Source of the DNA: Auanema rhodensis
Lineage: Eukaryota; Animalia; Nematoda
Reading direction: 5' to 3'
DNA: 64,000 nucleotides
Assembly: GCA_964057225.1 (NCBI GenBank)
Contig: OZ059894.1
Location: forward strand, 16,306,001 to 16,370,000
Shown: positions 1 through 64,000 of the stretch, piece by piece
How positions within the stretch are numbered: the stretch's first letter is position 1
How the letters are laid out: every line of letters starts with the position of its first letter
Made by a program: the position numbers and the translations under genes
The notes under the pieces: model-generated
The model's database searches: none
The model's input: the letters and a program-made list of their open reading frames with translations, nothing else
What the model was told of the DNA's origin: nothing

Positions 1-41
1 TTCGATGAAAAGCTTTTGAAAAGTTTAAAATAAAAAAGAAA

Positions 42-3000
42 ATGAGAATGATGAGGATTTTTGCTTACATTGTTATTGCTTTTTTTTCCTTTTTCTTTCA
101 AAGGGACAACATAATTAATATTGCGTGAAGGCATGTTTTTGGTGTTTGATAGGTCGTGTGAAAATTTATTTTCAAAAATGCAAAGAAGAATCTGTAGATA
201 ATGTTTCAAAAATTAATTCTCCAAATAGGAAGAAAAGGAAAATGGAAGCAAAACTATTATGTTTGTTGGCAAGTGGACTTTTCAAAAGCCAATTTCGAGT
301 AGGAAATGCTGTTGATCTGTATTGAGAAAAAGCTGACCTACATACATATGATGATGAAGTTAGCAGTTTGAAGACGAATGTGAACGAAAAAAAAATTCAA
401 ATACATTTTGCTGTATTTAAGTAAATAATATTCAGTTTATCCAAAAAATATCATTATTAAGCTTATAAACTCTTTTGTGTTCCATAAGCTGAGGAGAATA
501 TGCAAACCAATATAACCAAAATGACCGGAGACAGCTTCCCAACATGATTGCAAGCTTTCGGATCCTATGCTTTTTCTGAAAAATTTATATTCCTTCCTTC
601 AGAAAATTTTTTTTAGGTTTTATAAAAAAAGAAAAATGCCCTCACAATTAATGAACTTTAACAAGACATTTTGAAATATAATCTTTCTAAATTAACTTAT
701 TTCAGTAATGCTGACGCTAACTCGGATACTGAGATCATCAAACGACTTCTGAACAAAGGTTATGATTGGAGAGTTCGACCTCCTGGAATCAATCTGACTA
801 TTCCTGGTTTGTATTTTTGAGCTTAAACTAGAATTTGAACTTTGCCTTTTGAACTAAACGCGTATCTGTTTTCAGGAAGTCATGGACCTGTGGTCGTGAA
901 CGTTAACATGCTTATCAGAAGGTTTGAAATTTACTATTTACACGTCCGACCGACTATCTAATTAGATTCCTTTTCACAACATTTCCTCTAATTTCCATTC
1001 AACTTTCTAAAGTTTATGCAGAAATCTGCTTTTATATTTGTATATCCATATATAGCTTAAGGAGGGAAGTCTCAACATCTCAATTTACGCGTGAAATTTA
1101 AATCTTTTCTAACAGATTTGAGAAAAAGAAGTAAAAATTTCTTTGGAAACAAATCAATTAGAAAGAGTGAATAAATCACACAAAATCTATGAGAACATCA
1201 AATTTCTGAACTTAAATCAAATATTCTGATGATGTTCGGGTTTTATGAATGTTTAAAGATGAATAATCATTTAACTTGAACTCGAAAACATTAAATATTC
1301 TCTCTTGATTTTTGAAATATTTTTTTTTAAATAAAAAGAAAAAAAATGATATGAAGAAGTATTATTATCAAAAAAATATATTAATATTAAAAATGTTTTT
1401 AATTATAATAATTATATAAAATTATTTAATTATATAATTAAATTAAGTTTCTTTTATAATTTTTCTTTACAGTATATCTAAGATAGATGATGTTAATATG
1501 GAATACTCTGTTCAATTAACTTTTCGTGAAAGTTGGGTTGATGGACGTCTAGCTTATAGTACTCCAAACGATAACAGTCCTGATTTCTTAATTCTGACGG
1601 CTGGACAACAAATTTGGATGCCGGACAGCTTTTTTCAGGTTCATAGTGTTGCTTATAACATGTTGTTAAAATGAGTTCTCAATTTTAGAATGAAAAACAA
1701 GCTCAAAAGCATATGATTGATAAACCGAATGTTCTAATTCGAATTCATAAAAATGGTTTAATTCTATATTCAGTACGTATATCACTGGTGTTATCATGTC
1801 CAATGCATCTTCAGGTTTGTGTTTTAAACTTATATATATATATATATATATATAGTTATATATAAACAAGTGTGTTAATTGGAAAGCATAATGATGAATA
1901 GTTTGATGAAATAGTGGGGGGGGGGATGATTGGAAGGGCATGTAGTGAGAGATGAAGAGAAATCTGAGATATGCATACGTCTTAGAAGTACACCTAAAAT
2001 TTGTTATTTATTTAATGTATTATTAATAAATTTGAATTATATGTTATATATCTAATTAGTAAAAAGATATCTTATTATACTACGTTTGTATAATTATAAC
2101 TATATATATATATAGAAATACATATTTATAGAATAAGTTGAAAATATTATAAAACTTGTAATTTTCAGTATTATCCAATGGATGTTCAAACATGTTTGAT
2201 TGATTTAGCATCATACGCTTATACTGATAATGATATTGGTAGAATTTTTTCTTCTTTTAGTTTTTAGGTTTTATTTGAAAATATTACAGAATATAGATGG
2301 AAAGAAACAGATCCAGTTCAATTGAAAGAAGGTCTTAACTCATCTTTGCCTAGTTTTCAGTTGAATAAAGTTAGTATATTTGAATATTATATTCAAAATA
2401 TTATAAAAACTTTATTATTTGAAGTTAGATATAAGGGAATGAATATTTTAGGTTTCAACAACATACTGTACAAGTAAAACTAATACTGGAACATACTCAT
2501 GCTTACGTACAGTATTAGAACTGAAACGACAGTTCAGGTAAGAAAAACAAATAAAAAACAAAATTATTAATTATTATTGTTTAGTTATTACTTATTACAA
2601 TTATATATTCCATCAACTATGCTTGTTATTGTTTCTTGGGTCTCATTTTGGCTTGACCGATCAGCTGTTCCAGCTCGTGTGACATTAGGAGTTACCACAC
2701 TTCTAACAATGACCACACAGGTAAATTAAGATTGTAAATTCATATATTACTCTTATTGGTTACTTAGATGATTATCTTTTTTCTTGTATAATTAAATAAA
2801 AAATATATTATAGGCATCTGGTATAAATGCAAAACTACCTCCCGTCTCATATACAAAAGCTATTGATGTATGGATAGGTGCATGTTTAACTTTTATTTTT
2901 GGAGCATTATTGGAGTTTGCATGGGTAACATACATTAGTTCTAGATCATTTTATAAAGGTTTGTTTGTTTTGTTTTCAAAAAATTATCTTTTAAAACAAA

Positions 3001-3785
3001 TTTCGTTTGAAGGAGCTTCTGGATCAAGCAAAGGTGAAAACCTGAATTCATTACTCATTGCTAACAAACAAGTTATTTTATCCACAAACAATGTAAGAAC
3101 ATTTTTTCTAAGTTTTAAAAATAAAATGAAAAACATAATATTATTTTAAAAATTTGAAAGAAAAAAGAGAAAAAAAAAAGATTGAAAATGAATATCTTGC
3201 ATCATTAGAAGTAAACAACAACTCTCAGACACATTTGTAAATATACATGTGTGTTTTTAGCACTTTATGTACTTCTTACTCCTACAAGTACATGAATATA
3301 TTAATAAAATTAATATTTTTAACATTTTATTGAATTTCAAAGCGTAAATTCTCTTACATCTCGTTGTATTATAGCATGTTGATCTGCGGGCAACTGGAGA
3401 TGAAACAGAAGTTTGGATAAAACAAGAAAATAACTGCAACTATACTGAGCCAACGACTGAACTACTGGTAATTGGTGGAAAACGACGAAATAGGTTCATA
3501 CAATTATAATTTTTTAAAATTTTCAATTTAAATCTTTGAAGGAGATCTCAATTGAAAAGATTTTGGAAAAATTTATGGATTGTTCGTTGGGTAAAAGAAC
3601 AGTTATCACCATCAGATAGTGCTAAACGGGCTGATTTGATTTCACGTAAGTAGATTATACGAATTTATATTTGAAAATGAAAAAAAAAAATATTTATAGG
3701 TATTCTATTTCCTTTTCTATTTGTTTGTTTTAATTTCTTATACTGGAGTGCATATTCACGATATCAGACAACCGATTTAATATAA
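42..3785 (+). CDS. glc-3: Glutamate-gated chloride channel subunit (Cys-loop ligand-gated ion channel), GLC-3-like; 14 exons
   Basis: Exons 42-124, 706-806, 876-921, 1473-1638, 1689-1814, 2169-2238, 2290-2369, 2452-2537, 2585-2720, 2814-2958, 3013-3092, 3375-3493, 3542-3645 and 3700-3785 join in frame with GT-AG introns. The product has a putative signal peptide ([19 protein letters not shown]), [29 protein letters not shown], the Cys-loop [15 protein letters not shown], loop [15 protein letters not shown]2 [21 protein letters not shown]3 [23 protein letters not shown] and M4 RADLISRILFPFLF. Exon 1 is inferred from phase match only. Confidence 0.93.
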
Positions 3786-4500
3786 AATTAATTATATTAT
3801 TACCTTAAATATACATATAGATAACCTTTTTATTTTAAATTTATAATTAATGTTTTGATTTACAAAATATATTTGAATTTTGCAACATACATACATACTT
3901 ACACCTACATGTATGTATGTATGTTGATCTATCATTACTTGCTCTCTCTCAAATATTTTAATATATTTAAATGTTTTATTATAATTAATTATATTTTCTC
4001 GTTATGATTTAGTTTTTAATATCTTTTCTTGAGTTTTGTCTAGTTTCTGGTTATTCATTGTCTTTCTATTTATCTTTTTTAGAAACATTTGTTGATCCAT
4101 ATTTTTCAGAAATTAGAGAGGATATCTGAAATCATATCAAATTATAATCATCTCACTGTACCATATATTATCTATTTTTATTTTTTTTGTAAAGAAAAGC
4201 AAATCATATGAAAATAAGTTTTGATATGAAAAAAAAACAAAATTATATAATTCATATAAAGATTTTTGAATAAAATTACAATTGTTAACTTGTTGCCAAT
4301 TGATAATATAATATATTATATAATAAATCAATTAATATTGAGATTATTAATACAAACTATAAAGTTATTTTTAAAGTAAATAGTATAAGATTAATATATA
4401 TATTTGAAGTTTTTAATGATTTAATCAATATTAATATTATTTATAATTAATCTTTCATCTTGTTAGTATTACGATGCACATAAAAAAAACATTTCATCGT

Positions 4501-4613
4501 CATAGAAGTACCTGAAGTTCACATGTATTGATCAACACATCAGAATTGAAATACGTGATGTTTACGTCTGTTTATCTTTTCATTAGCATAGAAGTACGTG
4601 ATGTTCACGTGAG
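4501..4613. repeat. Degenerate tandem repeat (about 43 bp, 3 copies) carrying paired ACGTG cores
   Basis: catagaagtacctgaagttcacatgta / gaattgaaatacgtgatgtttacgtct / catagaagtacgtgatgttcacgtga. Confidence 0.7.
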
Positions 4614-5996
4614 TTTAACCTATCTTATTTAATATCAAATGAACAGGGTTGAACGGTTGCATATTTTCAATAGTTTCTACAATTCTCAAATAATAGTATC
4701 TTTCGAATTTAAAATTTAATCAATTCTCTTTTTTGATGTTGATTGATAAATAGTTTGTTTAAATGTTTATACGTAATCTATTTCAAATTTGAATTGTTGA
4801 AAACAATTTATATTATATTATAAGTTTATATTATGATTTACTATAACATTTTTATAAATTTTGTACAATTTTTTTATAAAAAAAATAAAAACCAAAAAAA
4901 AAACATTTAAAAACAAACAAAAAAACACAAATTTCAAACGATATCGGTTTGATTACTGTTGCAGAACAGAAAGAGATTAGCAGGACGAATTCAGGAAGTT
5001 TTTGGAAAGATTAGGACACGAATAATAATAATAATTATTGTAATTTGAAAAAAAAAACGAATAAAACAATTTCTTTTCTAAATAAATCATCTGTGACTTT
5101 GGAGAAAAACCTTTTCTATGTTTGTTTGGCGACTATTAAATTGAGGGAAAACTTTAGAATCACAACGAATGGCACAGGTTTACATAGTAATAAAATATTT
5201 TTCTAAACTATAGTTTGAATATAAGCCGAACTAGGTATTTTTTAGGCAACAAGTGGGAAACAGGATGACGGAGGGGGGAGGGAAGGTTTGAATGAAGGAA
5301 AGGGGTTTACGAATAAAGGGGGATGCGTTGAGGAAGATAGAAAAAAAACAGAAAGAATATATATATAACAAATAAAAGAAAAATCCTTCTGATTTTGACA
5401 ACATTTTCTAATATAAATTATAATATTAATGACGATGTTTGGTGATGATATTGGTCTTGAGAAGAAGTAGATAAAGAGAAAATGTATATAGATTCCTAAG
5501 CGTCTCCTAATAGAAGATGAAAATATTTTAAAAAATCAAAAAGAATGCCTAATATGAATGATGAGAGAAGTTTCCCTGAACGTGTTTCGAGCAATATGAT
5601 GACATGGTAGTTAGAAGAGTTGAATGATCATGAATGAAGGCTTTGTTTTGTGTTATATGTGTATGGGGAAGTTTAGCTGTAATGGATTTGATGAGCTGAA
5701 TACGTCGCTGATCAACTGTGTCAATCAGTATTTCAGATGACGATAACGATAAATGAAATCATCAAAGAAAAATATAATTATCTTCAAGGATGAGGAATGA
5801 GGATGGACGACGGACGGCACACCGAACAGACAAACGGGCAGATACCGTCAGAACTGCTAAGCAAGATTCACGAACACCCGGATATGATCAAGAAAACAAT
5901 GAACATCAGAGATTATTAAAAGGTATAGACAAGTCTAGAGTGAGCAAGAGATGCGATCAGGTGACATCAGAAGATAAGCTTCTTATCAACGTCCAA

Positions 5997-8900
5997 TCAC
6001 AGATAGTTACCGTAGTTGTAATGCATCTGCTGATGTGACGGCGGCAAGGACTGGGGAGGCATCATCTGTAAATTCATTGATTAGTTTCAAGGAGAAGACA
6101 ACAATATTAACAGTGATTATTTCATTAATTTACTTAGAAAAACTATTTTTAAATAATTTGTGAACGAACCATATGAGGTTGTTGCTGCATTTGCGTTTGA
6201 TGCAAAGGTGTTTGTTGCAGCTGATTCGTGTTGAGGCCATTTGGAAGAGGACCCGTATTTCCAGGCAAAGGTTGTGGCTGACCATTAGGAGGCAGAGAGC
6301 CATCCGTTTTGGGTCTGGGCTTACGTCCTCTGGTGGAATTCATTTTGTGAGCTTGCAACCTATCCATCATTTCATCTTTACTGATTCCTAGTGCTGAAGC
6401 TCGCATCGACTCAAGCTTTCGATCCCATTCTAAAATAAAAATAGAATTATATTTCTGGATAAAGATATATCCAAAAAAAAAAAAAAATTTCAAAGTCAGA
6501 CTAAACTGACTATTCTGCTATTGCATGTATTATTTCTATTACTATATGTGCTGTGATAATAACATTTTCTAACTTTTTCGTGATTGAAATCAAGAAAATT
6601 ATTTTAAGCACAAACAAACTTGAAACAAAAACTTATATAAATTAATTCGTTACAGAAAAAACTTAGAAAACTTAACATAAACACATAAGCTTATACTAAC
6701 TGCTTATATACGACACAAGAAGCATTAATCTGCGTGAATTTCGTGTTAAAATGTTGAAAAGCATTAGGTAAAGAATCACAAACAAACATACAAACAAACA
6801 AAAAATTGTGAATGTTTATTAAACAGAACGAAAAAAACTGTATGTGACAGTCAACAAGGTGAGAATAATATTAAATTAAAATAGAAAAAAATTGTAAGTG
6901 TGCACAGATATAAATTGTTAAATATATGTATATATATATATATAAGATCTCAAAAATGATTTTTGTATATTAGACTCGTGCATAATTTCAATATAAAAAA
7001 CAAAAAAATGAATGAATGATGATGATGATGAAGGACGAGACGAAATATTTTATTTTATCAAATTGGTAATTATACGAATTGCGGGTGGAATTTGCTTGAG
7101 AATGGAGAATTCTAGTACTACAACTACTTCTACTTTCTCTACTACTACTGCCAATACTTTTGAAGTTTTTAATTATATGATATATGAATTGAATGACATG
7201 GATTTATATTTAGAAAGTTAATGTAAAACCCTTTTCTTAGATAGAGAGATAGACAAAGAGCGGGCGAAAGATAGAAGGAAATGAGATTTTATGCAATTTG
7301 GATTTGAATCCCGACAAAAATGTATTCTTCATTTAATAATGAAAGAAAGATTAGAGTTATACGTTTTGTTTTTGATAAATAGTTTAAGAACTATCAGTAA
7401 AAACGGAAGAATTTTATTATAAAAATTCAGAAAAGTAAGGAAAGAATGGAGAAAAACGAGATCCAAACTTCTATTAGATATTCCTAAAATTATTATCTAG
7501 TAACTTAGTAAGCTCTACAGCTACTAAACATCTAATCTCTTTCAAGAATATGAAGATACTTAAAGAAAAATAACGGAAACAGTTGCTTAGAATTATCTGA
7601 ATACTTGATGATACGATATGAAAGTTCATCAGGTATCCGAAGATGGACTAGTACAAGCAGCTGAACCAGGCACAAACGGATATTTGAAGAGTACAGTATA
7701 CAATCAAAATCTAAGTTATTAATCAAAAGACCGATGTGGACCCAAACAACACAAAAAAGCAGTTAATATGATGGAAAATAAAAGGTTTTAAGTTGGAATA
7801 TTGCTTTGGAAAGTTACCTGAGTTCAAAGAATAGCTATGAAGTCTTGAAGCTGTATAAGGACTAAAAAATGATAATATAAGACTTTCCAAACAATTTTCC
7901 AAGCTAAAGCTTTAGTAAGCCATCAAATCAAGGGAGTGAACAAACCAAAAATTAGGAAAAAAGCGCAAATAAAGCCATTTGATAGGTGTCAGAACATAAC
8001 TCATATGAACACTATACGTAAACAGCACAAGCTAATAAGAGTGATTTGGTGATTATGATGTTGATTTGGTGTAGTAGTGAGAATTGTTGTTGTTGTTGTT
8101 GTGTATGTGATTGGGTGACCAGTATAGTAGGTAGGCTTCTGGCTATCTGAGAGAGTTAGCGGACGACGATTCGAACACGAAATATGGACACGATATGACG
8201 ATATGTTTGTAAATTAGGTGATTAGGCTGTGCTAGACAGAGATAGATAGAGAGAAAAGGTGGGGATAGTAATAAAACTTTTAAAAATAAATAGAAAAGAA
8301 GAAAATTGCAACTCTAAGCAGATCTAAAGAGACAAAAAATGCGGAATTAACCTTTCAGATCTTTGCATTCAGGAGCTGGATGACATGTATTCAGATGTCG
8401 TTTCATATTGCCTTTGTAGATGGTCACGAAATCACATTGGCCGCAAATGTATGCGTCCTGTAAGTGGAGTTATACAACGATGAATCAATGAAATGAGAAA
8501 AATAGTTATTAAATTACAAATCGTATGCAATTCTATTATAATAGAATGAAATTCGAATTGAAACAGTCTAGCTTTACCTCGGGAGGTTCGCTGTCTTTTC
8601 GAATTCCATTTGGTGGGGAGGGATCAGTTGGTAGCTGAACGGCAGAATTCTCCTCGTTCATGGTTGGTAGAAACGTTGTCGTCGTAACTCCGTTGAGTCC
8701 ATTCTGAGTTGGCATCATGTTCATATTTGGAGAAACTGAAAAATAGAATTTGATGATTGATTGGTTATGGACAGTTATCGAATGGGTGATAGATTGTAGG
8801 TTTTAGGTTAGGTAATTGTGAAATTAGCTTACTAGGCTCAAAACCGTCTTGCAGTATGGCAGGAGGTCCATCATCGGCACGCTTCTTGCCTCGTTTTCGG

Positions 8901-11900
8901 TCTTTTTCCTTATCCGGACGTGGTCGCCGAGTTCCCGTATTATTTTTTCCACATTGATTAATGTGTCGTCTAATATTTCCCTGAAAATGAAATAAATAAT
9001 GAGAATAGTTTGAATGATATTACTAAGTAGTATTATTATATATAATATAGTTAAAACATACTTTATAATGACTAATAAACCGATCACAATATGGGCATAC
9101 TGGACTCAGTCCATCCTGGCCATTCGTCAGCGCACCGGCTTTCAGAGCAGATTCCGTTCCTGGGGCAATCGGATTTGCACCGGCAGCAACTTGATCCAAA
9201 TAATTTCGTCCTAAAATAAAGGATTAATTTTTGATAATGATTAGAAAATATATAAAAAAATTAAAATGGAACATACCTATGATTTCCCGGCACTTCTCAT
9301 TTCGTCCGATGTGTCCTGTCAAGCTGCGGCGTGAGGGATATACGCCTTTACAAGCCAAGCACATGACTCGCACATCTTCTCCAGAACCTTGGAGTTTCTG
9401 AAATCCGAACGGAAGGCTGTCTTCTGGAATCGGCTTTCCGGAAGACGCACGAACCTCGCCATCCGAGACTCCGGAACCATGAGTTTGCGTTCCGTTTGCT
9501 TGTCCGTCATTCATGGGACTTGTGTCACCGCGTGAGGAATCGCTGCTAACAAGAGGAGAATTGTAAGTTGAGAAAAGATTTGGCGACACGGATGGTACAT
9601 TTCTGAAAGCAGGCTTTCATCCATACCGCTGTCTTGCCGAAGGACGATATTTAAAGTTCAGCTCGAAGTTTTGTAGAAAATTAAGATGATGCATCTCACA
9701 ATTGGAACAAGATGTTGTGTTTCAAATCAAAACTTTGAGCTGAAGCCTGAAAATGTCGTCACGACGAACTTACCGATTATAGTTACAGTTGTTTCTTTGA
9801 TTCATTTTTGCATTTTGTACATCGGTTCGCCCAGGATGAGAAGGGTTCGGCCTCAGAATTTGATTAGTCTGCGCAGTTGCGGCTGAGGGAACACCAAATG
9901 TTTGAGCAACCTATCAATGATTTCGAATTAAAATAAGGATTAAGAAAAAATCTGGCTTACTTTGTTAAGCGGTAAGCTTTGGTTGTTGTGTGGAAGTGGC
10001 TGAGCAAGTTGTTGATATGGTAACATGAATGGATTTTGACCCGGATATAACCTATATGGCATAGCCTGAGGCGTTTCAAATCGTGGCATTCTGAAAATTA
10101 AAAAATATAATTACTAACCATAATGCAGATTATAATGATAAAAACATATATTAAATTTGTTTAAAACTCACGCATTATCTATGGAAGGATCGTATAATCC
10201 CGGGACAATGGGGGTTGATGTAGTCTGGTCAAAGAAGAGCCCGGATCCTACTGAAAATAAATATTTTTAAATAAAAAAATTGTAATTTGTCCTTGATTCA
10301 ATCTTATAGTTAAATTATATGAAGAAGAAAATATTTTCATAAAAACTGGGTGAGTGTGCAAATCACGTGAAACGTGAAAATCCTATTCAAACTGGCAAGA
10401 CGCCATTGAACGGTTGTACATAGTAGTATAGTAAACTTTAAAATATATGTTTTAAATATTTATAAACTATATAGATTATCATGATATTATATTTTGCAAA
10501 TTAAAAATAACTTTAAACTCACCATTCGGTTTTTGCTCACTCCACTGATCAGGAAAAGGTGTAGCAGCATCTCCACCACTCAGCATAGCAAATGTGGAAC
10601 TGAAAAAGGTAAGATATAAAATATATGAAACATATATTTATAACCATACATATAGTGATAATAAATTAAATAATAAAAAAAAATATATATATTAAATGAA
10701 TACCTGAATAGTTCGGATGTGCCTGACACTGAACTATTGGTAGGAAACTGCCAGTGGAATGGATCCATTGCCGATGTCAATGACTGAAAATATTGATAGA
10801 TGAAATTAAATACATATACTTTATTATTTGAATTTAATTTTTTATATTCATTTATGTTAAAAAAAAGAAAAATTTAGTATAAGAATTAGAAGTCAAATAA
10901 AATATTTTTAAGGGAATTATTGATATATAACTAAATTATAATTAAATATGTGTATGTATGTGTATGTTATTTGAAATATATTTATGTACAATGTTTTGCA
11001 GATGATTTAACTATAATCAATTGCCCTTAACATCAGGTTCTAGTACATTAGAGCTCACCCCTCTCATCATACATCTATACCAGTACCTTACAGCATAAGT
11101 TCCAAGTTCTTTTTTTTGATCTTGTAAAGAACTGTTGACCGGAAATATTGATTACAACTATGTAGAGTTGATCTAATAAAGCCAGAATTACCTCTAGTAA
11201 AATCTTTATCTATATCAACAATTCTAATTATTATCAGATTCATGTGTGATGCTTATCAGAAACCTTACATTCAACGATGACGACAACTTGTCATCATCTC
11301 GAAATATATATGTCCTCTTAAGTGTCTTACATGCAATGCGTGAAGTAAGTCACAAGCTCCTGACCATATAGAGAGAAATTAACGAATGACCACTTCATCA
11401 CTTTATCGTTCACACCACCAGCACCAGTTGGAACCAGAAGACCCTAACTAGCCGTCGTCAGTACTCGCTTCATTTAGTCTCTGGTCATCATTTATTCTGT
11501 TAAGAAGAACAGATCTTATCAGTGACATTTCAAGGGCAATCCAATCGATCTGCCATTTTCAGCAGTCATTTATCAATCCTCTTCTCGCTCAATGAAAAAA
11601 AAATCTTTTCCATTCGTGTGTCTGCATATACATATGCGTGTTTCTCGTATAATCTCGTCGATCTAATCGCTGACGTTTCAATAATCAGAGTAACACCTTC
11701 ATTAGACTACGAAAATTTGAACCAGTTTCTTGACCGGTTTCCGGAATATCCCGAATTGAGATGTAAATCAGATAACCTTACAGTTCGACATCAGATGATG
11801 AAACTACAACTGTCAGTGGTTTTGAAGAATCAATTTATAATTTGAGAAGACTAATTACTTGAAATACCTAGGTGTTTCATGAAGATTAATCTTTTTAAAA

Positions 11901-14683
11901 ACAAAATATAGATATTGATTCTTAGTAAATAAATGTATAAAAGACTTCAATTATGAGAATAAAATTAATAAAAACTTAAAAAGGAAGAATAATTACTGTT
12001 GCATTCATGATCGAGTAGTTCAAGTTTTTTGGCATCTAACTTAGTCTGGAACTTGTTTGAAGTTCTTGAACAAACGAATCATATATACGAAATATGCAAT
12101 TAATAAAATTAAGAAAGTATTTGCAGGAAAAATAAACTATATAGCATAGAATATGAATCAAGTTACTAGTTGACAAGATTTCTGTTCAATTACTCAAACA
12201 TCCAACAGGCGTCAATGCCATAAAATTTGCTCAAAGGGTCGGCAACAGTTGTACTTATAACTTTATATAGTTAATTGTAAAATATGTAATTAGACAGAAA
12301 AATACTATATACGGTAATTATACAATCGCTTGTGTTGTTCTAACTATAATTAGGATATAGAGAATACGTGTAGATAGTTCAGATGAAGAACGCTGCTGAG
12401 CATGATATTTGTGATCGATTATGAGCCATAGCTATATTCTTTGTCGTATCACCATAAATAAGTAAAGTAGTGCAAATTTACTACGATGAGATTCTTAAAA
12501 TTTTGCATTCCAGTTATACTAAAATATATATAAAAACTGGAATAACCTGGTCAGTAAAGGGTCAAGGTCTAGCCTCTAAGACATCTTACTAGTCTTTCTA
12601 CGGCTAATATGGATGGATATATCATATAACACTATATAAACTATACACGTGTAGGTTAATTACTTTGAGTTTTAATTGGAATGATATGAAAAATATTTAA
12701 AATAATATGAATTATTGTGCATAATAGCAGCACAAATATGAATGAACTATTGTTGCTTTCTCGTTTGCACACTGCAACTTTCCCTCATTTTGAATTGTAA
12801 AAAGTTTGCTATGATAAATACATATGAAAGTGATTAGAGTAATCAGAATAATCAGAGACATCAATGTTTACAAACCAAATAATTCCAAACTATTGTTTCA
12901 ACATGCTTAGATCTCATCGTATTTTCATGTTTTATCTGATATCCGTTTGAGATTTTTTTTGGAAAAAAAGACGTTGAGGATTGATGAGATTGAGGCTGAA
13001 CAGTCTGAAGGACTGTCTGTGAGGCTGTTTATTCGATAGCTATATTATTTGCAAATCGATGGGCAAACAGCAAAAAGTACAGCTCACTCAGGGGTAGACC
13101 GGCGATATACACACATATACACAAAGGAATTGAAGAAGTAGCCAGATAGAGAGAACGAGAGTATGAAAACTATAGAGAGGGAAGGGAAGGTAGAAGGTTG
13201 TGGGAAGAACTACATAAGAAACAGAGAGATTGAGATAGTCTCAGAGAGATAAAGAGGAAGAACACAACCTTTGTGCGTTTGCATTGCAGAAAATAAATGA
13301 GCGTATCCGTACGTGAAGCTCACGCAAAATTCTAATTGCATCGTTAACGTGTTCAAGCTGCTCAAAATGAATAAGCAATGGAAGTGCAACAAAACAGAAT
13401 AAAAAAAACAGGAAATGATTACAATATTTTGGAAAAATTATGATAACAATCTTTGAAAAATATTAAAAATATTGGAAAAATAGCTTTCAATGCATATATT
13501 ATTTGAATAAAATATAATAAATCAATAACTATATGAATATAGAAAATAATATTGTATTATAGTATATATACTATATACTAGCTAGAATAAATAGAATGAT
13601 GTATTGTGAACTACTAGACGAATGAAATGTTTCTACAACTTTCTATATACATATGTATGTATGTATATGTACGTAAGTTAGTTAGATGTTCCATAAAAGG
13701 TGTCAGTACTTGAGGTCGGCCAACCCTGTTTTGCATAATGCAATCACGTAATCGCCTCTTGACAACTAGAGCTGCGCTTTTTCTCATTCTTTATGCTTCA
13801 TTCGATAATCGTGTTTAGTTAGATATTAGGTTTTATTTCACTAAATCACGACAATGACTGTGCTAATGATAATGATGTGCTTGAAATGTTTTTTTTTCAA
13901 AACTTGAAACAAAGAGATACAAAAAACATTAGAAAATGAGAGAGAAGGAGAGAGAAAGAGAGACCTCCTGGTCAGATTTATATGTAAAATTAAGAGAAAA
14001 CTTTAAGAGAGAAAGGAAAGAGAAATAGAGAGAGAAAAGATAAGAGGAGGAGCTACGAAACCTAGACAGTGGTGACCAATGACTTACGTACGTCTGGCAG
14101 ACGGTGGTGCCATGGACTCATTAGATTGACAGCTACGACAGCGCATCGGAACCCAAATACGAAAATCTCATAAAACGCTATTAGCTAGTTAAAACTCGTT
14201 TCAGTGACACTAAGGCTGATGCTTTTGGGGGTGAATCTATCCAATTGTCGACGACGATCACGTCCGTGTCGACAACGATAGTTGGAAGCAGTGCTGGTGA
14301 TGGTTTGGACGCTGATTGCGGCGACGACGATCACGTCGATAACGACGCTCACGGGAACATGGTAGCTAGGTTACTTCTACGATAATGACTACGATAGCGT
14401 TAACGCATTCCAATCATTTCTCATCGACACACGTATAGAAAATAGGTGAATTTGGTGTAGACGAATAGTATGAACTACAGTTAGAGCATTGCTCAAGCTC
14501 AGTCAAACAAGGAGTACTAGACGATAAAAAAGGAATTGATTAGACTAATACTAACAAGTATGTTATTTTCATAATTTTAATGTTGAAAAATGAGAAAAAA
14601 TAAAAAAAAAGTATAAGTGAACTTACCACGCCATTGATGTTATTATTCATCTCACTGTCACCACCCAGTAGCTGTCTGAGCAT
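5997..14683 (-). CDS. somi-1: Nematode C2H2 zinc-finger transcription factor, SOMI-1-like; at least 13 exons
   Basis: Minus-strand exons 14627-14683, 10704-10783, 10523-10599, 10172-10250, 9961-10090, 9774-9910, 9277-9602, 9062-9210, 8833-8980, 8578-8735, 8352-8457, 6170-6429 and 5997-6065 join in frame. They encode VMCLACKGVYPSRRSLTGHIGRNEKC, VCPYCDRFISHYKGNIRRHINQC and YICGQCDFVTIYKGNMKRHLNTCHP, followed by an AT-hook-like RGRKPRPK and a Q/P-rich tail. The gene model is firm; the symbol is recalled and less certain. Confidence 0.8.
11997..12035 (-). CDS. Candidate alternative first exon of the zinc-finger gene (MPKNLNYSIMNAT)
   Basis: Acceptor-like gttag directly before the ATG, 13 codons, then a phase-0 donor gtaatt compatible with the exon starting at 10783. 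Confidence 0.4.
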
Positions 14684-16973
14684 ACAGCTGAAATACAATA
14701 GAATCAGAAGGAGGAAAGTGAACGAGAAAACGAAATTATTGAAACCAGATGTAGTAACGAAATAGCAAAAAAAAAGAAAAGAAAAAGATGACAACGACAA
14801 CGAGACGGTAATTTGAAGTAATAAATTGACAAATAGATGAGAAGAAAATCAAATAATTGCACTTAGCCAAGCAGGATATGATGGAGTAGCTTTTGGTATT
14901 GTCAAAGCGGAATATTGAATGAGGAAATGATAAAATGAAAAACATGGTGATGTTGCCAAATTATTTGCTCAATCTCATATTTTCGATTTTACATTGATTA
15001 TATGATTATGGGTAATAGGAAATGATTCAGATTATTAGGCAGAAGTCTCGTGTAGATCCAAACAGCCAAGAGGAGGCTGTGATCAAGAAGAGATAAATGT
15101 GTAAAATGTGTGTAAATGTGCTATTCTGATGGCCATTTGCTCGGCCGGCGAACATATGTCGTTGGACGGACTCTGAGGTTATAGAGAAGAGGAGATGGAA
15201 GATAAAGACGAAACGCAATGTACAAAGGGTGAAAAGAGAAAAACTTATACACAGAAAGGTGTAGAGTGAGCTGGAGATAAAGAGGCTAAGACAGAACGTA
15301 GGAAAGGCTAGAAGGATGGATCAAATGAAAGAAACAGATTCAACGAAAGCTCATCAATGGTGATGAACTAACTCATGGCAGGTGAATTTAGAGATCATCA
15401 AACAGCTAGCGAGATATGAAGAGAATTAAAGAAAGAGATAATGATCAGAGTATGATATAGCTAAACGTTGCTTTAGGCAGACGAATTGAGGAAATGTGAG
15501 AGAGACTAAGTGTTTAACACCTCTATTCCAACTTCGGCTTACAGTCTGAAAGCTTTTCAGAAGATCTGAGGAAAAAGATGGTACAGATTGAGAGGGATGG
15601 TACTAAGTTCAACATCAGATATATCAAAGTTGTACGGGAGAACAGTCATAGTATACGGAGGCCTCTAAAGTCAATGCAGTATTGGATGGACAGGGGTCCC
15701 CACAGACAGCTGGATGGATGATATGACCTGACGACAAGCCAACCATCCAACGTAAGATAAGATGAAAGTTGCAAAGCTATGGACAATTACTAATAAGACA
15801 CCATTGATGAGGAATATATATGTATAGATTGCAGAAAATCCTAGAGTTCTTGGTACTAAAGAGGGAATGAGAAAGGAGTACAGGCGACTTTGATTACATA
15901 AGTACCATCGCATATGCATCTACTTATTCATCTGTTAGAGGTATAATTGTAATTTTGAGTTGAGATTGAATGCACTAAAAGCCGAACCACCAAAGAGATC
16001 CGTCGAGTCTCTAACGGACCCTTATTACCTCTCAAACTCTTTGCCTTGCTCTCTCTTCATCACTCAATCTCACTTAGGGTGATAGTTTTGTGAGAGGCCA
16101 TAGAGGGGTAGAATGAAACAAACAGTTACGAGAAGCACACATTGATCGATCGATTTGAGCAAAGTTTGATAGAAAATAGCAAAGAAATATATAATTAATA
16201 AAAATATTTCTAATATTTTCTTTTAAATCAACTTAATTCGACGTTAAAAGGAGAATACGTTCGAGCATTGCTATAGAGCATTTTAGCGAACTACAACGAT
16301 GACGACGATTGGCTGAGCTGATCATAGACGTCTGTTGGCCACATGGCCACTGAATAAATGCCAAAGGCTAGCCGATAAGACTTAAGTTTCTGATTTAGGA
16401 TGGTGCTTTTGTGTCATTTTCTAATTAAAGGTCAGAACACAGTAAAAACCGAGCAGATAGTCCATATCAAGGATTATGCATTATAGGTTATAGCCAATGA
16501 ATAAGATATATAATCGTTAATGTATTGATTAAAATAGTTATTGAATCAATCAAATAATTAAAGACAAATTATATAAAAAGAATTATCGATTGAATGGTAA
16601 AAAGGTTTAAGAAATATGTAAAAATGAGTGCAAACTTGAATCGAATTGCCATAACTTTCTGGGAGTTTTGGGATACTGCTTGTGTGAGAAGAAAAAAGTT
16701 ATTGGCACGTAATCCAAATAAAAAAAAATTAATCGTCTATTTTATATTTAATATATATAAATATAAATATATATACATATATATGTATATATGTGTATGT
16801 GCTTGTGTGTATGAAGGAGTAAATGAGAAGGTTGGGCTCGGTGATCGAGTTAATCTTCGCGTCGACTTCGCCGGCAACCGAAGACAAACAAACGAAACTA
16901 CGGTCGGGGACCGAAGCTCTCAAGAAAGGAGCAGAAGGAAGCATATGCCGAGACGGAAGAGAGTGTTACTCAC

Positions 16974-17180
16974 GGTGAAACAATGACAATTATAACATCC
17001 GCGTCGACAACGACAACGACGACGGCGACGACGTCGTCTACGCAAGCTGGTATACCAGACATCCGCGCGCGGAGAAGGATTCACGCATGTGACACTGGCA
17101 ACTGAGGCTATTCGCTTGATGAACAGACAACGGCTACGTAATGCAGCAGTTTCGAGATACGTGGGAGGGATGGAGAACAT
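16974..17180 (-). CDS. Candidate alternative first exon of the zinc-finger gene, Arg/Cys-rich
   Basis: ttttcttcag acceptor 12 nt before the ATG at 17180, 69 open codons, then a strong phase-0 donor acc|gtgagt compatible with the exon starting at 10783. Confidence 0.4.
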
Positions 17181-20100
17181 TTAACGATAATTCTGAAGAA
17201 AAACTAAGTGAATAAGAACAGAACAGAAGGGCAAATGGGTTGGTAAAAGGATACATCTGTACCGAAAAACAGTAAATGAATACGATAAGCATTGAAAGAA
17301 TAGATTCAAGAGTAGACAGGGAATTGAAGTGAAGGTAGTGCTTGCCAATCGACATACATACGATCACGCAGCGTGAGTGAGAGAGTAATAGAGAGCAGAG
17401 GAATAGAGAGTAGAGAGGTGCAGGAGAAAGTAAGTAAAAGAAAAGAGAACAGTAATACAGAGAAACAGAAGAGATAGAAAGAGAAAACGAGACAGAGGCT
17501 GTATACGTTAACCTCTTTGAGTAACACCCTCTTCAGCTGCACTACATTCCTAACAGAACTTTTAGTTAGTGGAACACAACATTGTCCCGACCATATAGGG
17601 CACTGTTTGCCAGAAATATTTGGATTTATCTTTCTTTCTTTATTTCTCAGACTTTCTAATGCTCTATACATGCCGTGTATCTAATGCTCAAAGAATTAGA
17701 AAATAAATAAGAATAGTATTCGAAATAGGAGATAATAGACAGTAAAATAATCTGAGAATATCGTTGAGATGCTAAAAGAATGGCCAACGTGTATGTAGAA
17801 AAAGTAACCGAGTTATGTCAATTTTCTCGGAAAATTTAGCTAATACTGACAATGAAACTTTAAAAAGCTAGTTGAAGTATTATGACTTGCTTAAATTTAT
17901 TTGACAAACACATTCAGAGAGCTCAAACTAATATTCGAAGATAACGTGGAATTGCACATACGGTATGTAGGCCAAATGTGGAGCGAGGACGTGGAGAAGA
18001 TTGTTGTTAACTAGCTCCGAATATTCTGAATCGAATCAACGGGATGTGAACAAGAAGAGGTGAAAACACAAAATATGCATTGAGATAGTATAGAAAAAAT
18101 TGTTTCATTTGTTTCATCATCAACCGTCTTTTGTCGTCAATCGACGTCAGATAATCAGCTCTAAGCCTTCAGAAGGTGTTGTACATTTTGTAATAAAATT
18201 TGTAATGTCAACAAGCAACACACACGAGGTCTTATGTCTTCTTACAGCCTCTTTGTTTCTCTGTTTCTCTAACATTTTGCTATCTGACTGTGTTGACTTC
18301 TGGTAGAATTTGACGACTGTTGCTGAGACTGCTCAATTCTAACGGCTGCTCAGCCACACACACACACACACACACACACTCTTCCTTTCTTCCTGCGTTA
18401 ACCACGTTCTGATTCCATATACTATTCAAATGTTTCAAATTAAATTCTGAAGTAAAGTAATTGATAAGTTGGATGAGAATCAAGTGTTGAAATACATTCC
18501 AACCTTTTCTTCTTTCAGTGTCTGTCTCAGAAATTGAGATTCAATTCTGACTTTTGCTCTTTTATGTGTCTACAGACGGCTTTTCCGTTTAACCAGATGT
18601 GATTTTCCGGTTATACTAAACGCTGAGCACACAGACAGCACATAGGAACTAGAAGTTAAAAGTATTTCAATTGAAGATAACAGAGAAAAATGAAGAACCA
18701 TCTGAAGGTGAATTAATGAACGATAGACTAACGTGAAAAGAATAAAATAAATGGATTGTAATACTACAAGGGTAAAAGGATATTGACATAACATCATCGA
18801 TATATGATATAGAAAAGAGCCAAATATGACAAACATAATGTTTCAAGTGATTTAATTGAAAAAGAAAACGTATATGAAATTTCAAACATAAAATAATTAT
18901 ATTTCAATAGAAAATATTCTAATTATACTATACATACGTATAGATAGACAAAAAAAAAGATTGATATATATACAGAGACAGAAATAGAGAGAGAGAGAGA
19001 AAGAGACAGAGAGAGAGTAATATTACCATATATATTGTAATAACTGTATTGTAGATTGTAAAAAAAGGTTGGAATCTGTGGGACGGAGGACGTACGGACA
19101 ACATCAAGCGACAGGCAAACGATGGATGGAAGAGATTATATCGGACGTATACACGTTACCATCAACGTCCTCCTCTCCTCTTCCTCGTCCCTTCGGTCTC
19201 TATAGTCTCTCAATCTCTGTCCATCCATACGTATAATACTCTTGTCATTCAAGTATTTGATATAAATCAACTGTATAGTTGATATAGTTATATATAGTAC
19301 AATTGAAATAATAATGAAGTTATTAGTATAATTACTCCATTTTCAATTAAATGATTCATTATAAATTGTACAATATAATATAGACAAAGCGTAATGAATC
19401 GTTCATGTACTTTCAAACATCAAAATAACATTGTATTTCAAATGCTTATTAGAATAAACAGCTAAAATACGAAATTCACGTGAATCACGTAAGGATATTT
19501 TCATTTCTCTTTCTGTTGCCGCAAGCTTCGGTTGGTTCTTTAAGTTCCTTTCTATCTTGTCTACTCACTCATTTCTGTTCTCTTTTATCCTTTTTCTAAC
19601 TTCAATATCGTTATTCTAAATCTCTAAATCTCTTTATTTTTTTTTCTCTCTCTCTATTAATCTTTTCCTCTTTCTCTCTCTATTTCTCCCACTTTCTTTA
19701 TTCGTTTATTATCGTTTTGGCGCATTTCGGTAAACTTCCGGCAACGGAAGGGCATGAATATATTGCATGCATTGGATCACTTGAACTAGTGACCACAATT
19801 CCGTCAAACGTGACAGTTATGTTGTCGAAGCAAAAAAAAAAAGAAATTAGTTGATGACCCTTCACGCCTTTCTCAACACAGTAGCTCTCTCACTCTTTCT
19901 CTCTCTCTCTTTCTCTTTCTCTCCTCCTCTCTCTCTTTTTTTCTCTCTCTCTCTATTTCTCACTCTCTCTCTCTCCTAATCTAATGATATGATTAAAAAA
20001 ACAATTTTTCTCTTTTTATTTAAAAAAAATAATAAGTTCAAAGGGCACCGAAACAAATAATTGGACTGTTTATAAGTGTTTCAAATCGAATTGAAAAGAT

Positions 20101-21923
20101 ATGGACAGGATAGGTAGGATAGGTAGGATAACAGGAAATTTCAATGAATAAAACAAGAAATAGATGAGCAGGATGAATGAATTTTTCATACCAAATGACT
20201 GAAAGAACGATCTAGGATGAAAATCAATAAGCTTTTCCTTATTTGGAAAAAATTCTGAAACTGTGACTAGTGCTTAGTGCAAGTCGCACATTAGGATTCA
20301 CGTCTGAAAATTTCAGATGAAGAATATCTCGTAAGTGTACGATAAGTCCTATCAGTCTAATGAATTCAAGCATTCTACTGGAGATTACGGTCCAATTAAG
20401 AAAAGGTTGACTAGAGATAGCTAGATGTCTACTGACTGGATGCCTCTGCTAAGCAGCATGATCCAACGATGGCCATCAAATGACCCGTTTGGCCAAGTTT
20501 TGTGTTCAGTATTTCTACGCTCACCAAATGAACTATTGAATCGACGGAGAGGGGTTAAAGTGATTTGTGAGATTATCACATCGTTATCGTTCTGATGATA
20601 GTTAGAGTAAAGAAGCAAAGTTGTGGTTTCGTTGTTCTGCAAAATTACCTTTTCTAGGCACAGTGACGTTACTTTGACAAATGGTGCGCAAAACAAAGAA
20701 ATTAGAGCAACAGCTTCTTATCACCACAGCTCCGTATAGTTTACAACTTAGAAGAAAATGAATATGACTACAGACTGTTAGAAGTAGGTCGATTTAGGAC
20801 ACGAGAGCTCTCAATAGACAAAGAATAGGATCATCGTGTTGGTGTTGGATGATGTGGTAAGGGGGGCTGGGAGTTAGATATAGGCAACAGGGTTCGACCA
20901 CTCTTGGACCGTTTATTTGCGTTCAGTTGATCGATATTTCAGCCCCAGATTACTGCAGCTGTCGAAAAGCTCGAATGAAAGTGTGCTCTTAGTCCAACTG
21001 GATTAGATTAAACGGCTATGTCTCTTAATGGTACTCATCTATGTCTAAGCTTATCAAAATTTAAAAAGTTGATGAGAGATGATTGAAAGAATTCATAAAT
21101 TGATCATAATTAGTAAATTTCAGTAGTAGATATTGAAGATGTTATTGGAAATGTGTGGGTGACTGAAACTTCTATTTAGACATTGGAGACAACGACGACG
21201 GCAAGACAGCTTCCATCCGTCGTCTGTCTGTCAGTGGAGACATTAAAAGAGAGTGGGAGGATAAACCTTGACTCATATACGGAACCAGCTTCTTCTGTAT
21301 TAAATGTTTCAAAAACTTTCCACGAGACTTCATGAGAGGGAGAAATGAAAGGAGAGACGCGACTAATGTCTAGTCAACTCGCAGATTACAAAACGATTGC
21401 ACGACAAACATGAAACATAGTTATTTTAATATAGTATAATCTGGTTTAAAATATAATTAATTTTTGGTCACTATTTATATGAAAAACATATATTATTCCT
21501 AATATATTTCATTTTAATATCATTTTAAACTTTCTTAACTATAAAATGAAGACAGACACTGAAGAGGAATGTTACAATAAGTAACTAATGAAGGGTAGAG
21601 CAATGGTGTGTGTGTCTGTGTGTGGTGAAATGGAGGATGTCAATTCATTGTTAGTTAAACTGAACGATATCAAAGCCAATATCACTAAATCTTGAACAAC
21701 AATGATTACATACTGCAAAATTAATGAAGATTTTCGTTCGTTTTAATATAAATTTTTACATTCAATTCAATTTTTCTTTCAAATCTCAATGATCCGAAAT
21801 TACAAAAGTTCATTAAACCGAACAGTTACACATTATTGACGTTCTATACGTATCTGTCTCGACGTATGCTTAGAACGCTAACATACTGAACTAGCCAGCA
21901 TCATAGCTTACCCTAACACTCAG

Positions 21924-21940
21924 CCCCCCCCCCCCCCCCC
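21924..21940. repeat. Poly-C tract
   Basis: About 17 consecutive C. Confidence 0.95.
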
Positions 21941-22293
21941 GCTTTGGTTCCTATGGTCTTTCTACTAACATACACACTACATCCCAACCTACTATCGACC
22001 CTTTGCGAGGTCACTCACACTAACATCAACCGACCCAAATGTGTCTTATATTACTATAACCATAACCTATTCTTTTTTTTAATTTATACGTTATAGCTTA
22101 AAGAATAATAGTTATATTACTAATAACATAAAAAGGCTAAATTTTGAATTAGAAGAAATAACTTTAGCATATGAATACCGCGATTTTACAAGAACTATGA
22201 ATTATAAAAATTACAAGAGAATAGAAAGAAGAGAGAAATAAGAATATCGCAACCATTCAATTACTTTCATTACCGGAAAATATGAATAGCAAA

Positions 22294-22334
22294 TGACGTG
22301 TGATTCACGTGAATTTTACGTGAACTCTACGTGT
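22294..22334. repeat. 11-bp-period ACGTG array (4 copies)
   Basis: ACGTG starts at 22296, 22307, 22318 and 22329. Confidence 0.85.
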
Positions 22335-23881
22335 CGAACATTGATTATCTTTTTAGTATATTTAACCAAAAAACACACACACACACAGATCTAACATGAA
22401 GGTATCTGGATATTTGGATAAAAATCAATTTTTTTTGCTGCTGCATATAATGGATCACAGACCGTTCCTCAATGGCGGGGTCGGAATTGTAAGCAAAAGG
22501 TCGCCTGTGCCCAAGAGACCCAGTATTCGTAACAGCTGAACATACTATATCAGCTAAACGGTGAGTGTGCTGCTGTTGGTGCCGCAGAGGTGGTAGGTGG
22601 TGAAAGGAAAATGGAAAAGGGAGCAAAAACGAAGGAGGAAGAGGTATAGGCTCAATCTACGTCAGGCTACGACAATCGGCAATTGCTCAACAAAGACGTT
22701 CCGTTTTAATATCATTTGGACAGTCTGTTTGGGAAAAAGCGTAGTGAGTTTGTGGATGAAAAGTGAAAAGTGAAAAGTTGAATATTTTGAATGAAATGGG
22801 TTAATATATAAAAAAGTTAAATATATATATATATATATAATATTAAATATGAATATATAGAAATTTTATGGAAAAATAGAACATGTGCCTGATAGCGGTT
22901 TTGTATGAGATGGAAAACATGGACAGTATTAACATTATGATGAAGATAACCAACAGCGATCAGATGGTGTTGTTGATGAGGACGATGTGAACGTCTCTTC
23001 TGAATATCCGATTGTGTTCAACAAGCGGATGTCCGCTAATTGCTGAACGATTTCGGCTACTGACAAAGACAGAATAATAAATCGATTGATCATCCTGTAT
23101 ATGTAGATATATATTATATTATATGTTTATAGTATATAGTATAAGATACACATATACATATATCGTATATTCTTCACAGACGGATTCAATCTTAAAGCTA
23201 CAGACGGCAGGATAATACAATGTCGGTACCTAAGGGAGTTGTTACGCTTCTGAAACATTGTGTATTCGGTAGAGAGTGTAAGAGAAAAATTACACAAAGT
23301 ACTTCGTTAGTATGAGAGTATAAGTCAGATTAAGAGACTTAGACTGTTACTCATTTTTGACGACCCATACGGGTTAAGCGTTCCGGCACATAGAGCTAGG
23401 TTAGACCGGATTACTGGAATAACATGCAGAGAATGGATGTGCAAAGATTAAATGAAACGCTTGGATAACTCAAGCATTGCAAATGCTTAATATACTGTGA
23501 GTTATATTTCTGGATAACAGTTTTACTAGAATTCGGATTGTTGAGCAAAACGAAATTTAAATGATGAGCTTAGCATACATCCTATAAAGCGTTCATTCCT
23601 TGTCCTCACTCATCAACCACACCCACCAAGCTTTTCCTTCTTCCTCTCTTCCCTCTCGTTTACTCTGTCTGTCCGTTCCGACAAAATCTAAATCGATGAC
23701 CAGCCCAACTCGAAACTGACGAAGAGTGCCGAAATTGGCCTCGGACATAGCTAATTGAATCAGATCGGAACCTTATCCCCTTGTGTGGTATAACCAATTA
23801 CGGTTGTTGCAAAGTGCACAAGCGGGCTAACTGATGAACAAATTTATTCAAAAGCTTTACCCTTTTATTCCCTCTTCATCT

Positions 23882-23901
23882 CCCCCCCCCCCCCCCCCCC
23901 C
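23882..23901. repeat. Poly-C tract
   Basis: About 20 consecutive C. Confidence 0.95.
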
Positions 23902-24607
23902 TCCATTTCTGTTCAATATTTTGGTCGAATTCATAGAAAACACGGAAAAAGTGCATAGTTAAATAAAGGAGGAAAAAGTTATAACAGCTGAAAATTTTGG
24001 GAAAATTAAATGTTTCATTTGGCTAAGCTGCGTGCCTTGAAAACTGACTGAATCATGCAAATTTTTATTCTCTTAGTCTCTCTCTCTCTCATGTAAATAT
24101 TCCCTCTTAATTTTTCTTCGACTTTTTCTAATTCACTTCATGTCTGCTACTCATTCTCTCATTTTATTTTAACAAGCTGGCCATATTTGAGAGTTATCGT
24201 CTAAATACTAAAGGCTATTTCAATGAATGAAAACTGGCGACGAGAAGAGCAGTTAACAGGAGAGAACAAGCATTGAACAGAGTGATGCTACTGCTACACA
24301 ACTACAACTACGATAGGCTAACGATTAGTTTTGTCAGATGTAAAATACATCAATTGATTTATAAAAGGACAGAAGCACAACAAGGCTCTTGGCTATGACC
24401 AAATTAGGTTTCAATCTATTGCCAATGAGTCCTGTCTAGCTTCTGGTTTTGCTGAATGTAAGCTGTGAATTAGATATAAGCTTTGAAACCAATCGATTAA
24501 TGAACAAGGAAAACGACAGTTAATGCATATGAAGTCATGAAACACAGACAGTAGATTCGTTTTCCACAAATTCATAGTTAAATATAAAGACAGATACAAC
24601 AAGCAAG

Positions 24608-24624
24608 AGAGAAAGAGAGAGAGA

Positions 24625-24686
<62 letters not shown>

Positions 24687-24687
24687 G
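24608..24687. repeat. (GA)n microsatellite
   Basis: Long, near-perfect GA dinucleotide run. Confidence 0.95.
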
Positions 24688-24962
24688 ACAGTTTGAGAAA
24701 TAAAAAAAGAATAAGCTAAAAAACGTCAGTAATTAGTATGATAGTTCTGCATAGTATATAAAGATATATGTATGTACATTGTGAGTAAAGCAAATCACTT
24801 GAATTGATAGATTCCTAATGAGGAAATGCGAAAGGTCAAGGAAGGGGTCAGGCCACATACAACTGGGTTTGGGGCTGATGATGCCTAGGTTATACGTATG
24901 TATGTCTGCGTGTGTGCGTTGTGTATGTGTTGTATGTTTGATGTGCTCAATCAAGGCCTAAA

Positions 24963-24979
24963 CCCCCCCCCCCCCCCCC
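24963..24979. repeat. Poly-C tract
   Basis: About 17 consecutive C. Confidence 0.95.
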
Positions 24980-27042
24980 TCTCCTGTCCACACCATCTCA
25001 TCAAGCTACACCAATATCATCAATCTATTCATTCATTCACTATACATAGTATGTAAAATGACAGTTATGAACTTCAGTACAGGTGAGAGCTGAGAGCATC
25101 AAGAGGTATTTCATTTCATTGGACATGAAGTGAACAAAGGGCAAAGAGAGTATTTCAATGAAAAATCGTCTTTTCTGAGAAATAACATGAGCAATTTCAA
25201 TAAATACTTAGCAAGGTTTAAAAGCAAAGAAACAAATTGAATGATTATTCGAATGAAACAAATTTTCAAATTGAAATGATTACTGTATAGCCTGCCGATA
25301 ACTCTCGGAGCGTCCAGTAATTAGAATGAAAATTTGAAATTAAATGTTCAAATTAATTCGAAAATAAATGTGAACAAAGTATAGAGAAGCTATACGTCGA
25401 GGAGGTAAATGAGGTTGTAGAGATAATAATACCGGAGTTTGGGATGGATAAAGAGTTCGGAGAGAAGGTCGTTCGGGTTGAGTTGCACACATACAGCAGG
25501 TTGAGTTCACTGATGAGATATTAGAGAGATCAAAGAAAAAAACAAAATGAGATATAAAAAATAACTCTAATAAGATAGAGAGAGATAACAGAGAAGTAGA
25601 GACAGAGATAGAGAGAGAAAAGAGGGGAGGTTTGGAGGGTTATGTCTTACTTCCACACTATGACCCCTGCACAGACGACAACCATTTATTGTAGAAATAG
25701 CATGGTTAAGCTAGAGAGAATGACTGGGGCCATAGTCATATTACACACAACACGCAGATTCTGCATCTCTGACCTCTTCTAACCCTTTCTACAGCATCCC
25801 CCCTCCTTTTTTCACTTTACACAACATCCAACCACCACATACAGCCCTACCACAACGATAGACCAAAATGAACGGAAGCAATGAATTGAAGTTGATGATG
25901 TCGATGATAAAGGTGATTGAAATGTAAAGAAATGAGAGGCATATCGAACCTTTTACCCAATCAACAGAAACAAGAACATTCTTTGATTTCAATTGATACT
26001 GTCTGGTAGACCAGGTAGTTGCAGCATCAGTTACCCTCTTTCTCTGTTCTAATGAAGTTTCATTTCTCTATCACTGTATCTTTCTTTTTCTCTTCATTTC
26101 ACTCTCTCTCCTTCTTACTCTCTTTCTACCTCTCTTCTTGATTCGACGTGATAGCTACTGCTCCTTTTCTCTGTTCCATGCAGATTCAACTTGATGATTG
26201 CCCTTGTGAATGCCACACGTAATCTGGTAGACAGCATTCCGAGAGAAACATGAGAAACACACAAATAAAGAAATAAAGAGGGAGAGAGAAAGAGAGAAAG
26301 GCTCAGATCAACAGTTACTACAAGAGAATTACAGACGGAAATTTGTGTATAGTACAAGAGCCGGTAATATAGGAAAGATCAGACGTCTGACAAGCTGCTG
26401 ACAAGATGATTCAGATATTTCGACCTATTCATAAGCTAATTGTATCAACATTATTCTAACCGCATCCATGCTAAACTAGATACAAATATATAAAAAAACG
26501 TTTGATTCAAGGGTATATAAGATCTTCTATTGACTATTCAAGTTCGTAAGTTCAAATTCATAGAAAGGTTATATAAAGAAGGATTATAATATTCAGAATA
26601 AATTATATATAGTTAGTTTATTATAATTATCTAAATAAACATAATTTAAAAGTAAAAAAAAAAGTATATTTCTCTTATAATTATAGTTTTAATTAAAAAA
26701 TAAAAGAAATATGAATAGTCAATAGATAAAAGCATTACTATCTTTTACCAAATCACTTGAAATTTATCTTCTAAACTTCAAACTATCTCGAATTAATGTT
26801 GTAAAGAAGAGCTTACAAAACATGGTGATATAGCACTGACTATGGTAGACGAGGAAAGGTAGAGAAACAGAGAAACACGTCCCACACAGCTCAGCTAATC
26901 CTAGGGGAAAGAGTTATGGGTCTGTGTAGAGCTACTGCGGTGCAATTGCCATTCGACCGGCTGGCAATTTTTTGTATTTGGACCCTTCTGGCTGTGGGTT
27001 CCAACGGGAAAATAGACAGAAGGTTAGATATAAGACAGATGG

Positions 27043-27093
27043 TGCGTGTGTGTGTGTGTGTGTGTGGTGAGTGTGTGTGTGCGAGTGTGTGTG
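27043..27093. repeat. (GT)n microsatellite
   Basis: Directly visible, interrupted. Confidence 0.85.
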
Positions 27094-30000
27094 TTACTCG
27101 TGGTCGTTTGTGGCCTGGTTTGACGTTAACGCTCGTGCTCGAACTCAACGTGGGATGACAGAAGGGCTGAACGTAGCAGACAGAGTGGTTCTGGTTGGTA
27201 TTACTACTCAACTGGCATCCAAGCTATATTCTAGAGGCAAACGAATAAAAGAGCTTTCACATAATTTAGCAAGATAGTTATTGAATTGTTAATTATGTGA
27301 TTAACCATCGGTAAACTAAGAACAGATCGCATAATTTAGAGGAAATATGCAAAAATTCAGTGGAAATAATTAAGAATGAGACGGAAATAATAAGGTAACT
27401 ATGTTGAATTCAACTTTCTTTTTCCCTAATAGGCGAACAAAATCGAACTAACCTCAAATATAGTTAGCAAATATATAAATTAAACAAATAACTAATCAAA
27501 AAAGTGAAGAACAATGAAATATAATAAAAGGCATGCAACATGAATGAATAAAAGATAGATGGGGGGGCATTGAGGATTGACTTGTCTATCCAATAGACGT
27601 CTCAAGTAGGTGTTAATTATGCGATTACTTAGTTTGTTATATACACATATTAACTATACGTTATACAATAAACTATGTGACTTATTCTCTCATAAAATTA
27701 AAGATTGACACTCAACAGGATGTTGTATATATCTACTTATCTAAATGAGAAAAACAACAAAGAAACATGTAGGGATGAGCTTGGCAAATAAAAAAGAAAA
27801 TGCAACCGTTTTCGGCTTTTAGTAACAGAAGAAATGGATTGATTCACGTGATACACTTTTACGTGAGCATGTATATGTGAATCAAGTTGGTACCAAAACT
27901 CGAAGAAGAAGAAAAAGGTTACAACTTTCAGTTAAAAAAAGGTTTCGAATTGAATTCTTTGGAAAGAAAAAGTTTCAGCAAATGAGATCATGAATGAACA
28001 ATTCGTATGGTAATGTATAGAGAATAGTGAAAGGACAATACATATAACAATATGTTTTAACATGATGATCCAATACTCTATCATATGTATCTTCTATCAA
28101 GTTAGTACATTAATTCAATATTAAAATAAAAAAGAAAACAAATATAATTAATAATAAATAACAAAAAAATAAATCAATATCTTAATTATATTATATAGTT
28201 AAATAAAATTAAAATAAGTAATATAAGAATGGATCAATCAATTAGTATTTATATAAAATATTTAATAAGATGTTAATAAGAGTTAGTTGTAGTTTTGTAT
28301 TTGGAGTGTGCACATAAGATTTTGAAATTAAAAAGAGAACATAAACTTAAAAATAAAGTTAACATATACTTAAGAAGATTATTAATATTGAACTTTTATT
28401 AAGTTATATTCTAAATATTATGATAATACTAAAATGAAGATCAATTCATCATAAACTATGCTAGTTAGTACAAGTTAGTTCAATTTTCTATTAAAATAAT
28501 TTATATTTAATTTAAAATTAAATTTAAAAAAAAGGTTCAAATAAAAGTTTGAAAATAGAAATTTTATCATGAAAATGATTTTTTTTGTTAAAAGAAAATT
28601 GATATACGATATGATAAATAGTTAATAGGTGCAGAAAATTGTTGGTTAAAGGTTTCAAATTAATGAATGTTTCAAGAAGAAAATGATCAAGAAAGAAAAA
28701 AAAAACGAAAGAACGGTAGAATGAATAGAGTATGAATGAGAAAAGAAGACGTCTCAATCGAAAGGAATGACGATAAAAAACGGGAATCGTCGACTTTGTC
28801 CATCGTAGTCCATCGTCGTAGCCGTTGACGAAGTCGTCGTCTGGCTGGTCTCTTTTTCTATTAGTTTCAGTGATAACGTTGATGATGATGCTTGTATACA
28901 TAGGATGAGGCATAGTAATAAGAGTAAAAGTAATAATTAATAATAGTTTAATAGATATATGTTATTGTAAGGTTAATATAAAAAAAATTATTATAAGAAT
29001 AAACTTTTTCAAGGATTACTAGTTATTACTAGTTGTATTCATAATAATATTCATAATAACTATTATTATTATATTACAATTACAATTGAGAATTATTTTT
29101 TATATTTCCCAAAAAAAATTTAAAACTGGACAAAGTTTGTGAATTGACGAGCCGGAAACGGTATTTAGGTTCTTGTTAATCGATCAGTACAAGTGGCCAA
29201 ACTGTAATACCGATTCATTGAGTTCTAACCAACTGATCGGCTTATGGACAAGTTCTGTTTAATCATAATCTCTAATATTTGGAAAGAGTAAAACAGCTAG
29301 AATATAAGGCACCGATAGAGAGTAATGGGAGGGGGGGGGAAGATGGGTGGCAACGAGCGATGGGGGGACCCAGAGTGGGAGAGAGTGGTAAACTAAGCAG
29401 GTTCGTTCTGTGGTTCAGGTAACTCTAGAACCTTTTTGATCAAATCCGGCAATCCAGCAGACAATGAGATAGAAGACAATGTGCTGAGCGAAAAAGAGAG
29501 AGTATGGATAGGCAGAGAACATCATGCATATCCGCAATGAAACACAAGAGGATGATGCGACAACAACGACGACCACAACGACGACGACGACGAAGCCAAT
29601 GCATTTCGAGACATAGACATTGATTAGCGTTTCGTATGATACGGAGACAAATGATGTGCCAGCAAGCAAGCCAAACCATTATCTACGACAGCAAAATGAT
29701 TCTGATCAAAATCTGCGATGAATTTATTGTTTAAAACAAGACATCTATCTGCCAGATTATCGATTAATCCAATTGACAGAATAACAGAATTTTCATTGGT
29801 TGTTGTATATATATATATACTATATATACTATACTATACTAGATATATAATCAATTTGAATTTTGTGTCTTTTATAAAACATATATGAAGAGAATAAGAG
29901 AAATAGAGACAAAAAAGAAAATACGAGAATGTGAGAGAGCAAGAGAGATGGTGCACTTTGCCCTTAATTAGACGGACACGCTCCACAAAGTTGGTTTCAT

Positions 30001-32610
30001 AAGCAATGAAAATTAAGCTTTTGCTCTTAACTATTGAATATAATTATATTCTGAGATATTAAAGTGGTAAATATGAGTATATAAGCATTCACAATTAAGA
30101 AATGTTTATTTAATTATAATTATAATTATTATAAATAATATTTTAAATATAAATATATATATATGTAAATTCACAAACATATATATATATATACACTTTT
30201 GAAACCTAACTGTATGCATAGTTCGTCGAGCGTTGATGTATCATGATTGATGATCACCAACCATTTTGAATATTAAAAACTTAAATGAAAGCATTATATG
30301 GATGTCATCAACATATATGATTGTTTGGTTTTTCATATTTAAAATATAGTTAGCTATATCATATGAATATAAAAATAATATATAATAATTGAGATAATTC
30401 AGAATTACAGATGAATTTCTTATACTATAACTTATATTATTATTATTATTATTATAATGATATTTAGATATAGTTAGGCTGCAGATTGATAGATCTCTTG
30501 TCTTCAAAATCTAAGTTTCCAATAAAGCCATATATGACGGAAATAGAAAAGAAAGATTAATCGTTGATATACAATTACTACAGTTGATTGAATACTCTGA
30601 TTGTGGGATTGCCTTGATCGTTTGAATAAGGAGATCGTACAAACAGTTTAGTTGATTGCATAGTCGAATTTCAAGTAAGATGGCCGCATTAATCGAATTC
30701 AGAATTTTAGAACATCACTTAAAAGCGTCAGCAGCAACCAGTTTGCAACGATAACATTAAAAATATGAATGAGGAAGATCATATTTTATTACATAGAATT
30801 ACACACCGGTAATGGAAAATAAAGTAAGATTCGAAACTTGCTATCATCGATGCTTTCAGTTATTGCTGCAGATATAACAACAGAAGAGAGTAATGTGGTA
30901 GTGATGGTGAGAATGGACTAATGATTACCCACGTCCTTGGTATCTGGTATAGTTGTAGCAGAAGAGGAGGAGAGAGAACGAGAATCAGAAGACAACGTGG
31001 AGGAGTACAACGGCATTTCTTTCAATCAAATGGCTATTACGTTTGTCTTGACGAAAAATAATCATTCGTGTGGTATAAGAATACGGTTAAACGATAACTA
31101 AATACTTCTGAAAATCAGTCTTTTATGAGAATTTTGATGGAATGTGTATAGTTTGACCAACAATCACGTTTAACTAAACGTGATTGTCAATACTTCTTAT
31201 ACTTATGATGAAGATGATGATGGCAAGAATGATAATACGAATGTTGAAAAAAGGAAATTATTGATAATTTTCATGAAGAAAAGCATCAAAAGGAAAAGGA
31301 CATTCAGAGGGATGATGTCGGTAAAGATGCTAGCAGACACGATAGGTGCTGATAATTGATCAAATTGAACGTAAAAATTAGTTGTCTGCCAGACACTATC
31401 GATGGACACACGGTTTTCAAAGCCTAATTAGAGACGAGAAAACGTTTCTCAGCGTTCCTTGATATGATTTTCACTAAATTCCTTCTGGGGATCATATAGA
31501 AAATTTGAAGAAAAAACGGGAAAAGGTGTTTCCTCGAAATTACAAATAGTATAGTCTATACTATATTGTATAATAATAAATAATTTATACATATATTCTC
31601 CGAAATTTAACCTCCGTTTTCCAACATAACAAACTTTTTAGAATAATGAACAAGTTGGATTTTCTAAATTGTTATCTGACGTTCAAAAAGTTTTTGTTTT
31701 AGCAATGTTTGTCTAACACTTTCTATCAGCCCTAACATCTTTTTCGTTATTTAGTCAATATCTCAGTAATGTTCTTACTTCAAGTTATAAGCCTTTTTAA
31801 CATTTCTATCAAGATACAATATCTTTTCTATCTTTCGAACTCTTCACTATCAGCAAGTCTACGACAATCCTAACACCTAGAACCAACTTGTCTCGACGGA
31901 CGGACGGAAAGACGGACAGACAGACGCCTGTCCTGTTGTGTAAATCCCGCACATTCGTTGAGACCAGATTTCACAACATTGGTTCAAACTTGCCCCGCTC
32001 TAGCTGTAAACCTTTACGAGATGTCCGATTTTTTTTCTGAAAACCTATTGCAAGAACATCCAGAACTTCTTTTTCTTTCTGGAAAAATCAATGCAACTGA
32101 CGAATGTACAAGTGGCACAAAGAGTTAACAAGGACAATCCGTAGCATTTCCAAGGGATCTCAGAAACTTTTTCATTTTTCCCATAAAATAGTGTATGAAA
32201 TACTATCGAGCAAAGACAACATATCATCACATTTCTCTCAAAAAAGTGCGTAAGAATCATCATCATAACACAGCTGATTAGAGGAAAATCTCTCAATCTA
32301 TTATAAAGATGATAATAAAACTAAAATAATCTGAGAGATATGTGAGACCATTAAATTTCTTAAAAAAAAATGAAAAATTAGAAAAAGATATTTAAGTTTA
32401 CTTAGTACATGTGAACTTCATTAAGCATAATTATTTTTTTTACAAGAAAATAAGTAAAACATTCAAAAAGAAAATTTGAAACATGGAATATCACAGTAGA
32501 AATCTTTGAGATCATTGAGATTGTTCTTATAAGCAAGGGGGTTAGTACATTTTTTTCAAAAAAAAAAAAATAAAATGTTTAAAGTAAAATGAAAATACTA
32601 GAAAGTATTT

Positions 32611-34302
32611 TTAGAACAATGCTGATGCAGAGATGGCAAATACGAGCAAACCAGATATCAATGAAGCATAGCCTGCTGTTGATACTGGAGAATCGAGAAC
32701 ATCCATTACATGTCGACGTTGTTCTTCATCATTTTCCTCATCAGCTTCCACTCGTGCATAGTTTTCTAATTAATTAATAAATGTATATGTAAATCATATA
32801 ATTATTAAATTTATATGATACCTCTTCTTTCGAATCTTGCTTCAGCATCTAATTCATCAGAATCATCTGGTAATTTAACCTTTGGATTTTCAGAATCAGC
32901 TAACTTGTATGGGAGAACATGAGCCTAAAGATTATTAAATTACAAATATATTTGTTTTCAAACACTAACCGCCATAATTTTTGCTAAACTTTCGAAATCT
33001 GGAGTGGGCATGGGATTTCTTTGCCAATCAAACATTGAACACTGTAAAGTACGAAGTTCGCCATCAATTAACAGAGCAGCTTCAATAGGTTCTGTTGACA
33101 CAGATTCCATTCGATTTATTGTACGAATTTCATTATTTATCAGTATATCTTCATTGGTTGAAGGAATTGTTTCTACGTTGTATTTCACCTGTAAAGTCAA
33201 AAAATATTTTTTCTTTCTTTATGAAATCATGGATCGAAATCCTCAGCCATGAATTCACAAACCTGTTCTTTAACTGTTGACATGACTGATAACGGTCCAG
33301 AAGAAGTGGGATCGTTTGGGAAGGCAAAAGCAAAATTCTGAAATCAGATAGATTCCAACAAAAGCTATGTCATACAACAATAGTAAAGATTATTCAGATT
33401 TTCGCAGTTGAAGTCATACCTCGTCTTTACAAGCCTCTGGAACAATCCAATCAAGCATCTCTTCAAATCCTTGATCTTCACCCTTCATCATTGAAGAAAT
33501 CAATGTATCAACCAAATTTGTCTGCCCAACACATTTCTTACCCAAACGATCTTTAAAGCAATGCATCAAACACATGGTTGAACTGAAATCAAAATTATTT
33601 GGATGATAAAATACCTTTTATTCAAAACATCTCTTACTTGCACATGTTTTTAACATCAAAAACTTCATTTATCTGATTAGCTGCAGATGCTTGATCGATA
33701 AAACGGGACTGAAGCTTGCAATAACTTTCACATTCAGGTTGCAAATCTTCAGAAGCATTTTTAATACATTCAAGAGAATCTCCGACAGCTGAAATTTAAA
33801 TTTTCAAAAAACCTCAGACCTATAGTTTTATGTCTTACATTCTATATTTTCTAAACATACAAACTGAAAAAGTTTGGCGGCTGTTTCGACAAAAATTGTT
33901 GAACAGCCAGCGTTAACAGCACAACGAGCAGATTCTTGTAATTCACTGAATTAAAGACAAACAATTACTATACTCAGATATTTTTAAATTATCTATGATA
34001 CCTGCATAGCTTACTTACAGCTACTGGATCATTATTTCCTTTCTTAATAACTTTGAACATATCTTCCATATGTGGAATACATGTAGCAAAACATGATGGC
34101 ATTTGAAATGTCGACATCAATCTGGTAACATTCATTGGACCTTTGAATGCACCTAAAAATAAAATATATTCCAAAGATGCAAGCTCAAACACATGACAAT
34201 ACCCATTAATTCAGAAAGAAAGTTAGTCGATGAAATAGGCTGAACTGGATTTGTCAATGCTCCATGTCCAAATATCAGTAGGATTAACAGTGTTAATTGC
34301 AT
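32611..34302 (-). CDS. Secreted/GPI-type protein with chondroitin proteoglycan 4 (CPG4)-like Cys-rich domain; 9 exons
   Basis: Signal peptide MQLTLLILLIFGHGALT; Cys pattern PSCFATC...KLC...ARCAVNAGC...FVC...LECI...PECESYC...MCNSTMCLMHC...KKC...IVPEAC; acidic linker; hydrophobic C-terminus ASLISGLLVFAISASALF*. All introns are GT-AG and in frame. Confidence 0.8.
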
Positions 34303-34801
34303 CTAATATATGAAAAAAATCTTTAGATTATAATATAAACAAATTACATATAATTTATATAATATAACATACAAATATCTATTATAATATTTGTTTTTTA
34401 TATTTATACAATTATACTAAATAAAATAAAAGTAATTCCCATAATATATAATATAAATAAAAAATATATATTTTATATATATAATCTATATAATAATTAT
34501 TTATGTCTTATATACCTTAAATAGAACTTACATTATGTTTGAAAAGATATTTATATTTATATAATTTGATCTATTAGCGCGCCACCATAACAAACAAATC
34601 ATCTAAAAATCAAAGAAACATATTTGTTTTTTGTAAATATATTGATATGCATGTATAGTATATAGTATAATATTTAATTTACTTTATAAAAAAAAGAATT
34701 TTGAAAAATAAAATAAAATATTAAAAATAAATAATTAATTAATATAATATAGTGAAAACGTTATATATTACCGCTTTCGGTGATGTAGTATATTAGAATA
34801 A

Positions 34802-34823
34802 GCACGTGTAAAGTTCACGTGAA
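34802..34823. promoter_or_regulatory. Double E-box (CACGTG x2) in the divergent promoter region between the CPG4-like and H3-like genes
   Basis: gcacgtgtaaagttcacgtgaa lies about 45 bp upstream of the ATG at 34867, in otherwise nearly pure AT DNA. Confidence 0.45.
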
Positions 34824-34866
34824 AGTGTCATCTCATTTTCATTTTTAATTGGTTATATCGGTTGAA

Positions 34867-35070
34867 ATGGTTGTTTCACCATCTTCTTCATGTGATTCTG
34901 ATTGGGATTTAAGAAAACATGACGAAGATACATTATCGTCTGGAAGTTCTTCATCTGAAAGTCTTTTGACAGTGGCACATCATCCAGTTGTAAGATAATT
35001 ATTTAAGATATATATTTAAGATATTATAGTTAACGTTAACACCTCCATCAACACCTGAAACAATAGCTGT

Positions 35071-35101
<31 letters not shown>

Positions 35102-35694
35102 TTGTATAAATATATGAAACTAATCTATATTTATTATTTCAGGATAATATTACTGTGAGAAATCGGAAACGAAAATTGTAATAAATTCCTTTATGTATCA
35201 TTTTTAATTTTTATATAATTTTAGGCCTAAAAAAAATGAAAATGTAGATGAAGTAAGTATTATTGAAATTGAATATTTTGTATAAAATATAATGTTTAGA
35301 ATCTAAGTAAGAATGTTAATGCTCAATGGCAATCAGAAAATAAGTTACAAAAAAAGAAAACAAATATCAAGTTTGATTTACCAAAGGTAAATATTACAAA
35401 TAAAATGAATAATAATAATAATTGTTTTCGAAAACATTTGAAAGTTTGGTTCGTCAAATCATCGAAGAAACCTCAGGCAAGGACTATATGAGAATAACAT
35501 CAGACGCATTAGATATCTTACAAGAAGTAATATTATTTTATATAATATATTTATATTTATAATTATAATTATAGAATGCAGAAAAATATATAACTTATAT
35601 GTTTTTTGTTCAAAGTCAAATGATGTTTGTTAATGGACAAGATTGTTTACAGATTGAACTATTCCGAAGTTATCTAGTCTGCAAAAACTTATAA
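34867..35694 (+). CDS. Highly divergent histone H3/CENP-A-like histone-fold protein (about 175 aa); 7 exons
   Basis: Exons 34867-34989, 35030-35068, 35143-35177, 35225-35252, 35300-35386, 35431-35526 and 35575-35694. The C-terminal part FDLPKKTFESLVRQIIEETSGKDYMRITSDALDILQENAEKYITYMF aligns with H3 [45 protein letters not shown]. This model needs a CG acceptor at 35429-35430. Confidence 0.72.
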
Positions 35695-36104
35695 TATTAT
35701 CAATTGTAGCTGAATAACTATACTAATTGTTACAATATAGTTAAATATATGTTATAAATAAATGTAATACATTTTAACTCTTATAATACTAAGAATAATT
35801 CGAAACATAACCAATATAAAACTAAAAAAGTTTCTATTGAAATTTTAATTTTTTTATAACAATTCATTGAGAGATAATAATCATGATTTGCATAATATAT
35901 TAAATATAAGTTTAAAATATGATTTTTCTAATTATTTTATATTATATTTTATTAATCATTTCTAAATTATTCTATTGTAACTCAGCTGTCAATCAGTTTA
36001 AGTTATTATTCATTTCATTATTTCAATCTTGAAAACGTAGATTATTATATAGTTCACAATTATTTCTTTCAAATATCAAGTTTCCATGTTTTTATTTAGA
36101 GAAG

Positions 36105-36372
36105 ATGGATGTAGATTGGAGTGATCCTGATTCACAGACGAAAGTGCACAGTTTATACAATACTCACATTGATTTTGGTATAGCTTTGTTTGGTGATGTA
36201 AGTAATTTTAATATATTTTAAATTATATATCCTTAAGACATTACCTGCAAAGGATCGAAAAGCTGAATATTATATTACAGTTATATTATATACTGTGGTA
36301 TTATTTTTTACTATATTATTTAATACTTTATTTTCTATTTTATTATGTCTTTGTCCTAAACACTTTCGAGAG

Positions 36373-36407
<35 letters not shown>

Positions 36408-37916
36408 AATATAATATAAATTAAGAAAACATTTGTTAAAATACTATGGCATGTTGTTATTTCTAATTTTTTATCAGCAATAAGTAATGTTGTTGTAACA
36501 CTTCCTGTAACATTATTCAATTTTGATGCAAAAGAATTTAAAGATTTTAAAGGAACAGGTATACATACTACAATGAAATCTAATAATTTATTTTGTTTTT
36601 TTTTAGTTATTTACAGAATATTCAAACCATTAACATCATTTTCTGTAGAATTAAATCTTTTATTAAGCTTTGTTATAGCTCTTCAAAGGCTGTTTGTTTT
36701 TGTATCTTCCAGATTAACAACATTAATATTTGAAGGGTAAATTTAAATATAATAAATTGTATTTATAAATATATAATTAAAGATATATATTCTATATAGT
36801 TATGTTAACAGTATGGATTCTTACATTTTCAATTACTTTCTTATATGAATATTTCTCTTGTTCATATGTATATGATGATAAATACTATATGTATAGATAT
36901 ATATGTGAAATGAATGAGAAAACTGCTTTAATGCTTAGTTCAAAAGTTGAAATGGTTAAAACTAGTTAATATATAATAATTATTATTAATATGTATTTAT
37001 TATAGTTTGTCATTTTACATAATTTGGCTATTCCTATTATAATATTTATCATTTATATTATAATATTTATTCGTATATATAAACAAAGACGAGTTATAAA
37101 TGCAGTAAAATCAATTACATTTGAAAAAGAAATATTGAAACAAGCATTTATTCTTTTTTTAGCTTTTGAAGTAAAATTTATTATTATTTATAATTTATTT
37201 TAAAATTTTATTTTTAGTTAGGATCACTGTTCTCTATTTATATTCCAAATAGAGAAATTAGATCCACAACAGCTTTTCTATATAATCGAATTGACATGAC
37301 TGTATGTTTTCATTTTGATTTTTGATTTTTTTGATATCATATACTATGACCACGTACTTATTTATACTAATATTATACTAAATATAAAATATTAATATGA
37401 AATGAAAATAATTAATTAATTTTTCAGTTAGGCTTATTATCTGGTGCTCTAACGCCAGTTCTCTCAATCGGAGCATGCAGTGAGATTCGAAATGTTTTAA
37501 ATTTTAAAACATTGAAAAAAACTAAAATAGCAGCAAAAGTTGCATCATCTATCGTAAGCAATCTTTGTAAATCGTGGGTCTTATTCCGATGTCAAATCCA
37601 TACTTGATATAAGTATGTAACAAATAACGTTGTATAAGTAATATTTTGATTTTTACATAGATAGAGAGAGGGAGAGAGAAAATGAGAGAGAGGGAGAGAG
37701 AAAATGAGAGAGAGGGAGAGAGAAAGTAAGAGAGAGAAATAAATATATTTTAAAAAATAACGGAATAAGTACCTCAAACATACATTTACACATGTATATT
37801 TAAAGAAAAAACAAATTTATTCGTATCTTCAGAATTTATTGTAGGATGTATCACCAACAAACATAAACTTGGGAAACAATCGTCCATCTTCTAGTTATTC
37901 GCAAAGCTCTGATTAA
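36105..37916 (+). CDS. Serpentine chemoreceptor GPCR, class X (Srx)-like
   Basis: Eight or nine short exons join in frame, giving about seven hydrophobic segments with FVIALQRLFVF, CSYVYDDKYYMYRYIC and FEKEILKQAFILF motifs. The 3' end is ambiguous: read-through stop at 37607, or a last exon 37845-37916 via atc|gtaag. Confidence 0.8.
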
Positions 37917-38089
37917 TGGAATTACTTTTGATTGAGATGTTTGATATTATTATTTTTGTTTATTTTATTTCATACAAATATTTAATTTAAATAATAAATC
38001 TTTAATATGTTTGTTTAAATTTTGAATAAAAATAAATTCATATTTTTGACGTCAATCATTTTTTTTTTATTTTAAATTTGACATTGAAG

Positions 38090-40751
38090 ATGATTCGGTC
38101 GGTCGAATACCATGATGTTGAATTACATACAACAGATAATGAAATGTATATCATTCATATTAAAGTTTTAAATTAAAATAATTTTAATTTAAAGATTTCA
38201 ATGGAGGGAAAGTGAAATAATTCGATTTATTCCATCACTTATAAATATATTACCAACAAAACGTGGACAGAAACGTATTCAATTATTACTAGATGTTCCA
38301 TTTGATTTATATATAGTAATATACATATACTTGATAAATATATTCATATATATATATATATGATTATATACATATAATATTATAATTTAGATGAAAATAT
38401 TAAAAGAATTTTCTCAAAAAGGATATATTAATGATCAATTATCATTTAGTGATTATGAATATATGTTGAAATCAATTCAACAATTTCCAAAACATGAAAT
38501 AAGAATGCTTGAAGTAAGTTGGATATAGATATTAGAATGTAAATGATAAAAATCATTTTAGGATCATATATTTTCAATTTTATATAAAGATATTTGTAAT
38601 ATGAATTGTATAGGTTTTTGGTTTCTAGCCATAAAATATGAAAATGAAGAATATATTAAAAAGGTAAAAAGAATATGAAGAAAATGACTAATATGTGTAA
38701 TTTTCGGCCAAAATCTTTATATTAGATAATATTTTTCGTGCTTGTGAAGATAAATCAATAGATTATCATTTTTACAGTAGGTAAGTACTATGAAATATAT
38801 TTTATTATTTTAATTATACGTAAATATTAGATTAACAAAAGAACAACTTGAGGATATTATATCAGATAATGAATTAAGTATAAATACAGAAGAAGATGTT
38901 ATATTAATTATATTAACATGGATTGGTATTATAATATATATATATATATAGTTAATATACAGTTAATTTATATATTCAGATGCAGTACCTTTAGAACGGA
39001 CAATTTATCTTAAACGTCTGATGAAACATGTAAGAAAAGATGGAATACGAAAGGTTATCTTTAGCTATTTTCAATTTATTAATAAATTTTTATTTAGAAA
39101 ATGAAAGAAATTGTATCAATGTTACAAACAATTCCTGTATCTGAAGTGATATTCAGTTCAGAACCGTCCAGACATTTCAAGGATAAGGTTCTAACTTGCA
39201 GAAGTTATCAAATGAATAATAACATCTTGTATATACAGTTATTGGTTTGTGGTGGGCATCAATACGATCCAGAAACATCTCAATATGGTCCAACAACTTT
39301 AATGGAAATGTATGATTTGGTTTGTTAATTTTATAATTTGAAAGTAAACTTATCTATATTTATAGATTAATAACCGTTGGATTAAACTAGATTCACAACT
39401 TCCCTATTCTATATCATATCATGCCGCTTTATATCTCAATGATGTATTAATTAATAATATAATATATGTTTATATATTGAATTTTAAATATTTTAATAGG
39501 ATTTATATATATTTGGTGGATCAAGTACTAAAGAAATAGCTTCTAAGAAAGGTGTCAAACTTCGAAATGGCATATGGTATCCAATAGCTGATTTGAATCA
39601 ACCAAGGTGATGTAAACTTTTTTAATTATGCATTACATTGGAAGTAACTAAAGAATATAATTGTGATCTGAACAAATTTAAGATTAAAAAAATGAAATTT
39701 ATAATATAAAATATATTTTTAGAAGTTATATCACAAATTCATGTTGTATATATAATCAGGAGTTATATGTAATAGGAGGACATAATGGACATAGACGGGA
39801 ACGTACCAATGAACTATTTGTATGTTATATATAATATAATATTAATTAAATATACTATATACTATATACTATATAATATATAATATATTTATTATTATTT
39901 ATAGGCAATTGCTAATACAAGATTGAAATCAGTTGAGAAGTATAATCCAGTGAAAGATGAATGGACATTTGTTAGGTAATATTTAACTTTTTTTTAAAAT
40001 CTAATATATTGAAAATATGTTTATTCTTATTATTATTATTTATATAATTATATACATGTAATATTTGAGTGAAATGAATTTTGGACGATCAGATGCTACG
40101 TGCTCAGTGCTAAATGATCGCATTTATGTTTTCGGAGGATTTGATGGAGTTAGGGTTAGATTTTTGAATTAATTTTTCGTATAATTAATATGTTTTAGAT
40201 ATTAGATACAATTGAAATGTATGTGCCATCGATTGATCACTGGACTATACTTGAACCACGTCTTCCCAGTCCTCGATCTGGTATTGAATGATGAAGCATT
40301 ATGTTGCATGTTGAAGTTATTCAGGCTTATCATCCGTAGTATATAACGATCATATAGTATTACTTGGTGGATCTGATGGACAAACACGTCATTCAACAAA
40401 CTTTAGCTTTTATCCAAAAAGTGAAAGTTGGACAATTGGTGATGATATGATATCAGCCCGGTATGCAATTGAAATATTTTTGTTAAACAATCATCTATTT
40501 AAGATCAAACTTTTCGGCTTGTAAGCTTGGAAAGAATATTGTGGTTGTTGGTGGATTCAGTCGTAATGTTCTACGTTATAGCGAATTGTAAGGATATTGA
40601 GTAATGAGTGTCAGCATATATTTTTTTAAATTTCAGTCTACATGAAGATCATTGGCAAGAAATAGCTAGTATACGAGCATCCAAGAGTGCTTTAGCTGCA
40701 GTAGTCATACCACATTCTGATGAAGCAAGTTTATTCAGTGTTAAGATATAA
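38090..40751 (+). CDS. BTB(degenerate)-BACK-Kelch repeat protein (KLHL10/KEL-10/SPE-26-like family); about 18 exons
   Basis: BACK segments NCIGFWFLAIKY...AKIFILDN and LTKEQLEDIISDNELSINTEEDVILIILTWI...YLKRLMKHVR. Kelch repeats LLVCGG, LYIFGG, LYVIGG...LKSVEKYNPVKDEW, RSDATCSVLNDRIYVFGGFDG, IVLLGGSDG and RSNFSAC...IVVVGG. Stop at 40749-40751. One intron needs a CG acceptor (38705-38706) and one a GAG acceptor (40067-40069). Confidence 0.88.
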
Positions 40752-43392
40752 CTTAACTTTTTATAAAAATAAATTTGAGGATAAAGAATAAAAATAAAAT
40801 ATTTTTTGCTTTTCATTGTTTTAAAATCTTTTATTTACTTTGTAAATTTAGAACTTTTAGTCATGTTGAGATGTTCAATGTATAGAATGATCTTATTTGA
40901 ATTTAATGTGAAATATGATATCTCATCTTCATCAAATTTTTATTTTATTTTTCAAATAAATAGAAATGATATAACTAATTATTACAATATTAACTATATC
41001 TATATAGTCTATCTACATATTATAGTTGTAATTTATCAATAAATAACAGTTGGTATTTATAAAAAGTTATTCAATTTTTATTTTTTCATAAAATAAATAA
41101 ATTTAAAGTAAAATTAAATTTAATATGAAGATAAGGATGCTGTATTGATGCTTATATGCTTAGCACTTCATCCATTCTTCACCTTCAAGACAGAAATTTG
41201 CCAATTACTGGAAAGAACTGAAGGCTTGTCAACTGGGTGTCTCGAAATTAATCTAAGTCAGAAAAGAATTGAAAAGAAATAAAAGGGTAGAAAGATCATC
41301 AATAAGCTTAGAAATGCTTCAAATGAACATAAAATGATTTTGTTTCTAATTCTAAGCGTTTCTATTATTTACGTTGTTGTTCATATAAGAGTCATGCAAA
41401 GTATTTTTCTTTACTTTTTTCTTCTTTTTCTCAATGAATATACATGTAGATGAGACATTAAGTCAATTTCAAATGAAATCTCTTCTGACAAGAAGCAGTG
41501 AACATGAAAATAGAACATTGTCTATTTAGAGAGTTGAAGATGTCAAACTCAAAGTACTTCCGACTACTTCTTTTCTCCATAATCATCACCGTCATCATCA
41601 TCAGCATCAGCATCTTCATCATCCTCGTGCTTTTCGCTTGTTCTTCTCTAGTATAGAAATATAGAAATTCTTCTATATGAGACTATGTTTCAAGTGTATG
41701 CTCTGAAATATTACTCAATTTACAAGCTTTATGGTTTTTCTTGTCTATAAAGTCCTCATCTTTCTTCAGCTTCATCGCCAGTTGAAGCCTTCGTATTTCT
41801 ATTTTTTGAATATAAATTTATGTTCTTCATTCATTTATCTTATCTCAATCATGTCATGTGTTCTCTTCTCTAATATCTTGACTATCTACAATTTCTTCGA
41901 AACTTCCGAGTTATTGGATATTTATAAGAAATTGGCACTTATAACTGACGTTCACCTCATTTTGAGCTTTAATTTATCTGTCAAATATATCTTATATGAG
42001 AATACAAATGCGAAGACGAATCAAGTCAATTTCTAGGAATGATCGAAGATCTGTTAGAAATGTTCTTCATCCTACGGTTTCCCGTTTTATTCTCTTTATT
42101 ACTTTGAAAAACCCACTTGTATTTTACTTTTTTTTGCAAAAAAAAATAAATAAACTAAAACCAAAACACATATTTCTTCTTTTTTTTTCTTTACTTTTTC
42201 TTTAATTCACCAAAATTGTTTTTGTATGTGTTTGTATACAACGTGGATTATATTTTTTTACGTGAAGATCACACTAAATGTGTTCCATTTACCAAAATTA
42301 GACATAGATAAACGGTTCTATTTCCATTGAATGCTTGCATCATCTTCTTTGCTATATCATCTTAATGCCACCCCCATTTCTCTATTTCTTTCTCTCTATC
42401 TTTGTTTCTCTGTAGCCTTCTCAGGGTTAGTCGCACTCTCATTTCTTACATCTGACACCGCTGCCATACATGGAAGTATCAGCTAGAACATGATGCTCTT
42501 ATACAATTTGTTGCATCTCCTTCTCTTTCTCCGTTTTCTCTTCGTTTTCTCTTCATCATCGTTCCTCTCCTCTCCACCAACTATTACTGCTCCTAACCCG
42601 AAATCGAGTTAAGCCGCATTTTCACGAGACCGTCTATATTGCTGAAGTGAGAAAGAAGAAAAGAGGAGAGTGAAGAGCAACTTAGGCATGTTTGAAGCAT
42701 GTTTTCACTTGTGTTATTCTGTTATATCTATAACATTCTATATGTATAACTTATACAATTTCACATATTCTATAATCTTTTCATAGTCATACCTATCTTA
42801 ATGATTATCAATTCAATTCTATTACTCAATTTACAGTTTATGATGAATCATATCAGACACATCGTAATAACGGCTCTTGTTCTCTCATTAACTTCTTAAA
42901 TCATACTTTGTCACTTATACCATATGAAGACGATAATGATGATGTCATATTTCAAACCAAAAAGTTCCAAATGTCCGACGAAGACTTTTTCTATTGAATT
43001 ATTCAGCAACAATCATCATCATTTTGTACTGCCTTATGTTGGCTGTTTCCTTTATTTCCCCTTTCATCTTCATAACTTTTATTTTTGTTTCAATTTAAAC
43101 CAAAAAAAAAGAAAAAATATTTAAATTTATGTAATAATACTATTTCATATAGTACATATAGTATATATTTGAATTCTAAAAAAAAAGCTGAATGATAGCG
43201 AAGACGCAAGAAGTTTAAAATAAGATTTTGAGTCCTTCCGCTCCTTAATGCCAATGCTTCCAGGCTCGAGAAAAAAGTTTTTTTTTAGTTGTAGATTCTT
43301 CAGTTCTATTTTCATCAAACTAAAAGTTTTTTGCTACAGAAAAATCTTTTTGAAAATCTTTCATTGTTCTCACGTAACCTCCTCCCTTACTT

Positions 43393-43428
<36 letters not shown>

Positions 43429-43999
43429 ACTCTCCCTCTCTTTTTCTCCTTATCTCTTTATCTATCTATTCGTATAAGTAAATCATTTTTTTAGTTTAAA
43501 TAATAATTTATTATAATCAAGACTAAAACCTAATTAGCACTGACATTAGAAGTACAGAGAAGTTCATCATTTTGATTTTCAAAGTTTTCATCTCATCTCA
43601 AATGCTGATATGTGGTGTTCGAGTTATCGTCCAGTTTAATCTTCTCGAATAATTTATCAAAATTTCCAGATGTCTAGATTAACATTGAAGTTTTTGTGTG
43701 AAAATATTCAGAATTTGAACTTTTCCTATCGTTTCTTCATCAATACAGATTTAACTTTTTTCCCAAATGTCTAAATATCTTAACTATTGTTGATGGGATG
43801 TAATTCTAAAATTTTCATCAAAAATCTCCATTTAAATTACAGTAATTTGAACCTTATAGCAGAAACTTCCGCTATATATATTATGTTTCACAACAAAACT
43901 TACATTGTCTTCATCTATCAGTGTTAGCTTATATAATTTTGATTCTCTCTTTCAATCTTAGGTTTCAGCTCTATCCACTACTATATTGCATTTCTGCAT

Positions 44000-44027
44000 T
44001 CTCTCTCTCTCTATATATATATATATA

Positions 44028-44083
<56 letters not shown>
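44000..44083. repeat. Compound (CT)n(TA)n(CT)n microsatellite
   Basis: Directly visible dinucleotide runs. Confidence 0.9.
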
Positions 44084-44084
<1 letters not shown>

Positions 44085-47000
44085 ACACATATACTATATT
44101 GACTATTTAGACTATATAACTTCTTATAATATTATTCATTGTCCGTCTCTTTGTCCGGCATTTATTCATAATTTGTCTCCAAATTCCCTTAGGATATAGC
44201 AGAGGTGAAAGATGAGTCAAACGAAGCCAAGTCGTTTGATGATGTTTCTGCTTACTAAACGTCTTGTACACTAAACCATATCAGTTATGCGTTGATTATA
44301 ATAAAAATATTCAACACATATACTTAAACCTTGAATTATTCTTAGAGCAAGTTTCAAACCATTATTCTTAATATTAATTTCTATAATTGTATAGTTAATA
44401 TATGTATATTATATGTCATAATTAAGTTATAATAATTATCAAAAAATAACAAACAAATTATATTTGAATTTTTAATTTTGTTTATTATATTTATTTCATA
44501 TTTCACAGATCTTTTTTAAAAAATATTTATTTTCAACAGGTTTCATGAATAGTTATCCTTCTTATATTCAAATCAAAAACATGATATTTCCCTATATATT
44601 TGTATATTTTTCAAGTTTATAATACATATATCATGCCAATACTTGAGTATTAGAGTTCTACTGAGATTTAAAGGAACGTGTTGTGTCCTGGAAGAGAGAA
44701 GCTTAGCTGTATTCCCCCTTGAGACCATATAAACCCTTCTTAGCTTGAGAATCTCAATTTCTTTTTGTGTGATAAAGCGTATTTTCTCCATCATCAGCTT
44801 ATCTCAATTTATACTTATGTTTAATATATTTTATTTTAAATTATTATAAATAGTATATTTATAATAAGTATATATTTATATTTATAGATATAGATATATG
44901 AATATGTCTATGTATACGGCCCCTATAGCAGAAGAATAGCTTCTTATTTCTTTCTTAATGCTCTTTCACTTCAAAAAAGCTAACCGACAATGATATGAAC
45001 ATCATAAATTTATTCTCTCTTATCGCTATATCTTGCTAAAAAAAACTTTAAAAAATGTATTGAAGAAGTGTTACTGAAAGGGAATTTGAAGGTTAGAGAG
45101 AATTTGAAAGAGAGACAGAGTGTGTGAGAGAGAGAATAAGACTATGCAACAAGCAGATACGAAATGAAAAAGAGAGAGAGAGAGAAAACATACGAAAAAG
45201 AAAGATTGAGAGTTAGTAAGATAGGCAACTAAGAACATGTCGTATTCGTGTGTACATACATATGGCATACATCCATGTCAGAAGACCGACAAAACGAACA
45301 GAAGCTGAAGATAGCTCTCTGCTATTTTGCGCTTATCTTCGTTTTAGGCTTTCTTCCTCATTTGTCTTTGTTACTACATCGCCAGCTCATTTTTCCAGTG
45401 GTAAAAGCTGAACAGAACGAAAAAACATAAGAACAGCTCAGAAGTGAAAAAGAGCATGGCTGTTTGAGCAAAGATAAGTTGAGCAAGTAGCTTAGATGAA
45501 CGGAACGTTGGTGGCGTTCAGAATGAGCAGGACGACGAACACCAGAGAATACATGATGCTACCTTCAGTGAGAAGAAACCTCAAAATTAGTTTCGTGGCA
45601 GAATTTGGGTAAAGTTTTGAGGAAACAACCTCTTTACAATGATTTGTGAGTGTTACTCTGCTTTGAAAACTTCTTTTGTTGTTCAATGTTTCTCTCCGAA
45701 TTCAAATTTTTAAAAAAGGCAACTTGTCAGCATTTCCGTTTTTGTATTCAACATTATAAGAGCTTTTCATTTTTTTACACGTATTCAGTGTTTATTATAT
45801 TAGCTATACGTATAGTTTACGGAATATTATTTTTTTACTTGAAAATACTTCGAAATTTTATGATTTTGAATTGATCATTCTCATATTTTCTAATTCTATT
45901 CATATCATTTGTAGCTGAAAAATTGGTTTCGTGATTGAATGCTCACGTTATGATTCAGTTCATCTTATTTTCATTTACATTAAAAATTTTCTATGAAGTA
46001 TATGAAACATCTCATAGAAATATTTTCTTTAACTATGCATAATGCATTATTATGAATGTTCATATATCTTTAACTATATACATATAATATATATATTTAT
46101 TGTTTTATATATGAATTTCGAGATTCATTCATGAATTGTTTTCATTTTTAATTTATTTTCAAATCTTTTCAAACGACTACATCACCATCACTTGAAATTC
46201 TTGCAAACAATACTAATTCCATTGACAGATGATCTGTCTTTTTGGTCAATTTTTCAACTTTAATTCAATCCACCTCTCTCCATTTTTTGGAAAATTCATT
46301 TTGATTGATGATACTACTTCAACGTTTCTTAGCTTTTGGTCTGTACGTTCTTAAATGCATTTTTTTTTGTTTGATAATTCTCAAATTTTTAAATATTTCA
46401 TGAATATATGTATATAGAACTATTTTTTTTTATTTTTTCTTCTTCAAATCTCTAAAATATTGCATGATAACCCTAAGTAATAGATGAAATACATTTTCTC
46501 TCTCTATTTCTTAAAGTGTTACCTACTCTTTGACACATTAACTTTTCATAACTTTCCACTTCATTGATGTCCTCTCAGTATTTTCTATTCATCTTATTTG
46601 TTTATTTATTTTGTTTTTCTTTTACAACATATTGTTGGTTTAACACACAAAAACAAAATCTTAAAAAAGAAAAAGAGAGAGAGAGAGCATAGTCTAATAC
46701 TTCCATTTGCCATCTTTTATTATCCAATAATTATACTTCTAAGCCACTAAGAAAAACCTTCGATCATTAAGAGGAAAGTCTTATCTATGTATTGGTCAAC
46801 TTCAAAATTAAATTTTTCATGTTTTTCTTGAATTGAAATAAAGAAAAAACTTGATCGAGTTAAGAAAAGAAATGGATATATAAGGTACGACTATTCTCTT
46901 TCTATTGACATCCACAAACTTCATTCATTTTTTGAGTTTTTACATAAAATCTTTAAAATAACAGAAGGTAATTATTGATAAATATTTCTTTTTCAAAACC

Positions 47001-48254
47001 TTATTTCACCGAATAATTTCAAAATAAGAAGATACTTGTGACAGACGGCCAAGTTGCTCGTCTTCCTAATTTATTGCCTTTTTCCTAACAGCCTATATTG
47101 AAAATTTGCCGTCAAAATCCTCTGGACATCGTCTAACTTGGCATCATCTTTGCCTGTTGAGCTTTTGCATTTTGCATACGAATACGTATCTTATTGAGAA
47201 ATTAAAAGAATTTCCCTTTCTTTCTTTTTTTTTTCAATTTCTAGCCCAATAAGCATTTTTCGTTTTCTTTTTTATCTTCGTTTACGTTATATTTCAGCAA
47301 AAAATTCTGTAATCAAATAAGTTGAAATGAATTCTAAAAGATAAATAATTCTAATAATACAATATACATATCTTTCTCATCTTTAATGAAACTTTTCGTC
47401 TAACCTGCAAAAAAACAAATGAAAATTAGTATTACAGTGTCTGTGTTGTTATGACAACAAGGAGAATATTCATTCATCTGAAGTTATGGATGATGATATA
47501 TGAACCATCAAATTGAAAAATCTTGTCAATCTTAACTAATTTTTTAAAAACTATACATCTATAGTTATATGTATAGTTATATATATATATGTATTGAAAG
47601 ATGATTTATAAAGTATATATTCTTGATATATTCATGTGATTATTCAATGCCAAATGAAAATTATTTTTATTTTAATCAGTGGAAAAAATCTGTTTATCAC
47701 ATAATCTCATGTTTTTTTCCTTCGTCAAGTAGTTTTGGAAGTTTCTCAAACTTGAACATAACTAGCTTACCTAGAAGTATTAGTATTATATATATATTCT
47801 TATTCTATATATCTATAAATATAATTTTATATAATTAAAACAAAAATAAAAATAGCAGCTTCATAAACCCAAAAAATGAAAATTTTTGTTTAAGAAAATA
47901 ACTGAGAAATAGTTTAGTTTGACATCTATGATATTTTAAATGTTTAATGATGTTTAATTAACTTTTCCTTTTTCCCTTTAAAACTTTTTTTTTCCACAAC
48001 TTCCAGCATTTCAACGTCATTTTATTTTATCCATTTTAGGCTTCCTTTTCTCGTTAGCATTTGGTTTTCTTTTTCAAATTTCATTTTTTTTATATAGAAT
48101 GGTTTCTTATTATTTTTTTTTGCATCACTCTTTTATATATGAAAAGATATAATGAAAAAAATGGCTGACAGCTCAGCCAATGTCTCTTTCATATAAAGTT
48201 ATATGATGAAGTTTGATTAAAAGAAACCAATATCAATACTAAACATATGTTATC

Positions 48255-48256
48255 CT

Positions 48257-48305
<49 letters not shown>

Positions 48306-48332
48306 CTATATATATAACTATATATATATATA
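48255..48332. repeat. (TA)n microsatellite with taacta interruptions
   Basis: Directly visible. Confidence 0.9.
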
Positions 48333-51300
48333 GTTATGTACTTACATATTGATATATTGATATTCAAATTTTCTCATAAAAGATTTCAGATTACTTCCAG
48401 ATTCACGAATAGAATTAGCTTGATTCATATAAGGCAGCATCAAGAAGTAGCCTATATCTATACATTGCTTTTTGAATTATTTTTGTTCTACTTTCCTCAA
48501 TACTTTCTAAGTTTTTATGTCATATTCTTCAAATTCTTTTAGTATTTATTTAGATTTTTTGCTGTTATTTTCCTTTTTTTGGAGACAAAGAATTAAAATC
48601 ATGAACTAATCGAAAAATTACTTGATCTCCTTTTTGTTTGTTTTTCGTTCATTTTCATTATATGAATTCAACATGTATTTATAAGAAGAAAAAAAAAAGA
48701 TTATCTGTTTCATTGTTTTTTTCGTTTCTTTGAAATATTACTCTTTTTCTCATTTATTTTTTGACTTCTCTCTATACACTGCAGATTTGGCAAGGAAAAA
48801 CTATAGAAAGCCGAGATCTTTGCCTCTTCACCTGCTCTTTTTCTCAGTTTTCTATTCAATTGGTAACCCTCTAAAGCTATGTTAGAGATAATGTAAGCAT
48901 ACGATAGAGAGATAAAAGAAGAGAGAGAAAGAGAGGGAAGGAGAATCTATGTGCTTGTGAGTGTGTGGAAAATAGGAGGAGAAAGAAATGAGGGTGTGAA
49001 TGTCGGAGAGTAAAAGAAATGCAAAAAATGCGATATAGAGGGAGAGGGAGAGCCTTAAGGCTGTATAAGATCTAGAAAACAACTTAGGTTTAATTATTTT
49101 TTTCGTTTCTCTTCTCTCATATCTTTCTTACTATTTCTTTTACTTTTTATACTTGTGCCTGGTATTTAGAACAGATACAGCAAGAGCCTTCGTTTAAAGC
49201 TTGAAAACTCTTTTTGGTCAAAAAAGAAGGCGAAGAAGAACTCGATGCTCCGACAATGTTTTTTTCGTTTGACCACAACACACAACTGTTCCATCTCTAA
49301 GGAACACATACAGACATATCATAATGGCTTCTCATTTTCTGACCATCAACTTACTCTTTTGTTTTCTAGTAAATAAAGTTAAAAAATAGTCCATATTTGA
49401 AGCAAAAAAAAGATATACTGACCTCTAGGTTATAGTTATGTAGCCTAACCAAAAAGCCTTGAAAGTTTCATCGTTCACATCATTCTTCTCTTCCTTGTCC
49501 AGGTTGTTAGAGCTCAATTGCAATGTGAAGTGAAGTGTGAACGAGCCACCAATCATGAGTTCTCCTACTATCCAGTATCTCCCCCCCTCCTCTTTTTGGG
49601 TTGGCTCCTCTCAGTTCTCAACGTCTTTTCTCTTACCAGATTTCTCCCTAGTTAAGTATTTTTATTCAATCCTCTCTTCTCTTTAAGCTTTAATATATGT
49701 CCTCGGAATACCTATGATCCTTTATTCTCTCCTGTTGTTTCTCTCTCTCTCTCTGTACTCTTTTTCTATTCCTCTCTCTCTCTTCATATCGTTATAAGGA
49801 GATCGGATAATAGCTGTAACCGGATGGTATTAAGTTCGCACCTATCGCACTCTTTTCAAACCTATAAAGCTTTTCCGTTTTATTGAGAAACTTTATTTCA
49901 TCTATTGAAAACTATATTTCTTTGCTCTTTCTAATACTTTATTATCAGTTAAAACTAATTTTATCATTTCCATTCCATTTTTCATAAAAATAGAAGTTTT
50001 TCTTCTTCCTTCACACGTACAGCTTCAATAATTTTCTTTATTTAATCTTCAAATTTTAAGAAGAATGAGGATTCATCACAATCATCATTGACAATCCCGT
50101 TGAATTTTTAAATTTTCTATTTCATCCTTCACAGAATTTCTGATTTTTTTCATGTAAATTCTGAACTTTTTTCATTATGTAGCTAACAAAAAGTTTTTTT
50201 CATCTTCTGTTTTGACTTTAACAAAAAGGAAAAAAAATTTTATAAGATTAATATTATATAAAAGATTTGATGATTATAACATTGAATATAAAATAATATA
50301 AATAGAATAAATGTATTGTTCTTCCTTATGAAAATGAAAAAAACTTTTTTTTTCTTCTCCTTAGCCTTATTTTTCTGCTCATCTCGACATACCACATAGT
50401 ATATCTCATTTGACTGAATTTTAAATTTTCCTTCTTCTTCTTCTTTTTCTTCTTTTTCTTCTTTTTTTTTAATAAAACATTAAAAATATCCACATAAGTT
50501 ATTTATAATTATAATATTTTATATTTTTTTAATAATTATTTTAAAAAAAAACTTTTTTTTCCTCTTCTTTTCTCCAATAATTCAGTACAATTTCCAAGAA
50601 TTTATGTTTACTTATTGAATACTTGAAAATGAATTTTCATCCAAACCACATCTTATTTGAATTCAAAAATTATTTCGAATATTGAAAACGTGAGAATCGG
50701 TTGTTCCTATATCCTATGTACATACATATATTCATCAACTGATACTGTCCAGTCATATGAAACCATAACTAATTCATAATTTCTTTTAAAATTTTCCTTT
50801 TAAAAGATCTTCCATATTGAAGAGCTTTTTTCATCATTTTTTTTGCCAAATATCAAGAGAATAATCATTGATGATGTTCATTTTCCCGAAAAATTCGACC
50901 CGGCATTCGGCATCAGCAGCAATAGCAACATCATCATCATGAGCAATAGCTGCAGAATAATCTCCATGTGGTCCTAGACTTCATGAACTTAATTAAGTAT
51001 TCAATTCATCTCATTCTATACTTCATCTATTTCAACACAAACTTTTCAATGTTTTAGTTTTGTGGATGACTGAATTACTTTTTAATTTGATATTTTCATT
51101 ATAACGATTATCTCTATATTTTATTTGAAAATTATGTTGTTTTTTTTTGTTTCCAAACTTTCTTATAATTTTTTTTTGGAATTTTATTATCAAATAAATG
51201 AATAAAAAAACAAACTTTTATACTCATTCTTCTGATCTATATAAATACATATACTATATAGTATATTTTCCGTATATTCTTCTTAAAAGCTATATTTGTA

Positions 51301-52490
51301 TGTTAGATTAATCAATCTTAGAACATTGCTCTTCCTTTTGAATATTTTGGTGGTTGTCAAGGCACTTTAAGCCGATTACATGACGGATTTCTTCTATTAT
51401 AACATGATATTGATGTCTATTTGTAATTATATTTCTCTGTTGAATCCAAAAAATCCCATAGAAGTAGTTATCACCATCATCATCATCTACATGAAAAGCT
51501 TATCAAGCATCTATTTCAATAGTATCCCATAACTAAACTATAATCTCAATTCTGATGTTTGTGAATAACCAAACAAATCAGCCAATTTACCTTTGTATAC
51601 TCTTGTCGGCTGAAAACAGCTGATACAAATCCGAACGGCTATCATGCTTTCATTCAGGCGTCAAGTGCTCGAACTGAATCTCAAATAGCTATTCTATCCT
51701 TCTTCAAATTTCTTTTCTGATATTGTCATCTATGTAAATGCCGTCTGCCCGTCTAATGCCATGTATTATTCGTAAAAGTTAAAGCAATAAATATAATTGA
51801 CAATAAATGACAAAATAAAAAAAAAGAAAAGTTCTAACTAACCATATAGAACAAGAAAATTTGTGAATTTTTGAAAGTTTCAATATGTTTAATTGTCTTT
51901 TCTGACTTCATTCAATGACTCCCTCGTGGTTGATTTTGTCCGATACGGCCACCCTTCTCTTAACTCTCATCCTGGCAGTCTTTTGTCGAGAATTCTGTTT
52001 CAAATTCTAATTTCTAAGCATATTTTCTTTTTTTTTTCATTTCTTCTTGGAAATAAAATAAAATATTATTATATAGTTTATTATAATCAATATTTATTTG
52101 AATTTTAAATTAACACGACTTTAAGTATATCAAGAAATATAAGACGATTCAAAGTATTATATGGTGATATGTGTAAAGTGAAAATCTCTCTCTATCTCTC
52201 TCTTATTATAAATCTAAAATCTAAAAATTATAAATAAGAAAATAAATAAAAGTTTTTTTTATATTTCTTTGTTTTTAAGAAAATAATTTTCTAAATATTG
52301 TTTCATGTTTGTCTTAAAGTTGTTTTCTTCCTGAAAATTTGTAATTGCTTTATTCTGTTTATTTTTTATTTTTTTTTGAAATCAAAAATCACTTAGTTAT
52401 ACTCGTGAATCTTCCAAGTATTTTTGAAATATTTCTTCCGTTTTTTTTTTTAAATTTTATGTTTTTTCTCAGACAAATGTGAAAAGAAGC

Positions 52491-53786
52491 ATGTCACTTG
52501 TAAGGTGGATGCATCTATTGCTCCTTCTAATTCCGCTACATGTTTCATCGTTTCTATTCAATTCTGCTTCTCAAGCTCCTCAATGCTATGAACTAGATTT
52601 GGAAAATTGTTTCAGGGAGGCTTTCTTGGTAAGAATTTATAAATAATAACAATAAATAAGATTATATGAATCATATTGAAACTTAATCATTTTTATCATT
52701 CAGGCTGCTTTACATCCACCTGTAAGACTACGTAAAGAATTAGGTTTTTTCAAATTTAATAATACAACAGTAGACAAAAGAAGAGGTATATATAGTTATC
52801 ATAATTCTAAAAACTATTTTCTATTAAGGAAATCGAAACTTTTTTCTTTGTCATGATGTTCGAAGACTTTCATTATGTTTCTTGTATCCAGGATGTAGTG
52901 ATCAAATGGCAGCATCGGTTAGTCTCATATTCCCAGTTTGTTTTATAAACATTTTGAATTAAAATATAATTTCTTCAAATAGAAATTTTAAACAAATTGA
53001 TATTTTTATTTATTAGTTTTATTATTATTCAATAATTATTTAAAAACCAAACAGGTAGCAGCTGTTCAATATCACATGGTGTTTGGTAAAAAGTTACCAA
53101 TGCAAGTATTTCTTGCTTATCGTGGCTTTGGAAAGCAGGTAAAGTTAAATTTAAATTTATTATTCATATTTATATTTTAATTTATAAATAACTATGTCGG
53201 TTAAGGTATGTGATCAAACATGTTCACGGGATACAGTATTCATCTGTAGGCGTTCAATGACTAAGGATGAGCAGGAACAGGAACAGGTTCATTTCTAGCT
53301 TTATCTAACGAATTATCATTCATATTTCAATTTCAGACAGCTTTAATGGAACTTAATTCACTTTCATCTCATATATCACCAGAAAAAGATAATATAGGAA
53401 CATGTCAACGTTTTCGTAAAGCTTTAGCTAAGGTTAGTTATATTCATTTAAGTTTTTAAGTTATAATTAAAGTAATATGCTAATTTCTTTTCAAAATTTT
53501 CTTTGTAAATATATTTGATTATATATATTTTATTTAAATATATAATATTATTATATAATTAAAGGTTTTACGATTTCGTTTGGAAAATTGTGTGGATGCA
53601 GCTCATTGTACATGTGAAGATTCTCTATTCTATAATGCTGTTAATATATGTTCAATTAATTGTGAAGCTGTATTACAACAAGAACAATTAGCTTTAGTTA
53701 ATACAGGAATCCGAAATTCTATACATTTCTTAGATATACTAACTATATTCTTTATACATTCGTATATTATATCATTAATCATTTAA
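52491..53786 (+). CDS. Nematode-type secreted Cys-rich protein with hydrophobic C-terminus (possible GPI anchor); 7 exons
   Basis: ttttctcag acceptor at 52472 upstream of the ATG; signal peptide MSLVRWMHLLLLLIPLHVSS; in-frame exons encoding QCYELDLENCF, FLCHDVRRLSLCFLYPGC, VCDQTCSRDTVFIC, GTCQRFR and NCVDAAHCTCEDSLFYNAVNICSINC; hydrophobic tail. Confidence 0.8.
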
Positions 53787-54662
53787 ATTTTATAATATTT
53801 CTTGTCATTCTCGTATCCATCTGTCCAACTCTTACGGGTTTGAAACCAGCCTTCTCATCTCTCCATCATTTTAAAAGAAAAATTACTTTGATAACATACA
53901 TATATAGTTTTGTCTTCTTCTTCTTTTTCTTCTTCTTCTACTTCTTTTTTTTTCCTCTTTCTTCAATTATGAATTATTTTTGTTTTTATTTTAATTCCTA
54001 ATTATGTGTTTTTGGTATTTCATTTTGATTTATATTTCATTTTTTTTGTTTCCTTTTCTGTTTATATATAAATCAATTATTATATTTAATCTTATAACAA
54101 TAGTTATAAGATATATAAATTATTCTGAGACATAGAAATTTTGGAATGAATTACAGTTTATAATTTATTCTTTTAATTTCTTTATTCAATAGTTTATGCA
54201 ATAAATTTCTCTTTAATTCCTATTAATAATATTATTTATCTTTTCCAATAAATGTTTTTTTGTATATTCTTTTACATTTTTTTTGCATGAAAAACTATGT
54301 CTGTAAGATATGGGAAAATTCACAAGAAATTTTCCTATAATTTTCAAATAATAATGTTAAACTATATAATATTTTGATATGTGATCTAGTATAGTATATA
54401 ATATTATATTATTTTATGTAAAATAGGGAAAAAAATTAAAATAAAGGAATAAATTATATTTATAAGAACTTAATTATATCTAAAAATTCTATTGTTATGC
54501 TCAAAATTTAAGATTAAAACTTTATTCTTACTTCTCTTAGAGAAGAACAGTTCATCCCATACTGAGACGTAATATGTATAACTGTTATGAATTGTTCTTA
54601 ATCATTATATTAATACAATATATTAATTTAGAATTAATAAATATTTTTAAAAAATAATAATA

Positions 54663-55493
54663 TTATAGCATAATATCAGTTAAATTTAATTTTACTGGAG
54701 CATTGCAAAGTGGAGAAGCTTTACTAGCTGCATATAATCCATCATTGCAATATCCACAACTATGTCTACATACACGAACAGCAAACTCAGCATCAGCACA
54801 ACTGAATAATTATATTTTTTATGAAGTTTTAACGTACTTAGGGAAAAGTACCTAAATTTTCCGAGTCCAGAAGCTTTGAAACGACGACAGAATGTCAAAG
54901 AATGCTTATCTTTACAAAGTTGTGGAGCCTGAAAATAAGCTTAATTCTTGAAAAATATAAAAGAATTATTTTACTTTGAATAAATGACGAGCATTATCCG
55001 GATGAATCTTATCTGAAAAATGGAAAATCTTTCATGTTTTTTAAAAATTTTCTTCGAAAGCTTACGGCTATCAATATATGCACGACATTCAGCACAACAG
55101 TCCAATGTATGGAAATCGTGGTCATTCAAACATCTGAAATATTTTTTTTATTTTAAAGATTACAGGGTTTTTTGAGAATTTTAAAAATTCAAAACATGAT
55201 TATGTCTTTAATAAACCTTTTTTCAAAAACAGCTGTTTGTGTTTTACGTAATGATTGACAAGCTTGTTCTCCGAAACGGTCCCGACAACAAGGTAAAGCG
55301 GCAGTATCTGAAATGAAACTCATATTACTCTACAGATTTGTAGAATAGTCTAGTTAGAAGTATTATTTGTAATTCAAACATTAAACGAATAAGTTTTAAT
55401 GAAAGTTGGTCTATTAAAAGTTTTTCCATTGACTTTACAACATTCTAACTTTTTACTATTAAACCATAAATATTTTAAAATAATGAATATCAT
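54663..55493 (-). CDS. Small ShK-toxin-like (six-cysteine) domain protein
   Basis: In-frame exons from 55307 downward encode LPCCRDRFGEQACQSL...KRCLNDHDFHTLDCCAEC and LCKDKHSLTFCRRF...SCADAEFAVRVCRHSCGYC (ShKT-type CxxSCGxC end), stop at 54663. The first exon 55439-55493 is only a guess. Confidence 0.75.
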
Positions 55494-57399
55494 TATATTA
55501 AATCATCAAGTTTCAACCAATAAATCAACGAAATCATCGTTCAATTAGTTTCACAAAATAACTTTTCCGGTTTTCTTTTGAAATTGCTAATTAAGTTTCG
55601 AAAAAAAGTTGAAGAGAAGTGGAAAAACAAGCTTTCATTGAATTAAATTGAATAAATTTCCATATGTTTCGACTATTTGTCTAATACAAATAAAATATTT
55701 ACTAAAAATATAGTTAAGATGTTAGATAGTTCATCATGTATATTGCAAGGGAAATAATTAAATATTTCTCTCGATATTTCAAATATAATTTAAAAAAATT
55801 AAGAAACGATATGATAATCTTTGATAAGGTTTAAATTTGATTTGTTCATTATATGATATAGTTAACTTTCAAGTTTTAATTTAAACTTGAAGTTCTTAGA
55901 TGAGACTAGTATATGGTATGATATGGTATTGTATTTTCTTTCTTTTTTAAATTTCAAAGTAAAATTAATCATTTGAATGATGTCTAAAACAAAAGGATTT
56001 TCATCTTTCTCTGCTTGAGATCATTGACCTTCAGAAATCTTTCCGATCATAAACTTTCTAATTTCAGTTTTAGCTTTTCTATTTTTTTTGTTTTTATCAA
56101 AATCAAAGATTCATTCTTATTTGGAACATTAATAATAATAATAATAGAAATAATAAAATTGAAATTTCAAAATATTTTATAATTTACTTTAAAAATATTT
56201 TTTTAATTATCAAAAATTTTATTTTCTAAATATTTATAGTTTGTTTGTTTCTTTATATCTATGTGTGTTCTATGAAGTTTCATATTTGAAACACCTTAGT
56301 GCTATCAAGTGAATGATTGACTGACCACCCATAATTCTCTTCCCCTCCCCCCTCTTCTCCTGTTCAATAGCCATATATCTCCTTTCAATTTAGAAAGCTA
56401 TTTAAAACTTTTTTTCTTTTCATATTCTTATATAGAAATTTATTATATACATACATACATATATGTATATTATATTTTCAAAATAAAATACTTTATATCA
56501 ATGTGTATGACTAAGCTAATATCAATGATTTATCATCTGTAGTTGTTGAGAGATGTGGAAAAGAGGGGGGGGGGGAGGAGGAGTTTTTCCAGATCTGAAC
56601 AAATCCTTATTTCTCGTTTTTGCCATTTTCATGAAGGTCAAACTCTGTATAGTTCTTCACATCTCAGCTATATAGTTATGAGGAATTATAACAAATGTTT
56701 CTTAACTATTCATTTGTATTCTCTTTCAAACTTTTACTGTCTTCAGTCTTAGACTCTTAAATCTTGAGGCTCTCTTATGCCTCTTTAATCTTTCTTATCA
56801 ATTAATTAGGCCAAAGAAGTCTATCCATCGCTCAGGTCGGTTCAATGCTTGTTGTCTCTTCTATCCTCGTCTTTTCAATGGCTTTCAAATATATCCCTAG
56901 TTGAAATTCCATTTAAAGAGTGATAGAATGATTATAAAACATAGAGAGATGTTTAGGTAGCAATAAGAGAAAGAGAAATAGAGAGAGAAAGATAGAGAGA
57001 ACGAGGGTGGGGATACCTTGCCATACCCCCCATTGTTCAATACAATCAATGGAAATTAGAACCTGATTTCTATTATCATTCTATCCATCTTTTTCTCCAT
57101 AAACATCATCATCTTCATCAGCATCATCTCATTCTTCCTTGTCATCTCTTTAAACCATCTCTCTCCATATCTAGTGATATCTCTTTCAACTGATATGTAT
57201 TCCTCTTAGCATTTCCTATTATATCTCTTTCTTTCCCTCTTATTCTATGAACATCACTATTATCAGTCCATAATTCTTCCCTTTCACCTAATTAAGCATC
57301 ATCTTATGGGATAGTCTACGAAGTGTGAAGCAGCTTGTAACTTCCACGAAACTGATCCGTCCCCCCCCCTTATTCCACTTCAATATATCATCTCACCAA

Positions 57400-57435
<36 letters not shown>

Positions 57436-59084
57436 TTATATATATTTCTCTTTCACCTACAGAAGTCTTTTCCATAATTAAATAACTTTTTCAGTCTCGT
57501 TTATCTAACTACTTTTTCTATTCTCTCAATCTTTGTTATTCCATCCTGACACCCTTCATATCATCTCACCCCTCGAACCCCGGTCTACCACTACCCCCCA
57601 TCGCCATTCTTCAATTGAGCGTCGTTTTTTTTCTTTTCTTACTTGAGATAAACCTTTTTCGCAAGTTTCTTCAATTATATTTTCTTAACAAACTATGAAC
57701 AAGAAACCCAAATAATCTCTTAACTCTTCAATATTATTCCTCATATCCGAACTCTCCTCTCATCATCGTTTTGAATCGTTTGATCGTTCATCTTCTCACT
57801 CATTTTCACTTCACAAAACTATTGTCTTTTTTCTATTCTACAGCAAATAAAACTGATTTTTGCTACAATATTTCTAAAATATCAAATGAAATCTATTTTC
57901 AGTTCGCTTTATATGACAATACTTCGCATTTCTTTACGTTTTTTCCCTACAAATTCCAAGTGCATTCTTAGCCTCCTCCCCCTCTCTCTTCGAAAGCTAA
58001 CAAAACCTGGAAGTAAACATGCTATGATCGCTTGAGAGCATAAGACAAGCTTTTCAACATATTACATTGTGTTAAATCTGTTTGTTAAAGTAAAATATAT
58101 AATTGAAATATCTTTCTTTATCATCATATCGTCTGTTTTCTTATATCTAAATCATGTTAACTACAAAACTTGACGGTTGAAGATGACCTCGGTAAAGATC
58201 TCTGGTTATCCAATCAATCGTCCAGATGTTCTATATTGTAATTACTTTTAAGTTTTGGTCAAAAACATAAAAAATACATGACCTTATGAGAATCAATAAA
58301 TATATTTAATTTATGTATAAATATATTTATATAAAATACATTTTATAATGTGTTAACTATATTAACCATATGGTTTTTGTAAGAAATTATTCATTTTCTC
58401 TTTATATATTCATCATCCCCTTTCCTCTTTTCCCAAAAAGATTATGTTCGAAATAGATTCTGATTCATTATCATTTCGCTATCTTTCTCTGTCACAAAAA
58501 TTTAATTCAAATATTGAATTCCCATTTCAATATCATGAATGATCATCTCATTTCACTTATTTCACTTTCAATATCAATCTATATTCCAATTATTCTGAAT
58601 AATTAGATTTCTTTTAATTATTTATTTATAATAAATAAGATTATTAACTTAAAAGATTTCTATTATGAAAATAACAAAACAAATTATTTGCATTCTGTAT
58701 CATGTCCTATGAACAGTTTACTTAGACTTGAAATTTTCTGATTCATCAACTTAAAAGCATTGATTTGCTTTTAAATTTTACTTCAAAACATCAGAATATA
58801 TCTTGAAATTAAAAAAAATAAATTCAACAGGTTATTTCTTAAAGAAAAAACAAAAAAAATAGTAAGAATCTCATGATGAACCTACTGTTATTCCTTATTC
58901 CCCTCTCTCTCTCTCTCTCTTTCTTCCTCTCTGTTTTGCATGTATATATTCTGATTTAGAGGTTCTTCATTGATTTCTGATCAGTCATAATCAATAAGGA
59001 TTATCTTTATATCTAATAGTTATAGTTAATGAATTATTTGATGAAAATATAATTTATGAAGGACTTTATAATTTTTTATTTCAG

Positions 59085-60766
59085 ATGTATGAGACAGATT
59101 CAAATATTCGAACTTTGAAAAGTGTCTTCATTGGATCTGAAGAAGTTGGGAAAACATCATTGATTGTGTCATATACAACACAAGGATATCCAACTAAATA
59201 TATTCCAACAACATTTGATAATTATTCAGGTAAATATATAAATAAAAAATTTAAAAAAAGTAATATTATATGATATAATAATAATATTTTAGTTGTGGTC
59301 AATGTGGATAACAAGCCTATTAGAGTTCAATTATGTGATACTGCAGGACAGGTATGTTATTTATATTTTTTCTAATATTCATATAGTTATAATATGAAAA
59401 TATATAAATTCACTTAATATAACCACATTCAATATCATATTTTTTGAAATAAAATATGTGTCATCATCTTCTTTTCAACATAGTGATATGCTAATTGAAG
59501 CTTTTTGAAACTTGAGAATTATATCCTTATTTCTTATTGTTTTTGTGTATTATGATATAGTTAGATGAGAGGAAAAAAAATGAAAACCAACTGTAGTTGT
59601 TGATGACACGTGCCAGTGGTCCAGCAGAAACAGCATTTGAAGATCTGGGTGCTGGAAGATATGTCATTGGAACTTTTTGTACAAGAGATCCATTAACTCG
59701 AATCATTGGGTTTCGACTTATGAATTTACGGAACAATGTGCTAAATTATAGAAAATTAGTTGAAATATAAACGATAAGCTTGCCTTCCTCTGGGATGTTG
59801 AGCAGTCACAAGTAAGCTGATTGCAATAAAGCAAAAGAATGAATAAGATGACATAATATGAATAATATTCTTAAAAATGAATAGATATGTATGAATGAAT
59901 GTGATTTAATGAATAGAATGAATCCTGAAAGCTTCAATGAGTTTAGGGAGGAGTGAAGACAGAGTTTGACAGCTTTCAGAAAACAAAGAGATGCATCCCA
60001 GACAAAGAAGGACAAATTAAACAATATCAATTTGTTTAAGATTCTATAATAAGAATTTTAACAGTTTTTGCTATTTTTTTGGAAAATTTAAGTGGAAATC
60101 ATAAATGATTTACAGCTTTTTCAGTCTTGAATTCTGTTTTTTCAGCACAAGTTTGATGGGCTTCGACCTTTATCGTATCCAGACTGTAATGTATTCATTG
60201 TTATTTACTCGGTCATCAATAAGCGATCGTATGAAGAGGTTTTAACAAGATGGATGCCGGAAATATCAAAAGTTTCTCCAAACACACCTGGTTTGTGAAA
60301 TTTATACTTTTTGTACTTAAACTTGTAGTTTTTTAAGCTTTTTTTATTCAAAAAATAGACAATTTGAGACAAAAATTGTTTTTTTGTTTGTTAAAATATT
60401 CTTTTTATACAATTTATTTACAGTTATTCTTGTTGGAACACAATCTGATCGACGTGGATGGGAAGTCAATGTAGCTGATTGTATTTCAACGATGAAAGGA
60501 AGACAATTAGCTAATCAAATTCGTGCTATTGACTTCTTTGAATGTTCAGCATTAACTCAAGATAATCTGAAACAGGTGAATATATAACGGAGAATCTTCT
60601 TTATATTATTTTATTATTTAATTAAAATTTTATATAATTCTAGATGTTTGACGCTGTCATCTTAGCTGGCTTAGAAGAACAGAAGTCCTTTGGAAAGCGA
60701 CCGCAAACATCAAAACTGAAGCAAGGATTTCAACGACTTATTCATATGACAAGAAAATTAATGTAA
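59085..60766 (+). CDS. chw-1: Rho-family GTPase, Chp/Wrch (RhoU/V) subfamily; 5 exons
   Basis: tttcag immediately before the ATG; [53 protein letters not shown] (RhoU/V-type G4), [20 protein letters not shown]; no CAAX box. Confidence 0.9.
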
Positions 60767-62663
60767 AAATAACAAAAAATGCAACACATAGCTGGTTTTC
60801 TTTATAAGCCTCATAGTATATTTTATTTTAATTATATATGGTTGAATCTTGATGATTCATCTATTGCCATATTAAGACATCACATATAGCTAATGTTTCA
60901 TTACAACTTTGTTATAATAATTTGATTATATATTATATACATATAATCTATTAGAAACTAAAGTAATAATTGCTTTTTTTTCTATTATTTACTCTTTCCT
61001 CCAATATTTTTCAACAGTTTGTCTGTAAACGGAAGGTGATTAGCGCTTTAACGAACCATTTATGTACGAAAGTTAGACTTATAATCCGAATTCTTATAAA
61101 TTTTTTTCTTTACTCGTATGTGTAATGTATGTTTCAAAAGCTTCTCAAATCGTTCGTTTTCTTTATTTTTCATCATCTTTTTGTTTATTAATTTTGTCAA
61201 CGAATTATCGTAGTTGTTTGTCTGTTTGTATTGTCTGTTCTGTCACATTGGTCAGACTCTCAGTCTTTCTTTTCCTGTCCATGACATTTGAATGAAGTCA
61301 ATTTCTAGTGAAAGAAGTTTTTTTTTTTGAAAATCTATATGAAATTAATAAGATATATATCATATACTATACTATATAAATAGCTAAATTTTCATTTTAT
61401 TCTATTTACTCAATGAATCTGCTTAATCTGAATTGTTACTAAACTTTTCTCTTATTCAAGCACTACTTTTAACACAAAAATATAAAAAACTGAAGAACAT
61501 TTACTTTCTGTTCAAATGCAACCAAACGTTGAGCTTTTTTAATTCAAAATGAATGTGAAGTTGTTACTTCACGTACACGTGAGAAATGCCTATTTTCCAT
61601 TTTTTTTTTCAAATAAATAAAATTTTTAAATATTTATTTATAAAAAAATTGAACTTCTATTGATTAAATCATAATTATAAAAAAAAAGATATATTTGAAA
61701 TACAAGAAGTTTCTTTTTTAAATTATTAAAAGAAAATATAAATATTTCAATTTTTATTAATTTTTATAATAAAAATAAAAATAATTATAGAATATCCAGT
61801 CTATGTATGAATGTGCACTAAGTATTTTCTCACGGCTATCAAAGTCATTGTGTTTCCATTAAGTGAAATTCCCTTAATATTTGAAAGAAATCTGATATGT
61901 TTTATTTTAAAAATGAGTAAAAATTATTAGATTATGTCCATTTAATCTTATAATATTAAAGGAAAATAGTAAATGATATGTATAAATATATATATTCCTA
62001 TATAATAACTGACAACTATAAATAAAATTTATTTATTTATTTAATAATATTATAATATTTGTTATTTAAATTTGAAAAATAAATTATATAAATTAGTAAA
62101 TTTATTCATTTTCTACGGAAATATTAGTTTAAATTTAACAAGAGAAATCATATTTAACTATTCCATCGAATTATTTTTCAAAAAAGAAAATTCAATTTTG
62201 TTGGTTTGTCCCAAAATGTTGATGAATTGATATTGTGCTCATACACAGAGTACACACAATGGTTATGTAATGGTCATCGTCATCGTCGTCCTCGTCCTCA
62301 TCGTGTTCATGACATCAGCTGATCTCGTATACCATGTCTAGGCTTCTCAGAGAGATTATTTTTCATTATAAATTGTATGAGAAATATAATTAGAGAAGCA
62401 GAAAATTGCATAAATCATTTGAAATATGAAGTATTTATGAGAGATTTCAGAGATATAAAGCAATTGAAATAGTATTGTTTATATAGGGATTGACTATGAT
62501 GTGTAAAAAGTCAGATACTTTCACTCTCTTTATATGTCTCTCTCTCTATATATCTCTCTCTCTCCCAATCTTTTCTTTAGTCTTTCTATACATATAGATT
62601 CCAATTTTTCTCTCTCTTTCTATTCTTTTTCTCTTCATATAGAAAGTAGTAATCTGATGATCG

Positions 62664-62873
62664 CTAGAAGAGCACCAAATCTAACGTCCACTCAATCAAC
62701 GTAGTAAACGCCACGGTTGTCATTGTTCTGAACGTTATTCCAAATGGTTTGTCGATGAAAAAAAAAAGGAAATTTGAGAATACACTGAGTACCAATTGGA
62801 TAATATTGGCCAAAACTGACCAATATCGTTTATAGTTCGCATTAGCTGAATTTCCGTTCATAATTGTAACCAT
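62664..62873 (-). CDS. Candidate small hydrophobic protein or isolated exon (69 aa)
   Basis: ATG-initiated, stop-free, less AT-biased than its flanks, natural-looking composition with two hydrophobic stretches. No family recognised. Confidence 0.25.
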   Translation of the reverse strand: MVTIMNGNSANANYKRYWSVLANIIQLVLSVFSNFLFFFIDKPFGITFRTMTTVAFTTLIEWTLDLVLF

Positions 62874-63567
62874 AATACTAACCTTCTCGTATATACTCAG
62901 ATAAACATTTTCCGCTTAAAGAGGGAAATTCAAACGGAAGAGAGAGAGAAAGAGGGAGAGTGAGAGAGTCGAAAATGGAAAAAATAAGAGAGAGAGCGAC
63001 TGAAAGAGACGTTTAAAACATAATTTTAAACGTAAATAATTGAATATATTGAAATTTTAAAATAATTATCATTTACATAATTTTATGGTTAAGAAAGATT
63101 TGTTTTTGTGATATTCAAATGAAAATATGGAAATAGTAAATCATTCTTTCACATAAACTGCTCAAATCTCAATTACAATTTTCAATTTGTTTTCTAAGAA
63201 ATTAGTTAATATCAAATATTTTTATCTTTTTCAACTGATTTACTCAATGTTTTCTGATTTTTCAATTGATGTTTGAAATTTTATTTCAAGTGTATAATAC
63301 GAATATGCTTATTCTTCTGGTTAACATATAGATTTTCATGACAAAAAAAAGTTTTTTTTTATCATTTCTTGATAGCTATACATCAATTTGATATATTTTA
63401 TAATTTTTTTTCCATCTTTTTGTACTTCAATCTCCTATTTTAGTTGAAAAAAGCAAAAAAAATTCCAATACGAACATTGATGTCGTATGAATCATCTAAA
63501 CTAAGCCTTGTGGCAACGTACTAATGGTCAAAAAAGCTTTTCTTATACATCTGGAAAAGAGGGAAAA

Positions 63568-63587
63568 GGGGGGGGGGGGGGGGGGGG
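63568..63587. repeat. Poly-G tract
   Basis: About 20 consecutive G. Confidence 0.95.
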
Positions 63588-64000
63588 CTGGGGTGTATAT
63601 GTGGGTGATGCACATAAACGACACTCTATGGTTCAAGCTTGATACATATGTATATACATGCTTTGTAGCATCGTTTTTGCCGCCATCGATATGTCTATGC
63701 CGTCATCTTATTCCATCTTTTCATCAAGCCTACAGCTGTAGCATCAGCTGACTGGTTTTACTTTTATGATCTGATAACATCCAAAGTCATTAATAACAGA
63801 GATGGTAACAAAAAAAAATTTTTTTTAAGATAAATAAAAAGAAAATCAGACGTCAACAGCTGCTGTTTACGGTGCAAATAACGGCAGAATTGAATTAAAA
63901 TAATAAAAAAAAAGGAAAAAAAATTTCATCTGGTCACATGCTTAAAGGAAAAGATAAGATTTAAAAAAAGTGGAGTAGCTAGAAAGAAAGTAAAGAGTTG

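Follow-up and report, generated by a model that had tools for sequence, protein, structure and literature searches.

A putative CENP-A-derived gene of Auanema rhodensis with a histone fold recognisable only in its front part

Gene Structure and Coordinates

The gene at 34867-35694 lies on the forward strand of a 64-kb window, that is, the whole stretch of DNA that was analysed, which is AT-rich (30% GC) and belongs to a 181-Mb assembly. It is modelled with seven exons, giving a coding sequence of 528 nt, or 175 codons, with a single terminal stop and no internal one (Table 1). The exons contrast in composition with the introns, having 25-38% GC against 4-15%; in the case of exon 1, which ends at a GTAAGA donor, the values are 37% for the exon and 12% for the intron that follows. 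The introns are short, with 40-74 nt each, their donors are GTAAG, GTATG, GTAAT or GTAAA, and all their acceptors but one follow the pattern (T)nAG; the ends are consensus GT...AG in five of the six introns. Exon 3 ends in mid-codon and the frame is restored by exon 4. The introns and the downstream AATAAA that a previous reading of the locus, made from the sequence only, had reported (the latter at about 35757) are both present. Each exon of the gene is single-copy in the 181-Mb genome.

Around 50 bp upstream of the start codon there are two CACGTG E-box palindromes (34803-34808 and 34816-34821), separated by 13 bp, out of ten CACGTG sites in the whole 64-kb window. This pair may be a promoter element of the gene.

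Table 1. Features of the gene at 34867-35694 and location of the CENP-A-like gene L033 of the same genome.
Feature	Position	Strand	Description
Exon 1	34867-34989	+	41 aa; start codon at the first ATG of the open frame; acidic N-terminus rich in Ser and Asp
Exon 2	35030-35068	+	13 aa with PPSTP site; TATAG acceptor, GTATGT donor; phase 0; GC 38%
Exon 3	35143-35177	+	Basic patch, part 1 (RNRKRK); TTTCAG acceptor, GTAATA donor; ends mid-codon
Exon 4	35225-35252	+	End of basic patch (PKK) and acidic stretch; TTTTAG acceptor, GTAAGT donor
Exon 5	35300-35386	+	29 aa, lysine-rich linker; GTTTAG acceptor, GTAAAT donor
Intron 5	35387-35430		44 nt; GT donor, TTTTCG (CG) acceptor; placed by frame arithmetic
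Exon 6	35431-35526	+	32 aa: helix 1, loop 1 and first third of helix 2; ends LQE
Intron 6	35527-35574		48 nt; phase 0, directly after the LQE codons; GC 4%
Exon 7	35575-35694	+	39 aa plus TAA; hydrophobic, AT-rich C-terminus; GC 26%
AATAAA polyadenylation signal	35757-35762	+	63 nt after the stop; direct reading
CENP-A-like gene L033	G000:C7:8218771-8219180	-	Exons L033:1295-1408, 1155-1253 and 995-1111

The Acceptor of Intron 5

The exception among the acceptors is found in the intron at 35387-35430, which has to end in TTTTCG, and not in AG, for the histone-like frame to be read. If the strong donor at 35387 is paired with the AG acceptor at 35444, the histone-like reading is lost to a frame shift, and this splicing was rejected as the main form. 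The sole in-frame GT-AG alternative, which combines the weak donor GTTTGA at 35371 with the acceptor at 35444, deletes the start of helix 1. The model with the CG acceptor is favoured because the intron then coincides exactly with an intron of L033, which ends in TTTTAG and has the identical place and phase, being in phase 0 and two codons ahead of the F in the F-x-x-LVR motif of helix 1.

The CG acceptor at 35430 could be a splice-site lesion. A second short intron modelled with a TTTTCG end (38664-38706) is found in a Kelch gene about 3 kb away (38.3-41 kb), and the two introns may mean that CG acceptors are tolerated, or that the assembly systematically loses the A of CAG. That such an acceptor is needed in two genes so close together bears on the splicing of this worm or on the polishing of its assembly.

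Histone-Like Similarity in Exon 6

The similarity of the gene to histones is confined to exon 6, which contains the sequence of an H3-type helix 1-loop 1-helix 2 (F-x-x-LVR-x-I ... LQE). When the gene is scored exon by exon, Histone (PF00125) is the top Pfam family for exon 6 (E 0.015, 16 bits, profile positions 58-85), with a score that stays below the gathering cut-off of 26.4 bits. No exon of the gene reaches this cut-off, and the sum of the exons could not reach it either because exon 7 contributes nothing. As a calibration, the matching exon of L033 scores 21.4 bits on the same profile (positions 56-85). Exon 6 has a weak secondary match to CENP-X (E 0.12), below the Histone match; none of the other histone-fold families (CENP-T/W/S/X, TAFs, NF-Y) is its best profile, and exon 7 matches none of them. 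A sequence search of the PDB with exon 6 gives no match at E up to 10.

Exon 6 is nearest to L033. In a BLASTP comparison with the matching exon of L033, exon 6 is identical at 14 of 32 positions (44%, E 3e-6), both exons carrying the string R-x-TS-[DE]-AL-x-x-LQE, and the L033 string RFTSEALAALQE corresponds to RITSDALDILQE in the gene at 34867-35694. Measured against shuffled sequences, exon 6 reaches a z of 9.4 with L033, 6.7 with L038, 6.1 with canonical H3, and 3.7 with L040. Loop 1 is two residues longer than in the canonical H3 of this genome, as had been claimed for H3 from the sequence, and one residue shorter than that of L033, which is lengthened by three. In a protein-language-model search (Atlas), the best matches of exon 6 are PF00125 clusters (score 0.90, 203 of 256 features, recognition 2702), and its ten best named neighbours are all Histone clusters. 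A joint profile made of exon 6 and the L033 exon picks up canonical H3 in a genome-wide search (E 0.002) but no additional divergent copy. The locus was not picked up by a genome-wide search with the exon of L033 alone.

This failure of the L033 exon to find the locus, the weak CENP-X match, and the lack of any exon at the Histone cut-off are the points in favour of a gene that is not derived from H3, but belongs to another histone-fold family (CENP-T/S/X/W, TAF, or NF-Y) or resembles histones by chance in an AT-rich frame. Such an origin is very improbable, the least probable of those considered here, in view of the best Pfam family, of the pairwise E and z values obtained with L033, of the Histone clusters that make up the named neighbourhood of exon 6 and of the coincidence of both intron positions with L033.

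Intron Positions and Related H3 Genes

The gene structure was compared among six H3-type genes of this genome, namely the gene at 34867-35694, L033, L034, L035 (H3.3), L038, and L040. In H3.3, L034, L038, and L040, the helix-2 intron is found after ...ALQ. Only in L033 and in the gene at 34867-35694 is it located one codon later, after ...LQE, and the first ten bases of the intron are identical in these two genes. A phase-0 intron before helix 1 is also common to these two genes only; as for the corresponding early introns of the others, that of H3.3 is placed after LPFQ and that of L034 inside loop 1, whereas it is absent from L038 and L040. In L033 and in the gene at 34867-35694 alike, the last exon has 39 codons.

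The claim that the gene descends from the H3/CENP-A family is borne out by the match to L033 and by the two introns shared with it, which point specifically to the CENP-A-like lineage. The species' own CenH3-like gene is at the same time the best pairwise match and the one with two coincident phase-0 introns, which argues for the common descent of both genes. The likeness comprises the exon for helix 1-loop 1-helix 2, the lengthened loop 1, both introns, the length of the last exon, and a tail that is not of the H3 type. In contrast, the candidate tail exons of L033 add up to about 250 aa and begin with MVRVKP, and its last exon reaches 53.9 bits on PF00125, whereas the gene at 34867-35694 has an unrelated tail of about 100 aa and an unrecognisable last exon. 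L033 itself would be a nematode HCP-3-like CenH3, as suggested by two features, its tail length and its loop 1.

The genome carries several other divergent H3 variants. L034 (G000:C7:7255763-7258120, minus strand) is a second CENP-A-like H3 variant, and thereby a second candidate for the CenH3, located about 1 Mb from L033; it has an ARTKQ-like start, MARTKQQTTRRS, a W at the position of F84 of H3, the loop 1 intron mentioned above, and a last exon that is well conserved. L037 (G000:C8:26925914-26928042) and L040 (G000:C8:26665808-26668091) are near-identical copies of a divergent H3 variant in opposite orientation; L037 lies within about 8 kb of the contig end, and has the first histone-fold exon without the matching last exon. 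L038 (G000:C72:11441-13742), on an unplaced contig of 30 kb, is a divergent H3 variant with the loop 1 MGDFRMTGG and a last exon that ends in LLNCGKLF.

The N-Terminal Tail

The tail of the gene, of about 100 aa, is rich in acidic residues and in Ser and contains a single basic patch. All three tail features proposed previously are found in the translated exons: the Ser/Asp-rich start, the PPSTP site, and the RNRKRKLPKK patch, which is interrupted by an intron before PKK and suggests nuclear import of the putative product. The tail is not of the ARTKQTARKS type of H3, and has no ARTK motif. It has no significant similarity to the tail exons of L033 or to H3, and the tail exons find no match in the rest of the genome. 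The QKKKTNI of exon 5 (versus QKTTNM) could be what is left of the alpha-N segment of H3, at a level that is not significant: the best local alignment of exon 5 with the alpha-N exon of L033 is not above shuffles (z -0.5). The gene does show two features expected of a CenH3, a longer loop 1 and a tail unrelated to that of H3.

The Unrecognisable Last Exon

Exon 7 occupies the place at which the remainder of helix 2 should be followed by loop 2 and helix 3. It gives no match at E up to 10 in Pfam or in a sequence search of the PDB, no BLASTP alignment with L033, and, when hhalign compares it with a profile built from five last exons of H3-type genes in this genome, a probability of 0.75%. Its ungapped DNA identity to the last exon of L033 (30%) is at the level of the codon-shuffled control, and the hydropathy correlation between the two is about 0. 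The Atlas search with exon 7 (recognition 1245) gives no match of at least 0.9. Among 1.84 billion (1.84e9) representative proteins, phmmer finds no true relative, with the proviso that a query of 39 aa would miss orthologues below roughly 55% identity; the one match, a tandem-repeat protein of 543 aa, is a spurious artefact. The description of the gene as an orphan, made in the sequence-only reading, agrees with its single-copy exons and with this outcome for exon 7.

The other reading frames of exon 7 are interrupted by stops and are not histone-like. A six-frame scan, from which pieces overlapping 34697-34736 were left out, found no canonical last exon elsewhere in the window.

In the ungapped register, exon 7 keeps only two (E3 and F10) of the 12 positions that are invariant among the five H3-type last exons. 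In this register the 11 residues facing HAKRVTIMPKD of H3 are VNGQDCLQIEL, exactly as had been aligned before, and the equivalents of H113, R116, and D123 are indeed lost. However, this loss is not specific to those residues, as the whole second half of the fold is unrecognisable too: neither loop 2 (RVT), nor helix 3, nor the residues of the four-helix bundle are recognisable in exon 7. At the sequence level, a complete CenH3 histone fold, with full helix 2, loop 2, helix 3, and the CENP-C contact, is not present. The previous description of the product as a histone variant lacking the tetramer interface cannot be maintained in this form, since a complete fold is not supported and no exon reaches the Pfam cut-off.

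Structure prediction was applied to isolated peptides, without alignments. Under these conditions exon 7 folds as one continuous helix (mean pLDDT 82), whereas the control exon of L033 gives a helix-break-helix, with the break at loop 2; the contrast between the two is a weak hint. A three-chain complex prediction with the exon 6 peptide, the exon 7 peptide, and residues 21-103 of H4 has a score of 0.19, which is under the mark and speaks neither for nor against pairing.

Exon 7 might nonetheless complete a very fast-evolving histone fold by supplying the end of helix 2, helix 3, and between them a short loop 2 (NGQD). Such a protein would pair with H4 and enter specialised chromatin, for example that of the germline, the sequence-only reading having suggested sperm or meiotic chromatin. 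The lengths of the segments fit this arrangement, with a helix 2 of about 29 residues across exons 6 and 7, an N-G turn, and an amphipathic end of 16 residues, and the last exon is as long as that of the parent; the NLS-like patch of the tail is also in keeping with it. On the other hand, loop 2 and helix 3 leave no signal in profiles, hydropathy, or residues, ten of the 12 invariant positions have changed, and the single helix predicted for the isolated peptide lacks the break of the control, making a complete fold rather improbable.

Frame Maintenance and Expression

Despite a divergence that has reached saturation, not a single stop or frameshift is found in the 175 codons of the gene. The retention of the open frame was evaluated with composition-matched shuffles of the two exons for which homology defines the borders, namely exons 6 and 7. 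Exon 6 stays open in 7% of the trials and exon 7 in 2%, and the chance that both remain open under shuffling is about 0.0014.

Expression of the gene is only hinted at by the share of its sequence words in four small sequencing runs from one 2019 study, which are probably RNA, this type being a guess. These runs, of 13-21 million letters each, contain 0.32-0.40 of the 31-mers sampled from 34750-35850, a range to be compared with the 0.30-0.43 expected for spliced mRNA of the model. As a sequence, the gene is real, and it is probably live.

The same locus could also be a dying CenH3 duplicate that is leaving through the "revolving door" known from Caenorhabditis, with no functional protein or with a functionless transcript, its open frame being a leftover. 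The erased last exon fits this fate, as it is the most conserved part of any H3, with PF00125 scores of 49-54 bits in the relatives (53.9 bits in L033, 49.1 bits in L034). So do the GC content of exon 7, which is down to 26% against 42% in the last exon of L033 and looks like relaxed drift, the CG in place of an AG acceptor, and the failure to find relatives. Degeneration after a short life has moreover been reported for CenH3 duplicates (PMC9577544). Against such decay stand the uninterrupted frame at saturation, with the low probability calculated for exons 6 and 7, the contrast in GC content between exons and introns, which is still strong, and the 31-mer shares, which are compatible with spliced RNA. 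The acceptor argument is further weakened by the apparently intact Kelch gene, which has the same TTTTCG end, so that CG may be tolerated or may be a quirk of the assembly. Considering both sides, we regard a dying duplicate as unlikely, though a serious possibility.

Comparison with Known Histone Duplicates

In nematodes, flies, and plants, duplication of centromeric histone genes is frequent, and the copies are usually lost or become mildly specialised. A copy that keeps its frame and retains only the front of the histone fold would be an unusual end-point for such a duplicate. It would represent either a snapshot of the death of a duplicate, or the reuse of a histone exon in a non-nucleosomal protein.

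The hcp-3L and CPAR-1 genes of Caenorhabditis are lineage-restricted CenH3 duplicates that keep the parental exon-intron structure, have a diverged tail, and belong to a family described as subject to turnover and degeneration (PMC9577544). These characteristics resemble those of the gene at 34867-35694. However, the hcp-3L paralogues are short-lived copies whose histone folds are still 69-100% identical to the parent (PMC9577544), whereas the gene at 34867-35694 has 44% identity in one exon and is at random level in the rest.

Other similar cases are the additional CenH3-like genes of Meloidogyne (abcCenH3), which are nematode H3 variants with CenH3 features, low identity to H3, extra copies, and an unclear function. 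Contrary to the present gene, in which only about the first 40% of the fold is recognisable, these genes encode a full histone-fold domain, 33-42% identical to H3 (PMC8097292).

In C. elegans, his-69, his-70, and his-74 are truncated or diverged H3.3-like genes, some of them expressed, and resemble the gene at 34867-35694 in being H3-type genes that are restricted to a species and either lack their ends or are strongly diverged (PMC1484599). HIS-70 is H3.3-like and lacks only its last 6-8 residues (PMC1484599), while in the present case 39 C-terminal residues are altered. In addition, the intron pattern and loop 1 of the gene at 34867-35694 point to a CENP-A-like ancestry, unlike those H3.3-like his genes. 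Judged from its sequence, the gene is to be grouped with these lineage-specific offshoots of H3 and CenH3, but as a further diverged one, in which less than half of the fold is recognisable.

Proposed Origin and Function

The explanation that we favour, with a confidence somewhat above even, is that the gene at 34867-35694 is a single-copy, lineage-restricted paralogue of the CENP-A-like (HCP-3-like) H3 variant of this worm, which was duplicated at the DNA level and then remodelled almost beyond recognition with its frame kept. The starting point would be the duplication of the CENP-A-like gene, presumably at the DNA level because the introns are retained. The long parental tail would subsequently have been replaced by the tail of about 100 residues, acidic, Ser-rich, and provided with an NLS-like basic patch, and the last exon, still of 39 codons, would have diverged to saturation or been replaced. 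The reading frame would have been maintained by selection, in which case the product is probably made and probably nuclear, but would no longer be a nucleosome-forming centromeric histone. The formation of (H3-H4)2 tetramers or the wrapping of DNA would be unlikely because loop 2, helix 3, and the residues of the four-helix bundle are missing. At most, the helix 1-loop 1-helix 2 surface that is retained could serve for pairing with H4 or with a histone chaperone. The gene is classified as CENP-A-derived, and not as CENP-A, because the features tested for a complete H3 or CenH3 were not found.

In CENP-A, the helix 1-loop 1-helix 2 surface is contacted by H4 and by the HJURP/Scm3-type chaperone. 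Nematodes have been reported to possess a chaperone of this type (PMC13322267). A more specific version of the CENP-A-derived paralogue, and a highly improbable one, would be an expressed "half-histone", combining this retained surface with a new C-terminus and acting outside nucleosomes as a soluble partner, a decoy, or a regulator of centromeric-histone loading.

Neighbouring Genes and H4 Copies

Upstream of the gene, a neighbour on the minus strand (33414-34302) is divergently transcribed and has a signal-peptide-like beginning, MQLTLLILLIFGHGALT; its exons have no Pfam match. Downstream, the open frames at 36573-37203 on the forward strand show weak matches to DUF621 and to Srx-type serpentine receptors (E 3e-4 to 6e-3), and this next gene is probably chemoreceptor-like. 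These matches, like an H3 of the genome that carries the AAEAY variant, are in keeping with a nematode.

One of the H4 copies of the genome, located in the histone cluster of contig 1 (L001:726-1007, minus strand; G000:C1, around 3.39 Mb), is degenerate, with several substitutions and a reading that is lost after about residue 60. The H4 of the array on contig 3 (L006:603-911) is intact.

Follow-up and report, generated by a model that had tools for sequence, protein, structure and literature searches.

Two introns in the window, i.e., the 64,000-nt stretch of Auanema rhodensis DNA analysed here, end in CG in place of AG. One is intron 4 of an H3/CENP-A-like histone-fold gene and the other, at a distance of 3277 nt, is intron 4 of a BTB-BACK-Kelch gene (Table 1). 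On balance we lean towards real splicing at the CG of the H3-like intron, with the Kelch intron as a second such case, where use of the site in vivo as well as its efficiency are inferred from the DNA. Either non-AG sites are spliced in this worm, or the two genes share the same rare defect. Few signals of eukaryotic genes are as invariant as the terminal AG, and in animals only few natural exceptions are known. If the CG is used, we would face a constitutive non-AG acceptor at an old intron position that is canonical in the sister lineage. Such a site would reveal how much splicing can be achieved when U-tract, length and donor are the only features recognised, and it would offer a natural species pair in which to ask which change of the spliceosome allows CG. 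A gene finder that accepts nothing but GT-AG would cut genes of this kind short or miss them. If the CG is unused, the finding reduces to a curiosity, i.e., two parallel splice-site lesions in dispensable genes.

Table 1. Features of the two CG introns, their host genes and their orthologues in Auanema sp. JU1783. L002 denotes the JU1783 locus with the H3-like and Kelch orthologues; a slash within a sequence marks an exon-intron boundary.
Feature	Location	Strand	Description
H3/CENP-A-like histone-fold gene	34867..35694	+	162 aa, ORF intact, no internal stop
H3-like exons	34867-34989, 35143-35177, 35225-35252, 35300-35386, 35431-35526, 35575-35694 (incl. stop)	+	
5' splice site, H3-like intron 4	35384..35392	+	AAG/GTAAAT, consensus donor
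Intron 4, H3-like gene	35387..35430	+	GTAAAT...TGTTTTCG, 44 nt, phase 0, 14% G+C, CG 3' end
3' splice region, H3-like intron 4	35424..35431	+	GTTTTCG/A: U-tract, C, G, then purine
Exon 5, H3-like gene	35431..35526	+	KTFESLVRQIIEETSGKDYMRITSDALDILQE, 32 aa; helix 1 to start of helix 2
First AG 3' of CG, H3-like gene	35443..35444	+	GAAAG/T, 14 nt past CG, no pyrimidine tract
AG in frame with donor 35387	35480..35481	+	95-nt intron; helix 1 wholly lost; Histone 13.4 bits
H3-like protein parts, window			before intron ..IKFDLPK; exon of 32 aa KTFESLVRQIIEETSGKDYMRITSDALDILQE; last exon of 39 aa NAEKYITYMFFVQSQMMFVNGQDCLQIELFRSYLVCKNL
BTB-BACK-Kelch gene	38090..40751	+	573 aa, 17 exons, ORF intact; introns 15 GT-AG and 1 GT-CG
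Intron 4, BTB-BACK-Kelch gene	38664..38706	+	AAG/GTAAAA...AATTTTCG/GCC, 43 nt, phase 0, CG 3' end
H3-like orthologue, JU1783	L002 8923-9264	-	78 aa
Intron orthologous to 35387-35430, JU1783	L002 9243..9187		57 nt, AAG/GTTAGC...AATTTCAG/AAT, canonical
H3-like protein parts, JU1783			before intron MKFEIPK; exon of 32 aa NSFDRIAKRILSDVSGRRYFRFTQEALDIVHA; last exon of 39 aa ECESYLLEMFSVQKELTFLFGQETLLIEHFRAYLLVKHT
Kelch orthologue, JU1783	L002 4412-6856	-	557 aa
Intron orthologous to 38664-38706, JU1783	L002 6319..6271		49 nt, CAG/GTGCAG...TATTCTAG/AGT, canonical

The H3-like site reads ...TTACCAAAG/GTAAATATTACAAATAAAATGAATAATAATAATAATTGTTTTCG/AAAACATTTGAAAGTTTGG, which corresponds to the frame TTT GAT TTA CCA AAG/GTAAATATTACAAATAAAATGAATAATAATAATAATTGTTTTCG/AAA ACA TTT GAA AGT TTG GTT CGT. 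Excision at the CG, i.e., the junction TTACCAAAG-AAAACATTT, fuses FDLPK and KTFESLVRQI in frame. Both the letters and this join bear out the 44-nt GT-CG intron of phase 0 that the first-pass annotation had placed here. If the boundary is shifted by one base towards the 5' side (GG..TC), the mRNA stays identical, and the sole placement with a GT donor is GT-CG. The 3' end GTTTTCG/A equals the nematode consensus TTTTCAG/R without its A, or TTTTAG with a C at position -2. The remaining four introns of the gene are GT-AG with lengths of 153, 47, 47 and 48 nt.

We also compared the CG junction with the canonical alternatives. No AG is present from 35387 through 35442. The first AG thereafter would close an intron of 58 nt and is out of frame with the donor, as the first-pass annotation had stated; it is missing from the list of in-frame pairs with the donor at 35387. 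The exhaustive list of frame-keeping GT/GC-AG pairs holds 6 entries, every one of which cuts into helix 1 of the histone fold. Among them is the alternative 35371-35444 named before, which is indeed in frame and removes KFDLPKKTFES. The Pfam Histone profile (curated cut-off 26.4 bits) scores the C-terminal 100 residues of the CG-spliced product with 32.1 bits, continuous over residues 4-71, while the two best in-frame GT-AG alternatives reach 21.8 and 13.4 bits, such that only the CG junction exceeds the cut-off. In a search of solved structures, the H3-like product matches histone H3 and the CENP-A of the fly (Cid) best, over helix 1 to helix 2. Here, LPK/KTFESLVRQI aligns across the junction with IRK-LPFSKLVRDI (H3) and IPK-LPFSRLVREF (Cid). 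The earlier claim that a CG splice is collinear with H3 thus holds, given the Histone score and alignments that cross the junction. Only a join directly behind the G of TTTTCG yields an mRNA with the exon junction of the orthologue and an undamaged helix 1.

By its sequence, the host gene is lineage-specific and codes for an H3/CENP-A-like histone fold in a rhabditid nematode of the Auanema type. It resembles the H3/CENP-A family (Cid, HCP-3) in its Histone score above the cut-off and in its H3-type best matches, but differs by a length of only 162 aa, an unrelated serine-rich tail and weak scores (best E = 7e-4). A protein-database search with the spliced H3-like C-terminus gave no match.

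The first-pass annotation had further announced a second case 3.3 kb away with the same donor, length, phase and TTTTCG end, which we found in the Kelch gene with a length of 43 nt. Its CG junction is ATTAAAAAG-GCCAAAATC, and the pyrimidine tract upstream of it reads ATTTTCG/, the H3-like counterpart being GTTTTCG/. With this junction the BACK domain is complete (47.8 bits, profile 1-91), while the best canonical in-frame alternative loses 23 residues and retains 41.1 bits over profile 38-91 only. A shifted boundary (TA..GG) again leaves the mRNA identical, and a GT donor is obtained only with GT-CG. The nearest AG after the CG, TTATATTAG, lies 19 nt downstream at 38725 and is out of frame. 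With the closest AG out of frame in both genes (14 nt past the CG in the H3-like and 19 nt in the Kelch gene), the CG, if used, would be the sole productive site in each. Matches to AAGGTAAA-N(25-45)-TTTTCG are found at two places of the window versus 0.01 expected from shuffles, a count that is only indicative because the pattern was picked post hoc. A third TTTTCG candidate (40461-40516) turned out to be spurious, as a canonical 43-nt intron at 40461-40503 (GTATGC...TATTTAAG) restores the spacing of the Kelch repeats. The same holds for a TTTTTTG candidate at 33805, where a canonical TTTCAG is located just past the candidate. A protein search with the 74-aa Kelch exon returned spurious repeat proteins only.

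To place both introns in a comparative context we used Auanema sp. JU1783, whose contig CALQYR020007214.1 is collinear with the window from about 19 kb to 61 kb. The gene order CPG4, 78-aa gene, Srx receptor, 557-aa BACK-Kelch gene is common to both, and a nucleotide alignment is even possible for many of the non-coding blocks. The CPG4-domain gene directly upstream of the H3-like gene has a JU1783 orthologue (P0117) with 72% identity, and the RhoU/chw-1-like gene (59085-60760) shows 88% identity to a JU1783 protein.

The gene-poor region 19000-32000 contains many short blocks that are 80-97% identical to the JU1783 contig (e.g., 23723-23860 with 90%, 24783-24865 with 93% and 21959-22075 with 87%). 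Since their conservation extends to all reading frames, these blocks probably represent RNA genes or conserved non-coding elements. Rfam searches of the window on either side of 37182-37220, a place inside the Srx receptor gene around one of its short introns, gave no match. In the one long intron, intron 2 of the RhoU/chw-1-like gene (59352-60145, 794 nt), a block of some 200 nt (59530-59745) has 72% nucleotide identity to JU1783; it is open in frames on both strands and may be a nested element or regulatory sequence. On the minus strand at 54.7-55.3 kb, the model of the small cysteine-rich gene probably lacks an upstream exon; a good TTTCAG or CTACAG acceptor precedes its apparent first exon in both species (window 55323-55300; L001 7870-7880).

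Both CG introns have a JU1783 counterpart at the identical codon boundary. In the H3-like gene, the sister junction is MKFEIPK/NSFDRI... and is followed by exons of 32 and 39 aa in each species. In the Kelch gene, ...NELYIGQ/SKKHILENIF... (JU1783) corresponds to ...NEEYIKK/AKIFILDNIF... (window), and each species has flanking exons of 34 and 25 aa. All introns read among those of the sister orthologues are canonical. In this comparison of orthologous introns, a check proposed in the first-pass annotation, position and phase are shared in both genes and the sister introns end in AG. As codon boundary, phase and flanking exon lengths all agree, both introns are real and older than the species split, and the orthologous positions imply that the G of TTTTCG directly precedes the next exon. 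In terms of sequence, 35387-35430 is therefore a genuine spliceosomal intron with position and phase conserved in the sister species. Since the JU1783 introns are canonical, the CG end is either derived in the A. rhodensis genome or an error there. A dropped A (TTTTCAG) and an exchange of A for C (TTTTAG) are equally possible, as the intron ends of the two species have diverged too far to tell.

The orthologues share 42% (H3-like, 77 codons) and 63% (Kelch, 190 codons) of their amino acids without any indel in the compared exons, and the respective dN values are 0.55 and 0.33. A dN/dS ratio is not computable as synonymous sites are saturated between the window and JU1783. Both host ORFs are intact over all exons (162 and 573 aa). 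Judged from these sequences, the data argue for long-term constraint on both host genes, and a very recent loss would be compatible with it. Protein searches found no homologues of either gene outside Auanema. Exact-ORF look-ups returned no annotated or transcript-derived protein, and no A. rhodensis database protein, be it annotated or assembled from RNA, was found for the host genes.

The JU1783 H3-like gene is annotated as a bare histone fold of 78 aa starting with MKFEIPK, while the window gene needs the four upstream exons (34867-35386). No counterpart of the serine-rich basic tail encoded by exons 1-4 was detected in JU1783 (L002 9264-9900). The JU1783 Kelch orthologue shows a one-base frame change near GGAAAAC (L002 about 5760-5790, minus strand) when compared to the window exon 39098-39319. 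This is either a homopolymer assembly error or a real frameshift, and the 557-aa product as annotated has to bypass the change.

It is conceivable that the H3-like reading is a chance chain of ORFs, or that the gene starts downstream of the site, such that no intron exists at all. The undetected counterpart of exons 1-4 and the MKFEIPK start in JU1783 fit this idea. On the other hand, the window carries ATC at the codon that matches the orthologue's ATG, and exon 4 is free of in-frame ATGs. Furthermore, exons 4, 5 and 6 match the orthologue residue for residue and share the intron position, and the Histone score exceeds the Pfam cut-off only across the junction. Given the Histone scores as well as the orthologous alignment and intron position, this explanation is largely refuted and we regard it as extremely improbable.

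To see how far the two introns deviate from their surroundings, we curated 47 introns from 7 genes of the window by hand via exact junction peptides. The set covers the H3-like, Kelch, CPG4, RhoU and Srx genes as well as the conserved genes at 52.5-53.8 kb and 54.7-55.3 kb. GT-AG is found for 45/47 introns and GT-CG for the remaining 2/47. Lengths range from 40 to 153 nt, plus one intron of 794 nt, with many of 40-50 nt. A donor of type G/GTAA[AG] is present in 2/2 CG introns vs 5/45 canonical ones (chance 0.019; post hoc and from a small sample), and a length of at most 44 nt in 2/2 vs 6/45 (chance about 0.026; post hoc and only nominally significant). A strong donor combined with minimal length fits a picture in which a weak acceptor is compensated. 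At position -3 of the 45 GT-AG acceptors, we observe T 18, C 18, A 8 and G 1 times, and some of them have no pyrimidine tract. Examples of such loose acceptors are 52918-53054 (CCAAACAG), 53139-53205 (CGGTTAAG) and 39976-40069 (TATTTGAG), several having scarcely any pyrimidine tract. Window-wide ORF-joining statistics on acceptor motifs have no power in this AT-rich DNA, i.e., true TTTCAG sites scored like controls.

As the main rival explanation, the CG ends could be true genomic lesions that the spliceosome does not use. In that case, the introns are kept or cryptic AGs are taken. For the H3-like gene this means 35444 (frameshift) or 35481 (helix 1 deleted), and for the Kelch gene TTATATTAG at 38725, which shifts the frame and leads to a stop after 11 codons. 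Both genes would then be dead or hypomorphic, their alleles having perhaps reached fixation by drift under selfing or inbreeding. Several observations are in accordance with lesions: both host genes are fast-evolving and lineage-specific, i.e., of a kind that can tolerate loss, which also speaks against CG use, and no homologues were found outside the genus. JU1783 carries an ordinary AG in either position, and hence no conservation of the CG backs a function. Cryptic AGs are available in the H3-like gene, the Kelch gene offers a decent canonical acceptor 19 nt downstream, and the generally weak acceptors (8 AAG and 1 GAG of 45) fit relaxed selection on splice signals. Against lesions, no further defect is observed over the 6 (H3-like) and 17 (Kelch) exons. 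Moreover, the same hexamer TTTTCG appears twice, sparing the U-tract and the terminal G and following a rare consensus donor both times. Two lesions of identical type in two otherwise intact, orthologue-collinear genes make chance decay unlikely, as had been argued in the first-pass annotation. We roughly estimate random decay at <1e-3, i.e., very unlikely, and overall consider unused lesions an unlikely explanation.

Alternatively, the assembly might be wrong at both sites, with the A lost from TTTTCAG or one base of TTTTAG miscalled, such that both introns are ordinary GT-AG introns. In both cases a single base restores a perfect nematode acceptor and the frame is the same either way. Such errors do occur in related assemblies, given that the JU1783 Kelch orthologue has at least one apparent single-base frame break. 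However, the general error rate is low here, since the 7 curated genes need no frameshift or stop, and the altered base is outside of any homopolymer. Two random errors that both hit acceptor position -2 would have a probability of about (50/64000)^2. The A. rhodense PacBio HiFi assembly has 236-fold coverage in gene-rich regions (preprint 10.64898/2026.08.27.747507), and an error would be very unlikely if the window stems from it. Taken together, we rate an assembly error at both sites as improbable.

For splicing at the CG itself, which we favour, the following mechanism appears most likely. Where U2AF acts on UUUUCAG/R, the nematode machinery would read the short U-tract adjoining the junction, and the 3' splice machinery would take very short introns as a unit. 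The 3' cut would then be placed at the CG, aided by the AAG/GUAAA donor, the near-minimal length of 44 nt and the purine at exon position +1, with the Kelch intron as a second member of the same kind. On sequence grounds, a functional non-canonical intron class is plausible. More tentatively, and with doubts prevailing, Auanema may have a relaxed 3' splice code in which the A at -2 is dispensable, while U-tract and terminal G are enough for introns of minimal length with a strong donor. Such a code would touch a few percent of introns. If true, an altered U2AF35 or second-step proofreading would be implied, and GT-AG-only gene finders would mis-annotate systematically.

Finally, we relate the CG introns to known systems. 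Compared with U2-type introns, 35387-35430 has the GT donor, the collinear ORF and the shared position, while the AG at the 3' end is lacking. Its donor is a textbook U2-type AAG/GTAAAT and belongs to the strongest donor class in the window. U12-type introns (AT-AC or GT-AG) similarly tolerate non-consensus terminal dinucleotides. Nevertheless, a U12-type assignment is rejected, i.e., the donor GTAAAT is none of /ATATCC, /GTATCC or /RTATCCTT and no TCCTTAAC branch site is present in the 44 nt. Rhabditid nematodes are not known to have a minor spliceosome. A nematode from another clade has a similarly AT-rich genome with many introns <60 nt, and its spliceosome has been proposed to be tolerant of odd sites. 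There, the share of odd splice sites was not reproduced by a later EuGene annotation, in which the GC donor was the sole non-canonical site allowed (bioRxiv 10.1101/2025.03.20.644268). That claim is based on automatic gene models and is disputed, while orthologous intron position and domain collinearity are available here.

The nearest precedent is C. elegans, which, according to PMC4484395 (citing Aroian 1993, Zhang & Blumenthal 1996), can splice at non-AG acceptors, mutant ones included, guided by a TTTC tract. Its natural exceptions are restricted to alternative germline sites, with three germline-preferred non-AG acceptors described, namely TG, AT and GG (PMC4484395, Ragle 2015). These sites share with ours the rhabditid host, a short U-rich tract adjoining the junction, the GT donor and the non-AG junction. 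On the other hand, CG is not among the documented C. elegans dinucleotides. Furthermore, each natural site in C. elegans is a proximal alternative at most 18 nt from a strong somatic AG, whereas the CG sites are unpaired: both introns have the adjacent pyrimidine tract but no strong in-frame AG within 18 nt, which speaks against CG use. The ordinary short UUUUCAG/R introns of nematodes, whose acceptor U2AF recognises, agree with the CG introns in length (43-44 nt), G+C content (14-23%), AAG/GTAAA donor and conserved position as well as in the TTTT tract, the C and the purine at exon position +1. What sets the CG introns apart is the A of the terminal AG, which is present in 45/47 introns of the window and missing in these two.

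Follow-up and report, generated by a model that had tools for sequence, protein, structure and literature searches.

The window analysed here, 64,000 nt of the Auanema rhodensis contig OZ059894.1 read on the forward strand (all coordinates are positions within it), is AT-rich, with a GC content of 22-40%, and carries nematode-type genes with tiny introns. Three genes, encoding an H3/CENP-A-like protein, a serpentine receptor and a BTB-BACK-Kelch protein, lie in a block of 22% GC at 34-41 kb. The other well-conserved genes of the window, including a Cys-loop chloride channel gene (~690-3650, + strand), a zinc-finger gene (8350-10786, - strand) and a further one (32662-34269, - strand), have canonical acceptors; their introns end in TTTTCAG or TTTCAG, and AG is their sole acceptor dinucleotide. 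About 50 introns other than the two described below were curated in the window and all of them were GT-AG, with several kb of coding sequence free of frameshifts, stops and broken splice sites, which suggests that the assembly is of high accuracy at the level of single bases.

Several additional features were recorded along the window. The chloride channel gene is GluCl/GABA-like, with canonical TTTTCAG and TTTTAG acceptors, and its intron after M3 (from position 2961) can be kept in frame by ending it either at TTTCG (45 nt) or at TTTGAAG, 7 bases further on (~52-54 nt, counted by hand). A small cysteine-rich gene with a CC...C pattern and a ShK-like look (54693-55329, - strand) contains four canonical introns ending in TTTCAG or TTTTCAG. 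The serpentine (7TM) receptor gene (36105-37600) sits between the H3-like and Kelch genes, and its introns 1-4 are GT-AG and end in weak acceptors devoid of a T tract (CCTTAAG, AATTAAG, TTAAAG, TTATAG). Positions 11000-31000 form a long purine-skewed stretch (G>C and A>T on the + strand), more GC-rich and with many microsatellites, where the gene finder returned no convincing coding chain; non-coding transcripts, long introns or repeats may account for it. Neither Rfam nor tRNA scanning gave a match in the window.

The BTB-BACK-Kelch gene (38090-40751, + strand) was rebuilt exon by exon and then translated. It comprises 18 exons and 556 codons, including the stop at 40749-40751, with no internal stop. 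Its 17 introns span 43-116 nt: a single one reaches 116 nt, the other 16 measure 43-94 nt, and 43-56 nt is the usual size. All but one of them are GT-AG, the exception being the intron at 38664-38706. Pfam BACK (PF07707) was matched by exon 6 (24.7 bits against a cut-off of 20.9, profile positions 40-70) and Kelch_1 (PF01344) by exons 12, 14 and 16 (26.3, 28.3 and 30.9 bits against a cut-off of 20.1), and six GG-containing blades are recognizable in the translation. As these downstream exons pass the Kelch_1 cut-offs, the frame set at the exceptional junction leads into a normal six-blade propeller. No Pfam match was obtained for BTB exons 2 and 3, and the alignment with vaccinia A55 described below covers only the end residues of the BTB domain.

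Near the N-terminus, reading through 38146-38176 gives MYIIHIKVLN, which resembles the strand and helix of the BTB "F.aH..VL" motif; a TAA and a +1 shift come next. A 49-nt intron with canonical GT-AG ends (38146-38194, GTATATC...TTTAAAG) would remove these residues and leave an open frame, at the price of a shortened BTB domain. Intron 8 (39188-39238, 51 nt, GTTCTAAC...TATACAG) is in frame and stop-free, its retention adding 17 residues to an unbroken protein. Immediately 5' of the gene, at 37660-37740, there is a tandem (GAGAGAGGGAGAGAGAAAAT)-like purine repeat.

The exceptional intron separates exon 4 (38562-38663, DHIFSILYKDICNMNCIGFWFLAIKYENEEYIKK), which ends with GAA TAT ATT AAA AAG (EEYIKK) before the donor, from exon 5 (38707-38780, AKIFILDNIFRACEDKSIDYHFYS plus a split R), which encodes BACK helices and starts with GCC AAA ATC (AKIFILDNIFRAC...). 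Its 43 letters are GTAAAAAGAATATGAAGAAAATGACTAATATGTGTAATTTTCG, with boundaries AAG/GTAAAAA...AATTTTCG/GCC (a slash marks the cut). The donor at 38661-38670 is a GT in a U1-complementary context, and a candidate branch site, CTAAT (38688-38692), can be picked from the sequence 15 nt from the 3' end. A T tract occupies 38701-38704, followed by C at 38705 (-2) and G at 38706 (-1), so that the intron ends in CG. Re-reading the sequence gave the same letters and TTTTCG end as the original prediction had described, and two of its other statements, that the intron has the usual size and that the rest of the gene is intact, agreed with the rebuilt model (43 nt within 43-56 nt; 16 GT-AG introns and 556 codons without an internal stop). 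Its description of the acceptor as a TTTTCAG lacking its A was retained as one of two equally simple origins, the other being a TTTTAG changed from A to C at -2. TTTTAG ends 4 of the 16 AG introns of this gene, and of the two origins only the A-to-C change preserves the distance between the cut and the T tract.

The reading frames around the site were explored by testing all GT-AG, GC-AG and AT-AC donor/acceptor pairs. As originally claimed, retention of 38664-38706 leads to VKRI followed by a stop, and the nearby AGs fail: with exon starts at 38681, 38726, 38750 and 38762, a stop is met within 3-14 codons, and no acceptor among those tried with the 38664 donor (AGs 38680-38761) gave an open frame. 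A canonical solution from an upstream donor (38614-38725, 112 nt) does exist and, as had been stated, costs BACK residues, deleting 23 of them from a segment that aligns without gaps with A55. It is the least damaging GT-AG alternative, but not the sole canonical rescue it had been taken for, as the enumeration returned 18 in-frame alternatives (GT-AG or AT-AC), every one of which deletes 20-55 BACK residues. The 58-residue peptide of exons 4 and 5 was aligned with the BTB-BACK region of vaccinia A55 (PDB 6i2m_A, residues 114-161) over 48 residues without gaps (E 3e-4), and across the K/A junction there is no room for one residue more or one less. Since retention, the AGs reachable from the same donor and the canonical alternatives either stop translation or delete BACK residues, the exact K/A junction (38663/38707) is, as judged from the reading frames and this alignment, needed to join exons 4 and 5.

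A second GT...CG intron was found 3.3 kb upstream, in the H3/CENP-A-like gene (34867-35694, + strand; 7 exons, 175 aa, five GT-AG introns and this one). It is intron 5 of that gene (35387-35430, 44 nt, + strand), with boundaries AAG/GTAAATA...TGTTTTCG/AAA, a TTTT tract at 35425-35428 and the end GTTTTCG. Both introns have a nematode-type T tract directly before the 3' cut, and both lack a terminal AG, with CG in its place at 38705-38706 and 35429-35430. The peptide spanning the H3-like junction matches Pfam Histone with 21.1 bits over profile positions 43-85, compared with 16 bits over positions 58-85 for the downstream exon alone, and a divergent H3 also aligns, though weakly, across this junction. 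One in-frame AG alternative exists in this gene, at 35482; its use would lose 17 residues inside the Pfam Histone match. The H3-like gene showed no other lesion (stops, frameshifts or broken splice sites).

Other TTTCG sequences of the window were considered as further CG acceptors and discarded: that at 1527 sits inside an exon, and at 3006 and 40517 a canonical AG is available that agrees with the protein. Kelch intron 14 (40155-40198) contains an internal TTTTTCG (40173-40179), 25 nt from its donor, and ends with a normal TGTTTTAG; therefore, TTTTCG is not used at every occurrence. An in-house Viterbi gene finder modelled only about six genes well and lacked the sensitivity needed to count non-AG acceptors without bias, and crude ORF-joining scans for such acceptors were dominated by chance.

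Sequencing runs were compared with words sampled from 34850-40800. Eight DNA runs from two studies contained 0.98-0.99 of them; 0.99 of the 626 words leaves about 6 missing, and the two CG sites together would span about 6-7 sampled words, but the (TA)n and (GA)n microsatellites present in the sampled stretch explain the missing words equally easily. Four RNA runs contained 0.20-0.26 of the sampled 31-mers of the same interval. By our own arithmetic, Kelch exons wholly enclose about 0.19 of all words and H3-like exons about 0.05, so that shares of 0.20-0.26 would be hard to reach without Kelch exon words; these word shares, rather than junction reads, indicate that the Kelch gene is probably transcribed.

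Searches for homologues were carried out with pieces of these genes. A search for homologous proteins with the stop-free 75-aa stretch at 39101-39325 (exons 8-9) gave no candidate, the candidates being filtered by length and the exons being short, and the same stretch found no relative among 1.8 billion cluster representatives, where the only matches were chance ones to its intron-derived middle. A query alignment of exon 16 with an unrelated 363-aa protein, composed to satisfy the length filter, retrieved relatives of that template only, and a comparison of three ORFs of the window with recorded encoding contigs returned nothing. None of these searches yielded an orthologue or a transcript-derived protein with which the junction could be compared. 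Metagenome contigs scanned for exact matches to exon 5 gave no hit either.

The absence of AG from an intron on which a gene depends could reflect a fresh loss-of-function mutation, AG having changed to CG at an acceptor that is now unused or unproductive, in which case the Kelch gene would be a very young pseudogene or the locus a strain-private null allele. Its transcripts would then retain the intron, with the stop after VKRI, or be spliced to the next AG (38725), with a frameshift and a stop after 11 codons, yielding a truncated BTB-only protein or a target of NMD. This explanation, which we consider unlikely, draws on the near invariance of AG at 3' splice sites and on the character of the gene, which is divergent, with BTB pieces that match no Pfam family and with exons 8-9 lacking any relative in the cluster search, and whose neighbour in this AT-rich block, an orphan H3-like gene, shows the same defect. 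Divergent, lineage-specific-looking genes such as these two, in a 22% GC block, can be decaying, and the in-frame AG at 35482 in the H3-like gene also speaks against the use of CG, as does the exclusive use of AG in the other well-conserved genes of the window. However, no further disabling lesion (stop, frameshift or broken splice site) accompanies the CG in the 556 codons and 16 other introns of the Kelch gene, and its downstream Kelch repeats still score above the Pfam cut-offs. Decay would also require that both neighbours had been struck first at -2 of a T-tract acceptor, and both by an A-to-C change, which opposes the AT-biased composition of the block. Under a random-lesion model in which all single-base disabling changes (nonsense and splice dinucleotide changes) were counted per gene, the A-to-C class at -2 makes up 3.4% and 3.6% of such changes, so that the joint chance is around 0.001 (0.034 x 0.036 = 0.0012), a conservative figure as indels were ignored in the count. 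In addition, the introns of the two genes, 1291 bases in total, contain only four CG dinucleotides, two of them being the terminal pairs.

Two further explanations would restore an ordinary GT-AG intron. In one, the assembly or its consensus is wrong and the true DNA reads TTTTAG or TTTTCAG; the approximately six words missing from the best DNA runs could be precisely those over both CG sites, yet such an error must have hit exactly position -2 of two acceptors while about 50 other introns and several kb of coding sequence stayed clean, and the agreement of eight runs from two studies, together with the microsatellites as an equally easy source of missing words, makes it quite improbable. In the other, splicing proceeds from an upstream donor (as in 38614-38725), so that the end of exon 4 and the start of exon 5 would be intronic and the first BACK helices absent. 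The resulting introns are in frame and GT-AG, but the protein would lose at least 23 residues of the ungapped alignment to a solved BACK domain, the introns would measure 112-166 nt, a size attained by just one of the 17 Kelch introns (116 nt), and their donors (ATAG/GTTTTT, AATT/GTATAG) are weaker than AAG/GTAAAA; we regard this as very improbable. Altogether, a random assembly error or a fresh pseudogenisation suits two identical lesions in otherwise clean genes poorly; what is left is an acceptor that is real and tolerated or else some systematic artefact. A recurrent type of error by which AG at splice sites becomes CG is not known to us.

The explanation that we favour, with some confidence, is that 38664-38706 would be a genuine intron of the major (U2-type) spliceosome with a CG 3' splice site. 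As the neighbouring H3-like gene carries the same oddity, A. rhodensis probably splices at CG. That the cut is made there in vivo, as well as its efficiency and the step at which the site would be recognised, we infer from the letters themselves. The 3' end would be set by the strong donor (AAG/GTAAA), the fixed short length and the T tract abutting the cut, with the terminal G kept and C tolerated at -2. The most likely and simplest origin of TTTTCG is an ordinary TTTTAG altered by the single A-to-C change, the site remaining usable, and the Kelch gene would thereby still yield a full BTB-BACK-Kelch protein. Recognition might depend on U2AF bound to the U tract, or on a tolerance of the second step towards a non-A at -2 provided that G-1 is kept. 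During the second splicing step, G-1 at the acceptor is paired to the first base of the donor (G+1) and A-2 to the branch adenosine; given these pairings, the retention of G-1 with a change at -2, found in both CG introns, would be the mildest possible departure.

More tentatively, both introns might represent a class of constitutive introns, spread across the genome, in which the T tract at the 3' end is followed by NG, N being C in most of them and T or G in others; position -2 would then have been relaxed in this lineage. If this were so, the reader of the 3' splice site (the U2AF small subunit or second-step factors) could be altered, or the 3' ends of tiny introns could be defined by length and T tract alone. 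Few signals in eukaryotic genes vary as little as the terminal AG, which is read twice, early by U2AF35 and then through non-Watson-Crick contacts in the second catalytic step; a worm in which constitutive introns have CG as their sole acceptor would be a natural experiment on which of these readings can relax. Gene predictors limited to GT-AG and GC-AG introns would split or truncate such genes, the Kelch and H3-like genes included.

Regarding known systems, the encoded protein resembles KLHL and poxvirus A55-like adaptors in its BACK and Kelch_1 matches, its six GG-containing blades and its alignment with the BTB-BACK region of A55, and differs from them in the strong divergence of the gene, with BTB exons that match no Pfam family and exons 8-9 without close relatives. 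Non-canonical terminal dinucleotides are also a property of U12-type introns. In contrast to these, the 43-nt intron at 38664-38706 has the donor GTAAAAA, and neither the U12 donor [AG]TATCCTT nor the branch box TCCTTAAC was found in it; for this reason, we do not regard it as a U12 intron. Nematodes are not known to possess a minor spliceosome.

No paper on recurrent GT-CG introns in a nematode was found in the literature searches, and a re-annotation paper on Heterorhabditis described GC-AG donors only. The human U2-type TG 3' splice sites (PMC2374985) are similar in that G at -1 is kept and A at -2 replaced; those sites, however, are alternatives in tandem with AG, whereas here no AG partner gives a productive mRNA. 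Closer precedents come from C. elegans, where a tract of TTTC is enough to direct splicing at TTTCAA, a mutant acceptor with AA in place of AG, and three natural acceptors ending in TG, AT and GG are used in the germline (Ragle et al. 2015, PMC4484395, citing Aroian et al. 1993 and Zhang & Blumenthal 1996). These sites share with the present introns a short nematode intron, a T-rich tract abutting the cut and a non-AG terminal dinucleotide, but they are mutant alleles or germline-preferred alternatives adjacent to a strong AG. In the present case, a constitutive intron would depend on CG as its only productive acceptor, and the same form recurs in a neighbouring gene. C. elegans offers a precedent for non-AG acceptors, and the use of CG in A. 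rhodensis would carry the older mutant finding made there over to genes of the wild type.
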